From assembly GCA_050246315.1 (NCBI GenBank), contig JBFWWG010000004.1, forward strand, positions 128,001 to 192,000: a stretch of DNA of 64,000 nucleotides, read 5' to 3'. This DNA is from Nitrospiraceae bacterium. Lineage in GTDB: Bacteria > Nitrospirota > Nitrospiria > Nitrospirales > Nitrospiraceae. A program made the position numbers and the translations under genes. Positions 1-64,000 of this stretch are shown here, piece by piece. The notes beneath the pieces were generated by a model. The model searched no databases. It saw only the letters and a list, made by a program, of their open reading frames with translations, and was not told the DNA's origin. Numbering within the stretch: the first letter of the stretch is position 1; every line of letters starts with the position of its first letter.

Positions 1-2707
1 GCGATCGGGCTTCGTCGCGTCGGAGCAGCGGGGCGCATTTCATGACGGCCAGGACTCCGAGAGAGCGGCCCCCACTGTCGTCGAGCGGCGCGCCGATGTA
101 ACTTTCCACATCGAAGCGCCTGAGCAGGGGATCTGCCGGAAACAGGTCGCGGAGACACTGATCGTATATCTGCACCGACTGCCCGATGACGGTTTCGGAC
201 GGCGAGCCGGTCAACGGATAATCGAAGTTCGGCAACCGTTGCCCGCGCCCACAGACCGCGATCGTCCGGATCACACCAGGAGCCGATGGATGCGGGGTCG
301 CGACAAAGGCATACTCGGCGTCCAACGACGTACAGAGATGTTCCACAAGAGAATGGAACAACGCCTCACCCGTAGCGGCTGACACCCCGTTGGCCGCCTG
401 GAGGAGCCGTTCCTCCGCCCGCTTTCGAGCGGTAATATCGGTCAGGATGCCGTTCCAGACAATGCTCCCATCCGGCCGAGGAATCTCCGGAATGGAATCC
501 CCTCGGAGCCATTTGATCGAGCCGTCGTCCAATCCTACGCGGAATTCATGGCCCCAGGGAGACAATCCTTCTGCCGACTGTTGGATAGAGACCTGGAGGT
601 CGCCCAGATCTTCTGACAGCCCAAACCTCCATGCCTCCCGGACATCTCGCATCACCGCTCCCGCCTCGACGCCCAGAATCTCCTTGACGCCCCGGCTCAT
701 GAAGAGGAACCGATCGGTTCCATCCGGACTCAGTTGATACTGATAGACGGCTCCGGGAATGGCGTCCGTTATCCGCTGGAGCCGCAACTCCGTCTCGCGC
801 AGCGCCTCCTCCGCCTTTCGGCGCAAGGTAATATCACGCGCGATGCCGAGCACCCCGATGATCGCCCCATTTTTCTGGTAGACCCCTCCCGCACACTCCA
901 TCGACAACCATTCCCCATCCCGTTTCCGCAGTCGGAGTTCGACCCGATTGTCTCTAACGCCGGATAGGATATCGTCCAAGGACTGGACGGCCAGCGCGCG
1001 GTCGTCCGGATGAACCAACTCGGTGAAGGGCTGCCCAAGCCAGACTTGCCGCGAGCAGCCGGTCCGTGCCTCAAAGGCAGGATTGATGGACAGGATCAGC
1101 CCATCTGGCGACAGCAGGTAGACGATGTCTCTGAGGTTATCGACCAACGAGCGGTACTGGGCTTCGCTGTGTCGCGACGCCTCCTCCGCACGCGCTCGAT
1201 CAGTCAGATCGTGACAAGTACAGATGTATCCGTCGAATTCGCCGGCCTCATTCATCACACTCGACAGCGCTACCTCGACTGGAAACTGCGAGCCGTCCCG
1301 GCGCTTCCCTGTGATCTCGCCGCGCCATCGCCCCTCCCGTAACAAGAGCGGAAAGATCTTCCGTTCGTAGTCGGCCACCGATTCGGACGGGGTGATATTC
1401 TTCCAGGTCTTGCCGATCAACTCCTCCTGCTCATATCCGTATAGTTCGGCATGCGCGCGGTTAATATACGTATAGATACCGGTTTTGTCTAGCAGTGCCA
1501 TCCCTTCCATGGCGGTGTCAATCGCCCGCCTCATCACCGAATTCGCCTCCTCTACGAGCTTCCGAGAGGTGACGTCCACGGCGGTTCCGACCAGCTTGAC
1601 CGCGCGACCGTTGCCGTCCCGGGTGGTTGAGCCTCGAAGGTGCGTCCAGACGATCGATCCGTCCTTGTGAAGCATCCGCAACAGACATTCATAGTTGTCC
1701 GTCAGCCGATCGATGATCGCGATGGTGGCGTCTGTGGCCAGTCGCCTGTCTTCGGGATGGATGAGGGTGAACCAGTTCAGGTCTCTTTCATCCCATTCTT
1801 CCCGTCCATAGCCGAACAACGCCTTGAAGCTGGGATCTCCCTGGGATCGGCCGGCGAGGAAGTCGTACTCCCAGACCCCGACTCGTCCCGCGACGGCGGC
1901 CCGGGCGTACCGTTCCTCACTCTCACGGAGTAACTGTTCGGTCCGCTTGCGTTCGGTGATGTCCCGTACCGCACTCAGCATGACCGGTTCGCCCCGATAG
2001 CGAAACGGCAACGTCCGGACCTCGACGGGAATGAGGGTGCCGTCTTGACGTTGACCAACGCCTTCCGACTCGAATGCGCGTCCCTCAGCCGACGCGGCCG
2101 CAGCGTGCTCGACGTGAGCATCGGAATCAGCATGGATGATGTGCCGGCATGACAGGCCAAGCAGCTCCTCCCTGGAATACCCGTAGAGTTTCAAGGCTGC
2201 GGGATTGACGTCCAGAATGACTCCTTCATAACTGACCACCAACAGCGCATCCGGCGCGGACTCAAAGAGACACCGGCACCGTTCTTCGCTTTCGCGCAGT
2301 GCCTCTTGGGCGCGCCGCTGCTCGGTGAGCACCTCGGTGTACATGACCAACCCGGCGACCACCCCCTCTTCGCCATACCAGGGCCTGATCTCCCAACGGA
2401 CCCAATCCCGGCTGCCGTCATGGCGAAGGAAGTACTCGCCGTCGGAACCTTCCACGGCGCCGGCGAGGCAACGTTGGTGAATCTCCAGCCACCTCGGCAT
2501 AGACCGGATTTCCGGAAAGACGTCGTAGTGGTGCTCCCCGATGATGCGGCGATCGCCCAACCGATAATCTTCCAACCACCGCCGGCTTGCGGCCAGGTAC
2601 CGCAACTCCGCGTCCAAGATCGCCACGGCCGCCGGAATCTGTTCCATGACCAACAACAGGGCCGCATGCCCGGACGCCGCCAGGTCGAGATTGAGCGGGC
2701 GCATCAT
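1..2707 (-). CDS. Multi-PAS (about 6 PAS/PAC) + GAF sensor protein, probably a histidine kinase or other signalling enzyme; 3' end runs off the window
   Basis: Absent from the ORF track because it has no stop in the window. Read manually: RBS AGGAGGGG, then ATG at 2707 (MMRPLNLDLAASG...). Repeated PAS/PAC signatures (VNPAALKLYGYSREELLG, LIHPEDR, HKDGSIVW, AVRDITERKR, IARDIT, ILTDITARKRAEE) are followed by a GAF-like segment (FFHSLVEHL...SYIGAPL). Frame spot-checked at 2341 and 901. Confidence 0.85.
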   Translation of the reverse strand, partial: MMRPLNLDLAASGHAALLLVMEQIPAAVAILDAELRYLAASRRWLEDYRLGDRRIIGEHHYDVFPEIRSMPRWLEIHQRCLAGAVEGSDGEYFLRHDGSRDWVRWEIRPWYGEEGVVAGLVMYTEVLTEQRRAQEALRESEERCRCLFESAPDALLVVSYEGVILDVNPAALKLYGYSREELLGLSCRHIIHADSDAHVEHAAAASAEGRAFESEGVGQRQDGTLIPVEVRTLPFRYRGEPVMLSAVRDITERKRTEQLLRESEERYARAAVAGRVGVWEYDFLAGRSQGDPSFKALFGYGREEWDERDLNWFTLIHPEDRRLATDATIAIIDRLTDNYECLLRMLHKDGSIVWTHLRGSTTRDGNGRAVKLVGTAVDVTSRKLVEEANSVMRRAIDTAMEGMALLDKTGIYTYINRAHAELYGYEQEELIGKTWKNITPSESVADYERKIFPLLLREGRWRGEITGKRRDGSQFPVEVALSSVMNEAGEFDGYICTCHDLTDRARAEEASRHSEAQYRSLVDNLRDIVYLLSPDGLILSINPAFEARTGCSRQVWLGQPFTELVHPDDRALAVQSLDDILSGVRDNRVELRLRKRDGEWLSMECAGGVYQKNGAIIGVLGIARDITLRRKAEEALRETELRLQRITDAIPGAVYQYQLSPDGTDRFLFMSRGVKEILGVEAGAVMRDVREAWRFGLSEDLGDLQVSIQQSAEGLSPWGHEFRVGLDDGSIKWLRGDSIPEIPRPDGSIVWNGILTDITARKRAEERLLQAANGVSAATGEALFHSLVEHLCTSLDAEYAFVATPHPSAPGVIRTIAVCGRGQRLPNFDYPLTGSPSETVIGQSVQIYDQCLRDLFPADPLLRRFDVESYIGAPLDDSGGRSLGVLAVMKCAPLLRRDEARS

Positions 2708-2883
2708 GCCCCTCCTACCCGACCGGCGAAGCGCCTACCGATGGCAGACTCATCAATCCTCATGATTCGACTCTGGATGCGAACGTTGTTTCGGCCTCAC
2801 GGTGCCGGTCGGCATGAGCGAGCGGCTCCTGCCTCTCCCACCCCGGTCGATTCATCCGCCCGTGCTGCCTGCGCGACCATCCG

Positions 2884-4242
2884 CTAAGAAGACAGGCGTG
2901 GTTGTGTCGTGACCGCGCTCTTGGCCACAGCCGCCGCCATCGAGATACTGAACGCCCCTTCCCAATCCATGTCGGCTGGTACCAGGCGACGTGCCTCCAC
3001 GCTCTCCGTCCGAGACAGCGCCAACACGATGTTCTTGCCACCGAACCCGAAACTGTTGATGAGCGCCCGCTGGATGGCCGCCGGCCGCCCGTGCCCCGGA
3101 ACGTAATCCAAATCGCAATCGGGGTCCGGGTCGGTCAAATTCAGCGTCGGTGGCACAAACTGATGTTCCAATGACAGCACGGTGCTGATCACTTGAAAGG
3201 CGCCGCTCGCGGCAAACGCATGGCCCAAGGCACCCTTGAGGGAACTGACGGGCACCCGGTACGCATGCGCCCCCATTGCCTGCTTGATCGCCTTCGTCTC
3301 GATGGCGTCCAACTCCACGCTGCCGAGTCCACAGGCGTTGACATACTCCACTTCCTCCGGAAACCAGTGGGCGGCCATCAGCGCCCCCTCGATCGCACGC
3401 TGTTGCTCTCCTCCAGACTCCATAGGTTTGGCCATCGAGTGGGCGTCGCAGGTAAAGGCCCACCCTTCGAGCTCGGCATAAATATGTGCGCCTCGGCGGA
3501 CGGCATGCTCGTATTCCTCGAGTACCACGCAGCCGGCTCCCTCGCCCATGACGATGCCCGATCGGGTCCGATCGAATGGACGTGGCAGATTCCGCAACGA
3601 TCCCTGGCAATCCGGAGCCAGGGTCCGACCCGCTTCCATTGCGGACAGGATCGTCGGATGCAGCGGAGCTTCGGCTCCGCCTGCAACGACCAAATCGACG
3701 TTACGGGATCGAATCAGGTCGTAGGCCCGCCCGATGGCGTTCGCCGTTGAGGAACAGCCGATCGAATAGGTTTCGCACTCACCATGGACGCCGAGCGCAA
3801 TGGCCACTTCGGCGGAGACCGCGTTGGGGAAGGTGGCCGTCATGGTGAAGGGATGGAGATGTTGCTTGCGCAACATGCAATCATGCGCGGCGAAGGCTTC
3901 ACGAAGTCCGCCCACGGACGTGCCGAAGCTGATCGCCATACCGGAGCGGTCCTCGGCCTCCAGATCGAGGTCCGCGTCCCGCACGGCCATCAAGGCTGAC
4001 GCGACTGCGAAATGCGACACCCGGCCCATGCGTCTGGCTTGCTTGGGCGGAATGAAGTCCGTGGCATCAAAGTCCCGCACCTCGCCCGCTAAACAGGATT
4101 TGAACGAGGCGGTTTCGAAGGACTCGATCGGCCGGATTCCGGATTCCCCTCGGCAGAGCAAATGCCAAAACGTCCTGAGATCACAACCCAGTGGAGACAC
4201 GACACCCAACCCCGTAATCACAACGCGACGCGATAGGCTCAT
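2884..4242 (-). CDS. FabF/KAS-II-like beta-ketoacyl synthase with a non-canonical active site
   Basis: RRVVITGLGVVSPLG, RPFD..RSGIVMGEGAG and INSFGFGG motifs. Cys163 (IGC-SS) and His341 (KGALGH) are present, but the usual NAHGTST reads NACGLGS. RBS GAGGAGG. fabF symbol withheld because of the altered triad. Confidence 0.9.
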   Translation of the reverse strand: MSLSRRVVITGLGVVSPLGCDLRTFWHLLCRGESGIRPIESFETASFKSCLAGEVRDFDATDFIPPKQARRMGRVSHFAVASALMAVRDADLDLEAEDRSGMAISFGTSVGGLREAFAAHDCMLRKQHLHPFTMTATFPNAVSAEVAIALGVHGECETYSIGCSSTANAIGRAYDLIRSRNVDLVVAGGAEAPLHPTILSAMEAGRTLAPDCQGSLRNLPRPFDRTRSGIVMGEGAGCVVLEEYEHAVRRGAHIYAELEGWAFTCDAHSMAKPMESGGEQQRAIEGALMAAHWFPEEVEYVNACGLGSVELDAIETKAIKQAMGAHAYRVPVSSLKGALGHAFAASGAFQVISTVLSLEHQFVPPTLNLTDPDPDCDLDYVPGHGRPAAIQRALINSFGFGGKNIVLALSRTESVEARRLVPADMDWEGAFSISMAAAVAKSAVTTQPRLSS

Positions 4243-4364
4243 GGTTCATCCTCCTCGTGTGAGATCCATCTAAGGAAGGTCTGCTCAATTCAAGAATCTA
4301 GATGGCGACAAGACAAATTCCCTGTGTTTTGTGCACCGACCGATCGAAATCAGTATTTATTCAG

Positions 4365-4384
4365 GCCTTCCCTAACCGGCAGAT
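4365..4384. promoter_or_regulatory. Degenerate lux-box-like site upstream of the ketosynthase
   Basis: GCCTTCCCTAACCGGCAGAT fits NNCT-N12-AGNN and matches the 5758 box at 12/20 positions. Confidence 0.35.
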
Positions 4385-4398
4385 TCGTTTGGGCGTCC

Positions 4399-5679
4399 TC
4401 ACCTATGTTCCGTACCGTGCCAGACCGACATATGGTCCCGATGGGTTTCCCCCAACGCGTCCTGGGGATAAAACTTCTCGTAGAATCCAATGTCGACATG
4501 GTGGGCTTGAAACGCAATGACCGTCTTGAATGCATCCACATGAGCCGGGAAACGACCATAGGTACGATACACATACTCACAGAATCGAATCGCCGCTTCG
4601 ACCGCGCGCGCGCTATGCGGCTGGACTTCCTGCTCCTGCTTGCGGGGAATCCACGGCCAGGTGGCGGGATTAGGATAGATCCCGCTGGCGCCGAACTTGG
4701 AGTAGACGAGGTTCCGGACCGACGTCTCCATGGAAGGTACGAACGGCGGGCAGGGACCTTCCCAGATATCGGGGATGCCGACGGGGTTCGATCGGGCCCC
4801 AGGCACCAAGGACGGCGCAAACAGAAATCCAAGACCCGGATAGATTTGCGGTTCCCATCCAAGGAGATGCCGTCCACTCCCGACGCTCTGGATCCCGCCA
4901 CCCAGCCCGATGGCCTGCTCCATGAGGAACATGTTCTGGCACACCGCTCCTTGCTCCTGAAGCGCCGTGTCGCTGATCGCGGCATCGAGATCACGCAGTG
5001 TCATCATCCGCCGCGCGCCTGGGTCATCATGGAGGTATCCGCCTCGACTCTTTCGGAACTCATCCAGGCCGCACCCGGCCTGGCCGTTGTCGGTGTCCAC
5101 AATGAAATAGCCGTATTCCTCGCTGAGCAGTACCAGCAGGAGATTCAAATAGACCCGCGCCACCTCCGTCACGGGCACGATGAACTGCGAGCCCGGGCGG
5201 TTGGCATACCACTGGTTGAATGACAACATGAACGGCAATTGCCTGGGAATGTCCAAGCGGCTTGATTGGAGGCGCACCAGATTCGGACGGGCTCCGCTGT
5301 TCGGATGTGGCACGCCGGCTGCGTAAAATACCCCGTCGTCGTTCGACACAAAGAGCCTCGTCGTATTGGCCGCGCAGGCACTGGGGACGGTGCGTCCTCG
5401 AAACCCCATGATGGCCATGCCTTGCCCATCCTCATGGCCGGGCCGACGGACATACTGCATGTCGGCCAGGTGCGGACCGGTCTCCCCGACTCCGGCAAAG
5501 AGAAGGTAATGCAGCTCTTCAGCCGTCAGTGGGACCGGCTGCATCTCACTCCGATAGCGAAGCGGGCCAGCCGGCAGTTCCATCCCGCACCCAAAACGAC
5601 GGGTCCGTCGTTGCTGGAGCAAATCAACCAACGTTCTGAGTTCGGTGGATTGCGTCGCATGACAAGTCGAGGAAACCAT
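4399..5679 (-). CDS. Uncharacterised nitroreductase-fold (putative FMN-dependent) oxidoreductase
   Basis: N-terminal RRTRRF FMN-binding-like motif, RTVPSACA (cf. PSAG of nitroreductase/SagB-type enzymes) and C-terminal EQGAVCQNMFLMEQAIGLGG (cf. ExGxxxQNxxLxAxxxGLG). Start moved to ATG 5679, which follows RBS AAGGAGG. Confidence 0.7.
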   Translation of the reverse strand: MVSSTCHATQSTELRTLVDLLQQRRTRRFGCGMELPAGPLRYRSEMQPVPLTAEELHYLLFAGVGETGPHLADMQYVRRPGHEDGQGMAIMGFRGRTVPSACAANTTRLFVSNDDGVFYAAGVPHPNSGARPNLVRLQSSRLDIPRQLPFMLSFNQWYANRPGSQFIVPVTEVARVYLNLLLVLLSEEYGYFIVDTDNGQAGCGLDEFRKSRGGYLHDDPGARRMMTLRDLDAAISDTALQEQGAVCQNMFLMEQAIGLGGGIQSVGSGRHLLGWEPQIYPGLGFLFAPSLVPGARSNPVGIPDIWEGPCPPFVPSMETSVRNLVYSKFGASGIYPNPATWPWIPRKQEQEVQPHSARAVEAAIRFCEYVYRTYGRFPAHVDAFKTVIAFQAHHVDIGFYEKFYPQDALGETHRDHMSVWHGTEHR

Positions 5680-5729
5680 GGGTGCGCCTCCTTGGTGCAT
5701 GAGTCTTCTCCGCTCGCGCGGCTGGCGAG

Positions 5730-5777
5730 ACTCTACAAAGATGGTGCTATCGCTGTAACCTACCCACCCGGGTAGGT
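5730..5777 (-). promoter_or_regulatory. LuxR-activated promoter: 20-bp lux box plus -10 element
   Basis: ACCTACCC-ACCC-GGGTAGGT at 5758-5777 has perfect 8-bp arms and the ACCT-N12-AGGT format. On the minus strand TG-TAGAGT (-10 hexamer at 5730-5735) follows 22 nt later, close to the luxI promoter geometry. Confidence 0.8.
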
Positions 5778-5913
5778 CAGCGGAGTCTCATCCCGGGAAC
5801 GGAGAGGACATGAAGTAGATTGATGTGTGGAAGGCAGCCGAACATGGAGTGGGTTCGGAACAGCCCTGGGAACGGGATTCGACTGTGGTTTGAAAAACCT
5901 GAACGATGGCGGA

Positions 5914-6723
5914 CTAGGACGTCGCTTCTGAATGGCGGTTCGCACGGGCGGCAGGGAGGAGGAGTTCGAGGAGTTCATTGTGCTGGGACCGCCAGTTAGC
6001 GATAGCACTCCAGCGGTTTTCCACCCCCCCCAACTTCTCATAGATGTTCTTGAGGTGAAACTTCACGGTGTTCAGACTCACACTCAATATCACCGAGATT
6101 TCCCAGTTCGTTTTCCCTTCGGCAACCCAACGCATAATCTCCTCTTCGCGCTTGGTCAATTGCGCCTGAGGGGTCTGCGCCGGAGACTGATCCTGAGGGG
6201 TCAACGCGCGGAGATAGGCCAGATGGAAATGGGGGGAGAGGATTTGCATAATCGCACGTAGCTTGGGCATCGTCTTGTGGTCGAAATTGCTGAATGCAAA
6301 ATAGGTGCACGCGCCGAGCACGCCGCGAATCCCGACCGATAGACAGCTTTTGATGCCGAAATCCAGTTTGAGGCTCGTGACCTCTCTGGGCACCTCAATC
6401 GCGGGGGCATCTTCGCTGGTCACAAATCCGAACCGAGTGGTTTGCATCAGTTGGATTGCGGGGTCGCTCAGGAACCCACACGACGCATAGAGGTATGAAA
6501 ACTCATCGCCATAACTCGAATGGCCGATTTGCAATTCGCATTTTCTGACGTTGAATGCCCCACAGGCCGAAAACTCGTGCGGGATGATGGAGCCGACCGC
6601 CGCCGTCAAGGCGGACAGTCGTGACTGGGAATCCACCGATTGCGTCTGATACATGATGTCCCGCAGTTGCTGAAATTCCTTGCGGGATGGGTACGGGAGA
6701 GCCTCGGTGCCTCGAACAATCAC
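5914..6723 (-). CDS. LuxR-family regulator (autoinducer-binding-like domain + LuxR HTH), LuxR solo
   Basis: SYGDEFSYLYASCGFLSDP ligand-domain pattern and C-terminal LTKREEEIMRWVAEGKTNWEISVILSVSLNTVKFHLKNIYEKLG. GTG start after AGAGGA. No luxI in the window. Confidence 0.9.
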   Translation of the reverse strand: MIVRGTEALPYPSRKEFQQLRDIMYQTQSVDSQSRLSALTAAVGSIIPHEFSACGAFNVRKCELQIGHSSYGDEFSYLYASCGFLSDPAIQLMQTTRFGFVTSEDAPAIEVPREVTSLKLDFGIKSCLSVGIRGVLGACTYFAFSNFDHKTMPKLRAIMQILSPHFHLAYLRALTPQDQSPAQTPQAQLTKREEEIMRWVAEGKTNWEISVILSVSLNTVKFHLKNIYEKLGGVENRWSAIANWRSQHNELLELLLPAARANRHSEATS

Positions 6724-6841
6724 GCCGCGATCCTCTATGCAGAAGAGTCAACCAAACCGGCGGGCACAGAGTCAACCCCGGAACACCCGAGGCTGACCAC
6801 GAGGAATGCAAGACGATGCGATACGGCCATCTGTCGGACCC

Positions 6842-6863
6842 TCACTTCCTCTTCGGGAAGTGA
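6842..6863. promoter_or_regulatory. Palindrome upstream of luxR, possible autoregulatory lux-type box
   Basis: TCACTTCC-TCTTCG-GGAAGTGA has perfect 8-bp arms. The inner 20-mer fits NNCT-N12-AGNN. There is no U-tract, so it is not a typical intrinsic terminator. Confidence 0.45.
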
Positions 6864-7038
6864 AGGATGACCGGATTATGGTGCTGGTTGTGGCCGTAAA
6901 ATCGGACGGTATCATAGCACCATCTGCATCGATGAGAAATAGAGACGTTCGGTCCTATCTCGAATTAAATCAACCGATATTTCACAGACTTTTGTGGTGC
7001 TTTTCGATCACAGAAGAGGAATGAAGAGCGGAGCAGGA

Positions 7039-7749
7039 TTAGTCGTTCATGACGATCAGCAGTTCGACGCGCCGGTTTTTCGCGCGACCGTCCGGAGTTG
7101 TGTTATTCGTCAGCGGTTTGTACTCGGCGAAGCCGCTTGCGGAGAGACCGCCTGTGGGGACGCCATAAACTTCGCTCAGCGCTCGCACGACCGAGGCCGC
7201 TCTAGCAGTGGACAATTCCCAGTTCGATGGAAATTGAATGCTTTGTATTGGCACATTGTCGGTATGTCCTTGGACCCGCACCTCCTTAGGAGCCTGATCG
7301 ATCAGTACCTCCGCCAGAGCCTCAAGCAACGGCAGCGCCTCCGGGCGCAGCTCGGCCTGTCCGCTCTCGAACATCGTGCTGTCGGCGATGGTGATCAGGA
7401 CGCCTTCATCCGTGTCGGCAATGGCCACATGTTTGGTGAAAAGAACATCGCGGCTGCGGCTGGACAACACCTCCTGGATTTTCCTGACCAGGATCGGTTT
7501 TTGGTGAAGCACCGGCACCAGCGACGACTTGTGCGCGCCCATCTCGAACACCTTGTCAGAGACCGGGGTGCTGACAACTGGTTTCAACGCGGCCTGGATC
7601 GATTCGCTCACCACCCTAAATTTGCCCTCGTTGACGGATGAAACAGAGTACATCACCACGAAGAAAGCGAACAGCAGCGTGATGAAGTCGGCATACGACA
7701 CCAGCCACCGTTCGTGGTTCTCATGCTCTTCGTGCTTACGTTTGGACAT
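7039..7749 (-). CDS. motB: Flagellar motor stator protein MotB
   Basis: ERWLVSYADFITLLFAFF transmembrane motif with the Asp. OmpA-like GHTDN, NWELS.ARA and KNRRVE. Start at ATG 7749. Confidence 0.95.
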   Translation of the reverse strand: MSKRKHEEHENHERWLVSYADFITLLFAFFVVMYSVSSVNEGKFRVVSESIQAALKPVVSTPVSDKVFEMGAHKSSLVPVLHQKPILVRKIQEVLSSRSRDVLFTKHVAIADTDEGVLITIADSTMFESGQAELRPEALPLLEALAEVLIDQAPKEVRVQGHTDNVPIQSIQFPSNWELSTARAASVVRALSEVYGVPTGGLSASGFAEYKPLTNNTTPDGRAKNRRVELLIVMND

Positions 7750-7756
7750 CTGGCTT

Positions 7757-8518
7757 TTATTTTTCGTGGATCTGTCCGCCGCCGATGTATCCGGAGAGTT
7801 TCTCTTCCAATTGACGAGGGTTATCTCCGGATGCGATGCCAACCAGTCCCGAAATCAGCATCATCCGCATCCCCGTTTCCTGCTTGATCTTCAGTTTGAT
7901 CTTGTTGCCCAACGGGAGAAAGAACAAGTTCGCCGCACCCACTCCATACACTGTCGCCACAAAGGCCGTGGCGATTCCGCTCCCAAGCTTGGAAGGATCG
8001 GCCAAATTTTCCATCACGTGAATCAGACCCAATACCGCTCCCAAGATCCCGACGGTGGGCGCATACCCTCCGGCGGCTTCCCACACTTTGGCCGCGGCCG
8101 TCCCCTCTTCCTCATGATGCTCCACTTCCACTTCGAGGATCTCTCGGACCATCTTCGCGTCGGTGCCATCCACGATCAGTTGCAATCCTTTCGCGAAGAA
8201 GGGATCTTTGATGTCCTTGATCTTGCCCTCCAGGGCCAATAACCCCTGCTTCCTGGCCACCTGAGCCAAGTCGACCACTTGCTTCAATTGCCCCTTAGGA
8301 TCGTGCTTGGGATTCAATAGCGCCAGCGACAGGAGCGAGAAGCTCTTCATCACCACGGGAAGGGGATTTTGAACGAAACAGGCGCCGATCGTTCCGCCAA
8401 GTACGATCATAAACGCAGTCAACTGCATGATAGAGCCCACGTGTCCGCCTTCCAGGGCTTGCCCGCCCAGGATGGAGCCTAGGGCTACCACCACGCCGAG
8501 CACGGTCAGAATATCCAT
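7757..8518 (-). CDS. motA: Flagellar motor stator protein MotA
   Basis: ARKQGLLALE, GGYAPTVGILGAVLGLI and AFVATVYG motifs. Confidence 0.95.
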   Translation of the reverse strand: MDILTVLGVVVALGSILGGQALEGGHVGSIMQLTAFMIVLGGTIGACFVQNPLPVVMKSFSLLSLALLNPKHDPKGQLKQVVDLAQVARKQGLLALEGKIKDIKDPFFAKGLQLIVDGTDAKMVREILEVEVEHHEEEGTAAAKVWEAAGGYAPTVGILGAVLGLIHVMENLADPSKLGSGIATAFVATVYGVGAANLFFLPLGNKIKLKIKQETGMRMMLISGLVGIASGDNPRQLEEKLSGYIGGGQIHEK

Positions 8519-8653
8519 CCCGCTCGCTTTCCCTGACGGGCATCCCGAGCAGGCACGCCAGCCGCAGCATGGTACGATTCCGTTCGACTCAATCCGTCGT
8601 TCGCTCGCATGACTCGGGATCCTGATGAAGACGATGCCGGAGCCGCCTGCACG

Positions 8654-8833
8654 TTATTGCAAGCGCGCAGCCCGATGGACCCATTCGTCGAGATCTCGGC
8701 GTACAAAGCGCCAGTGCTTTCCGATCTTAGATGCGGGAATCTGCCCGAGCCGAGCCAGCTTATAGACGGTGGATTTTGGGACGCGGAGCAAATGCGCAAC
8801 CTCGAGAACGGTGAGGATTTCAATCTGTGCCAT
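8654..8833 (-). CDS. Small excisionase-family (HTH_17/MerR-like) DNA-binding protein, 59 aa
   Basis: ILTVLEVAHLLRVPKSTVYKLARLGQIPASKIGKHWRF. Start at ATG 8833, downstream of a sigma28 promoter. Confidence 0.85.
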   Translation of the reverse strand: MAQIEILTVLEVAHLLRVPKSTVYKLARLGQIPASKIGKHWRFVRRDLDEWVHRAARLQ

Positions 8834-8894
8834 GACCGTGGCTCCACCTGGCCGTTGATTCATCGGGCGCACACATCCCCTTGCCTGTTGTGTG

Positions 8895-8922
8895 TTATCG
8901 GCCCGAGACCGAGGAAACTTAA
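8895..8922 (-). promoter_or_regulatory. sigma28 (FliA) promoter for the HTH gene and probably motAB
   Basis: TTAAGTTT-N12-GCCGATAA on the minus strand. Confidence 0.85.
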
Positions 8923-8973
8923 GACAGGGCTTCTCACCGATCTGGTCCGCCATGCCATCGGGAGCTGCCTGGA

Positions 8974-9579
8974 TCAGGCATGCGACAGGCCAGGCGCGCG
9001 CTGTTCGCCACGCCGCTGTTCAGCCTGGACGTGAAGAATGTGGCGGATGAGGGATTCCTGATGATCGGCACTAATGTCGAGAAACTTTGCCCCGATGAGA
9101 TATTTTTTCTCTTCCGACCCTCTTGATTCAGTCACACGACTGACCTCCGCCACAGCGGCAATCGGAAAGAACGGTGGAAGAATCAGCTTCACCTCAATCT
9201 GGTCGCCTTCGTGGAAGCGTTGGTCGGTCGGGAAACTGATCCCGGTTGCACTGATATTGACCTGCGTCATTTTCGGCAGCGGAAGCCCGCCAGGCACCGT
9301 CTGTGCCAGTGCTCCGACAACCAAGGCCAGCGCCCAATCGATCTTCATGAGCCAGGGAACCAGCAAGGCTTGAGGGTCATCGGGCCTGATTTGATTCAGC
9401 AGACGGTCCGTGGGCGCGGAGATGAAATCATGGATCGCCGTTGCGCTACGGGGGTCCATTCCGATAACGGTGCAAGTAGAAGGCTGTCCAATCGAGCGAT
9501 ACTCCAGTAGTAGCCGATCATCGATGCGCTGCCAACCTCGTCGATCGAATTCCACCGATTCTGTCGTCGGCAATGGCAC
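8974..9579 (-). CDS. PilZ-domain c-di-GMP receptor
   Basis: RRGWQR (RxxxR) and NISATG (D/NxSxxG). GTG 9579 follows GGAGG; the ORF track starts at 9666. Confidence 0.85.
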   Translation of the reverse strand: MPLPTTESVEFDRRGWQRIDDRLLLEYRSIGQPSTCTVIGMDPRSATAIHDFISAPTDRLLNQIRPDDPQALLVPWLMKIDWALALVVGALAQTVPGGLPLPKMTQVNISATGISFPTDQRFHEGDQIEVKLILPPFFPIAAVAEVSRVTESRGSEEKKYLIGAKFLDISADHQESLIRHILHVQAEQRRGEQRAPGLSHA

Positions 9580-9596
9580 GTTCCGGCTTCCTCCAG

Positions 9597-9950
9597 CTAG
9601 CTGAGACGATCGAGTTGCCTCCCCACCGATCGGCCGTCGACCAGGGTCGATGAAAATGATTTCCACCGAGACCGCGCGGCCGCCGCCTCCACCAACAATT
9701 GGTGCAGGGCGGCTTTCGCCACGAGGGCGCGCGCCATAATGGTCTCGTCCATGGCCAGGAGCGCACAGGCCAGGTTCGGCATCACATGGTTATGTTTGAA
9801 CCACGTGCGACGCGCGTCATAACAAGCCGAGACTCGGTCCCAGTCTCCTCGCTCGGCGGCTTCCAGCGCCTCGACTGTGAGACGGCCGATCCCGTCAGTC
9901 CACGCCCCTGGTGTCGGAAAGTTATTCGGTTCGGGCATGAATGGCCGCAC
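9597..9950 (-). CDS. FliT-like helical chaperone (hypothetical)
   Basis: Position after fliS, AERGDWDRV..YDARR pattern and all-helical composition. Start uncertain. Confidence 0.55.
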   Translation of the reverse strand: MRPFMPEPNNFPTPGAWTDGIGRLTVEALEAAERGDWDRVSACYDARRTWFKHNHVMPNLACALLAMDETIMARALVAKAALHQLLVEAAAARSRWKSFSSTLVDGRSVGRQLDRLS

Positions 9951-10314
9951 CGCTTTCCGCGAGCTTCTGCCAAGCCTCGCGTAAGATGCTCAGGCATCGG
10001 ACCGGGCCATCGAGACGATGGGCCTGATGGTGAAGATTGACGTAAAGCAGCTCCGCCAAGATGTAATCGTACAGACGCCGCAAGGACACCGCAATGTCTT
10101 CGCCCTGCTGCATGTCGAGCACGTCGGACAATTCCGTTACAATGTTGACCGCACGGCTTAGGAACCTGGCCCTGTCGGCTGCTCGATTCCCCCGGATGCT
10201 TTCCTGCGCGAGCAGCATGGCCTGGATTGCTCCGTCGTACAGGACCACGACCACCTGCACGCCGGACGAGGTCATCACATTTGTTTGCTGGTACTGCTGG
10301 ACCGCACTTCGCAT
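9922..10314 (-). CDS. fliS: Flagellin chaperone FliS
   Basis: QYQQ..V.TSS..VVVLYDGAI, LDM..G.DIA..L.RLYDY and LREAW motifs. Confidence 0.95.
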   Translation of the reverse strand: MRSAVQQYQQTNVMTSSGVQVVVVLYDGAIQAMLLAQESIRGNRAADRARFLSRAVNIVTELSDVLDMQQGEDIAVSLRRLYDYILAELLYVNLHHQAHRLDGPVRCLSILREAWQKLAESGAAIHARTE

Positions 10315-10329
10315 GACACCTCTTTACGA

Positions 10330-11721
10330 TCAGGAGATTCGCGTGCGCAAGAAGTCGGCTTGAGACTGGAGCTGGCGGAGCAAGCCGTCCAAGTTGGCAT
10401 ATTGGAGCCGCAGTCGCGCCTCATAGGCCGCCACCTCGTCTTCCTTCCGCTGGATACTGTCGGCCATTTTCTCGATTTCTTGAGTCAGGCTGTTCTTGCG
10501 GGAGGACACCACACCAGTTTCCAATTCGTCCAGCCGGTCGACGGCCTCCGTGACACGCTGGGCAATTCCGGTCACGGTCGACTGCCGAATAAACAACGCG
10601 CGAGCGGCTGAGTAGTCGGTGCTGAGTGCTTGGGACAGCCTAGCTTCATCGAGTGTGAGGGTGCCGTCGCGTTCCGTCTTGAACCCCACCTGACCCGCGC
10701 TGGTATAAGTGGACAGTCCTGGCACTTCTCCGGAGATAGCCTGTCGAAGCGCAGAGAGCGTGGTCCGGACCGCCGATTCCCCCGTCAAAATTCCCGCCTT
10801 CGCGGTCGCCGGATCGAAGGTCGCCCGCTCATGAATGAATTTCACCACGTCGTTGTAGGCAGCGACCAGTTTCTTGATGTTGTCCTTCACCGTTGCGGTA
10901 TCGAGGCTGACGGTCACGTTGACCGAGTCCGTTCCGACTGTCACCTGCTTGAGGTTGAGCGTCACGCCCGGGATGACATCCGTGACGGTGTTCCCGCTCC
11001 GTTGGATAGTCAATTGCGTTTGGGCAGGATCCCCGATGACGAGGATCGCATCCTGCGCGACTTGAAGCGTGTCCGCCCCCCCCGTACCGGACGTGTTGGC
11101 CAGGTCCAAGGCGGTGCCGTCGGCCGTGATGGAAATCGTGTTGGCGGCTCCCGTACTGGTTCCCGTCAGCACCAGCCGATAGGCGGGTGCCTGTGCTGTT
11201 CCGGAGTTCACTATGGACGCGGTGACGCCAGCGCCCAGGTCGTTGATGGCTGTACGCAAGTCCTCCAGCGTGCCACTATCCCCCAAAGTTACCGTCTGCT
11301 CCGCCCCGGTTCCCACGCGGAAGGACACCACGGCCGACGTCCCGGCCACGATGTCCGCTGTGGAACTCGCAACCGCTTTGGCCGCCTTGTTGGTTATTTG
11401 ATGAGCGGTGGCGAGTTGGGTAACCTGCACCCGGTAGTTGCCCTGGACCGCCGTAGAGGAAGAGGAAAGAGAGAGGACTTCCTCGTCGCTGACGGTTGCG
11501 CTCGTGCGATCAAATGAACTCGCGAGTCTCAAGGCATCCGCAGCCCCTTGGACTGCCAGCAGCTTGGCGCCGAGTGAACCTAGATCGGCCAGTTTTGATT
11601 GCAATACTGTCTTCTTTTCGTTCAGCTTATCGATCGGCAAGCGCTGGATCTTCACCAGCTCGGTCACAACCTGGCCGAAGTCGATGCCGTTGCCCAGACC
11701 TCCGAAACTGACAGTCGCCAT
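10330..11721 (-). CDS. fliD: Flagellar filament cap FliD
   Basis: SFGGLGNGIDF start, VTQLA.AH, NTVTDVIPGVTLNL and C-terminal RLRLQYANLD..L.QLQSQ. Confidence 0.95.
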   Translation of the reverse strand: MATVSFGGLGNGIDFGQVVTELVKIQRLPIDKLNEKKTVLQSKLADLGSLGAKLLAVQGAADALRLASSFDRTSATVSDEEVLSLSSSSTAVQGNYRVQVTQLATAHQITNKAAKAVASSTADIVAGTSAVVSFRVGTGAEQTVTLGDSGTLEDLRTAINDLGAGVTASIVNSGTAQAPAYRLVLTGTSTGAANTISITADGTALDLANTSGTGGADTLQVAQDAILVIGDPAQTQLTIQRSGNTVTDVIPGVTLNLKQVTVGTDSVNVTVSLDTATVKDNIKKLVAAYNDVVKFIHERATFDPATAKAGILTGESAVRTTLSALRQAISGEVPGLSTYTSAGQVGFKTERDGTLTLDEARLSQALSTDYSAARALFIRQSTVTGIAQRVTEAVDRLDELETGVVSSRKNSLTQEIEKMADSIQRKEDEVAAYEARLRLQYANLDGLLRQLQSQADFLRTRIS

Positions 11722-11747
11722 CCTAGGCCTCCACCCCTGCCGAATTA

Positions 11748-12101
11748 CTAGATACGCTCGTCAACGAGCTGTCCGGGATTGCCTTGCAAGAACTTCGCAA
11801 CACGGAGCACTTCTTCCGGAGGAATCTGTTGAACGATATCACCTGACTTTTCGTTCAACACCTTCACAACCAATCGATGTAGCTCCGGATCGACTTCATA
11901 ACGAAGGAGGGAATCATTGGACGAGGACACCTGCTCCATGCTCGCCCTGCCTCGGATCGGTCCATCTCGACCGCCGACACCGGTTTCCTCCTCCACCACA
12001 TGACGGAACGAAGCGGGGCGCGCCTGAGAACGAATCTGCCCGGTCTCCACAGTTCCGCCGGCCGTCATCGGCCCACTTGAGTTGGCCACCTCCGGAATCA
12101 T
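11748..12101 (-). CDS. flaG: FlaG family protein
   Basis: LRYEVD.E...LVVKV.NEKSGDIVQQIPPEEVL; located between fliC and fliD. Confidence 0.9.
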   Translation of the reverse strand: MIPEVANSSGPMTAGGTVETGQIRSQARPASFRHVVEEETGVGGRDGPIRGRASMEQVSSSNDSLLRYEVDPELHRLVVKVLNEKSGDIVQQIPPEEVLRVAKFLQGNPGQLVDERI

Positions 12102-12132
12102 AGGCACCTCCCTGAGCAGCTCCTCCTACCCG

Positions 12133-12160
12133 TTCCTCCCCCGGCGAACCGAGGGAGGAA
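12133..12160 (-). terminator. Stem-loop after fliC (terminator or mRNA stabiliser)
   Basis: TTCCTCCC-CCGGCGAACCGA-GGGAGGAA; no U-tract. Confidence 0.5.
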
Positions 12161-12180
12161 GAGTGGAGCGAGTTACCCGG

Positions 12181-13008
12181 TTACCTGCTGAGGAGAGCCA
12201 GTGCCGCCTGCGGCAGCGAGTTGGCCTGCGCCAGAATCGCGACGCCCGACTGCACAAGGATCTGGTTCCGCGTGAAGATCGCAGTTTCATACGCCACATC
12301 GGCATCCCGAATGCGGGACTCGGCGGCCGAAAAGTTCTCGCCGGTCACCGCCAGGTTGGAGATCGTGGTCTCAAACCGGTTTTGAATGGACCCGTATTCC
12401 GCACGGGCGGTGGCAACGGCGCTGATGGCGCTGTCGATGTTGGCCAACGAACTTTGGGCGTTGTTGGCGGAGGAAATGTTGACGCTGCTCAATCCCAGCG
12501 CATTGAGGTCCAGATCGTTCAGATCGAGCGACAGCACGTTGCTGGACCCGCTCTTGAACCCGACGAATACGCTGAAACTGTTGGTGGCCCCGCTCAGAAG
12601 CGCCTGGCCGTTGAATTCGGTGACGCTGGCGATCCGGTCGATTTCCGAACGCAACGCGACGAATTCCTGATCCAGGTAGGATCGCTCTGTCGTACCGACC
12701 GTCCCGCTGCCCGACTGAGTGGCCAATTCGCGCATCCGGGCAAGCAGGTTCCCGATTTCTTGCGCCGCACCGTCCGCGATCTGCGTCAGACTGATGCCGT
12801 CGCTGGCATTTCGTTTTGCCTGATTAATGCTGCGGATACTCGCCCGCAACGTTTCCGAGACGCCCAGGCCGGCTGCATCATCTGCGGCCCGGGTGATTCG
12901 CAAGCCCGAAGACAAACGTTCAACCGACCGGGTCAGCGAATTCGTGCTGCTTGTCAGGTTTCGTTGGGCGGCCAAAGACGCGAGGTTAGTATTGACTACA
13001 AGTGACAT
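12181..13008 (-). CDS. fliC: Flagellin (short, 275 aa)
   Basis: ERLSSGLRITRAADDAAGL, GSIQNRF, AESRIRDADVA and QANSLPQ..L.LL motifs. Confidence 0.97.
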   Translation of the reverse strand: MSLVVNTNLASLAAQRNLTSSTNSLTRSVERLSSGLRITRAADDAAGLGVSETLRASIRSINQAKRNASDGISLTQIADGAAQEIGNLLARMRELATQSGSGTVGTTERSYLDQEFVALRSEIDRIASVTEFNGQALLSGATNSFSVFVGFKSGSSNVLSLDLNDLDLNALGLSSVNISSANNAQSSLANIDSAISAVATARAEYGSIQNRFETTISNLAVTGENFSAAESRIRDADVAYETAIFTRNQILVQSGVAILAQANSLPQAALALLSR

Positions 13009-13058
13009 GGACCCTTCCTCCTAACTCATCACGCACAAGTCAACAAGTGTGAGCCATC

Positions 13059-13070
13059 AGCTTCCGTGCT
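13059..13070 (-). promoter_or_regulatory. Candidate CsrA-binding hairpin in the fliC 5' UTR
   Basis: AGC-ACGGAA-GCT places ANGGA in a loop. A second site may overlap the SD sequence AGGAGGA. csrA and fliW are in the window. Confidence 0.55.
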
Positions 13071-13147
13071 CATGACCCAGCGGCCATGCCGACCAGCGAG
13101 GTTGCGCGCATCCCAGCCGTCTCATGCCGCCGTGTTCTGTGCCCTCG

Positions 13148-13174
13148 TTATCGGCAGTCGCCCGTTGGACTTGA
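13148..13174 (-). promoter_or_regulatory. sigma28 promoter of fliC
   Basis: TCAAGTCC-N11-GCCGATAA. Confidence 0.9.
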
Positions 13175-13235
13175 GTCCTGAACCGGGTTTGGCGAAGGTT
13201 CTGTTCGACAACGGATATCAATGGACAACAGTGGC

Positions 13236-13778
13236 TCAGAGCATCGGCTGGTCCGCCCCCGGCAGCCTAGCCAAGACCTCGTATTGCAAGAGATCGCCTA
13301 TGCGAACCGCATCTTTGCGACTGCGAGCCTCCAGTAGTTCAGCGATCCACGGCACCAACGAATCCCGTTTTTCAGTGGAGGTGTACCCGCGATCCTGTTC
13401 AACGGCTTCCACATAGTCGGCCAACCGGCCGAGCCATCCATCAAGGCCTGCGGTGGCCGTCTCCCCTCGCTGGTGCGCCGCGACCAACGCCGTTCCTTCC
13501 TGTCTCAATTGCCGTCCATAAGTCTCCACCAGCTCACGGGTAGCAGCGGAGATCTCGGCGACGGGCTGCGAGGTGGCCCGAACGACCCCGATCAGGCTAC
13601 CGGGTTGGGAGAGAAAATCCGGGTGGAGGTCACGGTCGGTGACGGGACGTCCTCCAACCTCCAACCTCATCACCACATGCTGTCTGGTCTGTGCCCGATC
13701 ACTTACCTGGGCAAGCGCTTCGAACAAAGTTGCCTCATCAGAGAGTTCCCACTCCTCGTCGTTCAAGAATATCCGCAT
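13236..13778 (-). CDS. Hypothetical protein of the flagellin-modification locus
   Basis: Clean ORF with RBS AAAGGAG. Ubiquitin/ThiS-like N-terminal pattern and helical C-terminus (DAVRIGDLLQYE). Confidence 0.7.
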   Translation of the reverse strand: MRIFLNDEEWELSDEATLFEALAQVSDRAQTRQHVVMRLEVGGRPVTDRDLHPDFLSQPGSLIGVVRATSQPVAEISAATRELVETYGRQLRQEGTALVAAHQRGETATAGLDGWLGRLADYVEAVEQDRGYTSTEKRDSLVPWIAELLEARSRKDAVRIGDLLQYEVLARLPGADQPML

Positions 13779-13805
13779 GATCGCCTCTCCTTTCCTGCGA
13801 CTCTC

Positions 13806-15491
13806 CTACGCCGTGTCCGCGGCGGACATTCGGCGCACCGTCAACACCGGCACTGACACCGATTGCCGGCAATTATCGCTCGTGAGAGAAAAGATCAGAT
13901 GGGCCACCTCATGAACGCGCCGCTGCCATGCCCGATAGGCGCTCAATTGCTCCGATGCCATGGCGGTCAGCGTCAACGCCTCCCCGTTGCAGGTTTCTCG
14001 CACGAAGGCCACTGTGGCAGAGCCGAAAGCCAAACCTTCGGCGGCGAGAGTGACGGCACGCCGGCGCAGGTCACGCATCTCCGCCTGAAGCGCTTGCACT
14101 GATGAGACCGGTGGAACCGAACGGCGACACAACCGCTCAAGCTCGTCCGCTTGCGCAACCAACCGCCGGAGCAATGGAGCAAGATACCGAAATACTGCTC
14201 GCTGCTCCTTCGCGTCCGGCGCCTCCCCTTGCGGTACCGGGCTAAGGCTCTCACGTCCAGTAAATTCCTGAAACCAATAGCGTCTCCACAGGGCGGCATA
14301 CCACTCACTTACAGCATCTGCTCGTCCCACCTTCAGTTTGTAAGCCCCAAGCCCGTCATCATCGAGAGCGGATTCATAGATCCGAACGCCGGTCGAATGA
14401 GCCGGCATCGGGCCGAGTCCCATGCCATACAGACAGAGCTCCGCAGCCTGCTCAGAAAGGATCCGATCCTTACAGGCATGATGCGCGCAGACCTGATCAA
14501 ATCCGCATGGAGCGCACCCAAGATCCGGCTGCACGACCCAATGGCCCGGCCCATAGGGGCCGGTCTCGCGAAAGTCCACGTGCCCCACAGACAGATCGAT
14601 GACCGGTGTGCCGGCCGAGACTGCCAGATGCATCGGCCCCGTATCGTTCGTCAGCAACAGCCGGCACTCCGCCAGCAGTGCCGTCAGGGACTTCACATCG
14701 GTGCGTCCCAACACATTCCGGAGAGGCGCGGCCCCCCCTGCATTTCGATAGGCGTTGATCGCCAGTTCCACCGCCTCCCGCTCGACCTCCGTACCGATCA
14801 TGACGAATCCGACCGTCGCGCGGCGGGCGATTGCGGCCATAGCCCGGCCAAACGAGTCGGGACGCCAAGCTTTGATGATCTCGCTTGCCCCGACCTGCAC
14901 GGCCATCCACCCCTCCGCCGGTCGTTGCCGGCCGAGGAGCGCCCGAGCCTCCTCGCGGGCCTTAGATGAAACGGGCATCCGCAATGGAGTAAAGGGACCG
15001 TGACCGCTGCCGCCGAGTGCATAGAGATCGACGAGATTGAACCGGTTCAACCGTCGATGCCGATGCAGATCCGTAAAGTAGGCCATCCAGGCATTCCGTA
15101 CAACCGTCGCCCCGTCGGTGGCACAGGTGACGCCGCGAATATCAGGTGCCCCGATATACGCAGCCAGCAACCCGCTTCGCCGGTTGAACGTGAGATTCAC
15201 GATCCGGTCATAACGCACTTCAGCCAATGGCCGAGCCCACTCCTTTAGCTCGCGATACAACGTGACCAGGTCCTTCGCCATTGCACGCCCGTTCTCGGTC
15301 AGGGCCCGGAAGTCGAGCGCATGGACCTGTCGTACATTTGGCAACAACGCGGCCACAGAGGCAAAACTCTGGTCCACGACCAGATCCACCGCCGCATCCG
15401 GCCATTCATGGCGAAGCCGCGCGATCAATGGGACCGACTGGACCAGATCGCCCATCCTGGTGATGTTCAGGATCAAGACCCGGCGGCTCAC
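13806..15491 (-). CDS. Glycosyltransferase family 9 (heptosyltransferase-like) with C-terminal extension
   Basis: ITRMGDLVQSVP and LLTNDTGPMHLA motifs. Confidence 0.88.
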   Translation of the reverse strand: MSRRVLILNITRMGDLVQSVPLIARLRHEWPDAAVDLVVDQSFASVAALLPNVRQVHALDFRALTENGRAMAKDLVTLYRELKEWARPLAEVRYDRIVNLTFNRRSGLLAAYIGAPDIRGVTCATDGATVVRNAWMAYFTDLHRHRRLNRFNLVDLYALGGSGHGPFTPLRMPVSSKAREEARALLGRQRPAEGWMAVQVGASEIIKAWRPDSFGRAMAAIARRATVGFVMIGTEVEREAVELAINAYRNAGGAAPLRNVLGRTDVKSLTALLAECRLLLTNDTGPMHLAVSAGTPVIDLSVGHVDFRETGPYGPGHWVVQPDLGCAPCGFDQVCAHHACKDRILSEQAAELCLYGMGLGPMPAHSTGVRIYESALDDDGLGAYKLKVGRADAVSEWYAALWRRYWFQEFTGRESLSPVPQGEAPDAKEQRAVFRYLAPLLRRLVAQADELERLCRRSVPPVSSVQALQAEMRDLRRRAVTLAAEGLAFGSATVAFVRETCNGEALTLTAMASEQLSAYRAWQRRVHEVAHLIFSLTSDNCRQSVSVPVLTVRRMSAADTA

Positions 15492-17305
15492 AGCAGATCC
15501 CTCATGTCCGAGCGATGCTCATCGAGCAGAAGGATCAACAGCTCTTCGCGGCCGAGGGTGGCCGTGGCTCCTTTCGCCTTGATCCTGGCCGCAAGATCTC
15601 GTAGTTCCACCCGCTCGGTGTCAGGCCCCTGCCGCAAGAGCGGGATCAACTCGGGAGTGTCCCGGCTCTGCTCCGCTAGGCGTCCGGCCTGCCGATCGCC
15701 GCGTAGAATCGCCCCGACCCGATCCGGCTCGCCCATGCCGATCCTCGCCAGCAGGGTCTTCATCCGATGCACATACGTATGTTCTCGCAAGGTTCGATCA
15801 TAGGCTTCCTGGGCCATCACCCGCCTGGCTTCCGGTTCCTGTCGCCATGTCTGGAGGTATCTCACAAGCCCATCCTCATCGGTCAAGGTCGCTATTTGCC
15901 CGGAGTCGAAGAGGTTCGGAAGCAACCTTCGTCGGTCCACCAGTTGAAAAGCGCGGCAGGCCGCCAACTCGAACGTGCGCGGGTTGACAAAGTCGCCCTC
16001 CGGATCGAACCCCGTTCCGACATGGGAGTGTAGGTTTAGATTAATCGCCGTGGCGTTGAAGATCTTCACGCAGGTCTCGGTATCGACCCGCGCTCCGCCC
16101 CGTTGAAGCGCCGGCTGTACCGCCGCCGCTCCCTCCCACTCATTGCCCCAGATCTTGAACGTCCATTCCGAGGAGGTCAGCCGGGGCAACAGCGCGCGGC
16201 GGTTCGCATAGCCGGCGCCGACAAAGGCGACGTCGGCCCCGAACTCGCGCCGCTCTGCCTCAGAGAGCTCCAACGGCCGGTGAACGGCCGGATCGGCCGC
16301 CATCGGCAGATACTCAATCTGCTTGGCACCGGCCCATCGCATCGCTTCATGGCAGCGGTCCTGCTGAATGACGAACCAGTAGTCGTAGCCGCCCGCCACC
16401 TGTTGCCAATAGGTCAGGTGGCGATAGTTCTCGACGAACCACATGCTCGTCAGAAACTTCTTGCGTCGCAGATGCTCCAACACCGGAAGCGTCAACGGCG
16501 CCTGAGCCAGGGCCAGGATGAGGTCCGGCGGATCTTCCGCAACGCGGGCCAGCGACCATTGGCTGAGCAGCTCCGCGAACTTAGCCTGGAGCAACTGGCG
16601 ATGCCGCCCGTCGGATAGTCCCGCCATCGCCTCATAGCTGCCGTGATGGAAACTGTGATCGATCCAGGTGACCCTGTGGCCGAGCTGTTTGAGCGCGGAA
16701 GCGGTATAGCGTGCGATGGGGAGCGACCCCCCGTAGATCGGACCCACCACCGCCACATGTAGCCGCCCCCCCATCTTCACCGCGAGGGCCTCCCTCAACG
16801 AGGTCTCGAGTGCGGCATAGGAGTCCGCGTGACAGTCGGCGGCCGGCGCATAGGTGAGCAGGCGAAGCGGCTGCGAGAAGGACGCGAGCGTCTGGGCGGC
16901 TTCTCCAGCGGGCCCAACAATCCATCGGACGAGACCGATCCAATCACCCAGATCGCGTGCACGGCATGCGTCATGAAGCTCCCTCAGGTCCGGCACGACC
17001 ACGGCAATTTGCACGCCGGTTCGCGAACGTTTGCACAGCGCCTCCACGTGATACAGGAGGCCGACGCCGAGGATGACCGCTATCTCGTTCGACTGCCAGA
17101 CCGCCAAATGACCTTCCGCCCAACGCTCCGCCTCCTGTCGGGGATCATAGGAGCTGTGGACCCAGCGGTCGCCGCACGTTGCCGTCGCCATGCCGTTGCG
17201 CGACTCAAGGATCTCCAGCACACCGCCGGATGACTCCCGGATCTGCACGGCCAGAATCGGATCGTTTTCAGCGATCCGCGCCACATTGGATTCGAAGACT
17301 GTCAT
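15488..17305 (-). CDS. Glycosyltransferase: Maf-like N-terminal segment + CgeB/Glyco_trans_1_2-type domain
   Basis: VHSSYDP..EA..W and ILGVGLLYHV (Maf N-terminal-like); DVAFVGAGYANR, INLNLH and NPRTFELAAC (CgeB-like). Confidence 0.8.
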   Translation of the reverse strand: MTVFESNVARIAENDPILAVQIRESSGGVLEILESRNGMATATCGDRWVHSSYDPRQEAERWAEGHLAVWQSNEIAVILGVGLLYHVEALCKRSRTGVQIAVVVPDLRELHDACRARDLGDWIGLVRWIVGPAGEAAQTLASFSQPLRLLTYAPAADCHADSYAALETSLREALAVKMGGRLHVAVVGPIYGGSLPIARYTASALKQLGHRVTWIDHSFHHGSYEAMAGLSDGRHRQLLQAKFAELLSQWSLARVAEDPPDLILALAQAPLTLPVLEHLRRKKFLTSMWFVENYRHLTYWQQVAGGYDYWFVIQQDRCHEAMRWAGAKQIEYLPMAADPAVHRPLELSEAERREFGADVAFVGAGYANRRALLPRLTSSEWTFKIWGNEWEGAAAVQPALQRGGARVDTETCVKIFNATAINLNLHSHVGTGFDPEGDFVNPRTFELAACRAFQLVDRRRLLPNLFDSGQIATLTDEDGLVRYLQTWRQEPEARRVMAQEAYDRTLREHTYVHRMKTLLARIGMGEPDRVGAILRGDRQAGRLAEQSRDTPELIPLLRQGPDTERVELRDLAARIKAKGATATLGREELLILLLDEHRSDMRDLL

Positions 17306-17308
17306 GTC

Positions 17309-18508
17309 TTACCGCTCGACACACAGCACGGGCCCGATCGAGGCCCAGATCGCCTCTCGCCGGCGCTCGGCGCCATCCGGATGGTGGAGCCGGCAATAGT
17401 AGGTGCCCCAGTCGTCGAACCGGCTTTTCCAAAGAGACCATTCGGGCGACGTTCCGGGGCAGGAACCCGACAGCAATAGTTCCACGCTCGACTCGACTGG
17501 CCAGTCCTGAGGTCTGCTTTGGCCAGTCGGCTCGTGTTGCCAGACCCAATGCCCTCGCCCGTACGGTCCCGTCTCGTGCACACGCGCCCGAGCGAAATAC
17601 CACCCCATCGCACGAAGTCCTAGGGCCGCCCCCAGATGGAGAGGTCCTGTATCGGCCCCGACGATCCAGTGACAGCGACTCAAGAGCGTGGCCAATTGCG
17701 CCACGGTCAATATTCCCGTTGAGTCCCAAAGGCGTCCGAGCAGCAACGGCGACAGCCTGTCTTGGATGGCGGCAGCCACCTCGGATTCCAGTCCTGTCCC
17801 AATGAGCACGACGTGAGCGAGTGAATGGGCCGTCAACAAGGTCTCGATCCAACGAGCCCATATCGACGGAGGCAGGCAGCGCTCGGAAGCTCCCGCTCCG
17901 ACCGCCACGGCGACCCACAGGCTGTCTCCCTTCCCGACCGGCGAACAGACGGCTGGAAGCTCGTCATCTGCCGCCTGAATGCGCGGCACGAACTCCGGCG
18001 GGCGAACCCCACAGAGCCCGCAAAACGCATCCGACAGATGGACGCGATCGTCCGTCCGACGGCTGGCCACGTTGCGAAGATAAGCAGCCCAAGCGGACAA
18101 TGACACACCTAGCGGACCATCCGATCCCGGTCCGACGACCTGAGCCGCCAGCAGGTGCGCGGCATAAATCGCTCGCGGATGCTGATTCAGGTTGAAAGCC
18201 AGCTCGTACGTGCCGGCGCCCAACTCATTCAGATAGTGCGTAGCCTCCCGGCAGATCTGCTGACGCCGACCGTGAGCCGACTCCACCCAGGCCCTCCATT
18301 GGGCGCCCTGCCATTCGAGGACCCGCTGGAGATGGGGAAACAATCGCGCGACCGGAGCCAGAGGCGCCGCACACAAGAGATCGAGCGTGAGCCTTGGTCG
18401 TAACTGCGTCAGGGATTCAATAGCCGGAAGTGTCTGAACTAAGTCTCCAAGTCGGGCCAATTGGATCAGCACCGCCTTTGAGAAGGGTTCTTGTACTGTT
18501 TCGCTCAT
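17309..18508 (-). CDS. Glycosyltransferase family 9
   Basis: QLARLGDLVQTLP, VGADTGPLHLGAALG and HETGPYG; paralogue of 13806-15491. Confidence 0.88.
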   Translation of the reverse strand: MSETVQEPFSKAVLIQLARLGDLVQTLPAIESLTQLRPRLTLDLLCAAPLAPVARLFPHLQRVLEWQGAQWRAWVESAHGRRQQICREATHYLNELGAGTYELAFNLNQHPRAIYAAHLLAAQVVGPGSDGPLGVSLSAWAAYLRNVASRRTDDRVHLSDAFCGLCGVRPPEFVPRIQAADDELPAVCSPVGKGDSLWVAVAVGAGASERCLPPSIWARWIETLLTAHSLAHVVLIGTGLESEVAAAIQDRLSPLLLGRLWDSTGILTVAQLATLLSRCHWIVGADTGPLHLGAALGLRAMGWYFARARVHETGPYGRGHWVWQHEPTGQSRPQDWPVESSVELLLSGSCPGTSPEWSLWKSRFDDWGTYYCRLHHPDGAERRREAIWASIGPVLCVER

Positions 18509-21500
18509 GCCACAAGCGGTAGGCTGCCGGCTGCCGATAGGCCTTTCGCGAGATCATCCAGGCCCTCGAAGCCGGGATTGAGCACGCGGATCGTGTCGTA
18601 CTCTTTGCGCGCGGCCTCGACCCGACCCAGCCGCAGCAACGTGCCGGCAGAGGCAAACCGAGCAGACAAGTCACTGGGATTACGGGCGATGTACCGTTCC
18701 AGATCGTCCGACAATGGCTCCCATCGTCCGAGCGAGACGCCGACCCGAAGGAGCCAATGGAGAACCTCCTGATCGTCCGGATACTCGACCGACAGGTGCC
18801 GGCAGATATGCCAGGCTTTCTCTAACTGATTCTGCCCGACGACCGCCATACCCATCCCCAATTGAGATCGCTTGGCGTCGGCGCCGAGGCGGAATGCCCG
18901 CTCAAATTGCTTCTCCGCCTCGGCGAACTCTTGCCGCTGCATCGAGAGCACCGCCTGCATCAACCATCCCTCGGCATGATTAGGCATGAGTCCCAGCAGC
19001 GCGGATACATGCTCCTCGGCCTTTGCCACCGCGTCCTCTTCAAGTGCCATCCTGGCCAATGAGCAGTGCGCCTCCGCATCGTCCACGACCATGAGCACTC
19101 GCTCCCAAAAGAGACCGGAGAGGTCACGGGCGCCGACGATCCTGCAGACCATGGCGGCCCAACGGAGCACCCACTCGTCGTCAGGCCACTCTTGCACCCT
19201 GGCCAACAGGGATCGAAGACCCTCCCGCTCCTGCCGTTGCGCCAACCGTTGCGCCTCCGCAACCAGCTCCCAGCGCCTGCGTTCATTCGTATCGGTCAGA
19301 GGATCAAGCCTGGTCCGCATGATTTCGCCGTCCGCTGTTTGCCGGAACACCAGCCCATCCTCGACGTAGGCGATGTCTTCGTCGGGAATCCACCAGTGCT
19401 GCCCCCAGCGCTCAAGCAGACGCTTGGCGTTCTTGGCATCGTGGGCCTTTCGGCCGACACTCTGGCTTTCAAGATGGTACAGAACGCTCTTCGGCTGATA
19501 GACAACCCGCCAACCCCGCTCGCGGATCTTCAAGCAGAGATCCACGTCTTCAAAACTGTTGAGATAGCCCTCGTCGAATCCGCCCGCCGCCTCGAAGACT
19601 TCACGTCGAATCAACGTGCAGGCGGCCGTCACACACTGAAACTCCCGCCGCCGGTTCACGACCGGATGATCGCCCGGCAATTGCCGGTAAATGTGATAGG
19701 GCGTGAACATCACTTTTGAGAACACCACACCGGCATGTTGGATCGTGCCATCCTCGTACAACAACTTGCTGCCTACGACCGCCACCTCGGCATGGGTCTC
19801 CACTTCGTCCACCAAGGCTCGGAGCCAGCCTTCCAACGGAATCGTGTCGTTGTTCAAGAAGACGAGATACCGTCCGCGTGCCGTGGCGGCCCCGCGGTTA
19901 CAACTCTTGGCGAACCCACTGTTCGCATCATTCCGCACGATCTGGACATCGCCGCCGAGCGAGGTAAGAAACTCCTGAGTCTCGTCCGTGGAGCCGTCAT
20001 CTACGACGATCACTTCATACTCGACCCCGTGAGTGACCGCCGCCAAGGCCGAGAGGCATTGCCTGGTCAAGTTGACCTGGTTGAACACCGGCATAATGAT
20101 GGAAACATCATGACGATTTGCCGAAGAGGTCATCGGCGGCGGCTGTACTTGCAGAGCCTGCTGTATGGGCTCTTTCTGTTGCGAACCCAGACGGACTCCC
20201 TCCTGAAACGCCGAGGTGAGCAGGGCCTGGTAAAGGGGATAGAGCACGGTCCTGGCGTAGTAGTGGTCGAAGCCCATGTCCTGAATACGAAGAGCAGCCA
20301 TGCGCGAGACCGTCGGCTTTTCGACTTCCTTGAGCACCGAGAGGAGCAAGGCTATCCGATCTCGGCTGGAGGTGGAGGACCCCGAGTCTCGCGGCACTTC
20401 ATCGAGCCTCAACATCAGTTCGTTCAGAACCGGATGCTTGCCGGCCAACAACACCGCCATCTGTCCGGCCTTTCGCTGGCGCTCAACGAAGCTCTCCGGC
20501 GTGATCTCATGATGGTGTCTGGTCACCGCTAGTGGATTGAAATGAATCTGCATGCCTTGGTTCGCCAAACGATAGCCCAACTCTACATCGTCGAATGCGG
20601 GATACAGGAAATCCGGATCGAAGAGGGTCGTCTGCCGGTGCAAGAATGATCGTTTGAGGGAAAGATTGCTGGTGTAGAACAGGCGGAAATCCACCTTCCC
20701 GTTCTTGACCAGATGGTAGGCAAATTGCTGACCTCCTTCCGGCGAGACGATGAACTTCATGAAGGGCGTGACCGTAATCTCAGGAGACCAATCGATGAAC
20801 CCCAGCATGGCCTCCGACTCCACCGGATGTTTCCGATGAAATGTCGCATGAGCCTCCAGGAAGCCAGGCTCGGGGATCATGTCGTCACCAGTAATGACGA
20901 CGACGTGCCCCTGAGCGGCGCGGATGCCCTCATTGCGGGCGGCATTGGCGCCTCCATGCGGCCGAGTGACGACGCGGAGGGCAAACGGCAGCTTCATGCA
21001 ACGGATCATGGAGGCGGTGTCGTCCGTGGACCCGTCGTCGACCAGCAGCACCTCGAACCGATCAGGGGAGAACGTCTGTGAAGCAAACCCCAAGAGCGTC
21101 TTCCTGACGATCACCTGTCGATTATAGGTTGGAATGACGACGCTTAGTTCGGGAGCGGAGCGGAGTTGCTCGTGATCCAAATCGGAACTGGCCCGCGCAT
21201 TCCATGCTTCCGTCCGAGAGATCCCGGCAATACCGGATTGCGCAGCTTCCGCGTCACGGATCGCTTCGACAACGGGGTCCAACCGATAGGCCCACCGAAG
21301 TACCTGATCGTAATGTTGTGCCGTCACGTGCTCGACAAGGGGCGATGGCCCTTCCCCGAGCCGTCGCTGCAGGATCGCAAACCCCTCCTCCAGGAACTGT
21401 TTCCCCGTGATCAGATCCTCGCGGGACAATTGCGGCGTGTGCATCGGCACCTGATGCCCCCCGTAGTCGCCCCACCGCATCGAGTCGATCCAGCCCTTTC

Positions 21501-22695
21501 GGAGCGCCTCTTCGTAGAGCGGAGTGCCAGGATAGGGTGTAATAATCGTCACGCCGATCGTATCGGGCTGATACCGTTGGATCAGGTCGTAGGTGGCGAC
21601 AATGGATTCGCGCGTTTCTTTAGGCAGCCCCACGATCAACAGGAAATGCAGGCGAATCCCCAGACGCCGGGCCTTGTCGCGCACGTGGGCCAATCGCGGC
21701 ACGGTGAGTCCCTTCTTGCCCTCCCGGTGATGCATCACGGCTTCGTCGCCGGTTTCCACGCCGATCAGGATGCCGACGCAGCCTGCGGCGCGCATCTTTT
21801 CCATCAGCCCGTCGCTGAGGCAATCCACACGGGTTTCGCACATCCAATCCAACGTCCAACCCGCCCTCACGATCAGATCGCAGAGACGCTCAATCCGTTC
21901 CTGGTTGAGTGTGAAGGTCGCGTCGCGGAAATAGAGTTTGGTGATGCCCTGCCGCTCGACGATTTCCTTGATCTCGGCTGCGATGCGTTCGGGACTTTGC
22001 GACCGCCACTTCACACCCTCGACCAGCGGATAGGGACAGAAATAGCCGCAGGGATAGGGACAGCCCCGGCTCGTCTGGAGCGTGGCAACCGGCGATCCAA
22101 GCAGTGGATAGACGTACTGCTGGTTTGGCAGCAGATCCCTCGCAGGAAAGGGAAGGCGATTCAAATCAGTAACCGGCTCGCCTTCTTCGAAACGGAGGCT
22201 CGTGCTATCCGAGCCGTCGTCCTGCCCCAGCCAGGCGCACCCTTTCCTCGACCGCCCTGCGGCCAAGTCCACGATCGACAGGTCCGCTTCTCCGTGGATC
22301 ACGAGATCGGCACCGCTCCGCCCGAGCAATGCCTCAAGCGTGCGGTGGTCGCGAATCAAGGTCTTGGCAAACACCTTGGCATCGGGATGCCGTCGGCGCA
22401 GCTCAGCGAGGAACGCCGCATCGGCATCAAGAGTCGGCAAGGCGACGGTGGCCAACAGGACATCCCATGTCCGGCCCTCCAGCCGCCGATAGACGCCGGC
22501 CTCGTCCAGGCGCAGTGGATCAGCGTCGATTAGTTCTACCGATTCCCCGACTTGGCGCAAGGAGGATGCCATCGTCGCCAGATCAAGCGGCGGCAACAAC
22601 AGGTGGTCGCCGCCATCGAACCCCAATCCACCAGCCATACTCCGGCTGACGGGCCGACGCGCCAAGGACGGGCTGTTGATCAACACGATGTGCAT
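18505..22695 (-). CDS. Fusion: B12-binding radical SAM + GT2 + GT2 + TPR repeats (1396 aa)
   Basis: PPLDLA B12-domain start, RGCPYPCGYFC and TPYPGTPLY. Two GT2 domains (SVVIPTYNR..VDDGSTD; SIIMPVFN..VDDGSTD..FLNND..FEDVDLC). C-terminal TPR-like helices. Confidence 0.9.
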   Translation of the reverse strand: MHIVLINSPSLARRPVSRSMAGGLGFDGGDHLLLPPLDLATMASSLRQVGESVELIDADPLRLDEAGVYRRLEGRTWDVLLATVALPTLDADAAFLAELRRRHPDAKVFAKTLIRDHRTLEALLGRSGADLVIHGEADLSIVDLAAGRSRKGCAWLGQDDGSDSTSLRFEEGEPVTDLNRLPFPARDLLPNQQYVYPLLGSPVATLQTSRGCPYPCGYFCPYPLVEGVKWRSQSPERIAAEIKEIVERQGITKLYFRDATFTLNQERIERLCDLIVRAGWTLDWMCETRVDCLSDGLMEKMRAAGCVGILIGVETGDEAVMHHREGKKGLTVPRLAHVRDKARRLGIRLHFLLIVGLPKETRESIVATYDLIQRYQPDTIGVTIITPYPGTPLYEEALRKGWIDSMRWGDYGGHQVPMHTPQLSREDLITGKQFLEEGFAILQRRLGEGPSPLVEHVTAQHYDQVLRWAYRLDPVVEAIRDAEAAQSGIAGISRTEAWNARASSDLDHEQLRSAPELSVVIPTYNRQVIVRKTLLGFASQTFSPDRFEVLLVDDGSTDDTASMIRCMKLPFALRVVTRPHGGANAARNEGIRAAQGHVVVITGDDMIPEPGFLEAHATFHRKHPVESEAMLGFIDWSPEITVTPFMKFIVSPEGGQQFAYHLVKNGKVDFRLFYTSNLSLKRSFLHRQTTLFDPDFLYPAFDDVELGYRLANQGMQIHFNPLAVTRHHHEITPESFVERQRKAGQMAVLLAGKHPVLNELMLRLDEVPRDSGSSTSSRDRIALLLSVLKEVEKPTVSRMAALRIQDMGFDHYYARTVLYPLYQALLTSAFQEGVRLGSQQKEPIQQALQVQPPPMTSSANRHDVSIIMPVFNQVNLTRQCLSALAAVTHGVEYEVIVVDDGSTDETQEFLTSLGGDVQIVRNDANSGFAKSCNRGAATARGRYLVFLNNDTIPLEGWLRALVDEVETHAEVAVVGSKLLYEDGTIQHAGVVFSKVMFTPYHIYRQLPGDHPVVNRRREFQCVTAACTLIRREVFEAAGGFDEGYLNSFEDVDLCLKIRERGWRVVYQPKSVLYHLESQSVGRKAHDAKNAKRLLERWGQHWWIPDEDIAYVEDGLVFRQTADGEIMRTRLDPLTDTNERRRWELVAEAQRLAQRQEREGLRSLLARVQEWPDDEWVLRWAAMVCRIVGARDLSGLFWERVLMVVDDAEAHCSLARMALEEDAVAKAEEHVSALLGLMPNHAEGWLMQAVLSMQRQEFAEAEKQFERAFRLGADAKRSQLGMGMAVVGQNQLEKAWHICRHLSVEYPDDQEVLHWLLRVGVSLGRWEPLSDDLERYIARNPSDLSARFASAGTLLRLGRVEAARKEYDTIRVLNPGFEGLDDLAKGLSAAGSLPLVA

Positions 22696-22854
22696 GAGGC
22701 CTCCATACCACGCTTGCTAAATCCGGCTCCCCTCAGATTGTTCTTGCCAGTCGGATCAAGACATCCAGTGATCATTTTATCTTTCATACCAACTTTCAAT
22801 TGATCAGTTGATCAGGCCGCATCTCGATAGTTTTCGCCAGTCAAAGAGCAGCCT

Positions 22855-24180
22855 TCACGAGCTCGTTCTCTCGGGCGACAGACCACCCAGCGTAACCAGT
22901 TGGGATTCAGGCCCGCCCTGATGGGCAAGAGATACGGCCTTGTTCAGCCACTGATAATCGACGTGCTTCACCTTGGCTTCGTTGGGCGTACGGCAGGAGC
23001 CGTTGTAGGGATCCACCATGATCAACCCTTGCAGCTCTAATTCGGCCGCCATGCCACTGCCAGGAGTAGGCGTGAAAAAGCTCGTGCTCAGGTGATCCGG
23101 CTTGATTTTCCAGACCATACGCACGGTGTCCGCAGTTTCGGATCGGCTCTCGCCCGGCGCGCCGAACATGATATTGGCCCAGACCTTGACACCGTTCTCC
23201 TTGCAGATGACTGCCGCCTTCAGATTCTCCTCGACCGTTGTTTCCTTCTCAAACAGGTCGAGGATTCTCTGACTGCCGCTCTCAAACCCGATCATCGCCC
23301 AGGCCAGACCGGTCTCGGCCATCTGGGCGACCACATCCGGATAGCGGCAGATCAGATCGGCCCGCATCTGGCAGATATAGGGTTCGGTGAATCCGGCAGC
23401 CCGGTACTGGCGGCAGAATTCGCGGGTCCAGCGGTGGTTGATGAAGAACAGATCATCGTGGGCCATCCAACTGCGAAAGTGAAAGCGATGCTTGAGCTCG
23501 CGCAGCTCACTAATGACGTTTGCCTGGCTGCGCATTTTTACCCGATTGCCAAAGACGGCGCGCTCGGCAGGCTGGCAGAAATTGCACTTGAAGGGGCAGC
23601 CTCGTCCGGCGTTCGTCGTGACGAACGGCGTGGGTAGCCGCGGGACCATGGGAGTCTGAAGTTCCCCCGTGATGTCGAAGAGATCACGGTCCACCCAGGG
23701 GATCTCATCCAGCACCGGCGGTTCGCCGACAATAACCCGGTCGACTGACTCGCCCCGCTCCAGTGTTGCGAGCAACTTGGGAAAACTGATTTCCCCTTCT
23801 TGTGTGATGATGTGATCGATCAATCGATTCGACGACACCTGTTGGAATTGGACCGTCGCATGGACCCCCCCGATCACGACGACGGCATCCTCGTGCTCCT
23901 CCTTGATAATCCGGATCGCCCGCACGGCGTCGGGATAGTGTAGGCTCCAGGAGGTGACGCCCCAGACTCTCGTCATCCTCCTCGCCACCTCCTCTCGAAA
24001 CTGTCCCCAGCCGCCGAGAGTGCGGAGGTCGATCAGGTCGACGGTATGGCCATGAGCCTTGACGGCTGCGCTAAGCGATGCCAGGCCATGGTCGATAAAA
24101 TTCGCCTCAATTGTCGGCTTCTTCTTGAAGCTGTCAAATCCCGGGAGCGCAACTCCAGGGAAGATCAGTGTGACGTGCAT
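22855..24180 (-). CDS. B12-binding radical SAM protein (class B methyltransferase-like)
   Basis: IGGVHAT, EGE, RGCPFKCNFC, GFESGSQRIL and TPTPGS motifs. Start at ATG 24180. Confidence 0.9.
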   Translation of the reverse strand: MHVTLIFPGVALPGFDSFKKKPTIEANFIDHGLASLSAAVKAHGHTVDLIDLRTLGGWGQFREEVARRMTRVWGVTSWSLHYPDAVRAIRIIKEEHEDAVVVIGGVHATVQFQQVSSNRLIDHIITQEGEISFPKLLATLERGESVDRVIVGEPPVLDEIPWVDRDLFDITGELQTPMVPRLPTPFVTTNAGRGCPFKCNFCQPAERAVFGNRVKMRSQANVISELRELKHRFHFRSWMAHDDLFFINHRWTREFCRQYRAAGFTEPYICQMRADLICRYPDVVAQMAETGLAWAMIGFESGSQRILDLFEKETTVEENLKAAVICKENGVKVWANIMFGAPGESRSETADTVRMVWKIKPDHLSTSFFTPTPGSGMAAELELQGLIMVDPYNGSCRTPNEAKVKHVDYQWLNKAVSLAHQGGPESQLVTLGGLSPERTSS

Positions 24181-25247
24181 GATTGGAGTCCTCGCTGCCG
24201 AACCGAACGAAGCAGTGAAGCCAGCCGGCCTGCCTCGTGGTACCACTGGAGTGTGGCGGCCAGGCCACGGCGGAGCGACCATCGGCCGTAGAACCCGATC
24301 TCCCGCTTGAGTTTGTCATTGTCATAGAGACGGTGACAGCGGTCCGCCTCGCCCATCAACAGATAGGCAAAATCTGGCGCAACCGGCGCATGTGCCGAGT
24401 CGTCCGACAGCCCGGCCAAACGGGTGGCCAGCAGATCTCGCTGGCCCAGCAAGGCAGTGAGGTGATCGAGGTACTCTTCAACGGAAACCGGTGCGTCACC
24501 CGTCAGGTTATATAACCCGGTCAGTCGTGCCTCGACTGATCTCCAGACGCCCTCTACCAGATCGTCCACATAGAGCGGCTGGAAACGCCGGTGCCTGAGT
24601 CGAGGCCAGATCGGGTGGAAGGAGGTCACGCCCAACAGCGTCATCAAGGATGATTCCAACATCCATGCGCTGCCGGGCCCATAGATATTGCCGATTCTCA
24701 AGACGAGAGCCTCCCGCCCAGGTTGCTTTCCCCAGACGGTGACCAAATCTTCGGCTGCCTGTTTCGATCGCCCGTAGGCCGACACTGGACGACAGGGGAC
24801 TTCCTCCTTGAGCGGACCCTGTTGATCGGAGGTCAAGCCTTGCGCTTCGATGCTGCTCGCATAGACGAAATACGGCACACCGAGCGCCGTGGCGAGATCG
24901 AGCGCCCGCTGCGACCCATTCACATTGCTAGTCTGGAGCGTCGAAGCATGCAAGGCGGTCTCGGCCGCAAAGTGCACCATGAAATCCGGCCGGCCGAGCT
25001 TGGCCAGGTGGGCTGTCTTGGATGGATCGATTGGATCAATCGGATCATCCGGACTCCCGAGATCGCAGGAAACGATCAGCGCCCCTCGGGATGACAGATC
25101 TCTGGCCGATGGTGTCTCGGTCCGTCTGGCCAACACGGTCACGCGAGAACCGGCGTCCAACAACTTGCGAGCCAGGTGCGAGCCCAAGAATCCCGTGCCG
25201 CCCGTCAGAAGGACATTCCATGGTTTCTGTCGCCGGATTGGCTCCAT
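24165..25247 (-). CDS. NAD-dependent epimerase/dehydratase (extended SDR)
   Basis: TGGTGFLG, YGRSK (YxxxK) and LRIGNIYGP. Confidence 0.9.
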   Translation of the reverse strand: MEPIRRQKPWNVLLTGGTGFLGSHLARKLLDAGSRVTVLARRTETPSARDLSSRGALIVSCDLGSPDDPIDPIDPSKTAHLAKLGRPDFMVHFAAETALHASTLQTSNVNGSQRALDLATALGVPYFVYASSIEAQGLTSDQQGPLKEEVPCRPVSAYGRSKQAAEDLVTVWGKQPGREALVLRIGNIYGPGSAWMLESSLMTLLGVTSFHPIWPRLRHRRFQPLYVDDLVEGVWRSVEARLTGLYNLTGDAPVSVEEYLDHLTALLGQRDLLATRLAGLSDDSAHAPVAPDFAYLLMGEADRCHRLYDNDKLKREIGFYGRWSLRRGLAATLQWYHEAGRLASLLRSVRQRGLQSCTSH

Positions 25248-25457
25248 GCACGCTCCTTCGTTCTCGAAACGCCAGCCTTGAAGGAGAGCAAACCTTAGAC
25301 CACGAGGGCCGGCACTTCGGGCTCCCTATATTTCAACCGGTTATCAACGGCGATCGGAGGGCCTGGCTCTGCTGAAGAAAGCGGGGAGGAAAAAACTTCC
25401 TGGATCAGAGCGGCAAGAACGGACCCGGTCGTTTTGGGTGGCTTCCTACGAAGCGAC

Positions 25458-26849
25458 CTACGCTGCCGCTTCGAGCACGGCGTTCGGCATCACACCAAGC
25501 CGGCCTGCGTCGAGCACCTCCGTGATGCGCTTGATGGGCTTCGTGGCCTGCATCGAGAGATCCAGCGTCTGGGGCGCCACGTTCGGACCCGCAGTCGATT
25601 CCCGGATAACGACCACGACCGGGTTCAAGGTCTGCGCCTGATTCATCCGCGAGACAATGGCGACTTCGCCGGTGTTGAGCTGAACACACGACCCCACGGG
25701 ATAGATGCCGATGCACCGGATCAATCGTTCCACAAAGGCCGCATCCAACAGACCTCGGCGCGTCATGTCATAGAGCATCTGGAGCGCGTGATGCGGGGTC
25801 ACAGCTTTTCGATACGGGCGATCGCTTGTCAGTGCATCGTAGACATCCACAACCCCGGCGATCATCCCGAATTCCGAAAGCTGATGCCGCTTCCTGCCAT
25901 AGGGATACCCCGAGCCGTCAAGACGTTCATGATGTTCCAGAACGGGAAGCAGGACCGGTGGTTCGACCCTCACCGTTTCGCTCAAGTATTCAGCCCCCTG
26001 CTCCACATGTCGTTTCACCTGCGCAAAATCGTCCTCCTCCAATCGGCCGGCTCGATTTAGCACCTCAACGGGCAACTGCATTTTCCCGATGTCATGCAGC
26101 AACATGCCGAACGCGAGTCGCTGGAGGTCGTCGCGATTCATGCGCAGATTCCGGCCCACGGCCAAGGCCAGGACACACGTGTTGACCGAATGGTAATAGG
26201 TGTACTCGTCGAAACTCTTCAGTCGTACCAAGCTCGTCAGCGCGTCCGGATTTCGAAGGACACTCCCGACCAGCACATCCACAGCCGTGACCACGGCCTC
26301 GGAATTGAAGGCGCGTCCCATCTTCGCATCGGCCATAGCCTGCTGAACCATCTGCTTTGTTTGTTGATAGCCGGCCTTCGCAACCTCCAGTTCCTGTTCA
26401 AACGGGCTGGGTGTCAGATCGAACGCCTCGCCTGGTCGAACGGCAATTGTTGCCTCCGGGTCGGAGTCGGTGACGGCGGCAGCACCAGCTCTACCAGGAG
26501 ATACAACGGATCCTGCGACTGTCATCGTTCTCCCAGAGGCAGGCGGCGATGCCGGTCCGTTCCAGTGAGCACGTTGCGAAACCGGGTTATTCGATTGGGT
26601 TTCAATGGGAATACCCTGCGACTCATCGCATTGTGGCACAGCCTCTGGCGACGAAGCGGCCTTCTTGTCCTCGGTTCCTTCGATTTCAATTTCGACGATT
26701 TTGACTCCGCAGGCCCTGACCATCTCCACATCCGCCTGTGTCGTCATTCTCATTCGATGGGAAACAAATGGGGTGGCATACCATGGCTTGTCCAGACTCG
26801 TGACCAACATACCGACTGACAGTTTCGTAACAGGGATTTTTGTCCTCAT
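25458..26849 (-). CDS. HD-GYP c-di-GMP phosphodiesterase with a DUF3391-like N-terminus
   Basis: LLHDIGK, HHERLDGSGYPYG and DVYDALTSDRPYR; N-terminus KIPVTKLSVGM...W..PF. Confidence 0.92.
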   Translation of the reverse strand: MRTKIPVTKLSVGMLVTSLDKPWYATPFVSHRMRMTTQADVEMVRACGVKIVEIEIEGTEDKKAASSPEAVPQCDESQGIPIETQSNNPVSQRAHWNGPASPPASGRTMTVAGSVVSPGRAGAAAVTDSDPEATIAVRPGEAFDLTPSPFEQELEVAKAGYQQTKQMVQQAMADAKMGRAFNSEAVVTAVDVLVGSVLRNPDALTSLVRLKSFDEYTYYHSVNTCVLALAVGRNLRMNRDDLQRLAFGMLLHDIGKMQLPVEVLNRAGRLEEDDFAQVKRHVEQGAEYLSETVRVEPPVLLPVLEHHERLDGSGYPYGRKRHQLSEFGMIAGVVDVYDALTSDRPYRKAVTPHHALQMLYDMTRRGLLDAAFVERLIRCIGIYPVGSCVQLNTGEVAIVSRMNQAQTLNPVVVVIRESTAGPNVAPQTLDLSMQATKPIKRITEVLDAGRLGVMPNAVLEAAA

Positions 26850-26942
26850 CCTTCATCCTTTACATGAATGATGAATGACCTGATCTCGCATAAGTGAGCG
26901 GGGCTCCACAGTGATGTGCGAGCAAGATATCCACCCGCTTCT

Positions 26943-26970
26943 CTATCGGTCGGGCCGGTTGCAGGCTTGA
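26943..26970 (-). promoter_or_regulatory. sigma28 promoter for the HD-GYP gene
   Basis: TCAAGCCT-N12-ACCGATAG overlapping the fliW stop codon. Confidence 0.7.
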
Positions 26971-27470
26971 GTGAAGCCCCGTGGTCCGGAGAGGTCAACC
27001 GGCGCGCAGACATGGCCCGGCTCCCTCGGCTTGATCGACGGCTGCGACCACACCGGAAACCTGGTTGGAAGATCGTCAGGGAGAATCAATTGCTTGGCGA
27101 AACGGGTGCGCTCATTCACGATGACGGGGCCGCGAAGATTAGCGGTGATGCCATGCGGATCCGCACCCCGAAGCGTCAGGATCACGAAGACGACGGCATC
27201 GGAGAGAGTCTGCAGTTCAAGCTCAGCGAGTTCCTGGGGTTGCAACATCACACGGTATTCGCAGGAAAGATCGCCGGGGTCCATGATTACAAAAGCTAAC
27301 GCCGGGTCATCGACGGCTTGCAGCCACTTGAATAGAGCCGGCCGATCATGGTCCAGAATTACGAACCGAGTGGCGTGCGGAAACCCGACGATGCCAGACG
27401 GCATCGTCAACAGAGTCCGCTCGTCAACCGCGATAGCGCCGAAACGGTCTGTCGTCACACGAATCGACAT
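26943..27470 (-). CDS. fliW: Flagellar assembly factor FliW (CsrA antagonist)
   Basis: TDRFG, GIVGF, FKWLQ..DDP.LAF and TANLRGPVIVN motifs. Confidence 0.93.
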   Translation of the reverse strand: MSIRVTTDRFGAIAVDERTLLTMPSGIVGFPHATRFVILDHDRPALFKWLQAVDDPALAFVIMDPGDLSCEYRVMLQPQELAELELQTLSDAVVFVILTLRGADPHGITANLRGPVIVNERTRFAKQLILPDDLPTRFPVWSQPSIKPREPGHVCAPVDLSGPRGFTQACNRPDR

Positions 27471-27756
27471 TGGAAGATCCTTCTCCAGTCTGAGCAGGCG
27501 TGGCCATCCCGACCTGCGTCCGACGCGACCGCGGAGGCGTCAGTCGTTCAAGCTCAACGGTGCTCAATGGATCGGCGGACGCGGCAAGACGGTTCTGCTC
27601 TCGAATGCGCGCATACACTTCATCTCTGTGCACTTCGACCGAACGCGGGGCATCGATCCCTAGACGCACGATGCCTCCCTTCACCTGAAGCACCACCACC
27701 CGGATGTCCGAGCCGATCGTGATTGCTTCCCCCGTCTTGCGCGTCAGTGCCAACAC
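27424..27756 (-). CDS. csrA: Translational regulator CsrA with C-terminal extension
   Basis: MLALTRKTGEAITIG..VRLGIDAP..VHRDEVY. Confidence 0.95.
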   Translation of the reverse strand: MLALTRKTGEAITIGSDIRVVVLQVKGGIVRLGIDAPRSVEVHRDEVYARIREQNRLAASADPLSTVELERLTPPRSRRTQVGMATPAQTGEGSSNVDSCDDRPFRRYRG

Positions 27757-27796
27757 CGTCGCCGTCCTTGGATCAACTTCAACCGTCTGGGGAACC

Positions 27797-27824
27797 CTAT
27801 CGGTTGGCTGAAGGCTTGACTTAA
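27797..27824 (-). promoter_or_regulatory. sigma28 promoter for csrA-fliW
   Basis: TTAAGTCA-N12-ACCGATAG. Confidence 0.7.
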
Positions 27825-27836
27825 CTCGTTTGGATT

Positions 27837-28727
27837 CTATCGGAGGAAATTCAACAGACTGGTACTGAACATGCGACTCAGTGTGGCGTTGGCCGCTTCC
27901 ATGGCCAGCTCGTTGCGGCTGAGATCCGAAATCGCTTTAGCGAGATCGGTATCTTCACGATCGGAGATCGCCCGGGTGACGAGTTCGGTCGCGCGCGCCA
28001 GCCATTCTCCGACGACATCCATTCGATTCACAAGCGCTCCAATTTCTCCCTGGGCATTGTTCACTTGTGCCATCGCTTGATCCAGGTTGCCGATTCCCGC
28101 CTCAATTCCCGCCTGGTTGTTGCCTTCCATGGCCGCAAGGAGGTCCCGCAGAGAGTTGAACAAATTGGTCGTAGGCCCGGAGAAGATTTGGCTACCGGGG
28201 ATAGTGTCATCGATCGTCTGGCTCTCCCCAACCTCGATAGCATGTCGCTCGCCATTGCCCTGATAGACAACATTGTCGCCGGTCGTCACCGCATAGGGCA
28301 CGGCATCGGTATCGGTGCCAGCGAAAATCGCCTGGCCATCCAACTCGCTATTGGCCAACTGTAACAAGTGACGATGTAACTGTCTGACCTCCTGAGCGAT
28401 CGTCGCACGTTGTTCCGCGGAAGTCGTACCGCTCGCCGCCTGGATGGTGAGTTCCTTCACGCGGGTCAACACCGTCGTGACTTGCGTCAATGTTGCGTCG
28501 GAGAGTTCCAGGCGCTGCCTGCCGAAGTTGATATTCCGGCTCCACTGTTCGTTGCGGGACAACTCCGTGCGACCGGCCAAGACCTGATTGAACGAACTCG
28601 GATCATCCGACGGTTTGAGCAGGCGCTTTTGGGAAGAAATCTGCTCCTGTGCAGACAGGATACGCCATCGGGTGCGCTGCATGTTTCCGAACAACGTATT
28701 GAACACCTGGTTATCCGCAACTCTCAT
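27837..28727 (-). CDS. flgL: Hook-associated protein 3 FlgL
   Basis: QISSQKRLLKPSDDP, AIFAGT and SLLNFLR. ATG 28727 follows GAGGA. Confidence 0.93.
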   Translation of the reverse strand: MRVADNQVFNTLFGNMQRTRWRILSAQEQISSQKRLLKPSDDPSSFNQVLAGRTELSRNEQWSRNINFGRQRLELSDATLTQVTTVLTRVKELTIQAASGTTSAEQRATIAQEVRQLHRHLLQLANSELDGQAIFAGTDTDAVPYAVTTGDNVVYQGNGERHAIEVGESQTIDDTIPGSQIFSGPTTNLFNSLRDLLAAMEGNNQAGIEAGIGNLDQAMAQVNNAQGEIGALVNRMDVVGEWLARATELVTRAISDREDTDLAKAISDLSRNELAMEAANATLSRMFSTSLLNFLR

Positions 28728-28767
28728 GAGATTCCTCGCAGTGAACTGCCCTTCACTCACCCACCGA

Positions 28768-30162
28768 TCAGCGCTTTAATGTGAGCAACGTCTGCAACAT
28801 TTCATCGGCCACAATGATGACACGGGAGGCGGCCTGAAAGGCGCGTTGCGACTGCATCATCTGCACCAGTTCTTCATCGACGGACACACCGGAAATTTCT
28901 GCGCGCCTCGCCTCCAGATGTTCGTGAATGATTTCCTGTGCGTCGAAGTCACGTTGGGCCGCCTGTGTTTTTGTTCCGATAGTTGTGACTATAGAATTGA
29001 AGTATTGATTGAAGTTCAGTCCACCCAAAGATGCGACAGTTTGGCTCTGAAGAGCTGAGACCGCAATTGCATTCGCGTTGTTCCCGGGAACCCCGGCCGC
29101 AGTGCTCGACGCCGCAACCGTTCGCCCGTCCGTCAGCGCCACGGCCATCGTCCTGGCCGTCACTCCTCCTGCGAGAAAAAAGTCCTGTCCCGTGGACCCG
29201 TCAAGTCCGAATCCCGAGCGATGCTGCAGATTGATCCCGGCCACCATCGCGGCAGCCAAGCTATCCAAGGAACCTTGTGCCGTCGGAATCTGCTGATCGC
29301 GCACATCGAGGATCGCCTTGAGGCGCCCGCCCCCGGTTGACGACGTGAGATCGACGGAGGCTCCGCCGCCGCCGTTGTACCGGACGTCCAGCAATCCGCT
29401 GTTCCCCGAGTCGGGCACTCCCACCAATTGGTAAGCCCGCCCCCTCTCCACCAACTGGTGGCCTTTCCCCACGAACACGGTAACCTGCCCAGTACTGTCC
29501 TCGATGGTCGAAATCTCGATCTGTTCCGAGAGGGCCCCGAGTAGCTGTCGCCGTTGATCGCGGAGATCGTTGGCCTGTTGCCCTCGACTTTCCGCGAGGC
29601 TGATCTCCTGATTGAGGTCGGCAATTTTCACGGAGAGGGCATTACTGTCCGCGATCGTCTGGCCGACCTCTGCATCGATCCCTTGGCGCTGGCGATCGAG
29701 GTCCGCCGTAGTCCGGTTGAATAGCTGAGCCAACGACGTGGCCCGGCTAAGCAACACAGTCCTGGTCGTGAGATCGGCAGGGTTGGTCGAGACATCCTGC
29801 CAGGCCTGGAAGAACTCATTGATGGTAGCGCCCAACCCCTGTTCGCCGGAGGTCCCCATACTGTCCTGGACGCGCAGCAGCCAACCGCGAGCGGCATCGA
29901 ATGTACCAAGCGCGCTACCAGACCGCAGCAATGAGTCCTCCACCACTCGGTCGACCTGCTGGCGAATCTCCGCGACCTGGACGCCGGACCCCACCTGCCC
30001 CGGCTGATCATTGAGTGGACGATTTTCCTGGAGGATCGGTTCTTGCCGGCTGTATCCGGGCGTGTTCACATTGGCGATATTGTGCCCGGTGACCATCGTT
30101 CTGCGCTGGGCGGCGGAGAGCGCGCTCTTCCCAATGTCGAACAGGTTCGTCAAGTTCATCAT
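28768..30162 (-). CDS. flgK: Hook-associated protein 1 FlgK
   Basis: GHNIANVNTPGYSRQ, ANDLRDQR and SGVSVDEE...FQAASR. Start overlaps the flgN stop (TAATG). Confidence 0.95.
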   Translation of the reverse strand: MMNLTNLFDIGKSALSAAQRRTMVTGHNIANVNTPGYSRQEPILQENRPLNDQPGQVGSGVQVAEIRQQVDRVVEDSLLRSGSALGTFDAARGWLLRVQDSMGTSGEQGLGATINEFFQAWQDVSTNPADLTTRTVLLSRATSLAQLFNRTTADLDRQRQGIDAEVGQTIADSNALSVKIADLNQEISLAESRGQQANDLRDQRRQLLGALSEQIEISTIEDSTGQVTVFVGKGHQLVERGRAYQLVGVPDSGNSGLLDVRYNGGGGASVDLTSSTGGGRLKAILDVRDQQIPTAQGSLDSLAAAMVAGINLQHRSGFGLDGSTGQDFFLAGGVTARTMAVALTDGRTVAASSTAAGVPGNNANAIAVSALQSQTVASLGGLNFNQYFNSIVTTIGTKTQAAQRDFDAQEIIHEHLEARRAEISGVSVDEELVQMMQSQRAFQAASRVIIVADEMLQTLLTLKR

Positions 30163-30671
30163 TAACCTCTGTGCGCGACGCGAGCTCCAGCAACCGCCGG
30201 CGTCCTGATCCCGGAAGCCGAATAGAGCCCCTCGTCTCCGCGGACCTGCCACAATCGGAGGGTGTGTTCCGCATGCTCCTGCAAGCCGGCCAGAGCAAAC
30301 CGATTCACGGCCATCCCGCCCCGCACTTCTTCCACCAGACTCGTCAACCGCCGACCCGCCGCATGTAGGCGCTCTCCGAGCTCTCTGCCGACTCGCGCCG
30401 CCACCCCAGACAGGCCCTCTGGACCGATCGCCCCTCTCCCATCCTGGCCCCTCCCCTCCAAACACTGAGCGCGTCTGATCTCCAGTTGTTCGAGCTGATG
30501 GATTGAATGGAACCGGCGTTGTGCGATGCGGTCCAACGAGAGGATTGAACATTGCCCCAAGGCATGTCGCTCTTCTTGTACAAGATCAGCCAGCACTTCA
30601 AGCTCAGCGATCTCTTGATCTAGCAGGCCGAGCAGCATGGTCACGGACTCCGTTACCGAGGAGTAGGACAT
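30162..30671 (-). CDS. flgN: Flagellar export chaperone FlgN
   Basis: Helical protein between flgM and flgK with a C-terminal Y...G motif. Confidence 0.75.
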   Translation of the reverse strand: MSYSSVTESVTMLLGLLDQEIAELEVLADLVQEERHALGQCSILSLDRIAQRRFHSIHQLEQLEIRRAQCLEGRGQDGRGAIGPEGLSGVAARVGRELGERLHAAGRRLTSLVEEVRGGMAVNRFALAGLQEHAEHTLRLWQVRGDEGLYSASGIRTPAVAGARVAHRG

Positions 30672-30710
30672 GGTTCACCCCACCCCAGTCATAGGACCGG
30701 GGACAACCAA

Positions 30711-31016
30711 TCAGAGGATACTGTCGATCAAGGTGTGTCGAATGAGACGATCTCCTACGGCTCGACCGCGGACGTCATAGGTTCCGGTATCGACCGCCTG
30801 TTTGAGTTCCGCGAGCCGTTGATCCCGAGCCGGATCGGCAGCACGTGTCAGCTCACCGACCTGTCGCATCTCTTTGGCCGCATGGGAAATTTCCACCCGG
30901 TCCGCTCCGGAGGGAACCGCCTTGAGAGTTTTGTCGGCGGTGGGTCGATCGGCTTCCTGCACGCCCAGCAGCAGCCTACCCAGATCGTCAATACGGCCAT
31001 GTCTGGAAATCTCCAT
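30711..31016 (-). CDS. flgM: Anti-sigma28 factor FlgM
   Basis: DRVEIS and RLAELKQAVDTGTYDV motifs. Confidence 0.9.
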   Translation of the reverse strand: MEISRHGRIDDLGRLLLGVQEADRPTADKTLKAVPSGADRVEISHAAKEMRQVGELTRAADPARDQRLAELKQAVDTGTYDVRGRAVGDRLIRHTLIDSIL

Positions 31017-31136
31017 GGCGTTCCTCCATCCCTGCCTTCGATTGATGATTCGGCCGCGCTCAGATTGTCCACGGCAACCGGAAAAGCCTCCTCACGTGCT
31101 TCTCCCCACCTTTTCTGTCTCAAGTTTCGCGAGAAG

Positions 31137-31595
31137 CTATCGTGCCTGCTTCTGCCTCAACGAGTGGAGATGGGCGTCCGCCCGCCCCGGCGGCGCTGGT
31201 CGCCCACTGTGTATATCGGCTGCGGCAACTCCAGACTTGAGCGGGCCTCCGGCCGGTTCCATAGAATTCGGCGGATCCAGTATCTGCTCCAGGGCTCGCG
31301 CCAATCCCAACCCTCCGGCTTCGGCAGCCCGCCTCCCAATCTCGGCATCGTACAAGGAATACCAGGTCTGGGCGGCCTTGCTTTCAAAGGGACCGGCCGG
31401 TATCGTCTGGCGCATGACCGTCAGGAGGTGTGAGATGAAATAGCCCTCGAATTGCTGGGCCGCTTCTTTGGGGCTGACCGAATTGGTGGATAACCGCGCC
31501 GCCAACTCGTCGCCCGCGATGGGACGAGAGGTCGGCATGAATCCCGAAGCGATTTCCCACGGATGACTCTGGAACCCGTCCAGGTTGACCTTCAT
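31137..31595 (-). CDS. flgJ: Short FlgJ-like rod-binding protein (no muramidase domain)
   Basis: EAAQQFEGYFI..L..MR.T and GGLGLA..L motifs. Start at ATG 31595. Confidence 0.75.
   Translation of the reverse strand: MKVNLDGFQSHPWEIASGFMPTSRPIAGDELAARLSTNSVSPKEAAQQFEGYFISHLLTVMRQTIPAGPFESKAAQTWYSLYDAEIGRRAAEAGGLGLARALEQILDPPNSMEPAGGPLKSGVAAADIHSGRPAPPGRADAHLHSLRQKQAR
31213..31240 (-). promoter_or_regulatory. sigma28 promoter for flgM-flgN-flgK-flgL (inside the flgJ 3' end)
   Basis: TCAAGTCT-N12-GCCGATAT. Confidence 0.8.
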
Positions 31596-31701
31596 ACCTA
31601 CCTTTAGTTGAACCGGCCGTCCTTTTGATTGCTCTTGACGGCCAGAGAAGACGCCTATCGAGATTCTCTTCCTGCTCTTGAACAGCTCCCTCGACCGCCC
31701 A

Positions 31702-32850
31702 TCAAATGATTTCAAGATTGGCTTGCAGCGCGCCGGCTGACTTCAGTGCGGACAAGATGGCGACCAAGTCCCGCGGCGTAACGCCGACCGCGTTCAGCGC
31801 CTGGACCACATCCCCCAATGTGACGGTCTCATCAATCACGACCAGTCTCGACTCCTGTTCCTTGATCTCGGTTTGGACATCGGGCGTCACAGTCGTCTGC
31901 CCCCCGGTTGACCCGACGATCGGCGCCGGCGGTTGTGAGACGTTTAACGTGTTCTTCACCGAAACGATCAGGTTGCCGTGGGAGATCGCACAGTTGGAGA
32001 TCCGCACATGCTGGCCCAGCACTACGGTGCCGGTCCGCTCGTTCACCACCACCTTGGCCGGCGTATCGACGACCACATTCTGTCCTTCTAAGGCGGCGAT
32101 GTAATGGGCGACCCGCCCCCGATAATCGGCCGGTACCGTCGCGCGCACCAACCCCGCATTGACCGGGGTAGCGGTGCCTGATCCGAAGACGCCATCGATG
32201 GCCTCGGCCACCCGGATCGCAGTCGTGAAGTCGGCATGCCGGAGGAGCACGGAGACCGAGTCCCATGCATCCAGGTCGACGACGACTTCCTTTTCAATGA
32301 GCGCGCCGCTCGGCACCACTCCCGCAGCCTGATGGTTCTTGACGACTGTGCTTCCTCCTGGGCCGCCGACCCCTCCAAGAAACCCGCCGATCGAAATCGG
32401 ACCCTGCGCCACGGCATAGACCTGCTGGTTGGGCGCTTTCAAGGGCGTGAGTAGCAGCGTGCCTCCCTGCAGGCTCTTGGCATTCGCCATCGACGACACG
32501 ATCGCATCGATAGCCATGCCGGGTTTGCCAAACGGCGGCAGTTTTGCTGTCACCATCACCGATGCAATGTTGCGAGTGAGCAATTGAATCGGATCGATCA
32601 CCAGATTGATCCCCATTTTATTCAACATCGACATCATCGCCTGGACCGTGAACTGCCCACCGATGACCTGGTCGCCAGTCCGGTCCAATCCGACAACCAG
32701 ACCGTAGCCGATAAGCTGGTTCTCGCGAACACCTTCAATGGACCCGACGTCTTTGATCCGCACCGCCAAAGCCGGGTCGGCCAGCAAGGTCACGAGCAAC
32801 CACAGGATCAGCACGCCGCACCGTCTGCTGCGACGAAACATTGCGCTCAT
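31702..32850 (-). CDS. flgI: P-ring protein FlgI
   Basis: RIKD...GVRENQLIGYGLVVGL, AKSLQGGTLL.TPL and VVVNERTGTVV motifs. Confidence 0.96.
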   Translation of the reverse strand: MSAMFRRSRRCGVLILWLLVTLLADPALAVRIKDVGSIEGVRENQLIGYGLVVGLDRTGDQVIGGQFTVQAMMSMLNKMGINLVIDPIQLLTRNIASVMVTAKLPPFGKPGMAIDAIVSSMANAKSLQGGTLLLTPLKAPNQQVYAVAQGPISIGGFLGGVGGPGGSTVVKNHQAAGVVPSGALIEKEVVVDLDAWDSVSVLLRHADFTTAIRVAEAIDGVFGSGTATPVNAGLVRATVPADYRGRVAHYIAALEGQNVVVDTPAKVVVNERTGTVVLGQHVRISNCAISHGNLIVSVKNTLNVSQPPAPIVGSTGGQTTVTPDVQTEIKEQESRLVVIDETVTLGDVVQALNAVGVTPRDLVAILSALKSAGALQANLEII

Positions 32851-32890
32851 GGCGACTCCTTGCGGGTGTTCATGTCAAACTTTCGATCGC

Positions 32891-33103
32891 TCATGCGACC
32901 GGCTGGCGGTGGAAGATCCGCCCCCACCAACTTGCAGGGGCGGCCTCATGGTGCACGGCCGGCTCGGTCTCTCTGTCGGCTTCACCACTCTCCCGAACCG
33001 CCAGCATCAAGGGTCTCACCGAATCGGCGGGGCGGACCACCCCGCTCGCCACAAGCAACCACATCGGAACCCGTTGCCATTCCCGCTGTCGCTCCATCGC
33101 CAT
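32891..33103 (-). CDS. Small hypothetical protein (70 aa) between flgH and flgI
   Basis: Strong SD (GGAGGGAGGA) directly before ATG 33103; co-directional and fills an otherwise empty ~300-bp gap. Confidence 0.5.
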   Translation of the reverse strand: MAMERQREWQRVPMWLLVASGVVRPADSVRPLMLAVRESGEADRETEPAVHHEAAPASWWGRIFHRQPVA

Positions 33104-33157
33104 TCCTCCCTCCGCTCTTCCCGCTGGTGGCCGGCACCCCATTCCACTGACACTCGA

Positions 33158-33907
33158 CTAGAACGGATAGATCCAGTCCAGAATCCTCGTAAACCAACCT
33201 GGTCGCTGGACATCATCCACCACGCCGAGCCCGGAATATTCGATCTTGGCGTTTGCAATGGCAGAAGACAGTACGGTATTTTTCGTATCTACATCCACCC
33301 GCCGGACATGCCCGCTCAACACCATCCGCTGCCGTTCGCTATTGACCGTGACTTCGCGATGGCCCTCGATCCGCAAGTCCCCGTTAGGCAGGACTTCCAG
33401 CACCATCGCCGACAGCGTGCCGGTTAACGTATCGGCTCGGCTGGTTGCGCCCTTGCCGCCGAACTTGTTCTTGGCGCTGACTTCGATGCCCAAGCTCTGC
33501 CGTGCGTTCTCACTCAGACTCACGCCGGGGACACCGAGATAGCCTCGACCGGTGCCAGCCATGCTGTGATCAATCGTGGATTCCCGTTCGGCTGTGGTGT
33601 CTGCACTCTTCGATCCCTTATGGTTTTCCACGATCTTCACGGTCAGGATGTCCCCCACCCGCATCGCCCGGAGGTCTTCATAGAGATAGGCACGGCCGTT
33701 TTCTTCCTGCCATAAGGACCCGACGGTTTTCGGCGGCGGCAGCGGCTGTACGGTGATGCCGGGTGGCTTGGAAGCATCCGTACTGCAGCCGGACCACAAC
33801 GCGAAGCAGACCAGGGACCAGACCAGTCCATCACACAAGGCCCTTCTGTCGGACAGTTTACGTAGGTGCATCAGATCGAACGACGCCCGGAAGGATTCGG
33901 GAACCAT
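33158..33907 (-). CDS. flgH: L-ring lipoprotein FlgH
   Basis: Lipobox-like WSGC, LYEDLRA.RVGDILTV, VLPNGDL.IEG and IANAKIEY.G. True start may be 33871. Confidence 0.93.
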   Translation of the reverse strand: MVPESFRASFDLMHLRKLSDRRALCDGLVWSLVCFALWSGCSTDASKPPGITVQPLPPPKTVGSLWQEENGRAYLYEDLRAMRVGDILTVKIVENHKGSKSADTTAERESTIDHSMAGTGRGYLGVPGVSLSENARQSLGIEVSAKNKFGGKGATSRADTLTGTLSAMVLEVLPNGDLRIEGHREVTVNSERQRMVLSGHVRRVDVDTKNTVLSSAIANAKIEYSGLGVVDDVQRPGWFTRILDWIYPF

Positions 33908-33919
33908 CTATCACCCCGG

Positions 33920-34747
33920 TCAGAATTCGACGCGGACCAGTCCCGGCCCGGCCACAAGGCCGCGCACGTCCTTTCCCGAATCCTGGTTGGTCACGGTGAC
34001 ATATTGTCCGAGTTGCGCCGCCGCTTTGGTGATGCCCATTGTTTGAATGGAAAGCCCACCCCGCCGGGCTTCGATCATGACCCGGTCGCCTTTACGCACG
34101 GTAAAAGGTTTCACCAGGGAAGACCCGCGAATGGGCATCTGCGGCTGGAGGACCTTTCCGGGACTCTTCCCGATCGCCTCTTCCGGATTCATCAGAAAAT
34201 GGTGCGGCACACCGTTGACCTTGACCCGCACCACGTCAATATCCTCGGCCTCGATCAACTCATCCGGCTTCAGCATCCGCGTCGGAGCCACCACGTCCGC
34301 GTAGAGCGAGACATCGGCGATCACATCGAGCGACTCGGTCTCGTGTCCGGCCACCAGCGGAACGATCCGAAATCGGCGGCGACCCGCCGTATCCGCTCCT
34401 CCACCGCTCGCGACCGTTATTTTGAGCGGGCCAGCCGGACGCACGACCGGCTCGGAGGGATCCAGAACCTCCGCCTCGACTTCGCCCACGCGGCCGCTGA
34501 ATCGGGCTTCCAGATAGGCGACGATGGCTTTCCGAAGTTGGTCAACCGTAATGTGTTGCACGCTCTGTTTTGCGCTATGCGAGGCCTTGCCGGCATTCGG
34601 TTTGTCCGCATGGTCGGATGTCGCCCTGGTCGCGGAGGTGGGACCGGAGCCGGCAGAGGCGGATACGATTCCGAAGGCGGAACCGGTCAATAGAAGGACT
34701 CCCATCAGCAGCACAATCCGACGAGACTGGTCAGGGTACCGCATCAT
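33920..34747 (-). CDS. flgA: P-ring formation chaperone FlgA
   Basis: Signal-like N-terminus, SAF-like region and VRKGDRV...GQYVTVTN.DSGK.V.G.V. Confidence 0.9.
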   Translation of the reverse strand: MMRYPDQSRRIVLLMGVLLLTGSAFGIVSASAGSGPTSATRATSDHADKPNAGKASHSAKQSVQHITVDQLRKAIVAYLEARFSGRVGEVEAEVLDPSEPVVRPAGPLKITVASGGGADTAGRRRFRIVPLVAGHETESLDVIADVSLYADVVAPTRMLKPDELIEAEDIDVVRVKVNGVPHHFLMNPEEAIGKSPGKVLQPQMPIRGSSLVKPFTVRKGDRVMIEARRGGLSIQTMGITKAAAQLGQYVTVTNQDSGKDVRGLVAGPGLVRVEF

Positions 34748-34749
34748 GC

Positions 34750-35541
34750 CTACCGTCGGATGTTATTCGCGATCGCCATCATCTCGTCGGAGGCCTGGAT
34801 GGTTTTTGAGTTGATCTCGTAGCTCCGTTGCGCAATGATCATATTGACCATTTCTTCCGCCAGGTTGACGTTGGAACTTTCCACGAATCCCTGCTGAATC
34901 AGCCCGAATCCGGTCGAGAATCCGGGGATGCCTTGAATCGCCGGTCCGGACGCGAAACTATCCAGAAAGAGGTTGTTCCCCATCGCCACCAGCCCGGATG
35001 GGTTATCAAACCGCACGAGCTGGATCTGCCCGACCTGAGACGCCTGCGTCACCCCCGGCAACAGCACCGACACGGTTCCATCCTGGCCAATGTCGACCTT
35101 GAGCGCACCGGAGGGAATCGTAATGACGGGATTCAACAGATCGCCGTCTCCGGTGACCAGGTTGCCGACGTTATCGCGCTTGAACGCCCCGTTGCGGGTA
35201 AACATGATGGTCCCGTCCGGACGAGACACCTGGAAGAACCCCGGACCGTCGATCGCCACATCCATGTCGTTTCCGGTCTGTTTCATGTTGCCCTGTTGCC
35301 ATTCCTTCGCGACGGTCGTCGGCCGCACGCCCGCCCCCACCTGAATACCGGCCGGGAACACGCCGACACTCGACGCGCTGGTGCCAGGCATCCGTTGAAT
35401 CTGATACAGGAGGTCGGCGAATTCCGCCCGACTGCGCTTGAAGGCGTTGGTATTCACGTTCGCCAGATTGTGCGCGATCGTATCGACATTGAGTTGTTGA
35501 GCCGTCATCCCCGTTGCCGCGGTCCACATGGCTCGAATCAT
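34750..35541 (-). CDS. flgG: Distal rod protein FlgG
   Basis: MIRAMWTAATGM.AQQ..NLANVNT and LAEEMVNMI.AQRSYE.NSK. Confidence 0.96.
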   Translation of the reverse strand: MIRAMWTAATGMTAQQLNVDTIAHNLANVNTNAFKRSRAEFADLLYQIQRMPGTSASSVGVFPAGIQVGAGVRPTTVAKEWQQGNMKQTGNDMDVAIDGPGFFQVSRPDGTIMFTRNGAFKRDNVGNLVTGDGDLLNPVITIPSGALKVDIGQDGTVSVLLPGVTQASQVGQIQLVRFDNPSGLVAMGNNLFLDSFASGPAIQGIPGFSTGFGLIQQGFVESSNVNLAEEMVNMIIAQRSYEINSKTIQASDEMMAIANNIRR

Positions 35542-35584
35542 CAGGTCCTCCGACGGTCGTTCCCGTCACGCTCGAACATGAAGG

Positions 35585-36352
35585 TTATCCCACCCGTCCC
35601 ACGTCCTGAACCGCCAGTTCGGCCATCCGGTCGATGGTCTGAATCATCTTTTGCGCGGATTCGTACGACCGCATACCCTGGATCAGCTTCACCATCTCGC
35701 TGAGCGGATTCACATTGGACTCTTCCACAGCGGCGCTCATAATGGTCGGGAGTTTCTGATCCGCCCCTCCCTCTCCCGCGAAAAGACTCTCCGCCACCTT
35801 ATGAGGCATTCGCTGCTCCGGAAACTCAACGACCTTCACGGTTCCGACCGGCTGGCCACCCACGGAGATGGCGCCTCTCCCGTCAATGACCACCTCACCG
35901 GGCGGCAGTTTCAGCTCGCCCTTCGTACCCATCACCGGAAAGCCGGCCTGCGTCACCAATCGCCGTTTCTCATCCAGATGAAATACGCCATTCCTCGTAT
36001 AGCGGAAACCCTCTGGCGTGCGCACTTCGAAGAATCCGGACCCATCGATCGCCAAGTCGAGGGGATTGCCGGTTGTTCGCAGCCGCCCGGAATCAAATTG
36101 GGTATGGTTCCCGTGTGGCCCGACGAAGACCCGCTCGGCCGCACCACCAACCGGTTGCGTCATTCCGGAAACCAGCCGGATCTGAGACTCGGGCGAAGGG
36201 ACAAGGCGGCGATGCGGGAGCAGGGCCTGAAACAGCGGTTCCTCCTGCTTGAACCCCTTGGTGTTCACGTTGGCGATATTGTGTGCGAAAACCTGGGTCC
36301 GCTGTTCCTGTGCCAGCGCTCCGGACAGGATAGGGTAGATGCCTCGATTCAT
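35585..36352 (-). CDS. flgF: Rod protein FlgF
   Basis: NIANVNTKGFK, TGNPLDLAI.G.GFF and ESNVN...EM; upstream of flgG. Confidence 0.9.
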   Translation of the reverse strand: MNRGIYPILSGALAQEQRTQVFAHNIANVNTKGFKQEEPLFQALLPHRRLVPSPESQIRLVSGMTQPVGGAAERVFVGPHGNHTQFDSGRLRTTGNPLDLAIDGSGFFEVRTPEGFRYTRNGVFHLDEKRRLVTQAGFPVMGTKGELKLPPGEVVIDGRGAISVGGQPVGTVKVVEFPEQRMPHKVAESLFAGEGGADQKLPTIMSAAVEESNVNPLSEMVKLIQGMRSYESAQKMIQTIDRMAELAVQDVGRVG

Positions 36353-36392
36353 CGTCGATTCTCCATCGTCTCCTCAACGGCTACCATTCCGT

Positions 36393-36408
36393 AGCAACCC
36401 ATGTGCCA
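36393..36408 (-). promoter_or_regulatory. sigma54 promoter for flgF-flgG-flgA-flgH-flgI
   Basis: TGGCAC-ATGGG-TTGCT, a consensus -24/-12 element. Confidence 0.9.
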
Positions 36409-36558
36409 TCGTCGAGTCGTTCAAACCGCCTCATTCTGCGCGGCGGATCGGAGGTTTCGTGCATACCGTCTGATGCCGGCAAGCGTTGACCTGGTTCCTT
36501 CCTCCCCAGTGGGAAAAGTTTTCCCTCCTGCCCATCCAGCTTGCTCCTGCATCCTCGT

Positions 36559-37332
36559 TCAGCTTTGCAGCATCTGGAGCTTGGCTTTCAATCGAACGAT
36601 CGTTTTCGCATGGATCTGACAGATGCGCGATTCGGTGATCGAGAGGATCCCGCCGATCTCCTTCATGGTCAACTCTTCGCAATAGTAGAGCGTCAGCACC
36701 AACCGCTCCTTCTCGGGCAACTCCTCAATCGCCCGCTCGAGCGCGCGCCGGACATCCTCGGTCACGACATGGGACAGCGGATCGGGGTGCTGCGTATCCA
36801 CCAGCATGCGGAGTATCTTGTCTCCGTCTGAATCCTGCACCGCCAGATCCTCCAGGCTCATGACGATCGCGCCCTGCGCCTGGGTGAGAAAGTCGGACAG
36901 CTCGCCGACGGACATCTGCAACGCCAAGGCCAGCTCGTCTTCCGTAGGCGCTCGACCGTGCCGACGCATCAATTCCAACTCGGTCTTGTGCAACAGCGTG
37001 ATGCGCTCGTGGACGGACCGCGGTATCCAGTCCATGGACCGAATCTCGTCGAGCATGGCGCCTCGAATGCGAAACTCCGCGTAGGTCTTGAAGTTCGCCT
37101 CTCTCGTGGGATCGTATTTGGTCATCGCATCCATCAGGCCGATCACGCCGACTGAAATCAGGTCTTCGACATCCATATAGGCCGGTAGTCGAAAGGCCAA
37201 CCGATGCGCCATGATCCTGATCAAGGGGGCGAATTCCTGAATGATGCGCTCCCGGTCCGTCCCTATCGAGACTCCCATCGTCTTGGGGACGGCCCTCGTC
37301 CGTCCAAGGGCCGCTTGGTGGTCTTGTTTCAT
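36559..37332 (-). CDS. fliA: RNA polymerase sigma factor FliA (sigma28)
   Basis: DLISVGVIGL, FKTYAEFRIRGAMLDEIR..DW.PRS and YYCEELTMKEIG..L.ITESRICQ. Confidence 0.96.
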   Translation of the reverse strand: MKQDHQAALGRTRAVPKTMGVSIGTDRERIIQEFAPLIRIMAHRLAFRLPAYMDVEDLISVGVIGLMDAMTKYDPTREANFKTYAEFRIRGAMLDEIRSMDWIPRSVHERITLLHKTELELMRRHGRAPTEDELALALQMSVGELSDFLTQAQGAIVMSLEDLAVQDSDGDKILRMLVDTQHPDPLSHVVTEDVRRALERAIEELPEKERLVLTLYYCEELTMKEIGGILSITESRICQIHAKTIVRLKAKLQMLQS

Positions 37333-37349
37333 GATCCCTCGTCCAACAT

Positions 37350-38210
37350 TCACGCTTGCATGAGGAGCCGGTGCCAGAAAAACTGGACTCCTCCTTTGAG
37401 ATGACGGGCCGGCTCCCATTCCAACACGACTTCGGCCAGACGCCGAAACGCGGCGCTGGACGGCGCATGGGGAAAGGCGGCCAGCACGGCCTGTTGGCGC
37501 TGCACGGCCATGGGGAGGTAGTCGTCGGCGGGAATCATCCCCGCGTAATCGATCGAGATATTCAGAAAACGGCCGGAGACGAGCAACAGCCGTCGATACA
37601 CCTCCAGAGCCTCACGCCGACTCTTGGCCATGTTCACCAACAACCGGAACCGGGTTTCGCGATACCGTTGGGCAAGCACCTTCATCACCGCATAGGCATC
37701 CGCCATCGAGGTTGGTTCGGGAGAGGCGACGACCAGGATCTCTTGCGAGGCAGCTGCAAAGAACAATACGTTGGACGAGATGCCGGCTCCGGTGTCGAGC
37801 AACAGCACGTCGATCGAGGGCGCCAGTTGCTCCAACTCTTCTTGAATCACCACCTGCTGTTCGGAGGATAGGGCGGTCAAGTCCCATTCGGCAGAGCCGG
37901 CTGGCAGAATCATAATCCCCTCAGGGCCGCGCACCATGATCTCGGACAGCCGACGCTCTCCGGCCAAGACATGCGAAAGCGTGTAGCGCGGGACGATCCC
38001 GAGCAGCACATCCACGTTACCCAACCCAATGTCGGCATCGAGCACCAGCACGCGCTGCCCCGCCTGCGCAAGCGCAATACCCAGATTGAGCACCACGTTC
38101 GTCTTGCCGACTCCCCCTTTTCCGCTCGTCACGGCAATCACGCGGAATGCCGGCGGCGACGGCGGCCCAATCGGCTCCCGAGGGTTTGCGACCGTTACGG
38201 TGTCGTCCAT
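37350..38210 (-). CDS. flhG: MinD-like flagellar number regulator FlhG/FleN
   Basis: TSGKGGVGKT, DADIGLGNVD, DTGAGI and PEPTSMADAYA; downstream of flhF. Confidence 0.92.
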   Translation of the reverse strand: MDDTVTVANPREPIGPPSPPAFRVIAVTSGKGGVGKTNVVLNLGIALAQAGQRVLVLDADIGLGNVDVLLGIVPRYTLSHVLAGERRLSEIMVRGPEGIMILPAGSAEWDLTALSSEQQVVIQEELEQLAPSIDVLLLDTGAGISSNVLFFAAASQEILVVASPEPTSMADAYAVMKVLAQRYRETRFRLLVNMAKSRREALEVYRRLLLVSGRFLNISIDYAGMIPADDYLPMAVQRQQAVLAAFPHAPSSAAFRRLAEVVLEWEPARHLKGGVQFFWHRLLMQA

Positions 38211-39583
38211 CGACGTCCTCCTTCGGCACAAGAGACTTCCAGTGGTGACATATTGGGCTTGAAGTCCGAACCTGGCGGCCGGCGTTCTTGACCGCTCGTC
38301 CCTCCATCGGACAAGAACGAATCGCGTCGGTCACACCGACCGAATTCAGAGTGAGTCCCACAGAGCAGATCAGCCAGGCGTTCGGGTGTGGCCGACTGGA
38401 GGTCGTCCAATGCCCACTGGCCAGCCGTGAGGTAGGACACGGGCAACCGGCTCCGGCACAGAATTTCGAACAGCCGACCGAAACGCGTGGTTTCATCAAG
38501 TTTGGTGAACAACAGGCGGTGGACCGGAAGCCCTGTGTAGCGGCTGGCCACATCAAGAAAATCCTGGATGTCCGTATTGGCCGGCAAGGCCAGATGCACT
38601 TCAAGGGGAAGGACGTCCGAGAGCAATCCTCGCAGCCACTCCATGGCTTCCCAATTCAGCAGGCTGTGGCCGGGCGTGTCGATGAGCAGCAGTTCGGCAC
38701 CACCGTTGGTTGAAACCAGGTCGCTGAATTCCTGCTTCCCGCTCACCGTCTCGATCTTGAGGCCAAGGAAGCCTCCGAGGACTCTTAGCGGATCGACGCC
38801 GCCGGTCGGTTCCCGTTCGACCTTCGCAACCGCGACACTTCGTCCTTCTTTCAGCCGGTATTGGCCGGCAAGCTTGGTTATCGCGCTGGTTTTTCCCACT
38901 CCTGTTGGCCCGATCACGGCGATTGCCTTCAACCGTTTCTGTCCCGTAAACGGGGGCCCGCTCACGCGAACCTGATCCATCACCACGTCGCGCAGGGTCC
39001 GTCGCACGTGGACCTCGGCCGGCGAACCATGCGTGGCCGCGCGGGCGAACGCCTCGGCCACCAATCTTGTCGCCGTCCAGAGATCACAACCCCGAGTCAC
39101 CAGTTCCTGGCTTAACTGGAGAGTCAGTCGATCGACCTGCCCCGGTTCCCGATCACCATCGAGGGAAGGTCCAGCCTGCCGACCCGCCGAGTTCGGCGGG
39201 TCGCTCTCACCCGACTCACGATATCCCTCCGAACCGGCACGAGCCACCTCACTGGACTCTTGGGAATGTAGCCCCGCCCCATCTCGTCCCAACGAGGCCT
39301 CGAGCCATGACCGGAATGTCATGAAGTCGGCGGCCGCTCCGGTCGCATCGTCCTCGCCGGCGACTCCTGCACCGGCCTTGTTGATCTCAGCCGATACATC
39401 GCTCCGCGCGGTGCCGTCGACCGCCGCGACGACTTGCACTTGCTGCTTCCCGATCGGATGCCGCCAGTCCCATCCCGTCCGCGTGTACGTGGTGCTGAGA
39501 ATCACCGCATCCGGACCCAGTTCCGCTTTGATTGCCCGAAACGCCTCCGGGATACTGTCCGCGACGAAGGTCTTGAAATTCAT
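38195..39583 (-). CDS. flhF: SRP-type GTPase FlhF (divergent motif II)
   Basis: IKAELGPDAVILST, GPTGVGKT, DTPG and FTKLDET motifs. Confidence 0.92.
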   Translation of the reverse strand: MNFKTFVADSIPEAFRAIKAELGPDAVILSTTYTRTGWDWRHPIGKQQVQVVAAVDGTARSDVSAEINKAGAGVAGEDDATGAAADFMTFRSWLEASLGRDGAGLHSQESSEVARAGSEGYRESGESDPPNSAGRQAGPSLDGDREPGQVDRLTLQLSQELVTRGCDLWTATRLVAEAFARAATHGSPAEVHVRRTLRDVVMDQVRVSGPPFTGQKRLKAIAVIGPTGVGKTSAITKLAGQYRLKEGRSVAVAKVEREPTGGVDPLRVLGGFLGLKIETVSGKQEFSDLVSTNGGAELLLIDTPGHSLLNWEAMEWLRGLLSDVLPLEVHLALPANTDIQDFLDVASRYTGLPVHRLLFTKLDETTRFGRLFEILCRSRLPVSYLTAGQWALDDLQSATPERLADLLCGTHSEFGRCDRRDSFLSDGGTSGQERRPPGSDFKPNMSPLEVSCAEGGRRWTTP

Positions 39584-39596
39584 TCAGACTCGCCTC

Positions 39597-41693
39597 CTAG
39601 CCCGCATCTTCCGTCAAGCGCACGGTTTCGAACGCAATCACCTTGGTCATCCCGTCGATCTCTCCGATGGAAAGCACCGGCACGGAATGCAGGACCCGCT
39701 GCGTCAGCCGCCGCAGGTGTCGGCGCAGGCCTGGCGAACAGAGAACGATTGGCTGCTGACCTTTGGCGGCTACCCGTTCGGCCGCCTGCTTGAGCGCCGC
39801 CAGGAGGCGCTGGGTCAATCCCGGCTCAAGCCCCCAGGGGGCGCCCTGAGCGGCGGTCATGTGGTCGACGAGCGCCCGATCGAGCCGCGGATCAAGATTG
39901 ATGACCTGCAGCGACCCGTCTGGACCTGTGAATTGGTGCGTGATCATTCGCCCCAACGCCTGACGGACGCTTTCAGTCAGGGCGTCCGGATCTTTGGTCA
40001 TCGCCGCATGGTCGGCCACGACCTCAAGAATCGTCCGCAGGTCGCGGATCGGTACCTGCTCTTGAAGCAGATTCGCCAGAATCCGCACCAGCACTCCGAG
40101 CGGGACTTGAGCCGGCACCACCTCCTCGACGAGCTTCGGAGCTCCCTTGGCCAGTTCGTCCAGCAGCCCTTGCACCTCTTGCCGTCCCAACAGTTCATGG
40201 GCATGCCGCTTGATAATTTCGGAGAGATGTGTGGCAATGGCCGATCCGGCGTCCACCACCGTATAACCCGCAACCTGAGCCTGATCGCGCGAGGCTTCCG
40301 GCACCCACAAGGCCGGCAAGCCGAACGCCGGCTCCTTCGTAGGAATGCCCTGCACGATATGCTTCTGCGCGGTCCCGGGATCGATCGCGAGCAGATGGCC
40401 GGGTATGGCTTCGCTGCGGACCAGTTCGACCCCTTTCAGCAGCACCGCATATTCGTTGGGGCGAAGTTGCAGGTTGTCTCGAATGTGGATGGAGGGAACC
40501 AGAAAGCCGAGATCGGTGGCGATCTGACGGCGCAGGCCCTTAATGCGGTCGAGCAATGCGGCGCCGTCATGCCCGTCCACCAGGCCGATGAGCCCATAGC
40601 CGACCTGGAGTTCCATCAAGTCGAGCGGGGCGATGCGGGGCGAAAGGTCCTCCTGTTTGGCCGGCGCCGCCGGCTCGGCCTGGGTCGCCCGCTCCTCCCG
40701 CTCCTTCTTCACCATCTCATAGGCCACCCACCCGGCCACTGCCCCGAGCGTCAGAAACGCCACATGCGGGAGCCCAGGGACCAGACCTAATGCCATCAAA
40801 ATCCCGGAGGCGGCCGCAAGCGCCTTCGGTGAAACGAGCATCTGCTTGGTGATTTCCTCGCCCAAATTGGTATCCGTCGCAGCCCTGGTCACGACGATAC
40901 CGGCAGCGGTGGAGACAATCAGCGCCGGCACCTGCGCGACCAGGCCTTCCCCGATCGTAAGCAGCGTGTAATCCTGCGCGGCCGCGGCCAACGCCATCCC
41001 TTGCTGCAACACGCCGATCGTCAGCCCGCCCACAATGTTCACCAAGATGATGACCACCGCCGCAATCGCGTCGCCACGCACGAACTTGCTGGCGCCATCC
41101 ATGGCACCGTAGAAGTCCGCTTCCTCCGATACCTGGCGACGGCGGCGGCGGGCTTCCGTGTCGTTGATCAAGCCGGCGTTCAGGTCAGCGTCGATGCTCA
41201 TCTGTTTGCCCGGCATCGCGTCCAACGTGAACCGGGCGGCCACCTCGGCCACACGGCCCGCGCCTTTGGTCACGACGACAAAATTAATGACGACGAGAAT
41301 GGCAAAGACAACGAGACCGACCGTGTAGTTGCCGCCGACCACGAAATTGCCGAACGAACGAATGACTTCGCCGGCCGCCCCCGGACCCTCGTTGCCATGC
41401 AGAAGGATCAAGCGCGTCGAGGCGATATTGAGCGACAGACGAAACAAGGTCACCATGAGCAGGATTGATGGGAACACGGAAAATTCCAGCGGCCGCCGCA
41501 CCTGCATGCTGACCAACAGAACGGTGATCGACAGCGCGATGTTGAAGGCGAGCAGGAGATCCAGGATGACCCGCGGGAGCGGGAGCAACATGATCATCAG
41601 CACGCCCACGACACAGAGCGACATCAGCACGTCGGAGTGCCGCAGGAGTTGAAGGAGAGATTGATTCGGCGATTCTGCCATCACACGATCCAC
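39597..41693 (-). CDS. flhA: Export gate protein FlhA
   Basis: RVAEVAARFTLDAMPGKQMSIDADLNAG and FYGAMDGASKFVRGDAIA. Confidence 0.97.
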   Translation of the reverse strand: MDRVMAESPNQSLLQLLRHSDVLMSLCVVGVLMIMLLPLPRVILDLLLAFNIALSITVLLVSMQVRRPLEFSVFPSILLMVTLFRLSLNIASTRLILLHGNEGPGAAGEVIRSFGNFVVGGNYTVGLVVFAILVVINFVVVTKGAGRVAEVAARFTLDAMPGKQMSIDADLNAGLINDTEARRRRRQVSEEADFYGAMDGASKFVRGDAIAAVVIILVNIVGGLTIGVLQQGMALAAAAQDYTLLTIGEGLVAQVPALIVSTAAGIVVTRAATDTNLGEEITKQMLVSPKALAAASGILMALGLVPGLPHVAFLTLGAVAGWVAYEMVKKEREERATQAEPAAPAKQEDLSPRIAPLDLMELQVGYGLIGLVDGHDGAALLDRIKGLRRQIATDLGFLVPSIHIRDNLQLRPNEYAVLLKGVELVRSEAIPGHLLAIDPGTAQKHIVQGIPTKEPAFGLPALWVPEASRDQAQVAGYTVVDAGSAIATHLSEIIKRHAHELLGRQEVQGLLDELAKGAPKLVEEVVPAQVPLGVLVRILANLLQEQVPIRDLRTILEVVADHAAMTKDPDALTESVRQALGRMITHQFTGPDGSLQVINLDPRLDRALVDHMTAAQGAPWGLEPGLTQRLLAALKQAAERVAAKGQQPIVLCSPGLRRHLRRLTQRVLHSVPVLSIGEIDGMTKVIAFETVRLTEDAG

Positions 41694-41715
41694 TTCACGT
41701 GAGACTCAGCGCCCT

Positions 41716-42804
41716 TCAGGTGGGCGTCCCGACCCGCACGCCTCTGGCGCGGTAAACCATTGCCAGAATTTCCGCCACTGCGCGATAGAGATCGGCCGGG
41801 ATCTCGCCGCCGATTCTCACCAGCTTGTACAGACTGCGAGCGACAACCGGCTGTTCCACGATCATGATGCCGTTCTCCCGCGCCACCTCTCTGATCCGTT
41901 CCGCAAGCAACTCCGCCCCTTTCGCCACCACCACGGGCGCCTTCATCGCCTGGTGGTCATACCGCAGCGCCACCGCGATATGCGTCGGATTCGTCACCAC
42001 GACATCCGCCGTGGGCACAGCCGCCATCATCCGTTGTCGAGCCATCTGACGTTGGAGCGTTTTGACTCGCGAGCGGACCAACGGATCGCCTTCCGATTCG
42101 CGCGTCTCCTCCTTGACTTCCTGGCGTGTCATTCGCAGATTACGGTTCCATTCGAAGCGCTGATAGCCGTAATCCACGGCCGCCAGCACCGTCAGCGCAA
42201 GCCCGACCCAGAGGGAGACACTCAACAACAGCCACCCCGTGGCTCCCAGCAGATGATCGACGCCCCGTTGCACCCACAGCGGCAACGACTCCAGATCGGT
42301 ACGGATCGCGAGATATCCGGCGACCGCGACCACCACGACCTTAAGGCCCGCCTTGATCAACTCCACGATCGCGCGTAGCGAACATAACCGCTGCCATCCC
42401 GCAATCGGGCTGATCCGGCTGAGGTCGAGGCTGAACGCATCATGTTTCCAAAGCAGGCCGGTCTGGGCCATCGTCGCCCCTGTAGCCATGACGAGCACGC
42501 AAGCCAGCACCGGCAAGAGGAGGATCAAGGAATCCGTCCCCATTTTCAGCATCGCAGCCTGAAGCATGTCGGCGGTGGCGGCGGACCATGAGCGCGGATT
42601 GGCTGCCATCGCCCACCATTCGCGCAGAATGCGGATCAGCGCCTGAATAGTCGCTTCCGAAGTCAGAGACAGCACGCCCAAGGCCGCCATGAGCACCAGG
42701 GCCATCGAGAGATCCCGGCTGAACGGGACCTGCCCCTTGCGTCGGGCCTCGGCTTTGCGCCGCGCACTTGCCGGTTCCGTTCTTGCGCCCGCCTGTTCAG
42801 CCAT
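41716..42804 (-). CDS. flhB: Export switch protein FlhB
   Basis: TEPAS.RR...ARRKGQV, EGDP and the NPTH autocleavage site. Confidence 0.96.
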   Translation of the reverse strand: MAEQAGARTEPASARRKAEARRKGQVPFSRDLSMALVLMAALGVLSLTSEATIQALIRILREWWAMAANPRSWSAATADMLQAAMLKMGTDSLILLLPVLACVLVMATGATMAQTGLLWKHDAFSLDLSRISPIAGWQRLCSLRAIVELIKAGLKVVVVAVAGYLAIRTDLESLPLWVQRGVDHLLGATGWLLLSVSLWVGLALTVLAAVDYGYQRFEWNRNLRMTRQEVKEETRESEGDPLVRSRVKTLQRQMARQRMMAAVPTADVVVTNPTHIAVALRYDHQAMKAPVVVAKGAELLAERIREVARENGIMIVEQPVVARSLYKLVRIGGEIPADLYRAVAEILAMVYRARGVRVGTPT

Positions 42805-43579
42805 GCCCCATCGTCCTCATCAGGTCGAGGATGCCTTCGTGCAGCTTCAGGAATTCCTCTTCACAGAGGCTTGCGACCGCCGGCAGGGCCAGACCAAACA
42901 CGAACAGTCCGCAGAGGATCGTCAATGGGAAACTGAGCACGAACACGTTCAGTTGCGGCACGGTCCGTCCCAACAGGGCCAGCACCAAGTTGACCACCAA
43001 TGTCACCACCAGCACCGGCGCCGCCAGTTTGAGGGCAACGAGAAACCCTCCTTGGAAGAGCCGCATGACCTCGTCGCCCAGCGTGTCCGACAGACTCGCA
43101 CCGAACGGAGGAATCAGCCGGAAGCTCTCGCCGATCGCGTGGACGATCAGCACGTGCGCGTTCAGGGACAGAAATATCAGCGAGGCCAGCACCGTATTCA
43201 ACTGCCCCATGAGGGGGACCGTGTGAGAGGTGACGGGGTCAAAGAGCTGGACGATGCTGAATCCCATCTGGCTGCCGATCAGTTCTCCGGCCACTTCGAA
43301 ACTCGCAAAGAGGCTCCTAACGGCCAGGCCGATCACGAGACCGACTAGAAACTCTGCAATCAGACCGAGCAGGAACAGCGCCGTATCGGCAGGCCAGGTG
43401 GCCGGGCCGACGAAGGGCACCACCACCAACGCCAACGCGGTTGCCAACCCCGTCTTGAGCTGCATCGGCAATGATCGGCTGCCGAGCATCGGCATCGCCG
43501 CCAGGATCGCTCCGATACGGATCAGAACGACGACAAAGGTTTGAAAGTGCGGCAGCCCGAGCTGAATCGTCTGGGTCAT
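42797..43579 (-). CDS. fliR: Export gate protein FliR
   Basis: AGELIGSQMGFS...FDP and GRTVPQLNVF..FP. Confidence 0.95.
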   Translation of the reverse strand: MTQTIQLGLPHFQTFVVVLIRIGAILAAMPMLGSRSLPMQLKTGLATALALVVVPFVGPATWPADTALFLLGLIAEFLVGLVIGLAVRSLFASFEVAGELIGSQMGFSIVQLFDPVTSHTVPLMGQLNTVLASLIFLSLNAHVLIVHAIGESFRLIPPFGASLSDTLGDEVMRLFQGGFLVALKLAAPVLVVTLVVNLVLALLGRTVPQLNVFVLSFPLTILCGLFVFGLALPAVASLCEEEFLKLHEGILDLMRTMGHG

Positions 43580-43591
43580 CGAGGGAGGGTC

Positions 43592-43861
43592 CTAGCGTGC
43601 ATATTGCGGGATCGTGATGAGCAGTTGCATCATGAACCCGGTCAGGACTTGGATCATCCAGGGGAAGAACAGCATCGTCGCGAGAAAGACACCGAGGATC
43701 TTCGGCACAAATGAAAGCGTGGCTTCGTTGATCTGCGTCAGGGCCTGAAAGAGGCTCACCAACAACCCGATCGCGAGACTCATGCCCAACATGGGTGCCG
43801 CCACCAGTAGCGTCGTCTCCACAGCTCTGCGGCCGATCTCCACCACCATGTCCGGCGTCAT
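43592..43861 (-). CDS. fliQ: Export gate protein FliQ
   Basis: FQALTQINEATLSFVPK motif. Confidence 0.95.
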   Translation of the reverse strand: MTPDMVVEIGRRAVETTLLVAAPMLGMSLAIGLLVSLFQALTQINEATLSFVPKILGVFLATMLFFPWMIQVLTGFMMQLLITIPQYAR

Positions 43862-43900
43862 CGCTCCGTGCTCCTTTGCCTCACCGCGTCCATCGCTGCC

Positions 43901-43994
43901 CGTCATTCGTCACACGTCAAGCGTCATTCGCATGAAACGCTGCCGACCGTCTCCCCTGCGTTTCGGTTGTTGTAGGACCCTTGACGATTGACAG
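43901..43994. repeat. Intergenic heptamer repeat element (CGTCANN)n ... TTGACGATTGAC
   Basis: CGTCATT CGTCACA CGTCAAG CGTCATT at 43901-43928, with inverted units at 43981-43994. Confidence 0.65.
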
Positions 43995-44002
43995 CTCCAT
44001 CG

Positions 44003-44818
44003 CTACTGGAAACTCTTCACCATCGAGCCGACCACGAGGTACCAGCCGTCGGCCAGCACAAATAGAATCAACTTGAACGGTAGCGAAATCATGACCGGCG
44101 GCAACAGCATCATGCCCATCGACATCAAGACGCTCGCGACGACCATGTCGATGATGAGGAACGGGATATAGATCAAGAACCCGATCTGAAAGGAAATCCG
44201 AAGCTCGCTGAGCATGAAGGCCGGGAGGACCACTTGCATCGGCAACTCCGCCGAGGAGGACACGCGCGGCAATTTCGCCAGGTCGATGAACAGCTCGAGG
44301 TCCTTCTCTCGCACCTGGTTCAACATGAAGGTTCGGAGGGGGGCGGAGGCTTTGGTCCAGGCTTCCTCATAGCCGATCCGTTCGGCCATCAGCGGCTGCA
44401 CGGCATCCTCATAGACCGCCTTGCCTACCGGAGCCATAACGAACGAGGTGAGGAAGAGGGCCAGGCTGATGAGAACTTGATTCGGCGGCACCTGCTGGGT
44501 CCCCATGGCCTGTCGGAGGAAGGACAGGACGATCACAATGCGGGTGAACGACGTGGCCATGATGAACAGCGCGGGGACCAGCGACAGGATGGTCAGAAGG
44601 GCGAGGATCTGCAGTACCACGGCGATCTGGCTTTGTCCGCTTCGACCGAGATCGATGGTCAACGAAGGACCGTCTCCCGCCAGAGCAGAGGTCGATAGGC
44701 ACAGACCCACCAGCAACAGAACCGTGGTCGGCAGAGCCCTTTGACCGAACCGACCGAGCCGGGGAAAGCCCTCGGCTCCAAAATGACCATCCGCCGGCAG
44801 CCGGAGGGAGCGACTCAT
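44003..44818 (-). CDS. fliP: Export gate protein FliP
   Basis: TSFTRIVIVLS.LRQA.G.QQ.PPNQ and SLPFKL.LFVL.DGW. Start at ATG 44818. Confidence 0.95.
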   Translation of the reverse strand: MSRSLRLPADGHFGAEGFPRLGRFGQRALPTTVLLLVGLCLSTSALAGDGPSLTIDLGRSGQSQIAVVLQILALLTILSLVPALFIMATSFTRIVIVLSFLRQAMGTQQVPPNQVLISLALFLTSFVMAPVGKAVYEDAVQPLMAERIGYEEAWTKASAPLRTFMLNQVREKDLELFIDLAKLPRVSSSAELPMQVVLPAFMLSELRISFQIGFLIYIPFLIIDMVVASVLMSMGMMLLPPVMISLPFKLILFVLADGWYLVVGSMVKSFQ

Positions 44819-45153
44819 CTGTTCACCCTGGCATCGATCGTGACCGGCGATACAGCTTTGGCGGATGAAGCACCCGCTTCTGGTGCCCCCCCATGCGGCG
44901 GTCGCAAGGTGCCCAGGCACACCAGATTGGTGGCTGTAGTCCCGAGAATCAGTGTCTGATCCGCCACCGTCACCAGCATGATGCTCTTACGACCCCCAAG
45001 GTGTGCCGTCGCCAGCACCCGGATCGCAGGCGCGACCCCCGGCATCAAGGGTTTGCCCAACAGACGCCGGGCTCCCCACGCGACAGCCGCCATCAGACTC
45101 AAGACCACAGCCAGAGCGGTGATCATACGAATCAGGCTGTCGTAAAATTCCAC
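44815..45153 (-). CDS. fliO: FliO
   Basis: N-terminal TM helix followed by IRVL...LG.RK.I.LV.V....LILG.T. Confidence 0.88.
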   Translation of the reverse strand: MEFYDSLIRMITALAVVLSLMAAVAWGARRLLGKPLMPGVAPAIRVLATAHLGGRKSIMLVTVADQTLILGTTATNLVCLGTLRPPHGGAPEAGASSAKAVSPVTIDARVNR

Positions 45154-45198
45154 CGCGTCGTCATCCGTGCTGGAAGGTTGGGTACGCTGTGATCGGTA

Positions 45199-45570
45199 TT
45201 ATCCGAGCTTTTGCACACGTTCGACCGGGCTGACCACGTCGGTCAGACGGACGCCGAACTTTTCGTTGACCACGACCACTTCGCCGCGGGCCACCAAGCG
45301 ATGATTCACGAGCACCTCCAACGGCTCGCCCGCCAGCTTGTCCAACTCCACAACGGACCCCTGCCCCAACTGGAGGAGTTCCCGAATCACCATGCGGGTC
45401 GTGCCCAACTGCACCGACACCTGCATGGGGATATCCAACAACACATCCAGATTCTTTGCCCCTGCCAGCGGTTTTGCCTCTTGCGGTGGAATCGTCGCCG
45501 GTTGCCCAGCCGCCTCCGCCCCTGCTCCCGCTCCACCCATCGTCGCCTGACTGGATTCACTTCCATTCAT
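45199..45570 (-). CDS. fliN: C-ring protein FliN
   Basis: LLDIP..VSV.LG...LGQGSVVELDKLAGEPL...ARGEVVVV. Confidence 0.95.
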   Translation of the reverse strand: MNGSESSQATMGGAGAGAEAAGQPATIPPQEAKPLAGAKNLDVLLDIPMQVSVQLGTTRMVIRELLQLGQGSVVELDKLAGEPLEVLVNHRLVARGEVVVVNEKFGVRLTDVVSPVERVQKLG

Positions 45571-45595
45571 TCGCGCCTCCTCACCCCGCCGTCCT

Positions 45596-46564
45596 TCAGA
45601 TCGACTTGACGACCCGGTAGGCGTTGGCTCCCTTGACCACTCCCGCCGCGCCCAGCAGTTTCGGAATACCCTCGACGAATCCGGTCATCAAATCCCCCGG
45701 GCTTTGCTCCAGTAGGACGACGTCGCCTACCCCGAACTGCAAGACCTCCTTCATCGCCACCGAGGTGACGCCCAGTTGGATCGTCAACTCGACCGGACAA
45801 TCCAACAACTGTTCGCGGAATCGATTCATCCAGCTTTGATCCTCTTCCATCTGATCGGCAAAGAAGCCCGCCGACAGTTTTTCCTTGATCGGCTCGATCA
45901 TGGAATAGGGATACATCACCATGATCTTGTGTGAGATCCCCGCCAGATCGACATGGAACGAGACGGACACCACGATCTCCGGAATCGAGACGACCATCGC
46001 GAACTGGGGGTTGCTTTCGGAGCGGACGAAATGGACCTTGACTGGAAGAACGGCGTGCCACGCCTTTTCGAGGTCGGTGAGGAGCCGTTCGAGCATGGTC
46101 TTGATCACGCGCTGCTGAACCGGCGTAAAATCCCGTCCTTCCGTCTTCACGTGCGTCTGGCCGTGCCCACCGAACAAACTGTCGACCAGGGCATACACCA
46201 GCGGAGCGCCCATGATGACCAGGGCGTGGCCCCGAAGCGGCTTGAGTTGAAACAGGCTCAGCGACGCGGGCACCGGCAGCTTCTTCAGCATCTCCCCAAA
46301 CTTCATGATGTCGGTGGAGCCCATCGAGAATTCCACGGGACGCCTGAGCACGCCTGCCCATGACACGGTCTGCATTCGGCAAAATCGGTCGTTGATCATC
46401 TCGAACGTCGGCATCTTGCCGCGCACCATCCGCTCCTGCGCCGAGAGGTCCAACGTGCGAATGCCCCCGGTCTCTTCTTCCTTCGGTGTCGTGTCGACGT
46501 CCCCCGCGTCCATACCGCGGAGCAATGCATCAACTTCGTCCTGGCTCAGAATATTATCGGCCAT
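45596..46564 (-). CDS. fliM: C-ring protein FliM
   Basis: ILSQDEVDALL CheY-binding motif, GRDFT and SpoA-like C-terminus. Confidence 0.95.
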   Translation of the reverse strand: MADNILSQDEVDALLRGMDAGDVDTTPKEEETGGIRTLDLSAQERMVRGKMPTFEMINDRFCRMQTVSWAGVLRRPVEFSMGSTDIMKFGEMLKKLPVPASLSLFQLKPLRGHALVIMGAPLVYALVDSLFGGHGQTHVKTEGRDFTPVQQRVIKTMLERLLTDLEKAWHAVLPVKVHFVRSESNPQFAMVVSIPEIVVSVSFHVDLAGISHKIMVMYPYSMIEPIKEKLSAGFFADQMEEDQSWMNRFREQLLDCPVELTIQLGVTSVAMKEVLQFGVGDVVLLEQSPGDLMTGFVEGIPKLLGAAGVVKGANAYRVVKSI

Positions 46565-46628
46565 CCGAAATCACCCCTGATCAAGCAGGCAGACAGGCCT
46601 CCCACGTGGCGCCCCCCACTACCTCGGC

Positions 46629-47174
46629 CTACTGGACGATGAAATCCGTAAAATAGACGCCGCGGATGCCGCCCTTCGGCAGGAGCGCGTTCACCCGTTG
46701 CAGTATCTCCTCGCGCAGTTGGAGCTTGCCCTGGGTGCTGCGCACCGTCGCGGCCTCCTTGCTGGACAACAACACCAGGATCGCGTCCCTCGTCTGCGGC
46801 AGCCGTTTGTTGAGTTCTTCGGTCACGTCGGATCGCTCTAACTCGACCTTGACGGTCACCTTGAGATAGTGAATCTCCGGCGTATCGGCCAGGTTGACGA
46901 TGAAGGGGTCCAAGTCATAAATCGCGCCGACTTGGGACGTCGCTCCTGCTTCAGCCTTCGACCCGGCATCCTGTCCTTCCTTGTCCGTGGTCGACCTCTC
47001 CGACGCCCGTTCCTCGCTTTTCACCGATGGACCGCCTCCCTTCATGAAGTGAAACAGTAAAGCCGCCACGCCGAGTCCCAACAGCAACATGCCCACTGCG
47101 ATCAAGATGACCATTTTCATCGGCAGCCCCGGCGCAAGCGCCGGCGCTTTGGCTTCTTCTGCAACTTCCGCCAT
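46629..47174 (-). CDS. fliL: FliL
   Basis: TM helix, LDPFIVNLAD and VYFTDFIVQ. Start at ATG 47174, downstream of a sigma54 promoter. Confidence 0.93.
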   Translation of the reverse strand: MAEVAEEAKAPALAPGLPMKMVILIAVGMLLLGLGVAALLFHFMKGGGPSVKSEERASERSTTDKEGQDAGSKAEAGATSQVGAIYDLDPFIVNLADTPEIHYLKVTVKVELERSDVTEELNKRLPQTRDAILVLLSSKEAATVRSTQGKLQLREEILQRVNALLPKGGIRGVYFTDFIVQ

Positions 47175-47211
47175 AACAGTCCCCTTGGTGAAGTGATCGG
47201 GCCCGTGGTTT

Positions 47212-47227
47212 TGCAATGGATATGCCA
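47212..47227 (-). promoter_or_regulatory. sigma54 promoter for the fliL operon
   Basis: TGGCAT-ATCCA-TTGCA. Confidence 0.9.
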
Positions 47228-47351
47228 TGTCAACCCGACTCACGGTGTGGCCGGCAGCCTGGCCAAATGCGCGTCCTGTTGGGGTTTGCGCCGATCAGCG
47301 CGATGAGGACTCGTCCAGTGACGGTCTGGCGGCCAGCCAGGAGCTTGACAT

Positions 47352-47367
47352 CGTCAGAATTCTGACG
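47352..47367. promoter_or_regulatory. Candidate enhancer palindrome for the fliL sigma54 promoter
   Basis: CGTCAGAATTCTGACG, a perfect 16-bp palindrome (GTCA-N6-TGAC, FleQ-box-like), ~125 bp upstream of the -24 element. Confidence 0.55.
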
Positions 47368-47410
47368 CCCGTCGAGGATAAGTGGAAAAGAGGAAGAACG
47401 GTGCATCAAA

Positions 47411-47481
47411 CGTCAATCGTCAATCGTGATGCGCCCGGACCGGCCACATCACGATTGACGAATGACGGATGACGAATGACG
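47411..47481. repeat. Heptamer-built inverted repeat after flgE (possible terminator)
   Basis: CGTCAATCGTCAATCGTGATG (47411-47431) pairs with CATCACGATTGACGAATGACG (47447-47467) with one mismatch; two more NATGACG units follow. Confidence 0.75.
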
Positions 47482-47484
47482 AGC

Positions 47485-48711
47485 TTACCGCTTCAGATTG
47501 ACGAGCTCCTGCAGCATCTCGTCGCTGGTGGTGATCGCCCGCGAGTTGGCCTGGAACGCCCGTTGCGTGATGATCATGTCGACGAATTCCTCACCCAGAT
47601 CGACGTTGGACTGCTCGATCGCGCCGGAAATGATCCGGCCCAGGCCGTTGCTGCCCGGGGAACCTTGGATGGCAGCGCCGGATTCCGCCGTCGTGGAGAA
47701 CACGTTGTTCCCCAGGCGCGCCAACCCCTGCGGGTTCGGGAATCGAGTTAACGCGAGTTGTGCCAGAAGTTGAGACTGCCCGTTGGTGTACTGAGCCAAG
47801 AGCTGTCCCTGGGAGTCGATCGAAAATTGCGACAAGGACCCGGCCGCATAGCCGTTTTGTGTCTGATCCAACAGAGAAGAGTTGGCGCCGTATTGCGTGA
47901 ACTGGGTGAAATTCACGGCCACACTCTGAGGAGTGGCTGCGCCGCCACCGATCGTGAGAGACAGGTTTTGCGTCCCTCCGGACGTCAGGGCTCCGGTCGA
48001 ATTAAAGACGAGATTCGTCCCGGCCGTCGCCGCACCGTTGTCCAGACGGGAGTAGAGGTTCCAGGTGTTGGCGGTCGCGGTTTTAACGAAATAGAACTGA
48101 AGCTGGTGGGATTGGCCGAGCGAATCATACATCGTCAAGCCGGTTGAGAAGTTATAGGTCGTGGGATCCGTCACATTAAAGGCGCCGGTCGGTACGGTCG
48201 CCGCCGCGTCCAGGTTGGCGCGAAGGCTCGCGGTCGTCGTGGCCTGTGGGGCGCGGTTGGTCGCGCTCATGGTGATACTGCCGATCGTGGCAGTAATCAC
48301 GCCGGCTGAATTCGCCTGGTAGCCCTGCAAGAGATAGTTGTTCGAATCGACGAGGCGGCCCTGATTGTCCACCTTGAACTGGCCGTTACGGGTGTACAGG
48401 TTCGTCCCGGCTGCATCCTGAACCATGTAGAACCCGTTTCCATCGATGGCAAGATCCAGCACGGAGCCTGTCGTCGTCAACGCTCCCTGAGAGAAGTTGC
48501 CCTGCACGTCGTTCAAGTAGACGCCCAGACCCACCTGATCCGCGCCCGATCCTCCGACCAGGCTGCTCGAGATCAGATCGGCGAACGAGGCACGGCTGCC
48601 CTTGAACCCGATTGTCCCGACATTGGCGATATTGTTGCCGATCACTCCCATCGCATTGCCGTACGCATTGAGCCCGCTCACCGCCGTAAACATCGACGTG
48701 AGAATTCCCAT
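47485..48711 (-). CDS. flgE: Hook protein FlgE
   Basis: TAVSGL...IGNNIANVGT.GFK and EQSNVDL.EEFVDMI.TQRAFQANSR. Confidence 0.96.
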   Translation of the reverse strand: MGILTSMFTAVSGLNAYGNAMGVIGNNIANVGTIGFKGSRASFADLISSSLVGGSGADQVGLGVYLNDVQGNFSQGALTTTGSVLDLAIDGNGFYMVQDAAGTNLYTRNGQFKVDNQGRLVDSNNYLLQGYQANSAGVITATIGSITMSATNRAPQATTTASLRANLDAAATVPTGAFNVTDPTTYNFSTGLTMYDSLGQSHQLQFYFVKTATANTWNLYSRLDNGAATAGTNLVFNSTGALTSGGTQNLSLTIGGGAATPQSVAVNFTQFTQYGANSSLLDQTQNGYAAGSLSQFSIDSQGQLLAQYTNGQSQLLAQLALTRFPNPQGLARLGNNVFSTTAESGAAIQGSPGSNGLGRIISGAIEQSNVDLGEEFVDMIITQRAFQANSRAITTSDEMLQELVNLKR

Positions 48712-48824
48712 GTGCTCCTCCTCGTAATGTTTCGCACGTTACGTCCTGGTCGAGATCAAATTACCGTTCATCACTGGTCAATGAACGTGGTTCTCTTCGG
48801 TGCTGAGTGCTTCGACTTCATGTA

Positions 48825-49169
48825 TCACGTCGTGATCGCGCCGTTCTCAGATGGTCGTACAACGGGCTCCTGCTGGGCCTCCTGGAGTTCGACCATTCGT
48901 TCCAGCAGCGTGACGACCTTGGTCAGTTGCTCGATCTGACTGAATTGGGCCGTCTGGACCATCATCTGTTCATTGTTGGTCGGGTTCAGTGGATCCTGAT
49001 TTTCAAGCTGCGCCACCAGCAACTTGAGAAAGTCGTCCTTTCCCAGTTGGGCCTGGCCCAAAATGGCCGAAGCCGCCTTATTCGTTGCGCTTCCGACCGA
49101 AGGCGCGCCCGGCGGAGTCGAATTACTCAGAGCCGCCTGAACGGCTTGCATCTCTGGTGAAAGTTCCAT
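48825..49169 (-). CDS. flgD: Hook cap protein FlgD (N-terminal domain only)
   Basis: LGKDDFLKLLVAQLENQDPLNP...QTAQFSQIEQ. Confidence 0.9.
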   Translation of the reverse strand: MELSPEMQAVQAALSNSTPPGAPSVGSATNKAASAILGQAQLGKDDFLKLLVAQLENQDPLNPTNNEQMMVQTAQFSQIEQLTKVVTLLERMVELQEAQQEPVVRPSENGAITT

Positions 49170-49211
49170 CGTGTGTCCTCCCGTCACCGATCAGCCCGTG
49201 TCTCGATACTG

Positions 49212-50669
49212 CTAGATGAACAGATTCACATGCCGCGGTCCGCCTGGTTCGACGCTCTCGGGGATGGCCGCAACAACATCCGCCGAAGGCTCCTGTCCTT
49301 GCCGAACCGGCTGTGACCAGTTCGCCTCCCATCCGTATGACGAAGGTCCCTGGCCCTCCCGATCCACAAGAACGGAGAACTGGCCCATTTCCAATCCATG
49401 ATGGTGGAGCTGAGATTCCAATCGCGATTGATTCTTGAGCAGGAAGTCCTGAACTTCAGTGTGATCCGTCATGACCGTGGCATAGACCGTCTGCTCGACC
49501 AGCGAGACGTGCAGACGGACAGGCGGGCCGTCCGGAGACTGAAGTTCCAACCTCAAGGCCCGGGGAGCCGAGGGATCCCACATGGCTGCCGATTGCGGAG
49601 TTGGACGAACCGGCTCCAACAGAGGAGCGGCCGATCTGGTCTCGGAACCCTGGCCTGCGGATGGCGATTGGCCACCCAACGCAGTTCCTCCCTGACTCGG
49701 ATCTCCCTGAAAGCTCGATCCTGGACCGACAGGCTCTCCGTTCCCGCCCCATTGATCCTTCGCCGTCCTGGGGCTGGAAGCAGGATCACCGAGTGGTTTG
49801 ACCGACATTACCCATTCAGTTTGGTCACCTCCCAGGCCGACTGGGCTTGAAAGCACCTGCGGGTCGTCACCGATGGGCATCCCTCCTGCCTGCCGCCCGC
49901 CGTAGAGAAGGAACCGAGGTTCATGGGCGGCTGCGGCAGCCGACGGGAGATCTCCTTGCGGTCCCATCAACTGCGGTCCCGTAGGTCCGGCTGTCCCACT
50001 GAACGAGACAGCGGTTTCCCTGGGCGTCGCGGCGACGGCTAGCTGCCGGTCCAGTGAACGCATCACGGCCCCATCCGTTCGGGCCATTCCCGTTGCCGGT
50101 CCGGAGGCCATGTACATCTCGCGGACGTCCTCTCCAATCGTGGTGGAAGAGGCCGGGACCGCGTTCAAGGGCTTGTTTCCTAACGTCGTCTCCTGGTGAG
50201 AAATCGCCTGAGCCTGGTCCGTGCCCACCTCCTCTGTCATTTCTGCTCTACCGCCATTCTGTACCGACATCACTTGGACCTGCGACCCGATAGCCGGCAT
50301 CGTCTCCAGCAATGGTTCAATAGGAGAGGCTGCGGATGTCGCCTTCTCATCCACCGGCGTCGGAGCAGCCTGGTCTGCGGAATCCACACCCGCGAATCCA
50401 GTCAGAATATGATCAACGACCGCTTGCACCATCGCCGGCTCCTCCGATGGTTGGTCGTCCAACTGTGCTTCCTCCGCTTGAAGGCCGGCCGAAGACCCTT
50501 CGCCTGGCGCTTCGGGAACTGCCGGTCTACTGCCGGGCGCATCCTGAAGCATGCGGGAGAATGCTACGCCGTCCCCCGATGACGCTTCGGTCGCTCTGAG
50601 GGACGAACGTACCCCACTCTCGGCAGACGAGCCCACAGCCGCAGTTGGAACAAGGCTGATCTCACTCAT
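49212..50669 (-). CDS. fliK: Hook-length control protein FliK
   Basis: Long Ala/Pro/Gly-rich N-terminus, C-terminal LRLELQ..DG.PVRL.V...L...L...GL domain; directly upstream of flgD. Confidence 0.85.
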   Translation of the reverse strand: MSEISLVPTAAVGSSAESGVRSSLRATEASSGDGVAFSRMLQDAPGSRPAVPEAPGEGSSAGLQAEEAQLDDQPSEEPAMVQAVVDHILTGFAGVDSADQAAPTPVDEKATSAASPIEPLLETMPAIGSQVQVMSVQNGGRAEMTEEVGTDQAQAISHQETTLGNKPLNAVPASSTTIGEDVREMYMASGPATGMARTDGAVMRSLDRQLAVAATPRETAVSFSGTAGPTGPQLMGPQGDLPSAAAAAHEPRFLLYGGRQAGGMPIGDDPQVLSSPVGLGGDQTEWVMSVKPLGDPASSPRTAKDQWGGNGEPVGPGSSFQGDPSQGGTALGGQSPSAGQGSETRSAAPLLEPVRPTPQSAAMWDPSAPRALRLELQSPDGPPVRLHVSLVEQTVYATVMTDHTEVQDFLLKNQSRLESQLHHHGLEMGQFSVLVDREGQGPSSYGWEANWSQPVRQGQEPSADVVAAIPESVEPGGPRHVNLFI

Positions 50670-50716
50670 GGTGCGTGGATCTCATCAAACTGATACGGCA
50701 ATCCGATCGGCACTAT

Positions 50717-50732
50717 CTCAAGTCCGATGCCA
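50717..50732 (-). promoter_or_regulatory. Variant sigma54 promoter for fliK-flgD-flgE
   Basis: TGGCAT-CGGAC-TTGAG, with GA instead of GC at -12. CGGCA-type sites lie 65-100 bp upstream. Confidence 0.45.
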
Positions 50733-50886
50733 TGCACGCTCCGATCACCGCCTCCCGCCAAATCAACGCCTTCTGCCGAGTCACCCCATCCTCGTCCGGC
50801 AACCCCGGCAATTCTTTCCTCACAGGCGGGGCAGTTTTCTCCTCCCGCGAGGCAGAGATGAACCGCTGTTAATCGGCATCAACCGG

Positions 50887-50914
50887 TCAAGTCCGCCATC
50901 CAAGCTGCCGATAG
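50887..50914 (+). promoter_or_regulatory. sigma28 promoter of the decayed che operon
   Basis: TCAAGTCC-N12-GCCGATAG. Confidence 0.8.
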
Positions 50915-51029
50915 TGCGGTGATCACGAGGCCCAAGCGGTGTCGATCCGTCGCGTCTTGCCGCTGGCGGCACGGCCTGTGTCTTGCTATTTCGAATCGCT
51001 CCTCGGAAGGAACCAGAGGAGGAGCCCCT

Positions 51030-51410
51030 ATGCCAGTCGAGCCGAACATGAAGATTCTGGTCGTAGACGACATGTCCACCATGCGCCGCATCACCAAGAA
51101 CTTTCTGAAGCAACTGGGGTTCAACAACGCCGAGGAAGCGGAGAACGGACAGGACGGCCTCGCCAAGCTGCGCGCTGAGAGCTATGGGTTTGTCGTCTCG
51201 GACTGAAACATGCCCGTCATGACCGGCATTGAAATGCTGCGGGCGATCCGGGCGGATGAGAAATTGAAAACGCTCCCCGTTCTGATGGTCACGGCCGAAT
51301 CCCAAAGGGACAATATCGGCGAGGCCACGCAGGCGGGAGTCAGCAATTATGTCGTCAAGCCCTTCACGGCCGGGACCCTGCAAGACAAGATGAACAAGAT
51401 CTTCCAGTGA
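51030..51410 (+). pseudogene. cheY: cheY with an in-frame nonsense codon
   Basis: [15 protein letters not shown]...[29 protein letters not shown] at 51204-51206 replaces the conserved Trp (DWNMP). RBS GAGGAGGAG. Confidence 0.9.
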
Positions 51411-51465
51411 GACGCAGGGCTAGTCCATCCGCGACAGCCCTGCCCAGACCGACGTGGAGGCTCCG

Positions 51466-52026
51466 GTGAGCGATCAGAATCGGAAATGGTATGAAGAACT
51501 GGGCGACCTGGCCCGTTATATCGAACAGACGATGCACGGCTTTCAGAACCTGCAACAGCCGATCGAGGCGGCATCGCACCAGCTCCCCCAGGCGACAGCA
51601 CACCTGTCGGACCTCCCCAAAATGAGCGAGGAGGCCACCCACAACGTGATGGGGCAAACCGAGGCCATTCAAGACAATCACGGCCGCCTGCTGGCAGCCT
51701 TGAACGGCGTCCTCGCCAGCCTGAGCCACGCCGGCATCGGCGGGCCGCTTTTGGACGACTTGGAGGCTATGCGACAACTGTTGAACGACGACGAGAAGCG
51801 GCTGATCGAAATCTTCACCGCCCTGTCGTTTCAGGATCTCCTGGCCCAGCGCGTCAATAAATTGGTGACCGTGCTGACTGATGTCGAACACAAGCTGCTG
51901 GAACTGCTCGTGATTTTCGAATCGCAACACTCCAATGGCCAACAAGGCGACCAGGACAAGACCGGCGACATGCTGAAGCGGCTGGAGACCTCCAAGACCA
52001 CTACCCTCAAACAGAACCTCGTAGAC
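51466..52026 (+). pseudogene. cheZ: cheZ-like phosphatase gene, 3'-truncated
   Basis: EEAT..VM and LSFQDL.AQR.NK motifs. Ends at KQNLVD without the terminal LL..LGF helix and runs into out-of-frame MCP sequence. Confidence 0.75.
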
Positions 52027-52042
52027 ACTGGAGGAAGAGCAC

Positions 52043-52621
52043 CCGGTCACGGAAGCCCAGACGGTCTTGAGCGCCGTCGCCCAAGGCGATCTCACGCAGC
52101 ACATGACCGGGACCTATCAGGGCGAATTGGACAAATTGAAAGTCAGTGCCAATACCGCGATCACGACCCTGCTGACCACGCTCACCACGGTCAGAGCGGC
52201 CGCCGAGAGTGTCAGCACCGGCGCCGAGCAGATCACCCGCGGCAATGAGGACCATTCCCAGCGGACAGCCGAGTAGACCAGCGCCTTGGAGGAAACCTCC
52301 GCCTCCATGCACGAGATGACCTCCACAGTGAAACAGAACGCGGACAATGCCAAACAGGCCAATCAGTCGGCCATCGCCGCCTGCGTCATCGCCGACAAGG
52401 AGGGGTGCCATCACCACCCGAGCCGTCAGCGCCATCGAGGAGATCAACAAGAGCAGCAAGAAGATCGCCGACATCATCACGGTGATCGACGAGATCGCCT
52501 TCCAGACCAACCTCCTGGCCTTGAACGCGGCAGTGGAGGCAGCCGAGCCGGAGAGCGCCGCCGCGGGTTTGCGGTCGTGGCGACGGAAGTGCGAAATCTC
52601 GCGCAGCGGTCGGCCACTACG
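52043..52621 (+). pseudogene. Methyl-accepting chemotaxis protein internal fragment
   Basis: HAMP (AQGDLT) followed by SQRTAE*TSALEETSASM (TAG 52274-52276), [19 protein letters not shown] and [17 protein letters not shown], with frameshifts near 52403 and 52545. Confidence 0.9.
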
Positions 52622-52909
52622 CGCGACCCGATCGCCGGCGTGGGTGGAAAGATCTATGAGAGGGCCATGGACGTTGGAGCCAACAACACTCGATGGGTCC
52701 TGGATTTCATGAGGCAGGAGGGCTTCGTCCCGGCGAAGATGGACCTCGGCGACGTACACCCCCACAAGGTGTACTTCTTCGCCCAGACCGGCCGGCTGCT
52801 GGTGAAGAAGATCGAACGGATCAAGAACGACACGATCTTCGCGCGCGAGGCGGAGCATCGGAAGCAACTGCAACGCGAGACGGAAGCGAGCGATGTCACG
52901 CTCTTCTGA
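52622..52909 (+). pseudogene. cheD: cheD fragment with 5' and internal deletions
   Basis: RDPIAGVGG is joined directly to [13 protein letters not shown]...DLGDVHPHKVYFF..TG.L.VK...DVTLF. The LGSC and NHF catalytic segments are absent. Confidence 0.8.
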
Positions 52910-52945
52910 TCTCCAAACGGGCGGTCGATCAAGAAGCGAGGGCAC

Positions 52946-52993
52946 ATGGGGAAGATTCGCACCTTGATCGTCGATGACTCGCCCAAGAAATAG
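52946..52993 (+). pseudogene. cheB: First codons of a cheB-like receiver gene
   Basis: MGKIRTLIVDDS then PKK*, in the position expected after cheD. Confidence 0.6.
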
Positions 52994-53014
52994 CGACCCG
53001 CCGAGCATGCCATG

Positions 53015-53788
53015 TCATCGAGTGGCCTTGATCGAGGCAGCGGGAATCGGTTGCGACGCTGGCGCATTGACAATTTGCTCGGTCAACTTTGCGGCTTTGT
53101 CCGGCCTGACCTGCGCCAATATGGCGCCCGCAGTCTTGCTCTTCACGGTCCGCAACACCTGCACGGCCATTGGAGACGGCATCTTCTCGATCCTGGCTGC
53201 CGCCTCTTCGGCCGGCATCCCTTCATACATCTTGGCAACGACGCCCAGTTTTGCCTGAGCCTCGGCCGCCTGCTGATCGCGAGTCTTGTTCTCCCGTTCC
53301 TGGTTCGTCTGTTGAGCCTGGCCCTGCTTCGTCTCGAAGGCCTGGACCGACGCTTCATAGCGTACTAACAGCTCCTCAAGGTCGGCCTTCAGATTTTCAA
53401 GCCGTTTCAGTTCGGCTCGCATTGCTTGCTCCCGGCGGTCCAGATAGCGTTTTCGTTGATCCAAGAGATCGAGCACCTCGCGGGGTACATCCACAGCCGG
53501 CCCCTGTACTCGTCGATCCTGGAGATCACTCTCTTTCGTCCCCACTTGTCCGCTCACCGGCATCCTGTCATCCGACGCGCTTGCGGGCGGCGACTTATCC
53601 GGTGACTCCGAAGCCGTCTCCGCCAAGCCGGCTGAGTCCGCCCCGATGCTCTGGACCGTGACTGCCAGGCAAGGCCCACTCGCGGCCAGGACGGACCAGA
53701 GGATCAATCGAACAACTCTCGTTCGGTTCGTCGGGCTACAGATCGGTGTCCCTCCCGGATCCCGTATCACGTGGCGCCCCTCATCCAC
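53015..53788 (-). CDS. MotE/FlbB-like flagellar protein (TM + coiled coil + MgtE-N-like domain)
   Basis: AKMYEGMPAEEAAARIEKM...AGAILAQV.P.KAAKLT; directly after fliJ. Confidence 0.8.
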   Translation of the reverse strand: MDEGRHVIRDPGGTPICSPTNRTRVVRLILWSVLAASGPCLAVTVQSIGADSAGLAETASESPDKSPPASASDDRMPVSGQVGTKESDLQDRRVQGPAVDVPREVLDLLDQRKRYLDRREQAMRAELKRLENLKADLEELLVRYEASVQAFETKQGQAQQTNQERENKTRDQQAAEAQAKLGVVAKMYEGMPAEEAAARIEKMPSPMAVQVLRTVKSKTAGAILAQVRPDKAAKLTEQIVNAPASQPIPAASIKATR

Positions 53789-54198
53789 CGTCGCCCAGCG
53801 AGGTCGTCAAGTAGCCGTTGGTCGAGTCGTCGCTGAGCCTGCTGCCTTCGATTGGCCGCCCGCTTCATCACCAACTCGATCTTCTTTCGGTCTCGGACCG
53901 CCTCCGTCAGCTCCACTTGCTTTTTTGCGCGTCGCTCCATCGCCGAAGCCACCGCCCGCTCGACGTTGGTCACGGTCGCCTGAATCGCATCCCATTCGTT
54001 TACCCAACCCTGCGCGAGTCCCGCATGAGCCCCTCGTCGGACTTCCGTCACGAAGCGGTCCGCACTGTCATCCGCGATCTGTTGCCATTGCACGCGGACC
54101 TCGTTGACCTTCTGCACGGCCCGATCCAACTCCGCCAGCTCCATCCGCACGACTTCCTCGACCTGGACCCGGTATCGGTATAGTCGCAGCCAGCTCAT
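53767..54198 (-). CDS. fliJ: Export protein FliJ
   Basis: Coiled coil after fliI, L.EA.RDRKKIE...DQRLLDDLA. Confidence 0.85.
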   Translation of the reverse strand: MSWLRLYRYRVQVEEVVRMELAELDRAVQKVNEVRVQWQQIADDSADRFVTEVRRGAHAGLAQGWVNEWDAIQATVTNVERAVASAMERRAKKQVELTEAVRDRKKIELVMKRAANRRQQAQRRLDQRLLDDLAGRRWMRGAT

Positions 54199-55502
54199 CC
54201 CGGCTGTCCCGCCAATTGGATCAACGCCTCGACCGAGGCGGGAAAGCTGGCGCATTCGTCCTTCTCCTGCTTCAGATAGGCATGGATGGCCTCGATCATG
54301 CCGACGGCGCGGTCCAGTTTGGGATTCACGCCAGGTTTGTAGGCCCCCAGGGTGATCAGGTCTTCCGCTCGCTGATAGGTGGCCATCAATTCGACAACAG
54401 CGCGGGCCGCCGCATCATGCGCCGGCGTGATGATCCCGTGCATGACCCGGCTCGTGCTTTGAAGGACGTCAATAGCCGGATAGTGGTTCCGGGAGGCCAA
54501 ATCGCGGGATAGTACGATATGGCCGTCAAGGATGGAGCGAGCCGAGTCGGCGATCGGGTCGCTCAGATCGTCCCCCTCGACAAGGATCGTATAGAGGCCG
54601 GTCAGGGTTCCGCTGCCTTCACAGGTGCCGACACGCTCCAGCAGTCTCGGAAGCAGGGAGAACACGGAGGGCGTGTAGCCCTTACTGGTCGGCGGTTCCC
54701 CGATCGCCAGCCCGACCTCCCGCTGACCCTGGGCGAACCTCGTAAGAGAATCCATGAGCAACAGCACGTGCCGGCCTTGATCCCGAAAGTATTCGGCGAT
54801 AGCGGTCGCCAGGAAGGCTCCGCGAATCCGTACCAGCGGAGGTTGGTCGGACGTTGCGGCGATGACCACCGTGCGTTGCATACCGCCCGGACGGAGATCG
54901 CGCTCGAGAAATTCCTTCACCTCGCGCCCGCGCTCGCCGATCAGCGCAATCACGCTGACGTCCGCCACGACGTTCCGACTCAGCATCCCTAACAAAATGC
55001 TCTTCCCCACGCCGGCGCCGGCGAAGATGCCGATCTTCTGTCCCAGGCCGCAGGTCAGGAGTCCATTGATCGCCCGCACCCCAAGATCGAGCGGCTGAGT
55101 GATGCGCCGGCGATGGAGTGGATTGAGCGGCGCCTGATACAAGGGATACTCGCCCTCCGCCTCGATTGGTCCCTTTTCATCAAGCGGGTGTCCCAGGCCG
55201 TCCAACACACGGCCGAGCAGTTTGGGTCCGACCGTGACGGACGCTTGACGCCCCTTGGTCATTAAGCGACTGGCCGGACCGATGCCGTGCATGTCGCCCA
55301 ACGGCATAAGCATGATACGATCGCCGCGGAACCCGACCACTTCGGCCGTCAGCGGCGCCGAGCCGTCGTCGCGGGTGACTTCACACAACTCCCCGATGGT
55401 CGTGGCCGTCCCGTATCCTTCGAGGACAATCCCGGCTGCCTGGGCTATCCGCCCCTGCACCGTCAAGGGATCAAGCCCCTCAAGCAGGTCGATCCGCTTC
55501 AC
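54195..55502 (-). CDS. fliI: Export ATPase FliI
   Basis: AGAGVGKS, LIGERGREV, MDSLTRFA and GYTPSVF. GTG 55502 overlaps the fliH stop. Confidence 0.96.
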   Translation of the reverse strand: MKRIDLLEGLDPLTVQGRIAQAAGIVLEGYGTATTIGELCEVTRDDGSAPLTAEVVGFRGDRIMLMPLGDMHGIGPASRLMTKGRQASVTVGPKLLGRVLDGLGHPLDEKGPIEAEGEYPLYQAPLNPLHRRRITQPLDLGVRAINGLLTCGLGQKIGIFAGAGVGKSILLGMLSRNVVADVSVIALIGERGREVKEFLERDLRPGGMQRTVVIAATSDQPPLVRIRGAFLATAIAEYFRDQGRHVLLLMDSLTRFAQGQREVGLAIGEPPTSKGYTPSVFSLLPRLLERVGTCEGSGTLTGLYTILVEGDDLSDPIADSARSILDGHIVLSRDLASRNHYPAIDVLQSTSRVMHGIITPAHDAAARAVVELMATYQRAEDLITLGAYKPGVNPKLDRAVGMIEAIHAYLKQEKDECASFPASVEALIQLAGQPG

Positions 55503-56638
55503 GTGGTCTGCCCCTTCCTCAGGACCTCTGCCATCCTCGCCAATTGTCCGTCCAGCGTCGCATCGACACAATGAGTCGGCGTCTGGACCAGACAGCCGCC
55601 TGGCACAATGGCGGCATCGGTCTCCAACCGGATCGTCACAGGTCCGTCGCAGACAGCGGTCAACCGGTCGTGCACCGCTTCCAGCGTGGGCAGATCCCGA
55701 GGATGCATCAGTATCCGGATGACCGGACTCTCTCGAACCCGCAGCACGGCCTGCCTGGCCTGCTCGACGATCAGGTCCCGCTTCTCCGCAGCACAGTCGT
55801 GCACCACCTTGCAGGCGACCGTAAAGGCCAGCTCAACCGCTTCTGATTCGATCCGACCGGGTATTTCCGCACAGGCCTGGGCCAACCGGCGGACGGTTTC
55901 CACCAGGTACTGCTCCTGCTGCTTCGCCAGCGCGATTTGCGCCTCCGCGCGGCGCAGCCCTTCCGCCAAACCTCGTTCGTACTCTTGCGCGCGGCTTGAA
56001 GTCGCTCCCTGGGACTCGGTCCGGATCGCGTCTCCCCGCTCGTTCAGATCTGTCAGGCGGAAGGCGTTCAGGTGCACCCCTTGCATTTTGCACACCGTCT
56101 GCTTCAAGACCCGGTTCTCCTGACGGAGCCGTTGCACCTCGAGTACGCGCCGCACCGCCATGAGCACGTCGTTCGGTTTGAACGGTTTGGTAAGCATATC
56201 GGCTGCGCCCACTCTCATGGCTTTCACCGCCAACTCGACCGTGCCATGTCCGGTAACCATGATCGCAACCGCCTTGGGGTCTTGCCGAGTCACCTGTTCG
56301 AGCAGGGAAAGCCCGTCCATGTCGGGCAATCGGTAGTCCACCAGCAGAACGGAGGCCGGATGATCGGCGAGCGCTCGAAGGCCCGCCTGTCCGGTTTCAA
56401 CGGATCGCACGGCAAATCCGTTCTGCGTCAACAGCCGGGTCAGGAGCGTTCGAACGCCCTCCTCATCCTCGATGACAAGGACCTGCGTCGGCCCACCGCT
56501 CCAAGGTTGGGGTTCCTCCTGAGAGGCCGGTCCGCCGCCGGAGCGGAACGTTGAGAAGGAATCCTGTCGTCCGGATGAAGCCGTTACCATCTGTTCGCCT
56601 ACCTGATGCTTGTCGGCCGTTGTACCATCGGGAGTCAC
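55499..56638 (-). CDS. fliH: FliH fused to an N-terminal response-regulator receiver domain
   Basis: Receiver: VLVIEDE..VDYRLPDMDG..MVTGHG..LTKPF. FliH: EYERGLAEG..ELAFTVACKVV..MHPRD..GGCLVQT...VDAT. Located between fliG and fliI. Confidence 0.9.
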   Translation of the reverse strand: MTPDGTTADKHQVGEQMVTASSGRQDSFSTFRSGGGPASQEEPQPWSGGPTQVLVIEDEEGVRTLLTRLLTQNGFAVRSVETGQAGLRALADHPASVLLVDYRLPDMDGLSLLEQVTRQDPKAVAIMVTGHGTVELAVKAMRVGAADMLTKPFKPNDVLMAVRRVLEVQRLRQENRVLKQTVCKMQGVHLNAFRLTDLNERGDAIRTESQGATSSRAQEYERGLAEGLRRAEAQIALAKQQEQYLVETVRRLAQACAEIPGRIESEAVELAFTVACKVVHDCAAEKRDLIVEQARQAVLRVRESPVIRILMHPRDLPTLEAVHDRLTAVCDGPVTIRLETDAAIVPGGCLVQTPTHCVDATLDGQLARMAEVLRKGQTT

Positions 56639-57630
56639 ACCATAGCCTCGGCGCCCGCGCCTCCCACGACGATCTTGCCTTCCTCCTCCAATCTGCGGAC
56701 CGTCTGAAGGATCTTCTGCTGCGCCCGTTCGATGTCCGTCACCTTCGCCGGCCCCTTCGCTTCCATGTCTTCCCTGAGGCCCTCGGCCGCTCGGCTCGAC
56801 ATGTTCTTGAAGATCTTGTCCTTGATCGCATGACTAGCGGCACGGAGGGCGAGCGTCAGCTCTTCCTTCCCCACTTCTTTCAGCAATTCCTGAATGCCGC
56901 GATCATCGATCTTGATCAAGTCGTCAAACACGAACATGAGGGACCGGATCGTATCAGCCAGCGCGGCATCTCGTTCGGCCAGCTTGGCCATGATGGTCCC
57001 CCCGTTGGTCTTGTCCAACCGGTTGAGGATATCGGCTGTGACCTTCGTGCCGCCGATACTCATGGATTGCGGGCGGGAGCGATCTTGCAAGACTTCCTCC
57101 AACACGTCGCTCAAGTGTTGCAACATATCGGGCTGAACCTCGTCCATCGTCGCCAATCGATGCAGCGTGTCGCTCCGCAATCCCTCCGGCAGTAGCGCGA
57201 TGACCTGGCTTGCCTGTTCCGGGTCCAGATGAGCCAAGACCACCGCGATCGTCTGGGGATGTTCGACCCGTAGCAGAGTGGCCACCGTCTTGGCGTCCAG
57301 CCATTTCAGCGTGTCGATGCCCGGATAGGTTTCCGTGGTCAACGAACGCATCAACTGCGTGGCCTTCCCGGTGCCCAACGCCTTGTCCAGTACGGTCTTC
57401 ACATATTTCCTGCCCTCGACGCCGATCTCGCCGCCGGAGGCGGCCGCCTTGAAGTCCTGAATCACCTCATGCTCCTGCTCCTTGGAAATCGAAGACAGAG
57501 CTGCGAGGTGGGCGCCGAGCTTGCGAATTTCCGTGGGAGACAGATGCTTCATCACGGCAGCGGCGGCATCTTCTCCAATGGTCAACAGCAGAATCGCGGC
57601 CTTTTGCTCACCCGTGAGCCGGTTCGTCAT
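56635..57630 (-). CDS. fliG: Rotor protein FliG
   Basis: KAAILLL.IGE, EHPQTIA, MFVFDD and NMSSRA motifs. Confidence 0.96.
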   Translation of the reverse strand: MTNRLTGEQKAAILLLTIGEDAAAAVMKHLSPTEIRKLGAHLAALSSISKEQEHEVIQDFKAAASGGEIGVEGRKYVKTVLDKALGTGKATQLMRSLTTETYPGIDTLKWLDAKTVATLLRVEHPQTIAVVLAHLDPEQASQVIALLPEGLRSDTLHRLATMDEVQPDMLQHLSDVLEEVLQDRSRPQSMSIGGTKVTADILNRLDKTNGGTIMAKLAERDAALADTIRSLMFVFDDLIKIDDRGIQELLKEVGKEELTLALRAASHAIKDKIFKNMSSRAAEGLREDMEAKGPAKVTDIERAQQKILQTVRRLEEEGKIVVGGAGAEAMV

Positions 57631-57639
57631 GAAGACCCC

Positions 57640-59241
57640 TTATGCGTTGTTGTTGAGCCACTGCTTGACAACCAGTGCGGTGGATTCCGGATTGCTCTTG
57701 GCCATATCGAGAATCTGCGCGTGGTGGGACGCTCCGGGAAGGCCTTCGGCCCGTACCTGGCCGACAGGCATGGGGGAGTGGGGTGTCCCAGTCCCACCGC
57801 CTGCTCCGGCGCGCAGTCCCATCCTCGTCTCCGTATCGGAGGGAGCGGTCATCACCGCGATGAGCGGCCGGACGACAAAGAACAGGATGAGCAGAAACAG
57901 CACCGTGCCGACTCCATAGCGGACATATTGCGCCCACGACATCGGGCTGGAGGCGGCGTCAACGCTCGTGCCGGCGTCCTCCTCCTGACCGAATCCGAAC
58001 TGCGCATTCACCACCTGCACCTCGTCGCCGCGTTCTGCGTTGTACCCCATGGCTTTCTTGACGATGGCCTCGATCTGTTTCATCTCCTCCTCGGACCGGG
58101 GACTGTACTTCCTCGGCGCCTCTCCCTCCGTCACAGCCTGAGCGGTATCGCTCTTGACCATGTCATATCGGCCATCGACCAGCACGGCAGCGGACAGTTT
58201 CTTGACAGTGCCGATCGGTTCCACGATTTTGGAGACGGTCCGGCTGATCTCGTAATTGACGGTCTCGTTCTTGTTCTGGCTTGTGTTCGTGCTGGTCTGG
58301 GTCGGTTCTGCGTCTTTTCCGGGCGGCACATTGGACGCCACTCCCGGGACACCGCCCGACACTCCATTCGTTCCAGCCGACTTTTCCTGTGCCCGTTGCT
58401 CGCTCCGTACCACCTGGCCATTGGGATCGTATCGCTCCTCGGTCGTCTCGACCTGGCGAAAGTCCAACACACTCGAGACGCGCACCACCGCCTTATTCGC
58501 TCCCACGATGTGCTCCAACATGGTTTGGATGCGGCCTTCAATGTCCTTCTCGATCGTCCGCTGATATTCCAGTTGCGAATCCGTCAGTCGCGCGCCGTCG
58601 TCCTGCGACGACCCGGACAGCAATCGTCCATGCCCGTCTACGATCGTGACGTCTTGAGGTTGGAGCCCCTCCACGCTGCTCGCCACCAAGTGCACGATGC
58701 CCTGGATTTGCGCCTTGCTCAGCGACTGTGCTCCTCGGAGGCTCAGCACCACGGACGCGCGGGACCGTTCTTGATTGGCATTGAACAGTCGCCGCTCGGG
58801 AATCGAAAGATGAATCCGCGCGCGTTCGACCTCCGGCATCTGGGCGATGGTGCGCGCCAATTCTCCCTGCAACGCCCGCCGGTAGTTCACCTTCTGCACG
58901 AACTCTGATACACCCAACGACGTCCGATCGAAGATTTCGAACCCGAATCCACCGCCATGGGGCAGGCCCTGCCCGGCCAATTGGAGACGAAGATCGTGCA
59001 CCTGCGTGCTGGGCACGAGAATCGACGTGCCTCCCGCTCCCAGTTCGTAGGGCACCTTCATGTTCTTGAGCCGGTCCACGATGGAACCGGCATCATCAGC
59101 GGCAAGATTCGTGAAGAGCACCTGCATGTCCGGTTGCTGAGTCCAGAGGGCCACGGCGGCGAGACCGGCGATGGCGGCCGCGAGGGCAACCATGACCGCA
59201 AACCGTTGCGTGAGGGAGAGCGTGGCGAACTTCGCAAGCAT
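57640..59241 (-). CDS. fliF: MS-ring protein FliF
   Basis: GFEIFD...G.SEF...YRRALQGELARTI, ASVVL and LVASSVEGL. Confidence 0.96.
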   Translation of the reverse strand: MLAKFATLSLTQRFAVMVALAAAIAGLAAVALWTQQPDMQVLFTNLAADDAGSIVDRLKNMKVPYELGAGGTSILVPSTQVHDLRLQLAGQGLPHGGGFGFEIFDRTSLGVSEFVQKVNYRRALQGELARTIAQMPEVERARIHLSIPERRLFNANQERSRASVVLSLRGAQSLSKAQIQGIVHLVASSVEGLQPQDVTIVDGHGRLLSGSSQDDGARLTDSQLEYQRTIEKDIEGRIQTMLEHIVGANKAVVRVSSVLDFRQVETTEERYDPNGQVVRSEQRAQEKSAGTNGVSGGVPGVASNVPPGKDAEPTQTSTNTSQNKNETVNYEISRTVSKIVEPIGTVKKLSAAVLVDGRYDMVKSDTAQAVTEGEAPRKYSPRSEEEMKQIEAIVKKAMGYNAERGDEVQVVNAQFGFGQEEDAGTSVDAASSPMSWAQYVRYGVGTVLFLLILFFVVRPLIAVMTAPSDTETRMGLRAGAGGGTGTPHSPMPVGQVRAEGLPGASHHAQILDMAKSNPESTALVVKQWLNNNA

Positions 59242-59262
59242 AGATCAGACGGGCTCAGCAGC

Positions 59263-59565
59263 TCATATTTGCATCCGGTTCATTTCTTCGTAAGCCGCCA
59301 CCAGCTTATTGCGGACCTGCATCATCAACTGGAAAGACGCATCGGCCTTCTGCAACGCCACCATCGTCTGATGGACATTCTCGGTCTGGCCCGTCATCAG
59401 GGCATCCACCGCACGGCCGGCTTCCAGTTGCAGATCGTTCACCTGGCTGATCGCCGATTTGAGCGAATCCAAGAACGGTCTCCCACCCTGGCCTGCCAGG
59501 GCCGACGGGGCGGTGGCTTCATGGAGATTCGAGGGCGAGATCCCTGATATCGCGGTTGGGTCCAT
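59263..59565 (-). CDS. fliE: FliE
   Basis: VHQTMVALQKA..FQLMMQVRNKLV.AY.E..RMQI. Confidence 0.95.
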   Translation of the reverse strand: MDPTAISGISPSNLHEATAPSALAGQGGRPFLDSLKSAISQVNDLQLEAGRAVDALMTGQTENVHQTMVALQKADASFQLMMQVRNKLVAAYEEMNRMQI

Positions 59566-59582
59566 CGCGTGCCTCCTCGCCG

Positions 59583-60032
59583 TTATCTGCCGATATCCAG
59601 CGCCCGATTCCACATCGCGCGTGTGGCATTGATCGCCTGCACATTTGCCTCGTAGGCTCGGGACGCGCCGATCATATTGACCATCTCTTCCATGACATTG
59701 ACGTTGGGCATGATGACGTACCCCTTGGCATTCGCGTCCGGATGCTTGGGATCGTAGATGGACTGCCCGGGCTTGAAGTCCTCAATGACACGCGCGACCC
59801 GCACACCGTGGGCGTCCCCGCCCGATCCGCCGGAGACTGCGCGATTCAGCGCCCGCTGAAACGGAGGCGCGACCGGGGTGGCTTGGAACACCACGTCACG
59901 CCGGCGATAGGGGCCGCCGTTCACCGATCTGGTCGACTGTGCGTTGGCAAGATTGCTCGCAATGACGTTGATGCGTCGGCGTTGCGCGTCGAGCGCCGAA
60001 ACCGAAGGAGCCAGACTGTCTGAAATGTCCAT
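59583..60032 (-). CDS. flgC: Rod protein FlgC
   Basis: IASNLANAQST, GPYRRR and YDPKHPDAN..GYV.MPNVN..EEM. Confidence 0.96.
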   Translation of the reverse strand: MDISDSLAPSVSALDAQRRRINVIASNLANAQSTRSVNGGPYRRRDVVFQATPVAPPFQRALNRAVSGGSGGDAHGVRVARVIEDFKPGQSIYDPKHPDANAKGYVIMPNVNVMEEMVNMIGASRAYEANVQAINATRAMWNRALDIGR

Positions 60033-60096
60033 GACGTGGCCTCCATACCGCGCTTCGCTTGAGCCGGCGGCTCTTCGAGCGAAGCCCCTCTTCATT

Positions 60097-60312
60097 GATG
60101 CCGCTGAAGAAACCCCTTTCGCGAGTCTTCCTTCCTCCGGCCTTCATAGGCCGCCGGAGAGGTCTCGCCGTCGATCCGAGTCCGACACTCCACGCTTCGC
60201 TACAGCCGTCCGCTCCGTGACGAACGACCCTTAGTCGAACCGGCGGTGCGTTCGATCACTCTGGGCAGCCGGAGAACAACGCCTCAAGTGATTCGCCTCT
60301 TCATCGCCTGCT
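60097..60312. mobile_element. Possible degenerate MITE or structured repeat between flgB and flgC
   Basis: Unusual 315-bp gap with imperfect terminal inverted repeats (GATGCCGCTGAAGAAA ... CCTCTTCATCGCCTGCT) and several internal hairpins. Confidence 0.3.
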
Positions 60313-60347
60313 CGCGTCTTTTGCGAACCGATCGCTCCTGTGCCGCC

Positions 60348-60755
60348 TCAACGCCCTTCTCGGATTGTCCCGAGCAATTGCCGCAAGCGCGCGCCCATGA
60401 TCGTCGCCGCGGTGTTGTAGTGCATCGCGTTATCCGAAAGCTTGGCCATCTCAAATTCCAGATTCACCGTATTGGCATCGAGTGGCACATCGCCTTCGCC
60501 GGTTTCCACCACTCGACCACCTGTGCGGGCGATTGCGTCGCCGCGGACGCCGAGATGAAGCCCATGCGTGGCAGCCAGGGACACGCCGGATCGATCTTGG
60601 GCCGCCGACAGGAGGGCGTCCTGAAACCGCATGTCCTTCGAACGATAGCCCGGCGTTTCCTCGTTCGCGATGTTGGAGACGATCACCTGATGCCGGGCCG
60701 CCCGCAAATCCAAGGTCCGTTCAATTAACCGCATGGTCTTGTCGAAAATGGTCAT
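60348..60755 (-). CDS. flgB: Rod protein FlgB
   Basis: R.QVIVSNIAN.ETPGYRSKD..F and D.NTVNLE.EM. Confidence 0.96.
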   Translation of the reverse strand: MTIFDKTMRLIERTLDLRAARHQVIVSNIANEETPGYRSKDMRFQDALLSAAQDRSGVSLAATHGLHLGVRGDAIARTGGRVVETGEGDVPLDANTVNLEFEMAKLSDNAMHYNTAATIMGARLRQLLGTIREGR

Positions 60756-60789
60756 GGCTCGCCTCGTCGTCTAGTCCACTCATCAACGT

Positions 60790-60805
60790 AGCAAACGTCA
60801 TTCCT
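60790..60805 (-). promoter_or_regulatory. sigma54 promoter for the flgB operon
   Basis: AGGAAT-GACGT-TTGCT (GG-N10-GC). Confidence 0.75.
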
Positions 60806-60871
60806 CTGACAAGCACGCGATCCCGCCGTCTGGTGGCCGGTTCTCCGCGGCCATTTGGCAAGTCGGCGGAC

Positions 60872-60913
60872 CGGCAAGCGGTGCCGCGGCAGCTCACCCG
60901 GCAGGTTTTGCCG
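60872..60913. promoter_or_regulatory. Tandem candidate enhancer sites (CGGCA-N5-TGCCG)
   Basis: CGGCAAGCGGTGCCG (60872-60886) and CGGCAGGTTTTGCCG (60899-60913), upstream of the flgB sigma54 promoter. Confidence 0.55.
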
Positions 60914-60929
60914 CGGAGGAATATTTGTC

Positions 60930-62369
60930 CTACCCCCCGCCATATGGCCAGTCGCGCATAGATGGTCTCCCGATCGTGAGCTCCCGATACTCACGCAGCT
61001 TGTTACGCAGCGTCCTGACACTGATCCCCAATTCCTTGGCCGCCTTGGTCCGATTCTGATTCACACGGGCCAACGTGCCGACGATCAGCTCCCGTTCCAT
61101 GTCGCGAAGGGACCCTGTGGAGGGCACCTCTGTCCGACCTATGGGCTGAAGGGCCGTTGCCTGAGCCTGGGTGTCTGGGAGGCTCGGTTCGACCGGGAGG
61201 TGCATCGGATCGATCACTCCATTCCCGGTCAGCAGCACCGCCCGCTCGACTGCATTCTCAAGCTCGCGGATATTGCCTTTCCATGTCCGCTTGGCCAGTT
61301 CCTCCGCCGCCGCTTCGGACAACAACGGCACGGGGACCCCGTTGCGCGCTGCCGCCTGGTGGACAAAATGCCTGGCCAGCACGGCTATGTCGGCACGCCG
61401 TTCCCGCAACGGCGGCAATGTCACGGGAAACACATTCAAACGGTAGTACAGGTCCTCCCGGAACCGTCCCTGCTCGACCTCACGATGCAACGGACGATTC
61501 GTCGTTGCGATGACGCGGATGTTGATCGAGACAGGAGCAATCCCGCCGATACGATCCACCTCCCGTTCCTGCAACACCCGCAACAACTTCGCTTGAAGCG
61601 GTAGGGCCATCTCGCTGATTTCGTCCAACAGGATGGTACCCTGATGAGCCAGCTCGAACTTGCCAAGCTTCCGGACCATCGCCCCAGTAAAGGCGCCCCG
61701 TTCATGGCCGAACAGCTCGCTTTCCAACAACCCGTCCGGCAGCGCGGCGCAGTTCACCGCCACAAATGGCCGCTGCGCCCGAGGGCTGCGGCTGTGGATG
61801 AACCGAGCCAACAATTCCTTACCGGTTCCACTCTCCCCCGCGATGAGAATCGTCGCCTGCGAGAGCGCCACACTCTCCACTTGATTCAATAGTCGACGCA
61901 TCGCCGGATCGTCGGTCAGAATAGGGCGCGCGGGCGTCATCTGGGTGGTGTCCGCCACTGTCATCTCGAGGCCTGCTCCCGGAAGCCCCGACACGACTCG
62001 CTCCAACACGTCCGTCGCAAAGGGCTTCAGCAAGAAATCGCTCGCTCCCAGCTTGATCGCCTCGACTGCCGTTTCCACGGAACCGAAGGCGGTCATCACC
62101 ACGACGTGCGTCTGCGGTGTTCTCCGTTTGATCTCCCGCACCAGGGCAATGCCGCCCAGCCTCGGCATCTTCATATCAGTCAGCACCAACCAGGGCTTGG
62201 CGTCGGCCAACCGGTCCAACGCATCGCGGCCGTCGACGGCTTGGAACACCAAATAGCCTCTCCGTCGCAAAGATTCCGTCAGTGCGGTCCGCATGGCCGG
62301 CTCATCGTCCACAACCAGGACGGTCCGCAGCGGTGCGAGCGCAGTGTCCTCGACCGACCCCGTCAACAT
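60930..62369 (-). CDS. sigma54-dependent response regulator (REC-AAA+-Fis HTH), FleR/FlgR-like
   Basis: VVDDE..TDMKMP, GESGTGKE, GAFTGA, LDEISE and AAKELGISVRTLRNKL. Confidence 0.95.
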   Translation of the reverse strand: MLTGSVEDTALAPLRTVLVVDDEPAMRTALTESLRRRGYLVFQAVDGRDALDRLADAKPWLVLTDMKMPRLGGIALVREIKRRTPQTHVVVMTAFGSVETAVEAIKLGASDFLLKPFATDVLERVVSGLPGAGLEMTVADTTQMTPARPILTDDPAMRRLLNQVESVALSQATILIAGESGTGKELLARFIHSRSPRAQRPFVAVNCAALPDGLLESELFGHERGAFTGAMVRKLGKFELAHQGTILLDEISEMALPLQAKLLRVLQEREVDRIGGIAPVSINIRVIATTNRPLHREVEQGRFREDLYYRLNVFPVTLPPLRERRADIAVLARHFVHQAAARNGVPVPLLSEAAAEELAKRTWKGNIRELENAVERAVLLTGNGVIDPMHLPVEPSLPDTQAQATALQPIGRTEVPSTGSLRDMERELIVGTLARVNQNRTKAAKELGISVRTLRNKLREYRELTIGRPSMRDWPYGGG

Positions 62370-63649
62370 GTGCGCGACTCCTGCCGTTCGTCGACTTGTC
62401 TCATCCTGCGACGAGCCTGCACACTCAGCGCCCGATTGTCCTGCGGCAGCACGACCGTCACAACCGTCCCCCGATTCAATTCGCTCTCGACATCCACTCG
62501 TCCCTCATGCCCCTCCACCAGGGCATGCACGATGGCCAGTCCCAGACCGGTGCCATCCTCGCGGGTCGTGAAGAACGGATCAAACATCCGAGACAGGTGC
62601 GCGGGCTCGATGCCTGTCCCCGTGTCCCTGACCGCAAGGTGAACCACCGGCTGATCCTGCAATGAACGGCGCTGCTCGCTCGCCGCGATTGTCACACGCC
62701 CGCCATCGGGCATCGCCTCCACGGCGTTCAGAATCAGATTCACGAGCACCTGACGCATCTGCATCCCGTCACACCACAGATTCGGCGGCGCCTTGTCCAG
62801 ATCGACCTCCATCGTCACGCGAGACCGGTTGAGGGCATGCGCCGCCAATGTCAGCGAATCGCTCACAAGCCCGTCGACTGCATGCCATGCCTTCTTCGGC
62901 TTCGCCGGTCTGGTATAGGTCAAGAGATTGGACAGCAATCGATCCATCGCTTGCACCGCGAGAGAGATATGCTCCGTGTAGGAGCGCAAGGTTGGGTCCT
63001 GCTCCAAATCCTGCCGCAACATCGATGCAAACAACTCGACGCTTCCCAGCGGGTTGCGAATCTCATGCGCGATGCGTCCGACCATCTCTCCCATTGATGC
63101 CAGACGATCCCGTCGGTGCAGCCGTTCCTCCAGCCGATGCAGGTCCGTGATATCGTGCAACAGAATCACCGTCCCCACCGCCTGTCCTCCGTCCCGATGG
63201 GCCAAGGTCCGCGACATCGTAATCAACGCCCCCGTCTTCGTGACCAAGGGGTAGTGCGTCGGACACGGCCAGGGCGGCTGATGCACCTCAAGCCCCTGCT
63301 CCTTCAGGAACGACTGTAATTCATGCCCGAGAATATTCTCCGTCCCGATACCCAACAACAGAGCAGTCGCCCGATTACAACGATGAATTCTTCCCTGCTG
63401 ATCTGCGACCAGCACGCCGGTGGACAACGACTCCAGGATGGCCTGGAGTTCGCTGCATACGGCTTCGTTCTTGAGCAGGTTGAGACGGAGCGCCTCGTTT
63501 CGGTCGGCCAGTTCAAGATCCAATTGCTCGACCTTGACCTGGAGCGCCCGATAGGACTGTTCCAGCGCCGCGGTGGCCGCTCCGAAACTACGGAACGCCT
63601 CTCGAAGCAGCTCAGCTCCGACCGGCTCTGTCGAGACCGCCTGATCCAT
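62363..63649 (-). CDS. Cytoplasmic PAS histidine kinase, FleS/FlgS-like
   Basis: IAHEIRNPL, NLILNAVEAM, DTGTGI, FDPFFTT and GTGLGL; no TM segment. Confidence 0.93.
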   Translation of the reverse strand: MDQAVSTEPVGAELLREAFRSFGAATAALEQSYRALQVKVEQLDLELADRNEALRLNLLKNEAVCSELQAILESLSTGVLVADQQGRIHRCNRATALLLGIGTENILGHELQSFLKEQGLEVHQPPWPCPTHYPLVTKTGALITMSRTLAHRDGGQAVGTVILLHDITDLHRLEERLHRRDRLASMGEMVGRIAHEIRNPLGSVELFASMLRQDLEQDPTLRSYTEHISLAVQAMDRLLSNLLTYTRPAKPKKAWHAVDGLVSDSLTLAAHALNRSRVTMEVDLDKAPPNLWCDGMQMRQVLVNLILNAVEAMPDGGRVTIAASEQRRSLQDQPVVHLAVRDTGTGIEPAHLSRMFDPFFTTREDGTGLGLAIVHALVEGHEGRVDVESELNRGTVVTVVLPQDNRALSVQARRRMRQVDERQESRTC

Positions 63650-64000
63650 GATGCGTCCCCCTTTCTCGCGCCTGTTCCGTTCGAACAGTGGAGGTAATCA
63701 GCGCCATCGCCCGCCTGAGGACCTCGGTTCTGGCCGTGGCCCTGCCCTTGTCCGCGACCAAGACCGCCTCGTCGTACTGCCCTTGTGTCAACCACAATCT
63801 GGACAGCCGGAATCGAGCGTGCTCGGCCTCATTGGACGAAGGAGCGAGGCGAATCACATCTCCATAGCGCGCCGCTGCAGCCGCAGTCCGCCCGGCTTGC
63901 GCCAGGACATCCGCAAACCGCAGGATCGCGGGCACATCGGTGATCGCGCCCACCCGCTCCGCCAGATCAAAGGTCGCCGCCGCCTCAGCATGGGCTCCCA
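63612..64000 (-). CDS. TPR-containing protein, 5' end outside the window
   Basis: The frame stays open to the right edge (GAHAEAAATFDLAERV...) and contains TPR-like helices (FADVLAQAGRTAAAAARY). Confidence 0.65.
   Translation of the reverse strand, partial: GAHAEAAATFDLAERVGAITDVPAILRFADVLAQAGRTAAAAARYGDVIRLAPSSNEAEHARFRLSRLWLTQGQYDEAVLVADKGRATARTEVLRRAMALITSTVRTEQARERGTHHGSGGLDRAGRS

Follow-up and report, generated by a model that had tools for sequence, protein, structure and literature searches.

In a Nitrospira without a homoserine-lactone synthase, a regulator, its operator and a pair of unusual enzyme genes are inherited together as one unit, and this unit may make an acyl-derived signal or metabolite. 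We put the probability that the regulator, LuxR1, switches on an operon for a small acyl metabolite, possibly a non-AHL signal, at roughly 55%. All four elements, the LuxR-type gene, a palindrome, a gene for a nitroreductase-fold protein (NR) and a FabF-like ketosynthase gene (KS), are carried by the minus strand of the window, the 64,000-nucleotide stretch analyzed here (Table 1), in the 4.39-Mb, 100%-complete genome of a nitrite-oxidizing Nitrospira. The unit contains no ACP, thioesterase or exporter. A literature search found no described system with the LuxR1-NR-KS combination, in agreement with the original prediction, which had not recognized it.

Table 1. Features of the LuxR1-NR-KS unit, in window coordinates.
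Feature	Position	Strand	Basis
KS, FabF-like ketosynthase, Cys-Cys-His active site	2884..4242	-	Pfam, alignment
NR, nitroreductase-fold protein of unnamed family	4399..5679	-	fold; weak Pfam
-10-like hexamer TAGAGT, 22 nt downstream of operator, without -35 match	5730..5735	-	sequence reading
20-bp lux-type operator, perfect 8-4-8 palindrome (ACCTACCC, GGGT spacer, GGGTAGGT)	5758..5777	.	pattern scan
luxR1, quorum-sensing-type LuxR receptor, altered ligand motif; solo in host genome	5914..6723	-	Pfam, fold
sigma-70-like promoter candidate 5' of luxR1 (TTCTCA, 16 nt, TG-TATGAT)	6911..6938	-	consensus scan, weak

LuxR1, a quorum-sensing-type receptor whose ligand motif is altered

The luxR1 product of 269 amino acids begins at a GTG that follows AGAGGA. 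As predicted, it is a LuxR homologue, scoring 67.6 bits against the Pfam family GerE and 24.3 bits against Autoind_bind (cut-off 23), and the top fold matches of its AlphaFold model (pLDDT 86) are all quorum-sensing receptors (CviR, SdiA, RhlR, LasR, QscR and TraR; probability 1.00 each). Its ligand motif reads F-Y-D-P-(T/S)-(G/C), in contrast to the canonical W-Y-D-P-W-G. Tryptophan is found at the W57 position in none of 14 LuxR1 proteins (F in 9, H in 3, L in 1, M in 1), and the W85 position is T or S in all 14; Y61, D70 and P71 are retained. Both tryptophans are kept in all five of the LuxR2 proteins that adjoin luxI. The sigma-70 consensus scan of the region returned two sites, compared with 1.8 expected from shuffles.

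The complete host genome gave no match to the luxI profile PF00765, the same search detecting luxI in 6 of 41 relatives, and tblastn of the genome with two Nitrospira LuxI proteins was likewise negative. The absence of luxI noted for the window extends to the whole genome. The description of LuxR1 as a solo holds for this host and fails elsewhere: in N. moscoviensis and four other genomes or loci, a canonical luxR2/luxI pair directly abuts the unit (G014, G164, N. moscoviensis L069, L081 and L087).

A conserved operator upstream of the enzyme genes

The predicted co-directional lux-type palindrome downstream of luxR1 is real. It is the only match in the window (none occurred in 100 shuffles) and the only zero-mismatch site in the host genome, although a pathway-specific regulator would just as typically have a single operator per genome. 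The 4-nt spacer and the remaining intergenic DNA differ between related loci, but the half-sites CCTACCC/GGGTAGG stay the same: they are unaltered in all 13 further genome loci and in 37 of the 42 named ones. Of the rest, two loci have an operator with one mismatch and three a diverged form. When 58 oriented upstream sequences were stacked in register on the operator (loci recur among them, and P450 loci count in both orientations), the sole other conserved block was TAnnnT at ∼22 nt, and at P450 loci this block lies ∼22 nt off each operator end. The position of the operator would fit a class-II LuxR activator site. Additionally, the recognition helix reads KTH instead of KFH in two LuxR1 proteins, those of L058/L094 (one genome) and L096, which are the loci with diverged operators; this helix-operator covariation may be one evolutionary event.

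The enzymes are a nitroreductase-fold protein and a ketosynthase with a changed active site

NR comprises 426 amino acids from its second ATG (5679) or 433 from position 5700. The second ATG is probably the true start, since AAGGAGG lies 7 nt upstream of it, and the Atlas record of NR likewise begins at residue 8. Against the Pfam family Nitroreductase the protein scores 17.6 bits, under the 23.5 cut-off. Its model (pLDDT 92) adopts the nitroreductase fold, with VIA-align Z scores of 16.0 to 8cqs (rmsd 2.4, 180 aligned) and 15.3 to 3hj9, which bears out the flavoenzyme-like character first proposed; any putative function is read from this modeled fold only. The NR family forms 958 clusters at 50% identity. 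Relatives at ≤41% identity were accompanied by KS, LuxR1 or the box at none of 40 metagenome loci, and the contexts of four NR paralogues were heterogeneous.

The KS gene has GAGGAGG 7 nt before its ATG, and its product matches PF00109 (144 bits) and PF02801 (113.5 bits). When aligned with Synechocystis FabF (1e5m), the product showed the changed active site that had been predicted: NACGL replaces NAHGT, turning the first catalytic His into Cys, with no change to the nucleophile Cys, the second His or the Lys. NACGLG and GFGGKN, the latter with a GFGG-loop Lys specific to this clade, occur in all 72 KS locus rows (≥66% identity); the host's own FabF-like genes carry NAHGT or NAHAT. According to excerpts of PMC4661987, the His of a ketosynthase is required for decarboxylative condensation. 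Because this His is missing, KS may pass acyl groups on without elongating them and may build no carbon skeleton. The invariance of both the replacement Cys and the GFGG-loop Lys suggests that the site gained a new catalytic role and was not simply lost.

The unit is inherited as a block

We found the unit in 38 of 151 Nitrospiraceae genomes. A comparison with 41 relatives gave seven orthologous loci, all seven with LuxR1, NR and KS together, and a phylum-wide sample gave 14, all with KS adjacent. In the 42 named loci, KS comes after NR wherever the contig continues (39 of 39), and LuxR1 is upstream wherever there is enough sequence (40 of 40). Gene order, operator and active-site variants are conserved across at least nine genera, down to 44–57% protein identity, which upholds the expected co-conservation of the three genes and the palindrome across the family. 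In the host genus the unit sits between motB and a PAS/GAF kinase gene; in other genera its neighbors are a NarL-type regulator on one side and a copper-amine-oxidase-like gene on the other, both of which are on contig 9 of the host genome. By this comparison, the unit has evidently shifted between genomic neighborhoods as an intact block. Both enzymes of the proposed pair are present, but about half of the loci (19 of 42) have a third, a divergent P450 at the same operator. Contigs from RNA libraries (4 runs, 2 studies), which may contain DNA, cover NR and KS and span the gap between them; they cross the operator in 2 of the 4 runs, and a transcription start cannot be inferred from them.

Proposed mechanism

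In the mechanism we favor, a LuxR1 dimer would bind the 20-bp palindrome. This site overlaps the place of the -35 element, which the promoter otherwise lacks, and from it LuxR1 would activate transcription of NR and KS and, at about half of related loci, also of the divergent P450. We consider such a regulatory link highly probable. NR and KS would probably act on a fatty-acyl thioester. Since its acyl-accepting Cys is kept and the malonyl-decarboxylating His is absent, KS most likely holds or transfers the acyl chain, and the FMN enzyme of nitroreductase fold would oxidize or reduce that chain, giving a small acyl-derived molecule. Biosynthesis or modification of a small molecule by the unit is fairly likely. 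Among possible ligands of LuxR1 we regard this product as the likeliest, which would give a non-AHL autoinduction loop; that the product is LuxR1's own signal we propose tentatively and at clearly less than even odds. The original prediction of an acyl-derived signal or metabolite made under positive LuxR control is therefore supported in part, by the co-conserved unit, its movement as a block, the class-II-like operator position, the tracking of operator by recognition helix and the loss of the tryptophans.

Alternative explanations

Because N. moscoviensis and four other genomes or loci have a canonical luxR/luxI pair right next to the unit, we assign the unit to the Nitrospira quorum-sensing island. 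It could therefore serve as an output of quorum sensing instead of forming its own signal system, the adjacency fitting both equally well. As such an output, LuxR1 would be a second AHL receptor, responding to self-made AHL in cells with luxI and to AHLs of neighbors in cells that have lost it, and the NR-KS(-P450) operon would serve a density-controlled secondary-metabolite or AHL-tailoring function instead of signal synthesis. Short LuxR2-like C-terminal pieces downstream of KS at 11 of 42 loci speak for this, and their persistence suggests that an ancestral combined locus decayed. The retained Y61, D70, P71 and receptor fold also agree with it, as does the known oxidation of AHLs by P450s. 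Further support comes from operator ends (ACCT...AGGT) that resemble the NspR1 box in excerpts of PMC8553950, and from linked extra enzymes that shape AHLs, known from excerpts of PMC10470506. However, both tryptophans that define AHL sensors are replaced in all 14 LuxR1 proteins, and LuxR1 accompanies the enzyme genes instead of luxI. Of the 151 family genomes, 38 have the unit, 51 have luxI and only 4 have both, a complementarity that tracks genus lines in counts uncorrected for relatedness; luxI is absent from 34 of the 38 unit-bearing genomes, and there the enzymes therefore cannot tailor a home-made AHL. Finally, the predicted box Nspbox68, which has the unit's operator on an nspI scaffold, gave 1.06-fold induction with NspR1 and C8-HSL in E. 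coli, compared with 197-fold and 14-fold for two true NspR1 boxes (PMC8553950, supplementary tables 4 and 6). The canonical receptor NspR1 with C8-HSL thus does not activate this operator, a result that applies to NspR1 in E. coli. On balance, an AHL output is unlikely.

Less likely still is a substrate-induced metabolic or detoxification operon, in which LuxR1 would sense an intracellular or environmental compound (fatty acid, lipid or xenobiotic) and the flavin oxidoreductase, the acyl-handling KS-like enzyme and the P450 would modify or remove it or remodel lipids, with no cell-to-cell signaling. A single operator in the genome would be expected for a dedicated regulator of the genes beside it. 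Xenobiotics and fatty acids are often modified by nitroreductase-fold enzymes and P450s, the enone reductase CLA-ER of fatty-acid metabolism is a fold neighbor of NR (Z 11.8), and exporter and ACP are lacking. In plant-associated bacteria, some LuxR solos adjoin pip and control this one neighboring enzyme gene. The substitutions in such solos are given in excerpts of PMC4235431. Nevertheless, the unit is physically tied to luxR/luxI wherever both share one contig, its dedicated, invariant KS active-site variant is unusual for catabolism, and conserved catabolic partner genes are absent around it. Chance juxtaposition or decay of genes without joint function is very improbable: NR, KS and P450 are each in two pieces at one MAG locus (L090), but every other locus has intact reading frames, NR and KS are covered by RNA-library contigs, and the conservation across genera already contradicts it.

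Comparison with known systems

NR shares its fold with ThcOx (VIA-align Z 14.0), BmdC (13.5), CLA-ER, AlbA (11.4) and McbC (11.1), from which it differs by ∼230 extra residues in its core and an identity of 14–18%. Unlike known systems with nitroreductase-fold dehydrogenases or reductases, the scanned neighbors of NR include no cyclodehydratase, NRPS or cyclodipeptide-synthase partner. KS resembles the non-elongating KS0 domains of trans-AT and other type I PKSs in keeping the acyl-accepting Cys and losing the HGTGT His, a loss for which excerpts of PMC4661987 predict non-decarboxylating behavior. In contrast to these PKS domains, KS is a free-standing FabF-like protein with an invariant Cys replacement and an invariant Lys in the GFGG loop.

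The Nitrospira AHL systems (NspR1/NspI, NjpR/NjpI, AubR/AubI and the N. moscoviensis pair) come from the host's genus and, in excerpts of PMC8553950, use a 20-bp box with ACCT...AGGT ends resembling the unit's operator. They possess their own LuxI and a receptor with intact W-D-P-W-G (PMC8553950, supplementary table 5), whereas the host lacks LuxI. The N. defluvii solo D8PAV3 and the sludge LuxRs UR5 and UR44 are probably LuxR1 orthologues because they have the same substitution pattern, F-Y-D-P-gap-C in PMC4338825 and F-D-P-S-C in PMC8553950 (supplementary table 5); excerpts of the two papers do not link these regulators to NR-KS genes or the operator. In the three-gene AHL circuit of Mesorhizobium (R1-I1 plus a linked enzyme), an extra luxR-linked enzyme helps to make the signal, as described in excerpts of PMC10470506, but that circuit is still LuxI-dependent and its extra gene is probably from another family than the unit's enzymes.

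As in the unit, PluR/PpyS (photopyrones) and PauR/DarABC (dialkylresorcinols) of Photorhabdus combine a LuxR solo, which has an Autoind_bind-type domain with a substituted motif, with a ketosynthase-based, non-LuxI signal synthase. PpyS and DarB are FabH-like ketosynthases, in contrast to the FabF-like KS (PF00109/PF02801) with its Cys-Cys-His active site. The unit, from the phylum Nitrospirota, also differs in its partner, a nitroreductase-fold enzyme sometimes joined by a P450, without ACP or aromatase. In excerpts of PMC4235431, the Photorhabdus solos have TYDQCS and TYDQYI in place of WYDPWG and respond to non-AHL ligands; the LuxR1 motif, unlike these, keeps P71.

Organization and conservation of the unit

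The unit consists of luxR1, which encodes the receptor LuxR1, an operator palindrome, and the genes for a nitroreductase-fold flavoenzyme (NR) and a FabF-like ketosynthase (KS), all on the minus strand. A 136-nt spacer separates luxR1 from the palindrome, and 156 nt separate NR from KS. The second ATG is the most likely start of NR: AAGGAGG precedes it at 7 nt, a relative at 93% identity is 426 residues long, and residue 8 is the first in the Atlas record.

Features of the unit and RNA-library contigs that bridge its two enzyme genes (window positions)
Feature	Position	Strand	Remarks
Sigma-70-like promoter candidate	6938-6911	minus	weak
luxR1	6723-5914	minus	GTG start, preceded by AGAGGA
Palindrome, ACCTACCC-GGGT-GGGTAGGT	5777-5758	minus	minus-strand reading
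TAGAGT, -10-like	5735-5730	minus	22 nt after the palindrome
NR		minus	after TAGAGT, before KS; AAGGAGG 7 nt upstream of the second ATG (5679)
KS	4242-2884	minus	GAGGAGG 7 nt 5' of ATG
NR-KS bridging contig, run X15	3524-5698
NR-KS bridging contig, run X16	3959-4840
NR-KS bridging contig, run X17	4064-4879
NR-KS bridging contig, run X18	4149-4850

The unit is preceded by motB and motA, which encode the flagellar stator, by a gene for a PilZ-domain protein and by fliD (window 7039-11721). Downstream of KS are genes for a 1439-residue histidine kinase (six PAS domains plus one GAF domain), a sigma-54-dependent response regulator and a regulator of the NarL type (window 2-2707, continuing beyond the window start on contig C4 of the source genome, G000; 5389-9708, 3952-5385 and 2873-3712 in locus L142). 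This downstream neighbourhood is conserved in the source genus only. Since the unit sits elsewhere in other genera, its link to motility genes is genus-specific. In those genera its neighbours are a copper-amine-oxidase-like gene on one side and a gene for a NarL-type regulator on the other, both of which are found on contig 9 of the source genome; these differing neighbours indicate that the unit moved as a block.

The original prediction treated the three genes as one module, and their synteny bears this out. Among 42 named public loci, with N. moscoviensis NSP M-1 represented, KS follows NR in 39 of the 39 whose contig continues, and LuxR1 lies upstream in 40 of the 40 with enough sequence. 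Protein names in the source databases assign the source genome to Nitrospira. Full-length NR orthologues were found in seven of 41 relatives, representing four genera, and all seven carry luxR1 upstream and KS downstream. A 301-genome sample of the phylum gave 16 matching genomes (E ≤1e-10), 15 of them in the same family. This search yielded 18 loci; 14 are orthologous (56–100% identity), with KS adjoining in all 14 and LuxR1 inside the 1.5-kb flank in 11. In the other three, LuxR1 lies further upstream, beyond a P450 gene divergent from NR. Across the family-wide sample, 38 of 151 genomes contain an orthologue. None of the conclusions depends on genome G009, which is unpublished.

The P450 (~530 residues; PF00067, 311 bits) is encoded between luxR1 and the operator, divergent from NR, in 19 of the 42 named loci (L069, which is N. 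moscoviensis NZ_CP011801.1, and L062–L066, L068, L071, L072, L075–L077, L081, L082, L084, L089, L090, L097 and L098). The source genome has no orthologue of it, its best P450 (contig 5) being 26% identical. In L090 (MAG contig CAWIWD010000006.1), NR, KS, P450 and the following regulator are each split into two adjacent pieces, reflecting either decay of this copy or frameshifts introduced by long-read assembly. A 1.2-kb contig labelled Terriglobia bacterium (L099, RGPS01000555.1) holds the last part of luxR1, the operator and the first part of NR, 73–80% identical to Nitrospira; most likely it is a Nitrospira fragment that was mis-binned.

The operator and the putative promoter

The palindrome occurs once in the window, where none of 100 shuffles produced a match, and once in the genome. 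In the first seven loci compared it is kept and the rest of the intergenic DNA is unalignable. CCTACCC-N4-GGGTAGG, with a variable spacer, stands upstream of NR in all 13 further loci; the 42 named loci comprise 37 with the exact operator, two with one mismatch and three with a diverged version in the same place. When upstream regions were stacked in operator register, the only other conserved block was a TAnnnT ~22 nt downstream, and loci with the P450 gene have a TAnnnT on the other side of the operator too. This layout describes a putative bidirectional, activator-dependent promoter. A lux-box promoter has a ~20-bp inverted repeat centred near -42 and no -35 element; the features here, a palindrome followed by TAGAGT with no -35 match, are those of a putative promoter of this type.

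The recognition helix of LuxR1 reads SLNT(V/I)KFHLKN in every locus with a standard operator. In the diverged-operator loci L058/L094 (one genome) and L096 it reads SLNTVKTHLKN; luxR1 is absent from the contig of the third diverged-operator locus. This match between helix and operator supports LuxR1 as the putative operator-binding protein, though it may reflect a single evolutionary event. The proposed regulatory link between LuxR1 and the operon is well supported by comparison across loci.

Six RNA-library runs contain part of the window. In four runs from two studies, both enzyme genes are covered by contigs, with one contig per run spanning the gap between them (table). These contigs, which show neither starts nor levels and come from libraries that can contain DNA, weakly support transcription of the pair in situ. 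A transcription start just downstream of the -10 would fit the contig ends of X15 and X16 near 5698-5714, but contigs of X17 and X18 cross the operator.

LuxR1 departs from the motif of AHL-sensing receptors

The C-terminal GerE/LuxR helix-turn-helix of LuxR1 (PF00196, 67.6 bits) places it with the quorum-sensing LuxR-type receptors, and phmmer matched it to CviR (4e-15) and SdiA (3e-14). The match of its N-terminal region to the autoinducer-binding domain was marginal (PF03472, 24.3 bits against a cut-off of 23) and was not recovered in the genome-level search; a second PF03472 candidate, an 875-residue frame on contig 1, scored 17.1 bits and was taken as noise. The best NCBIfam match, EpsA, fell far under its cut-off. 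For the LuxR1 model (pLDDT 86), the top Foldseek matches were quorum-sensing receptors only, with probability 1.00 to full-length and ligand-domain structures of CviR, SdiA, RhlR, LasR, QscR, TraR and CepR2 and a TMt of 0.70–0.71 to the ligand-domain structures. The model thus predicts an autoinducer-binding fold.

AHL sensors share the motif WYDPWG, corresponding to W57, Y61, D70, P71, W85 and G113 of TraR; the work that defines it is also the source of the view that a receptor with substitutions there is a non-AHL sensor (PMC4235431). In our alignment LuxR1 keeps the Y, D and P of this motif and has lost both Trp residues, unlike AHL-sensing receptors. The W57 position is F in the source LuxR1 and W in none of 14 LuxR1 proteins (F, H, L or M instead), while the W85 position is T in the source protein and T or S in all 14. 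Receptors adjacent to luxI retain W, Y, D, P and W, both in this alignment and in one to CviR. Published tables list N. defluvii D8PAV3 as F-Y-D-P-gap-C (PMC4338825) and the sludge LuxRs UR5 and UR44 as F-D-P-S-C (PMC8553950, supplementary table 5). From their shared substitution pattern these are probable LuxR1 orthologues, although the G113 position is G in our alignment and C in the two published tables (PMC4338825, PMC8553950).

Two unusual enzymes

NR belongs to a broad family without a name, of ~430 residues, which comprises 958 clusters at 50% identity. No NCBIfam family covers NR, phmmer against the PDB gave no match, and its Atlas record is annotated merely as 'hypothetical protein'. 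NR scored 17.6 bits against PF00881, under the gathering score of 23.5, and 6 of 43 family members matched at E ≤0.01 (best 4.5e-05); a profile of the 43 members matched nitroreductases in the PDB weakly (Frp, 1.4e-4). The NR model (pLDDT 92) matched the nitroreductase fold in Foldseek with probability 1.00. Its structural alignments gave Z-scores of 16.0 and 15.3 to two uncharacterised FMN nitroreductases, 14.0 to ThcOx, 13.5 to BmdC, 11.8 to CLA-ER and 11.4 to AlbA; 51 chains reached at least Z 8 among 48,161 aligned, those listed being nitroreductase-fold entries. The model therefore clearly predicts a nitroreductase fold, with large insertions in the core, since only ~180 of 433 residues align. 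An Arg-rich N-terminal RRxRRF is nearly invariant across the family and presumably binds the FMN phosphate.

Reading NR as an azoline oxidase found no YcaO or cyclodehydratase gene among the neighbours scanned and was rejected. Forty metagenome loci with NR relatives at 26–41% identity have no KS, LuxR1 or box. Six Nitrospiraceae paralogues share 33–38% identity with NR (L024–L027, L049 and L050). The neighbourhoods of L024–L027 are mutually unrelated (a GH57 glycosidase; an ECF sigma factor, ChrR-like cupin and DUF3641 radical-SAM protein; a molybdopterin oxidoreductase), and the flanks of L049 and L050 lack KS and LuxR1. Neither the distant relatives nor the four paralogue neighbourhoods gave a functional hint.

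KS scored 417.9 bits against the FabF equivalog TIGR03150, under the cut-off of 493.75, and passed the broader subfamily PRK07314 (414 vs 387). It lacks the Cys-His-His triad of FabF because the first His is Cys. Aligned to 1e5m, KS keeps the nucleophile Cys, the Lys and the second His, and has NACGL for NAHGT and GFGGKN for GFGGHN. The two other KAS genes of the source genome encode NAHGT and NAHAT, and a canonical FabF-like gene is on contig 16. All 72 locus rows with ≥66% identity contain NACGLG and GFGGKN; many of these rows repeat the same genome. Among the best 120 database homologues of KS, 106 match the NACGLG pattern and 13, mostly fragments, went unmatched by the search expression; the remaining homologue, 36% identical, has NAHGSS. 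Within the 106 is a sister group from outside Nitrospirota, at 52–55% identity (P0387–P0392, among them Sulfurirhabdus autotrophica WP_165922962.1), which keeps both motifs. An NR cluster at 50% identity also exists, and scans of genome contigs gave no locus for either. The invariant Cys and invariant Lys suggest a changed reaction rather than decay. Thiolases have a second catalytic Cys, a possible parallel to the substituted Cys of KS. Prediction of a KS–NR complex returned 'no answer' (score 0.00), which counts neither for nor against an interaction.

Relation of the unit to luxI

The original prediction noted a luxR homologue with no luxI in the window, and this absence extends to the whole genome. 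A search for LuxI-type synthases with PF00765 gave no match in the 100%-complete assembly, nor did tblastn with two Nitrospira LuxI proteins. The three congeners also lack luxI. As a positive control, the PF00765 search found luxI in 6 of 41 relatives.

Across the family, luxI was detected in 51 of 151 genomes (PF00765), and only four genomes (G014, G164, G390 and G399) contain luxI together with the unit. Whenever a single contig carries the two, they are neighbours. G014 has the order luxR1, NR, KS, luxR2 (the canonical receptor gene paired with luxI) and a convergent luxI, and N. moscoviensis and L081 are arranged similarly. In G164, and similarly in L087, the luxR2/luxI pair is just upstream of luxR1; contig breaks hide the relation in G390 and G399. 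Additionally, 11 of 42 loci (L064, L067, L068, L074, L078, L079, L080, L085, L092, L094 and L096) carry LuxR2-like C-terminal pieces of 61–102 residues downstream of KS, 53–76% identical to the receptor linked to luxI in G014/G164. These pieces occupy the place of the intact luxR2–luxI pair of N. moscoviensis, and we tentatively regard them as remnants of a lost pair, although they may be small HTH-only genes.

AHL signalling is documented in Nitrospira, and luxI is absent from some lineages (PMC5767232). 'Nspbox68' (ACCTACCCCGGTGGG), which carries the operator of the unit and is located before a hypothetical protein on the nspI-bearing scaffold (PMC8553950, supplementary table 4), gave 1.06 ± 0.1-fold induction with NspR1 and C8-HSL, compared with 197-fold and 14-fold for two true NspR1 boxes (PMC8553950, supplementary table 6). 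Thus, the canonical Nitrospira AHL receptor does not use the operator, at least in E. coli.

Discussion

We favour, with a probability of roughly 0.55, the reading that the unit is a LuxR1-activated acyl-metabolite operon. Its chemistry is deduced solely from folds and active-site residues.

It is doubtful whether the operon product is also the signal of LuxR1. LuxR1 would then act through the conserved operator on NR and KS in positive feedback, and in lineages without luxI, the source lineage among them, the unit would replace the LuxI/AHL channel. Such a self-contained loop is favoured by the inheritance of LuxR1 with the enzymes and not with luxI, by the receptor-operator-synthase layout, by a LuxR1 pocket without the AHL-contacting Trp residues, and by the largely complementary occurrence of the unit and luxI across genera. 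Against it, this complementarity follows genus lines, the unit adjoins luxR/luxI wherever both are on one contig, one operator per genome fits any pathway-specific regulator, and KS may condense nothing. That NR and KS, with the P450 where present, form a new type of autoinducer synthase for a fatty-acid-derived, non-homoserine-lactone signal sensed by LuxR1 is a tentative proposal, and we rate it well below the LuxR1-activated acyl-metabolite operon.

In wastewater plants, soils and waters, Nitrospira oxidise nitrite, and comammox species nitrify completely. For much of their diversity metagenomes are the only record, and the genus is hard to study genetically. Persistence of the unit without luxI could mean an unrecognised signal chemistry or a dedicated LuxR solo controlling an acyl metabolite; the former, if true, would give a private signal to nitrite oxidisers that rank among the most abundant in wastewater plants and soils. 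The unit offers a defined promoter, a defined regulator and two or three genes, all amenable to tests in E. coli, which would address what LuxR solos outside Proteobacteria sense. Additionally, the KS clade, with its invariant Cys for the decarboxylation His, and the 958-cluster NR family are unexplored enzymology.

PpyS and DarB are FabH-like ketosynthases, and dialkylresorcinols also require DarA and DarC. In contrast, KS has KAS I/II-type domains (PF00109 and PF02801), and the scanned neighbours of the unit include no ACP or further biosynthetic gene. The original prediction did not recognise the gene combination from any described system, and in the literature text open to searching neither the enzyme pair nor the regulator link was found. 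The LuxR solo and the box appear separately in survey tables (PMC4338825, PMC8553950), and the available text of a Nitrospira BGC-mining study (PMC9765116) does not mention the cluster. KS has the residue pattern of non-elongating KS0 domains, which keep the Cys and lose the His of the HGTGT motif (PMC4661987); whereas KS0 domains usually reside inside modular PKSs, KS is a free-standing protein.

Follow-up and report, generated by a model that had tools for sequence, protein, structure and literature searches.

A clade-conserved Cys-Cys-His ketosynthase in a LuxR-linked gene module of Nitrospiraceae

The ketosynthase and its genomic setting

The window analyzed here, a 64,000-nucleotide stretch of contig JBFWWG010000004.1 from a Nitrospiraceae bacterium, contains a module of three minus-strand genes encoding a LuxR-family regulator, a nitroreductase-fold protein, and a ketosynthase, with a palindrome between the first two. 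The ketosynthase CDS (2884..4242, minus strand) was delimited by its stop-free translation, domain matches, and clade conservation. It encodes a KAS-II/FabF-like protein of 452 aa, and inspection of the sequence revealed a ribosome-binding site, GAGGAGG, on the same strand at 4250..4256, 7 nt 5′ of the ATG. Both PF00109 and PF02801 scored above the cut-off (144 and 113.5 bits versus 20.8). The top NCBIfam models are all KAS II/I, and the FabH family is absent among the 21 NCBIfam matches. The protein fell below the TIGR03150 FabF equivalog cut-off (417.9 versus 493.75 bits) and passed the looser NCBIfam subfamily model NF005589 (414 versus 387), while its match to the thiolase model TIGR01930 was marginal (30 bits versus a cut-off of 240.55). 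Identity to FabFs is 40 to 44% over about 410 residues, and Synechocystis FabF (1e5m) aligns with residues 5 to 411 (E 8e-98).

Alignment to FabF and reading of the codons gave the active site as Cys163-Cys304-His341. The nucleophile Cys163 is encoded by tgt at 3754..3756 (minus strand) and is conserved in 120/121 homologues. In the 1e5m alignment, the FabF segment 'INAHGTST' faces 'VNACGLGS', so that the position of FabF His303 is occupied by Cys304, encoded by tgt at 3331..3333 (minus strand) in the context 'gcc tgt gga ctc ggc agc'. A change between Cys (TGY) and His (CAY) takes two base changes. The retained Lys336 (118/121 homologues) and the second catalytic His, His341 (119/121), lie in SSLKGALGH, with the codons from Lys336 to His341 at 3220..3237 (minus strand). 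The GFGG gating loop, residues 399 to 402 at 3037..3048 (minus strand), is followed by Lys403-Asn404, an assignment based on comparison of the clade with FabF and on passages of PMC7138838. The original prediction had read these residues as retained and HGTST as replaced by CGLGS through a codon that makes a single-base error unlikely; the translation and the codons are as it described, and the Cys extends across the clade. The C-terminal tail of about 40 aa that it also pointed out comprises residues 413 to 452 (2887..3006, minus strand), past the limits of the FabF core alignment, and is found across the clade, where it is commonly 25 to 47 aa long. Among 112 full-length clade members this tail is weakly conserved, with a majority fraction of 0.25 compared with 0.81 for the core. 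As an idea only, Cys163 and Cys304 might form a redox disulfide pair.

The genome (4.39 Mb, 100% complete) holds two other ketosynthase genes. A canonical acpP-fabF pair, with the motif INAHGTST, lies on contig C16, and a third ketosynthase with its own ACP lies on contig C3. A whole-genome search for PF00550 gave only two matches, each adjoining one of these other ketosynthases, and none near the Cys304 enzyme, which has no acpP or fab neighbors; the earlier statement that the locus is devoid of an ACP is thereby borne out. The presence of the canonical pair and the gene content support the earlier proposal that housekeeping elongation is not the task of the Cys304 enzyme. The further suggestion of a heterodimer partner of the KS/CLF type found no support: a second ketosynthase gene was found neither at this locus of the window nor in any of 25 related loci, and the nucleophilic Cys, which chain-length factors lack, is retained.

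Conservation of Cys304 within a distinct clade

We compared 121 homologues of the ketosynthase, with identities of 52 to 96%, and found Cys304 in 118 of them. Among 33 related DNA loci, the codon at this position is TGC in 30 and TGT in 3. Together these counts confirm, at the sequence level, that the substitution goes far beyond chance or sequencing error. In a tree that included 47 His-bearing FabF rows, the Cys304 clade was monophyletic (SH-aLRT 99) on a separate long branch from FabF, with a stem of 0.66. A check of NACG conservation and of ketosynthase phylogeny had been proposed beforehand, along with the warning that the substitution could be private to this genome under relaxed selection; it proved instead to be clade-conserved, and the alignment supports purifying selection on the motif.

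We then defined fixed differences as positions with at least 90% agreement among 23 clade rows and at least 80% another residue among 91 FabFs. This yielded 15 differences, including H303C, T305L, S306G, F202M, H268S, L342F, and E349Q, and several of the 14 changes besides H303C fall at positions known to belong to the active site, the gate, or the pocket. His303 is present in 91/91 FabFs. Position 305 is Leu in 23/23 clade rows and Thr in 90/91 FabFs. The original prediction that both Thr residues of the motif are lost was thus right for Thr305, but position 307 mostly keeps its Thr: of the 121 homologues, 95 have T there and 8 have S. Cys163, Lys336, and His341 are common to the Cys clade and the FabFs, and Gly399, Phe400, Gly401, Gly402, Asn404, and Asp266 are at least 95% conserved in both; roles for the GFGG gate with Phe400, for Asn404, and for the loop-2 Asp are described in parts of PMC7138838.

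The homologues also include a second, non-Nitrospira Cys subclade (P0116-P0121), to which a Sulfurirhabdus protein belongs. No locus for this subclade was found in genome contigs, and metagenome contigs gave only FabFs of 39% identity.

The nitroreductase-fold partner, the regulator, and the palindrome

The ketosynthase gene forms a two-gene unit with the gene for a nitroreductase-fold protein, which comes first. The original prediction did not mention this main context of flavoprotein partner, LuxR-type regulator, and conserved palindrome. The partner gene (4399..5679, minus strand) encodes 426 aa from a probable start ATG at 5679-5677, preceded by AAGGAGG at 5693-5687; the maximal ORF (P0002) extends to 5700 and would encode 433 aa. 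The two genes are separated by a spacer of 156 nt (4243..4398, minus strand). The spacer is 55 nt in two genomes of the same genus, and at least six of 25 relatives have no spacer but a 4-nt overlap of the two genes. The order LuxR, flavoprotein, ketosynthase is the same in 25/25 Nitrospiraceae loci and in 10/10 further Nitrospira loci reached via the flavoprotein, four of which are re-finds. P450 genes adjoin the module in six of the 12 loci whose neighbors were scanned (L006, L020, L132, L134, L136, and L137).

The assignment of the partner rests on fold comparison. PF00881 was below its cut-off (17.6 versus 23.5 bits, E 0.0046). Its structural model has a pLDDT of 67, a middling value. All 50 matches listed by VIA-align for this model belong to the nitroreductase superfamily, the best of those listed being 3hj9_B (Z 10.5, rmsd 2.9, 163 aligned), BmdC (8.4), ThcOx (8.2), and McbC (8.0). 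No PDB entry reached E ≤ 0.001 with Foldseek, whose top five, weak at E 0.08 to 0.17, were the same nitroreductase-family proteins. A profile search of PDB sequences returned one weak match only, an unrelated transmembrane protein (E 0.014). The protein carries a conserved RR(T/S)RRF motif, here RRTRRF, and judging from the model it is probably an FMN oxidoreductase. The family is widespread, with 1375 representatives at E ≤ 1e-3; no ketosynthase lay within 5 kb of the homologue in 70/70 non-Nitrospira loci, and the neighbors of 14 distant homologues showed no constant partner and thus gave no hint of function. We therefore conclude that the family has a role for which no ketosynthase is needed, which weighs against the pathway proposed below. 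Complex prediction for the ketosynthase and the flavoprotein returned a score of 0.00, which speaks neither for nor against their pairing.

RNA-library contigs from two studies bridge the flavoprotein-ketosynthase spacer (X15, 3524-5698; X16, 3959-4840; X17, 4064-4879), although such libraries may contain DNA and the bridging is no proof of a single transcript. RNA cover has gaps, for example from about 5715 to 5852 in X15, and contigs from four runs share ends between 5676 and 5714. The gaps and shared ends hint no more than weakly that transcription starts near the flavoprotein gene. X15 carries an adapter there.

The regulator gene (5914..6723, minus strand) encodes a LuxR-family protein of 269 aa that, by Pfam and motif alignment, combines a divergent autoinducer-binding domain with a GerE helix-turn-helix. 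PF03472 (Autoind_bind) is barely above its cut-off, at 24.3 bits versus 23, and PF00196 (GerE) scored 67.6 bits. We assessed the AHL motif on 14 LuxRs from modules, aligned with a canonical LuxR adjoining a LuxI, taking WYDPWG as the reference (TraR W57, Y61, D70, P71, W85, and G113). In the module LuxRs, Y79, D87, and P88 are invariant and both Trp residues are absent: the W57 position is occupied by F, H, L, or C and the W85 position by G, N, or T. For the LuxR solo of N. defluvii, PMC4338825 gives these positions as F-Y-D-P-gap-C.

A search for LuxI (PF00765) gave 0 matches in this complete genome, and the identical search found LuxI in 51/151 genomes of the family. LuxI occurred in 4/38 module-bearing genomes versus 47/113 without the module, a comparison that is descriptive only, as related genomes are not independent. 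Two genomes (G011 and G051) carry a luxI/luxR pair immediately next to the module. Lineage I genomes with LuxR homologues and no LuxI are described in sections of PMC12342949, where it is asked whether they hear the AHLs of others.

Upstream of the flavoprotein gene lies the palindrome CCTACCC-N4-GGGTAGG (5759..5776), singled out by its conservation. Its core is 18 bp, and the extended 20-bp palindrome reads ACCTACCC-GGGT-GGGTAGGT on the minus strand. One copy was found 51 to 140 nt upstream of the flavoprotein start in 31/31 related loci. The arms are invariant and the 4-nt center is variable, in an intergenic region with a mean identity of 45%. The palindrome was absent from the 169 other loci compared, and the site at 5759-5776 is the sole copy in the genome at one mismatch or fewer. 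A consensus promoter scan from the palindrome to the start codon detected no sigma-70-like site. We propose the palindrome as a candidate, lux-box-like LuxR operator.

A proposed signal pathway and its alternatives

The ketosynthase is best explained, judging from its sequence, as a neofunctionalized FabF descendant. We see an even chance that the module, under control of its LuxR, makes a small molecule that derives from fatty acyl groups, is not an AHL, and probably acts as the ligand of this regulator. In such a pathway the ketosynthase would be acylated at Cys163, would not carry out normal malonyl decarboxylation, and would probably not supply membrane fatty acids. Cys163, the GFGG gate with Phe400, Asn404, Asp266, Lys336, and the second His would constitute its retained acyl-accepting set. 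An acyl group could pass from housekeeping acyl-ACP or acyl-CoA onto Cys163. Cys304, acting as a thiolase-like base or as a second acyl site, would then replace normal malonyl decarboxylation, with non-decarboxylative Claisen condensation or acyl transfer as the outcome. The flavoprotein may finally oxidize the intermediate or product by desaturation or aromatization. The three genes and the palindrome would form a self-contained circuit with positive feedback, like that of luxR, lux box, and luxI. Adjacency and the operator, however, mark the operon as a target of the regulator, not its product as the regulator's ligand; in Photorhabdus, the gene adjoining pluR is a target operon, not the synthase.

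Biosynthetic thiolases have a Cys-His-Cys site in which the second Cys is the base for non-decarboxylative Claisen condensation. They belong to the same superfamily as the Cys304 enzyme and likewise have two Cys and one His in the active site; sequence similarity is marginal. The base Cys of thiolase is structurally elsewhere, since it and FabF His303 belong to different loops of the active site, and thus the analogy is chemical, not structural. Tentatively, and as a bolder form of the proposal that we think possible but doubtful, the flavoprotein-ketosynthase pair may synthesize an autoinducer of a new, non-AHL class that the adjacent LuxR reads via CCTACCC-N4-GGGTAGG, with a KAS-II scaffold that has converged on thiolase-like non-decarboxylative Claisen chemistry or on double acylation.

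Several known systems share part of this arrangement. With FabF/KAS II, the enzyme has in common the fold, both Pfam domains, Cys163, Lys336, the second His, GFGG with Phe400, Asn404, and Asp266; unlike FabF, it has the 15 fixed changes and the 25-47-aa tail, and neither the Cys-His-His triad nor the acpP/fab association that characterize that group. The Photorhabdus systems PpyS/PluR (photopyrones) and DarAB/PauR (dialkylresorcinols), as presented in parts of PMC7154725 and PMC4414361, use a ketosynthase to make non-AHL signals from fatty-acyl units and perceive them with LuxR receptors. In the dialkylresorcinol pathway the ketosynthase works together with an oxidizing 'aromatase', and receptors with an altered WYDPWG motif are reported in the same sources. 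The Nitrospira module resembles these systems in combining a ketosynthase with a LuxR and, as in the dialkylresorcinol case, with an oxidoreductase; its LuxR is devoid of both Trp residues. PpyS and DarB are FabH-like (KAS III, Cys-His-Asn), whereas the Nitrospira ketosynthase is KAS-II-like with Cys-Cys-His; relative to DarAB(C)/PauR, the partner is of the nitroreductase fold, a DarC-like ACP is absent, and the phylum is Nitrospirota. The module may be functionally analogous to PpyS/PluR and DarAB/PauR, on a KAS-II scaffold. With LuxI/LuxR systems it shares a LuxR-family receptor gene alongside and a lux-box-sized palindrome before a putative biosynthetic operon, but it has no LuxI, its synthase candidates are a ketosynthase and a flavoprotein, and its receptor has neither W57 nor W85. 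In KS/CLF heterodimers, such as type II PKS and anammox FabF2/FabFmut, a second ketosynthase is adjacent; here there is none, and Cys163 is kept. Our literature search found no description of the Cys-Cys-His triad or of the module in the texts it covered; regulator neighbors or palindromes may be listed in the supplementary tables of PMC4338825 and PMC12342949.

A rather unlikely alternative is that the enzyme resembles the KS0 domains of trans-AT PKS, loading and passing an acyl group on Cys163 without forming a C-C bond while the chemistry is done by the flavoprotein and, elsewhere, also by P450s. KS0 domains, including that of the MupA/OocM alpha-hydroxylation bimodule, have lost the His of HGT(G/S)T, keep the Cys, and have a flavoenzyme beside them. 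The portion of PMC5772238 consulted defines KS0 by the missing His of the HGTGT motif, which applies to CGLGS, and states that domains without this motif do not elongate; PMC10952193, also consulted in part, adds that KS0 accepts acyl chains and that the oocydin KS0 is required for the flavin oxygenase. In our enzyme the transacylation apparatus is intact with His303 and Thr305 gone, and P450 genes lie beside half of the scanned modules. However, KS0 domains are parts of megasynthases with flanking ACPs, whereas this is a free-standing type II protein of 452 aa in a module without a carrier protein or downstream acceptor. Lys336 and His341 are also retained. Had the His simply been lost, varied residues would be expected at its position; the invariant Cys suggests instead a use for the new residue. 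It is quite improbable that the module instead serves inducible modification or quenching, with the LuxR solo sensing a foreign compound, such as the AHLs of neighbors, and the enzymes modifying or destroying it, the ketosynthase as an acyltransferase or amidase. This would be in line with a LuxR in a genome without LuxI, with the question raised in PMC12342949, with the luxI/luxR pairs beside the module in G011 and G051, and with an operator unique in the genome, as expected of a substrate-induced operon. The module occurs mostly in LuxI-less genomes from habitats shared with AHL producers, which is neutral on this point. The loss of both Trp of the AHL motif speaks against an AHL ligand, and we know of no KAS-II enzyme that is an AHL amidase, which also counts against quenching.

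Ordinary elongation by a specialized FabF paralogue, with decarboxylative condensation of malonyl-ACP and Cys304 tolerated in place of His, is compatible with the sequence, since the protein passes NF005589; its full-length identity to FabFs and the retained gate, Lys, and second His point the same way. Even so, we consider it very improbable. The enzyme falls short of the FabF equivalog cut-off, the invariant His303 and nearly invariant Thr305 are both replaced, and in KAS I and animal FAS condensation is lost when either of the two His is mutated. It also has no ACP, unlike the two other ketosynthase genes of the genome, and fatty-acid synthesis has no use for a linked LuxR and flavoprotein. 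It is exceedingly unlikely that the enzyme is catalytically dead and has only a structural role, as a pseudoenzyme or a subunit akin to chain-length factors, either paired with another ketosynthase or scaffolding the flavoprotein. A precedent is given in part of bioRxiv 10.64898/2026.05.19.726425, where His-to-Cys changes occur in the inactive amxFabFmut of an anammox KS/CLF-like heterodimer, but such CLF-like proteins also lose the nucleophilic Cys. Here Cys163 is nearly invariant, all 25 loci are without a second ketosynthase gene, and conservation of the core is strong.

In soils, waters, and wastewater treatment, Nitrospira are key as nitrite oxidizers and as comammox organisms. Cell-to-cell signaling in this group is known only via LuxI/LuxR and AHLs, and 'LuxR without LuxI' genomes are left unexplained in the sections of PMC12342949 that we consulted. 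A KAS-II enzyme in which a Cys has been selected at the site of the decarboxylation His is a natural experiment on the role of the first His, and it may represent a new route by which a thiolase fold forms C-C or C-X bonds. The proposed pathway makes the module a concrete candidate signal pathway for the orphan LuxR receptors and, if true, would give the main nitrite oxidizers of soils and wastewater plants a second language for quorum sensing, in largely LuxI-less genomes.

A Cys-Cys-His ketosynthase and its clade

The ketosynthase gene lies at window positions 2884-4242 on the minus strand, an open reading frame without stops that encodes a 452-residue protein, with the ribosome-binding site GAGGAGG 7 nt upstream of the ATG. 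The protein has the two ketosynthase domains, PF00109 and PF02801, and solved FabF structures align to residues 5-411, the best being 1e5m (E 8e-98); the printed alignment places VNACGLGS opposite the INAHGTST of FabF. The original prediction of a Cys-Cys-His active site, with Cys163, the SSLK lysine (Lys336), His341 and GFGG kept and HGTST read as CGLGS, was confirmed in every detail by translation and alignment, as were its codon positions: tgt is found both for Cys163 (3756-3754) and for Cys304 (3333-3331), on the minus strand.

We searched 5.8 billion proteins for homologues. The best 120 share 52-96% identity with the query, apart from one protein at 36%, and nearly all of these 120 that have a named source come from Nitrospira or Nitrospiraceae. 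In a MAFFT alignment of this set with the query, position 304 is Cys in 118 of the 121 rows, in line with the expected conservation of NACG within a clade; Cys163 is retained in 120 rows, Lys336 in 118 and His341 in 119. The three rows without Cys304 are P0110 (fragment-like), P0120 (Ser, on a long branch) and P0122 (the 36% outlier). Across 33 DNA loci the codon is TGC in 30 and TGT in three, a synonymous change with the residue kept that shows purifying selection. A maximum-likelihood tree was built from 72 rows, comprising 25 proteins from the homologue search and 47 FabF-like proteins (every second of 92, plus the genome's own two other ketosynthases). In this tree a branch of length 0.66 with SH-aLRT 99 separates 23 Cys rows and P0120 from all 47 His rows.

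A position-by-position comparison then set the 23 clade rows against 91 FabF-like ones; P0120, P0122 and the third ketosynthase of the genome were excluded. At fifteen positions, including H303C, T305L, S306G, F202M, H268S, L342F and E349Q (FabF numbering), one residue is fixed in at least 90% of the clade rows and another in at least 80% of the FabF-like rows, while 42 positions are common to both at ≥95%, among them C163, K336, H341, G399-F400-G401-G402, N404 and D266. Passages of PMC7138838 name Cys163, His303, His340 and Phe400 as the catalytic residues of FabF, the GFGG loop, Asn404 and Asp265 as together forming its gate, and Phe202 as the gate of the acyl pocket. Read against these roles, the comparison indicates that the enzyme retains the acyl-loading half of the machinery and has rebuilt the malonyl/decarboxylation side and the pocket.

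The assembly (4.39 Mb, 100% complete) holds three ketosynthase genes. On contig C16 a ketosynthase gene with the motif INAHGTST lies downstream of an ACP gene, so that a canonical fabF is indeed found elsewhere in the genome. The one on contig C3 (in locus L002, G000:C3:314624-318367) encodes 451 residues with INAHATST and with GFGS instead of GFGG, sits on a long branch of the ketosynthase tree (1.29), and adjoins a 439-aa ORF and, directly beside it, an ACP gene (G000:C3:315377-315577). These two ACP genes are the only PF00550 carrier proteins in the genome; the studied enzyme therefore has no carrier protein of its own, and the claim that its locus lacks an ACP stands. Its score against the FabF equivalog model is 417.9, below the cut-off of 493.75, and it passes a looser subfamily model. 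The studied ketosynthase is not the housekeeping enzyme.

A conserved module with a LuxR regulator and a nitroreductase-fold protein

Two genes precede the ketosynthase gene on its strand: a 433-aa ORF (4399-5700) without a Pfam match at E≤0.001 and, upstream of it, a LuxR-family gene (5914-6723) with Autoind_bind and GerE domains. Farther upstream come motAB, a PilZ gene and genes of the flagellum. Downstream of the ketosynthase gene is a sensor gene with many PAS domains and one GAF domain (2-2707, open at the window edge). It is conserved (81-94%) only within the genus; other genera have, in its place, PAS sensors of another kind or two-component genes of NarL/HisKA_3 type. Elsewhere in the window, behind flagellin and fliD, the region 13806-25247 looks like a flagellin-glycosylation island. 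Its run of glycosyltransferases comprises two of GT9 and one that is GT1-like; the region also encodes a 1396-aa protein in which radical SAM, two GT2 and TPR domains are fused, a radical SAM protein with B12 binding, and an NAD-dependent epimerase/dehydratase.

An ortholog of the ketosynthase (≥65% identity) occurs in 38 of 151 sampled family genomes, the window's genome counted. The order LuxR, 433-aa gene, ketosynthase on one strand was found in 25/25 loci (20 fetched with 8-kb flanks and five from a related-locus search), only some of which share the PAS/GAF and mot genes, and again in 10 further Nitrospira loci reached independently via the 433-aa protein, four of them re-finds. In at least six of the 25 loci the ketosynthase start and the stop of the preceding gene share 4 nt, an arrangement seen in several other genera; linkage of the two genes is tight and, in some loci, translationally coupled. 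The spacer between the two genes measures 156 nt in the window (4243-4398, minus strand) and in L004, and falls to 55 nt in L005 and L130, loci of the same genus; the extra ~100 nt is relatively AT-rich. Six RNA runs on record cover part of the window, and we compared contigs from four of them (three studies). Contigs from two studies span the spacer at ≥99% identity (X15, 3524-5698; X16, 3959-4840; X17, 4064-4879), which is compatible with co-transcription, bearing in mind that RNA libraries may contain DNA and that a contig does not amount to one transcript. The X16 contig has A at window position 5885, where the window has G, probably through strain variation.

P450 genes adjoin the module in six of the 12 relatives' loci whose neighbours were scanned (L020:3899-5839, L132:4902-6608, L134:10787-12367, L136:4887-6437, L006:7350-8630 and L137:6743-8056). 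In these other Nitrospiraceae they lie divergently between the LuxR and middle genes or directly after the ketosynthase gene; in the window no P450 gene adjoins the module. The same 12 loci often carry NarL-type regulators and HisKA_3 kinases near the module.

The AlphaFold model of the middle gene product, built with 22 orthologues, has a pLDDT of 67.4 and a pTM of 0.72, which is middling quality. Compared with 48,161 chains by VIA-align, it returned only nitroreductase-superfamily proteins among the top 50, led by 3hj9_B (Z 10.5, rmsd 2.9, 163 aligned) and 8cqs_A (Z 10.4) and including the azoline oxidases BmdC (8.4), ThcOx (8.2) and McbC (8.0). Foldseek ranked the same proteins first, weakly, and the PF00881 match falls below its cut-off. 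Orthologues keep RRTRRF near the N-terminus, and the wider family has RRSRRF. The true start is probably Met8 (ATG 5679-5677), since a conserved AAGGAGG precedes it and the Atlas record begins there.

This flavoprotein family (1375 representatives at E≤0.001) is spread over many phyla, including archaea; L156, L189, L211 and L215 are loci of Nitrososphaeria. Distant relatives are fused to an MpaB/Lcp-type oxygenase or an acetoacetate-decarboxylase-like domain (P0268, 863 aa; P0337, 783 aa). No ketosynthase lies within 5 kb of the relatives in 70/70 loci outside Nitrospira, and no constant neighbour was seen in 14 sampled such loci; the pairing with a ketosynthase thus appears to be an invention of the Nitrospira module.

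The palindrome and the regulator

Aligned across nine loci, the intergenic region between the LuxR and flavoprotein genes has a mean column identity of 45%, with an invariant island, CCTACCC....GGGTAGG(T), and the ribosome-binding site. The palindrome (window 5759-5776) is unique in the 64-kb window even at two mismatches and in the whole genome at one. Exact copies occur once each in 63 of 232 loci, all 63 being module loci, and are absent from the other 169. In 31/31 distinct module loci examined, the palindrome stands 51-140 nt ahead of the flavoprotein start, with invariant arms and four variable central bases. Such a pattern is the mark of sites bound by dimeric helix-turn-helix proteins, and LuxR, the module's only conserved regulator, would bind it.

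The C-terminal domain of this LuxR aligns well to CviR, SdiA, RhlR and LasR, and the N-terminal domain barely. As a pocket reference we used the canonical LuxR beside LuxI in genome G011, which has the W-x3-Y-x8-DP spacing of TraR W57/Y61/D70/P71 (passages of PMC4414361). Of the motif residues, the 14 module LuxRs retain Y, D and P; the W57 position is F, H, L or C, and W85 is G, N or T. The Nitrospira defluvii solo D8PAV3, listed as F-Y-D-P-gap-C at the motif positions in the part of the 2015 survey consulted (PMC4338825), agrees with this alignment. PluR, which recognizes pyrones, and PauR, which recognizes dialkylresorcinols, also deviate from the motif according to passages of PMC4414361. 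The pocket of the module LuxRs is of a non-AHL type.

LuxI was not found in the window's genome; the same search found it in 51 of the 151 family genomes, that is, in 4/38 module genomes (G011, G051, G126 and, as a fragment, G110) versus 47/113 without the module, counts that are descriptive and not a test because related genomes are non-independent. In G011 and G051 only a few kb separate luxI from the module (L142:9304-11156, where a canonical luxR-luxI pair directly follows the ketosynthase gene of G011, and G051:C5:175642-176160); in both genomes a canonical luxR-luxI pair directly beside the module makes a small quorum-sensing island.

Proposed function and alternatives

We propose that LuxR controls the production of a small, fatty-acyl-derived molecule by the flavoprotein-ketosynthase pair and that this molecule would be the ligand of LuxR. 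The first half-reaction, acyl transfer to Cys163, should work. In mutants of KAS I and FAS, both His are required for malonyl decarboxylation. Normal decarboxylation should consequently fail here, also because KS0 domains without the HGTGT motif do not elongate, as described in passages of PMC5772238. The invariance of Cys at position 304 suggests that it has a new role. It could act as a thiolase-like base for a non-decarboxylative, head-to-head Claisen condensation, the second Cys of thiolases being a base, or it could be a second acyl site. Oxidation of the product would then fall to the flavoprotein, much as DarA aromatizes the DarB product (passages of PMC7154725) or as azoline oxidases dehydrogenate rings.

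A leaner variant, in which the ketosynthase does no more than hold the chain while the flavoenzyme acts, is possible though doubtful; it has a parallel in the KS0 that holds a chain beside MupA or OocM (passages of PMC10952193). We consider it rather unlikely that the genes form a LuxR-induced operon that modifies a signal. Less probable still is an ordinary elongation enzyme: the protein is KAS-II by descent but departs from FabF/KAS II in its triad, its equivalog score and its genomic association. A dead partner subunit seems very improbable. The inactive FabFmut of anammox bacteria likewise has His-to-Cys changes but has also lost the nucleophile (part of bioRxiv 10.64898/2026.05.19.726425), whereas Cys163 is kept here.

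As a system, the proposed ligand-producing module would resemble PpyS/PluR and DarAB/PauR, although its ketosynthase falls outside those FabH-like families. Our literature search, which covered text passages, found no paper on a Cys-Cys-His triad or on a LuxR-flavoprotein-ketosynthase module. We regard what these Nitrospiraceae carry as a new ketosynthase active-site variant inside a new LuxR-linked module.

Follow-up and report, generated by a model that had tools for sequence, protein, structure and literature searches.

The locus described here raises the question whether a signalling kinase can act directly on the flagellum-building machine, as the presence of a receiver (REC) domain on FliH suggests. 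FliH, a stalk and regulator, holds the export ATPase FliI and connects it with the C ring. Its C-terminal globular head binds the FliI N-terminus in model systems, where FliH docks through its own N-terminus on FlhA and the C-ring protein FliN. Known controls of flagellar assembly are transcription hierarchies, the switching of secretion substrates and, in some species, c-di-GMP. To our knowledge, no protein of the export apparatus has been described with a receiver. A preliminary description of the window (the whole 64-kb stretch of DNA analysed here) had reported a gene between fliG and fliI that encodes a complete receiver fused in frame to FliH.

Coding sequence and domain organisation

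The flanking ORFs are fliG (56635-57630) and fliI (54195-55571 as listed), as had been reported, and the gene between them, here called REC-fliH, can be read without interruption over all of its 379 codons (55499-56638, minus strand; Table 1). Its GTG start at 56638 and the fliG stop share 4 nt. Translation may in fact start at the ATG at 56590 (Met17), the position at which close homologues and the Atlas record begin. Relatives of fliI align from residue 24 of its listed ORF, and its start is probably the GTG at 55502, which would overlap the REC-fliH stop by 4 nt. No second FliH was matched among the 59 ORFs scanned in the 64-kb window, leaving REC-FliH as the cluster's only FliH.

Table 1. 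Features of the REC-fliH locus (positions in the window)
Feature	Position	Strand	Remarks
REC-fliH	55499..56638	-	379 codons from GTG 56638; alternative start ATG 56590 (Met17), 363 aa
N-terminal tail, residues 1-51	56486..56638	-	Low complexity, predicted disordered
REC domain, residues 52-162	56153..56485	-	Pfam, AF2, solved relatives
Linker helix, residues 163-185	56084..56152	-	Continues REC alpha-5; aligns to NtrC1 and DctD linkers
Post-linker motif, residues 187-201	56036..56080	-	G187, F193, L195, D197, hydrophobic 198; flexible segment
FliH stalk helix, residues 213-285	55784..56002	-	Starts with conserved Y-E-R-G-L-A-E-G (GxxxG)
FliH C-terminal globular domain, residues 287-378	55505..55780	-	Pfam FliH, PRK05687, fold matches
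fliG	56635..57630	-	Directly upstream of REC-fliH
fliI, export ATPase	54195..55502	-	Directly downstream of REC-fliH; probable start; ORF as listed 54195-55571
fliN, C-ring protein	45199..45570	-	
Sigma-54-dependent response regulator, REC-AAA+-HTH_8	60930..62369	-	FleR/FlgR/FlbD-like; presumed partner of the kinase
Soluble histidine kinase, PAS-HisKA-HATPase	62363..63649	-	FleS/FlgS-like by context; apparently soluble; candidate phosphodonor only

The protein is organised as a disordered tail, the REC domain (residues 52-162), a helical linker (163-185) and the FliH stalk and head (213-378). Its AF2 model (mean pLDDT 82.5) consists of the receiver (52-155), a helix (155-185), a flexible segment (186-212), a second helix (213-285) and a globular head (287-378). 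Both Pfam domains scored above their cut-offs within the single ORF, in agreement with the reported in-frame fusion: Response_reg (PF00072) at residues 53-162 (E 5.4e-27, 94.6 bits, cut-off 30.2) and FliH (PF02108) at residues 241-368 (E 2e-14, 54 bits, cut-off 24.1). Databases name these proteins "response regulator".

Against the NCBIfam FliH equivalog PRK05687 the protein scored 61.1 bits, below the cut-off of 180, with residues 208-373 aligned to profile positions 59-222 only. A sequence search of the PDB with the FliH part had no significant match. When modelled alone, this part reached a pLDDT of 90.6, and a fold search with it recovered FliH chains E and F of 5B0O (E 8.5e-6) and the V-ATPase stalk subunit E (5BW9, E 5e-6). 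In size it is close to short stand-alone FliH proteins, which form clusters of 179-203 aa.

The phospho-acceptor pocket

In the AF2 model the receiver has five strand/helix pairs, the (beta-alpha)5 fold, and it superposes on 1ZY2 with an RMSD of 1.0 Å over 129 columns. The acidic pair, phospho-Asp, Thr and Lys described earlier were all found: E57-D58, D101 in LLVDYRLPD (codon 56336-56338), T129 in VTGHG and K151 in TKPF. D101, T129 and K151 are invariant in all 30 sequences of the family alignment, and 32/35 homologues, down to 35% identity, have the full set (E/D, D, D, T, K). Judged from its sequence, the receiver keeps every residue needed for phosphorylation. That so many homologues retain the set points to purifying selection, which is difficult to account for if the domain is not phosphorylated. 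Across homologues, the residue at the aromatic switch position (K-3) varies (M, I, V, L or F).

One homologue from Nitrospiraceae, P0128, is fused but has a degenerate pocket, with Gly in place of the Asp and Val in place of the Lys. Since this lineage (1/35) keeps the fusion with a dead receiver, REC has, or can have, a role that is independent of phosphorylation. The linker core of P0128 is lost as well, but its F-x-L-D motif and FliH part remain; the joint decay of pocket and linker core suggests that the two act as one signalling unit.

Conservation of the fusion

The fusion recurs in relatives, with REC+FliH in 32 clusters and in 5/5 full-length loci. Both domains were present in 32 of the 120 matches listed (38-99% identity), and the 32 close clusters were all fused, as were all ten matches to the FliH part alone. 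Twelve full-length REC+FliH clusters were found among 1.84 billion representatives. The Atlas holds four such clusters, of which the three listed have 89, 154 and 53 members. All named sources of fused proteins are Nitrospira, Nitrospiraceae or Nitrospirota. In a scan of genomic contigs with patterns from the REC domain at least 601 stretches matched; 527 were relatives, 80 were kept and 5 were full length, so that the taxonomic spread given here is a lower bound. In the full-length loci, which come from different assemblies, fliG lies directly upstream in 5/5, and fliI lies directly downstream in all four that extend far enough.

The fusion is real and old. An erroneous joining of a receiver gene and a separate fliH, through a frameshift or a fault in sequencing or assembly, is effectively refuted by the uninterrupted ORF and by the occurrence of the same architecture in 32 independent clusters and in the five loci. 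Apparent FliH-only or REC-only relatives (P0034, P0035 and P0135) turned out to be truncated parts of fusion proteins. A receiver-FliH fusion was described nowhere in the open-access literature searched.

Relationship to NtrC1 and DctD

In sigma-54 activators of the NtrC1/DctD type, the REC-linker dimer, as long as it is unphosphorylated, prevents an ATPase ring from assembling, and phosphorylation lifts this block. The preliminary description had called the receiver NtrC-type, which fits the structural matches: its best solved relatives are NtrC1 (1ZY2, 1NY5 and 4L4U; E 1e-25) and DctD, whereas CheY-type receivers matched more weakly (E about 1e-13). The alignments extend through the linker and cover NtrC1 residues 2-130 and DctD residues 5-142. 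A GHG motif is present (G130-H131-G132); its His is found in 18/30 family sequences and is replaced by Y, F or D in the other 12.

The linker helix (155-185) was modelled with block-mean pLDDT values of 71-92 and has a heptad core of V168, L171, N175, L178 and V182. L171 and E174 are conserved in 30/30 sequences, N175 and L178 in 28/30. According to PMC10696123, the REC-linker module of NtrC1/DctD-type activators controls ATPase ring assembly, and the GHG motif together with a long coiled-coil linker marks negative regulation. By sequence and model, the REC domain and linker of REC-FliH are of this "negative-regulation" type, with a predicted coiled-coil linker that carries a core Asn. Pfam gave no match to Sigma54_activat in REC-FliH, in which FliH forms the output. 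The protein is not an enhancer-binding protein, but may act in the manner of such a protein's regulatory half.

N-terminal tail and post-linker motif

Salmonella FliH carries a docking motif at its extreme N-terminus, with the Trp residues W7 and W10. In REC-FliH the receiver is preceded by a tail of 36-52 residues (pLDDT < 50 for residues 1-47), in which Trp46, present in 18/30 sequences, stands 6 residues ahead of REC strand 1. Tails of homologues measure 7-40 aa, the shortest being that of P0028, and contain a Trp in 21/35. Behind the linker, at the site that corresponds to the start of a stand-alone FliH, there is a strongly conserved F-x-L-x-D motif (G187 in 26/30, F/Y193 in 26/30, L195 in 22/30 and D197 in 27/30). 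It lies in the flexible, variable segment 186-212, with pLDDT values of 41-51 in the blocks of 191-210 and low values at 200-212. Because this segment separates the linker from the FliH stalk, a rigid helix-to-helix transmission is unlikely.

REC here lies at that end of FliH which, in model systems, is turned towards the C ring (review PMC7911332). The earlier proposal that REC occupies the docking end has to be corrected: with a tail ahead of REC and the conserved motif behind the linker, the docking element may have been kept and not replaced. Position and conservation make the post-linker motif a candidate for the ancestral docking peptide of the FliH N-terminus. A profile of the FliH part, run over the ORFs of the 80 loci, gave two stand-alone FliH proteins (L063 and L058). 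The one good example, L063 from Acidobacteriota, has an N-terminus that resembles the post-linker motif only loosely. A complex prediction for residues 17-170, which leaves the motif (187-201) outside, with FliN and the FliM C-terminal domain scored 0.01 against a mark of 0.32, a value that speaks neither for nor against binding.

The neighbouring kinase and sigma-54 regulator

The FleS-like kinase reported at 62363-63649 is present as a PAS-HisKA-HATPase ORF adjoining a sigma-54 response regulator. No hydrophobic segment is visible in its translation, and it appears to be soluble. The pair lies about 4.3 kb upstream of REC-fliH on the same strand, and the order kinase, regulator, REC-fliH is kept in 3/3 loci with enough upstream flank. 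The kinase is a candidate donor for REC-FliH by proximity only, and it has its own presumed partner in the adjacent sigma-54 regulator.

The receivers of REC-FliH and of the regulator are 38% identical and fall in separate clades, and helix alpha-1 is conserved across genomes in the regulator but variable in REC-FliH, so there is no sign of a shared kinase specificity. A recent duplication of the FleR-like neighbour's receiver as the origin of REC was rejected on the same identity and clade separation. A scan of the window for sigma-54 promoters gave 64 matches where 63.9 were expected, and no properly spaced site was seen upstream of flgB. The window contains no che genes.

Discussion

A phospho-switch is a plausible reading of REC-FliH. 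We propose, with about an even chance of being right, that this Nitrospiraceae protein is a flagellar FliH with a once-acquired NtrC1/DctD-type receiver and linker, in which phosphorylation of D101 controls recruitment or activity of the export ATPase complex. FliH of this lineage would have gained the N-terminal receiver and coiled-coil linker once. A histidine kinase would phosphorylate D101, and the REC-linker dimer would rearrange at the N-terminal end of the FliH2 dimer. This could change the availability of the F-x-L-x-D peptide and/or the Trp tail for docking on the C ring or FlhA or, alternatively, the ability of FliH2-FliI units to form a ring. Recruitment or activity of the complex would then respond post-translationally to the signal. 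Four elements of this model are inferred: that D101 is phosphorylated, in which direction this acts, that the motif serves in docking and which kinase is the donor. The flexible segment behind the linker, the variable K-3 position, the replacement of the GHG His in 12/30 sequences and the dead receiver of P0128 weigh against the model. A tentative further reading is an assembly licence in Nitrospira: a ring-assembly brake of the NtrC1 type would have been moved from a sigma-54 activator onto FliH, and phosphorylation, possibly by the soluble FleS/FlgS-like kinase, itself switched on at the nascent basal body, would be required for C-ring docking of the FliH2-FliI unit and for ring formation.

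REC-FliH could instead serve as a second substrate of the kinase, tuning the flow of phosphate to the sigma-54 regulator according to the engagement of FliH at the basal body, and so link the status of the export apparatus to transcription rather than gate export. The proximity and conserved order of the genes and the apparent solubility of the kinase agree with this, and a precedent exists in the cytoplasmic FlgS of Campylobacter jejuni, which, according to PMC3760246, co-precipitates with FliF/FliG and senses when the MS ring and the rotor are formed. The divergence of the two receivers and the variable alpha-1 speak against it, and a phosphate sink would not need a conserved coiled-coil linker; we consider it unlikely. 

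REC domains commonly dimerise, and the receiver and linker might form a constitutive dimerisation or docking module, for example in place of the N-terminal half of a longer FliH, with phosphorylation irrelevant or vestigial. The fused P0128 with its degenerate pocket and the short FliH part would suit such a module, but the five catalytic residues kept in nearly all homologues, and the decay of the P0128 linker core along with its pocket, make it quite improbable. Finally, REC itself might dock on FliM/FliN when phosphorylated, in the manner of CheY-P and possibly through a chemotaxis-type kinase. Although REC sits where FliH of model systems faces the C ring, and homologues such as P0028 are nearly tail-less before REC, the receiver is closer to NtrC than to CheY and che genes are absent from the window; we regard this as very doubtful.

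If the phospho-switch holds, the known flagellar controls would be joined by one in which phosphorylation acts directly on the export ATPase complex, and REC-FliH would represent a new output class of response regulators, the first with a core type III secretion component as output. As the NtrC1/DctD module is well understood, the hypothesis is open to direct test. The protein also bears on open questions about the role of FliH at the C ring. The organisms that carry the fusion are Nitrospira-type nitrite oxidisers, important in the nitrogen cycle and in wastewater treatment, settings in which changing between a motile and an attached lifestyle matters ecologically.

Comparison with known systems

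With Salmonella enterica FliH (FliH2-FliI, 5B0O) and the SctL family, REC-FliH has in common the Pfam domain, the fold of stalk helix and head, the GxxxG segment and the fliG and fliI neighbours. It differs in about 185 extra N-terminal residues (tail, REC and coiled-coil linker), and it has no recognisable counterpart of the Trp docking motif at the extreme N-terminus of Salmonella FliH. To NtrC1 of Aquifex aeolicus the REC and linker are 38% identical over 129 residues, linker helix included, and the GHG motif and the L-x-x-E-N-x-x-L linker core are common to REC-FliH, NtrC1 and Sinorhizobium DctD (1NY5, 1ZY2, 1QKK and 1L5Y). In contrast to these activators, its output is the partner of a RecA-type ATPase and not an AAA+ domain on the same chain, a flexible segment follows the linker, and there is no DNA-binding domain.

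The locus resembles the FlgS-FlgR system of C. jejuni and the FleS-FleR and FlrB-FlrC systems of polar flagellates in that early flagellar genes are accompanied by those for a soluble kinase and a sigma-54 regulator. The known systems affect transcription only, whereas here a receiver is carried by FliH itself; a flagellar kinase that acts at the nascent basal body has a precedent in FlgS-FlgR (PMC3760246). The binding of c-di-GMP to FliI, described in PMC4591828, is likewise a post-translational input on the flagellar export ATPase complex, but there a second messenger acts on FliI, whereas in REC-FliH a phosphorylatable domain is placed on FliH.

Gene structure and genomic setting

The gene of REC-FliH, in which a receiver (REC) is fused to FliH, is uninterrupted, and both domains scored above the curated Pfam cut-offs: the receiver at residues 53-162 (E 5.4e-27) and FliH at residues 241-368 (E 2e-14; numbering from GTG 56638). 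In NCBIfam, residues 208-373 matched FliH model PRK05687 with 61 bits, where the equivalog cut-off is 180, and the receiver was matched by the NtrX, FixJ, AtoC and NtrC models. The phospho-site residues named in the preliminary description were all found in the translation, as E57-D58, D101, T129 and K151.

The candidate start GTG 56638 overlaps the fliG stop, while the Met at residue 17 is the first residue in close homologues and in the Atlas record; which of the two is the true start is uncertain. The FliI proteins of relatives align from the GTG at 55502, which overlaps the REC-fliH stop, and TTG 55571, listed as the fliI start, probably lies too far upstream. The overlaps at both junctions suggest translational coupling of fliG, REC-fliH and fliI.

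Features of REC-FliH and of the flagellar cluster around its gene
Feature	Position	Remarks
Disordered tail	residues 1-47	AlphaFold2 model
REC	residues 52-155	AlphaFold2 model
Alpha-5, running on as one helix	residues 155-185	AlphaFold2 model
Low-confidence segment	residues 186-212	AlphaFold2 model
73-residue helix	residues 213-285	AlphaFold2 model
Globular head	residues 287-378	AlphaFold2 model
REC-fliH	55499-56638 (-)	379 codons
fliG/REC-fliH junction	56635-56638	4-nt GTGA overlap
REC-fliH/fliI junction	55499-55502	4-nt GTGA overlap
PAS histidine kinase	62363-63649	Upstream of REC-fliH
Sigma-54 response regulator	60930-62369	Upstream
flgB, flgC, fliE, fliF, fliG		Upstream
fliI, fliJ, MgtE_N/FlbB-like gene, three family-less ORFs, fliK, flgD, flgE		Downstream, first block
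fliL, fliM, fliN, fliO, fliP, fliQ, fliR, flhB, flhA, flhF, flhG, fliA		Downstream, second block
flgH, flgI, flgK, flgL, modification island, flaG, fliD, fliS, PilZ gene, motAB		Downstream, beyond fliA
fliJ to fliK	50820-53788 (-)	Three ORFs (187, 246, 333 aa), no Pfam/NCBIfam family
Sigma-54 -24/-12 site	36394-36408 (-)	Sole exact consensus match in the window
HD-GYP-like protein	25458-26849 (-)	HD_5 + DUF3391
Glycosyltransferase island, flaG to flgL	13806-24282 (-)	GT9, GT2
PilZ-domain protein	8974-9666 (-)	Beside motAB
LuxR-type regulator	5914-6723 (-)	GerE + Autoind_bind; adjoins motB

The window is essentially a single flagellar super-cluster on the minus strand. All other window ORFs scanned lacked a FliH domain, so REC-FliH is the sole FliH of the cluster; a further copy may lie elsewhere in the genome. 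Between fliJ and fliK, a 257-aa protein showed weak matches to MgtE_N and the spirochaete collar protein FlbB (E 2.5e-7, below cut-off); this MgtE_N-like gene was kept in all four related loci reaching that far. The glycosyltransferase island, which includes a 1396-aa radical SAM + GT2 + TPR protein and a B12-binding radical SAM enzyme, probably modifies flagellin. The PilZ protein (a possible YcgR-like brake) and the HD-GYP-like protein are c-di-GMP signalling parts amid flagellar genes, and the LuxR-type regulator, with its autoinducer-binding domain, may link quorum sensing to motility. The exact sigma-54 site is positioned immediately downstream of fliA and ahead of the minus-strand genes that follow; sigma-54 consensus matches in the window (64, with 63.9 expected) were not in excess over chance.

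Conservation and origin of the fusion

A domain-architecture check upheld the fusion as real and conserved in Nitrospirota homologues and loci. Both Pfam domains were present in 32 of the 120 best listed matches from a search of 5.8 billion proteins (38-99% identity); the rest were 2 fragments and 86 proteins sharing the receiver only. Three matches (P0034, which starts within REC strand 5, P0035 and P0135) were rejected as unfused relatives, since they are plainly fused proteins that have been cut short. All 10 matches to a query made of the FliH part only were fused. When 1.84 billion representatives were searched exhaustively, 12 full-length clusters ranked ahead of the receiver-only matches. 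The ESM Atlas holds four REC+FliH clusters, three of them listed with 89, 154 and 53 members, and a fifth cluster in which 77% of members have REC; all are commonest in Nitrospirota. The source names seen were exclusively Nitrospira sp., Nitrospiraceae bacterium or Nitrospirota bacterium.

The genome scan, which was dominated by receiver matches and thus gives a lower bound on the spread, yielded at least five full-length loci, all from Nitrospiraceae. Directly upstream lies fliG (5/5 full-length loci), and directly downstream fliI (4/4 loci extending far enough); the kinase, sigma-54 regulator, flgB, flgC, fliE and fliF are upstream in the three loci with enough flank. An assembly artefact as the origin of the fusion was rejected. 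Three loci (L001-L003) also carry, at positions 2-811, the C-terminal part of a second sigma-54 activator, 38-46% identical to the window regulator and lying ~2.3-2.7 kb upstream of the kinase gene. This activator is possibly a master regulator of the FleQ/FlrA kind; the window stops short of the corresponding place.

Receiver identity between REC-FliH and the window sigma-54 regulator was only 38%. In a tree of 122 receiver segments (28 family members, 4 FleR orthologues and 90 of 156 other matches, 66 being left out), the family receivers formed one well-supported group (SH-aLRT 98), which also takes in fragment P0135 and P0046, a long branch of uncertain placement. The fusion therefore appears to have happened once. 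The FleR receivers formed a separate group, not sister to this one, and the present FleR-like neighbour is therefore not the receiver donor.

Database copies of REC-FliH are many, under generic names: NCBI labels the homologues 'response regulator', with one variant as 'FliH/SctL family protein'. Full-text searches of one open-access library found no paper on a receiver-FliH protein. REC-FliH is a genuine FliH joined to a genuine receiver, a combination so far unstudied.

Anatomy of REC-FliH

AlphaFold2 modelling on the basis of 30 family members gave a mean pLDDT of 82.5, and the FliH part modelled alone reached 90.6. By fold, the latter matched the FliH chains of the Salmonella FliH-FliI complex (5B0O, E 8.5e-6) and the V-ATPase peripheral-stalk subunit E (E 5e-6). 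Its closest Atlas clusters, from other phyla, hold stand-alone FliH of 179-203 aa (FliH in 30/30 matches, REC in none), so in length the post-linker part roughly equals a whole short FliH. The tail ahead of REC is short (7-40 aa) and variable; in 21 of 35 homologues a Trp closely precedes REC.

D101, T129, K151 and P152 are invariant in the 30-member alignment and D58 is at least 90% conserved. The E/D-D-D-T-K set is complete in 32 of 35 homologues; P0123 has Ser for Thr, P0029 has Gly at the second acidic site, and in P0128 the pocket is fully degenerate. Judged by sequence, the receiver is phosphorylation-competent. The K-3 'switch' position is non-aromatic in many homologues.

Few parts of the family are as well conserved as the linker (helix residues 163-185): L171 and E174 in 30/30 members, R172 in 29, and N175, L178 and K179 in 28 each. 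In the linker sequence, the hydrophobic positions (168, 171, 175, 178 and 182) are spaced by 3 and 4 residues as in a heptad repeat, and Asn175 occupies one of the core sites. Parallel dimeric coiled coils show this spacing and a core Asn.

Residues 187-201 lie in the flexible segment, yet are strongly conserved as an F-x-L-x-D motif (G187 26/30, F/Y193 26/30, L195 22/30, D197 27/30, hydrophobic 198 30/30). The motif stands where a stand-alone short FliH would begin, and part of the review PMC7911332 places FliN and FlhA binding in roughly the first ten FliH residues. A stand-alone FliH from Acidobacteriota (L063) has a Trp/Phe-rich acidic start, of loose likeness to the motif. P0128, from a Nitrospiraceae MAG and named 'FliH/SctL family protein' by NCBI, is a natural 'pseudo-receiver' control: it has Gly at the phospho-Asp site and Val at the Lys site, and its linker core has decayed, while a two-Trp tail, the F-x-L-D motif and the FliH part are kept. 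Linker decay alongside a dead receiver suggests that REC and linker are one signalling unit, and retention of the motif suggests that it has a function of its own. We infer that REC and linker were placed ahead of a complete FliH, beside its candidate docking peptide.

Possible mechanism

In the best-supported model, to which we give an even chance, phosphorylation of REC-FliH rearranges REC and linker and so alters docking or ring joining. A kinase would phosphorylate D101, whereupon the REC-linker dimer, placed at the N-terminus of dimeric FliH, would rearrange as in NtrC1 and DctD. This would alter exposure of the adjacent candidate docking peptide or, alternatively, how well FliH2-FliI units can enter the ring at the C ring and export gate. 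Because segment 186-212 is flexible, a tethered clamp or occlusion mechanism is favoured over rigid transmission.

The PAS kinase, proposed earlier as one candidate phosphodonor, appears soluble and its position is conserved in related loci; part of PMC3760246 describes a precedent from Campylobacter, where a flagellar kinase in the cytoplasm acts at the MS ring/rotor. The only link of the PAS kinase to REC-FliH is that of neighbourhood, and comparison of receiver alpha-1 helices gave no support for its acting on REC-FliH; we regard it as a rather doubtful candidate. REC-FliH could instead serve the FleS/FleR-like pair as a phosphate sink or coupling device. Rival readings of the domain itself are that REC and linker are mainly a structural dimerisation module, or that REC docks on FliM/FliN in a CheY-like manner.

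By sequence and fold, the best solved relative of the receiver, together with DctD and NtrX, is Aquifex NtrC1 (1ZY2, 1NY5, 4L4U; 38% identity over 129 residues), and alignments to the solved relatives span the linker helix. REC-FliH has a GHG motif at 130-132, its His present in 18 of 30 members. A long coiled-coil linker and GHG mark the negatively regulated NtrC1/DctD class, in which the unphosphorylated REC-linker dimer blocks ATPase ring assembly; Pseudomonas FleR is described as having neither feature (all from part of PMC10696123). The window sigma-54 regulator resembles FleR in this, having no GHG and a short, non-helical linker. The NtrC1-type brake module of REC-FliH suggests a testable mechanism.
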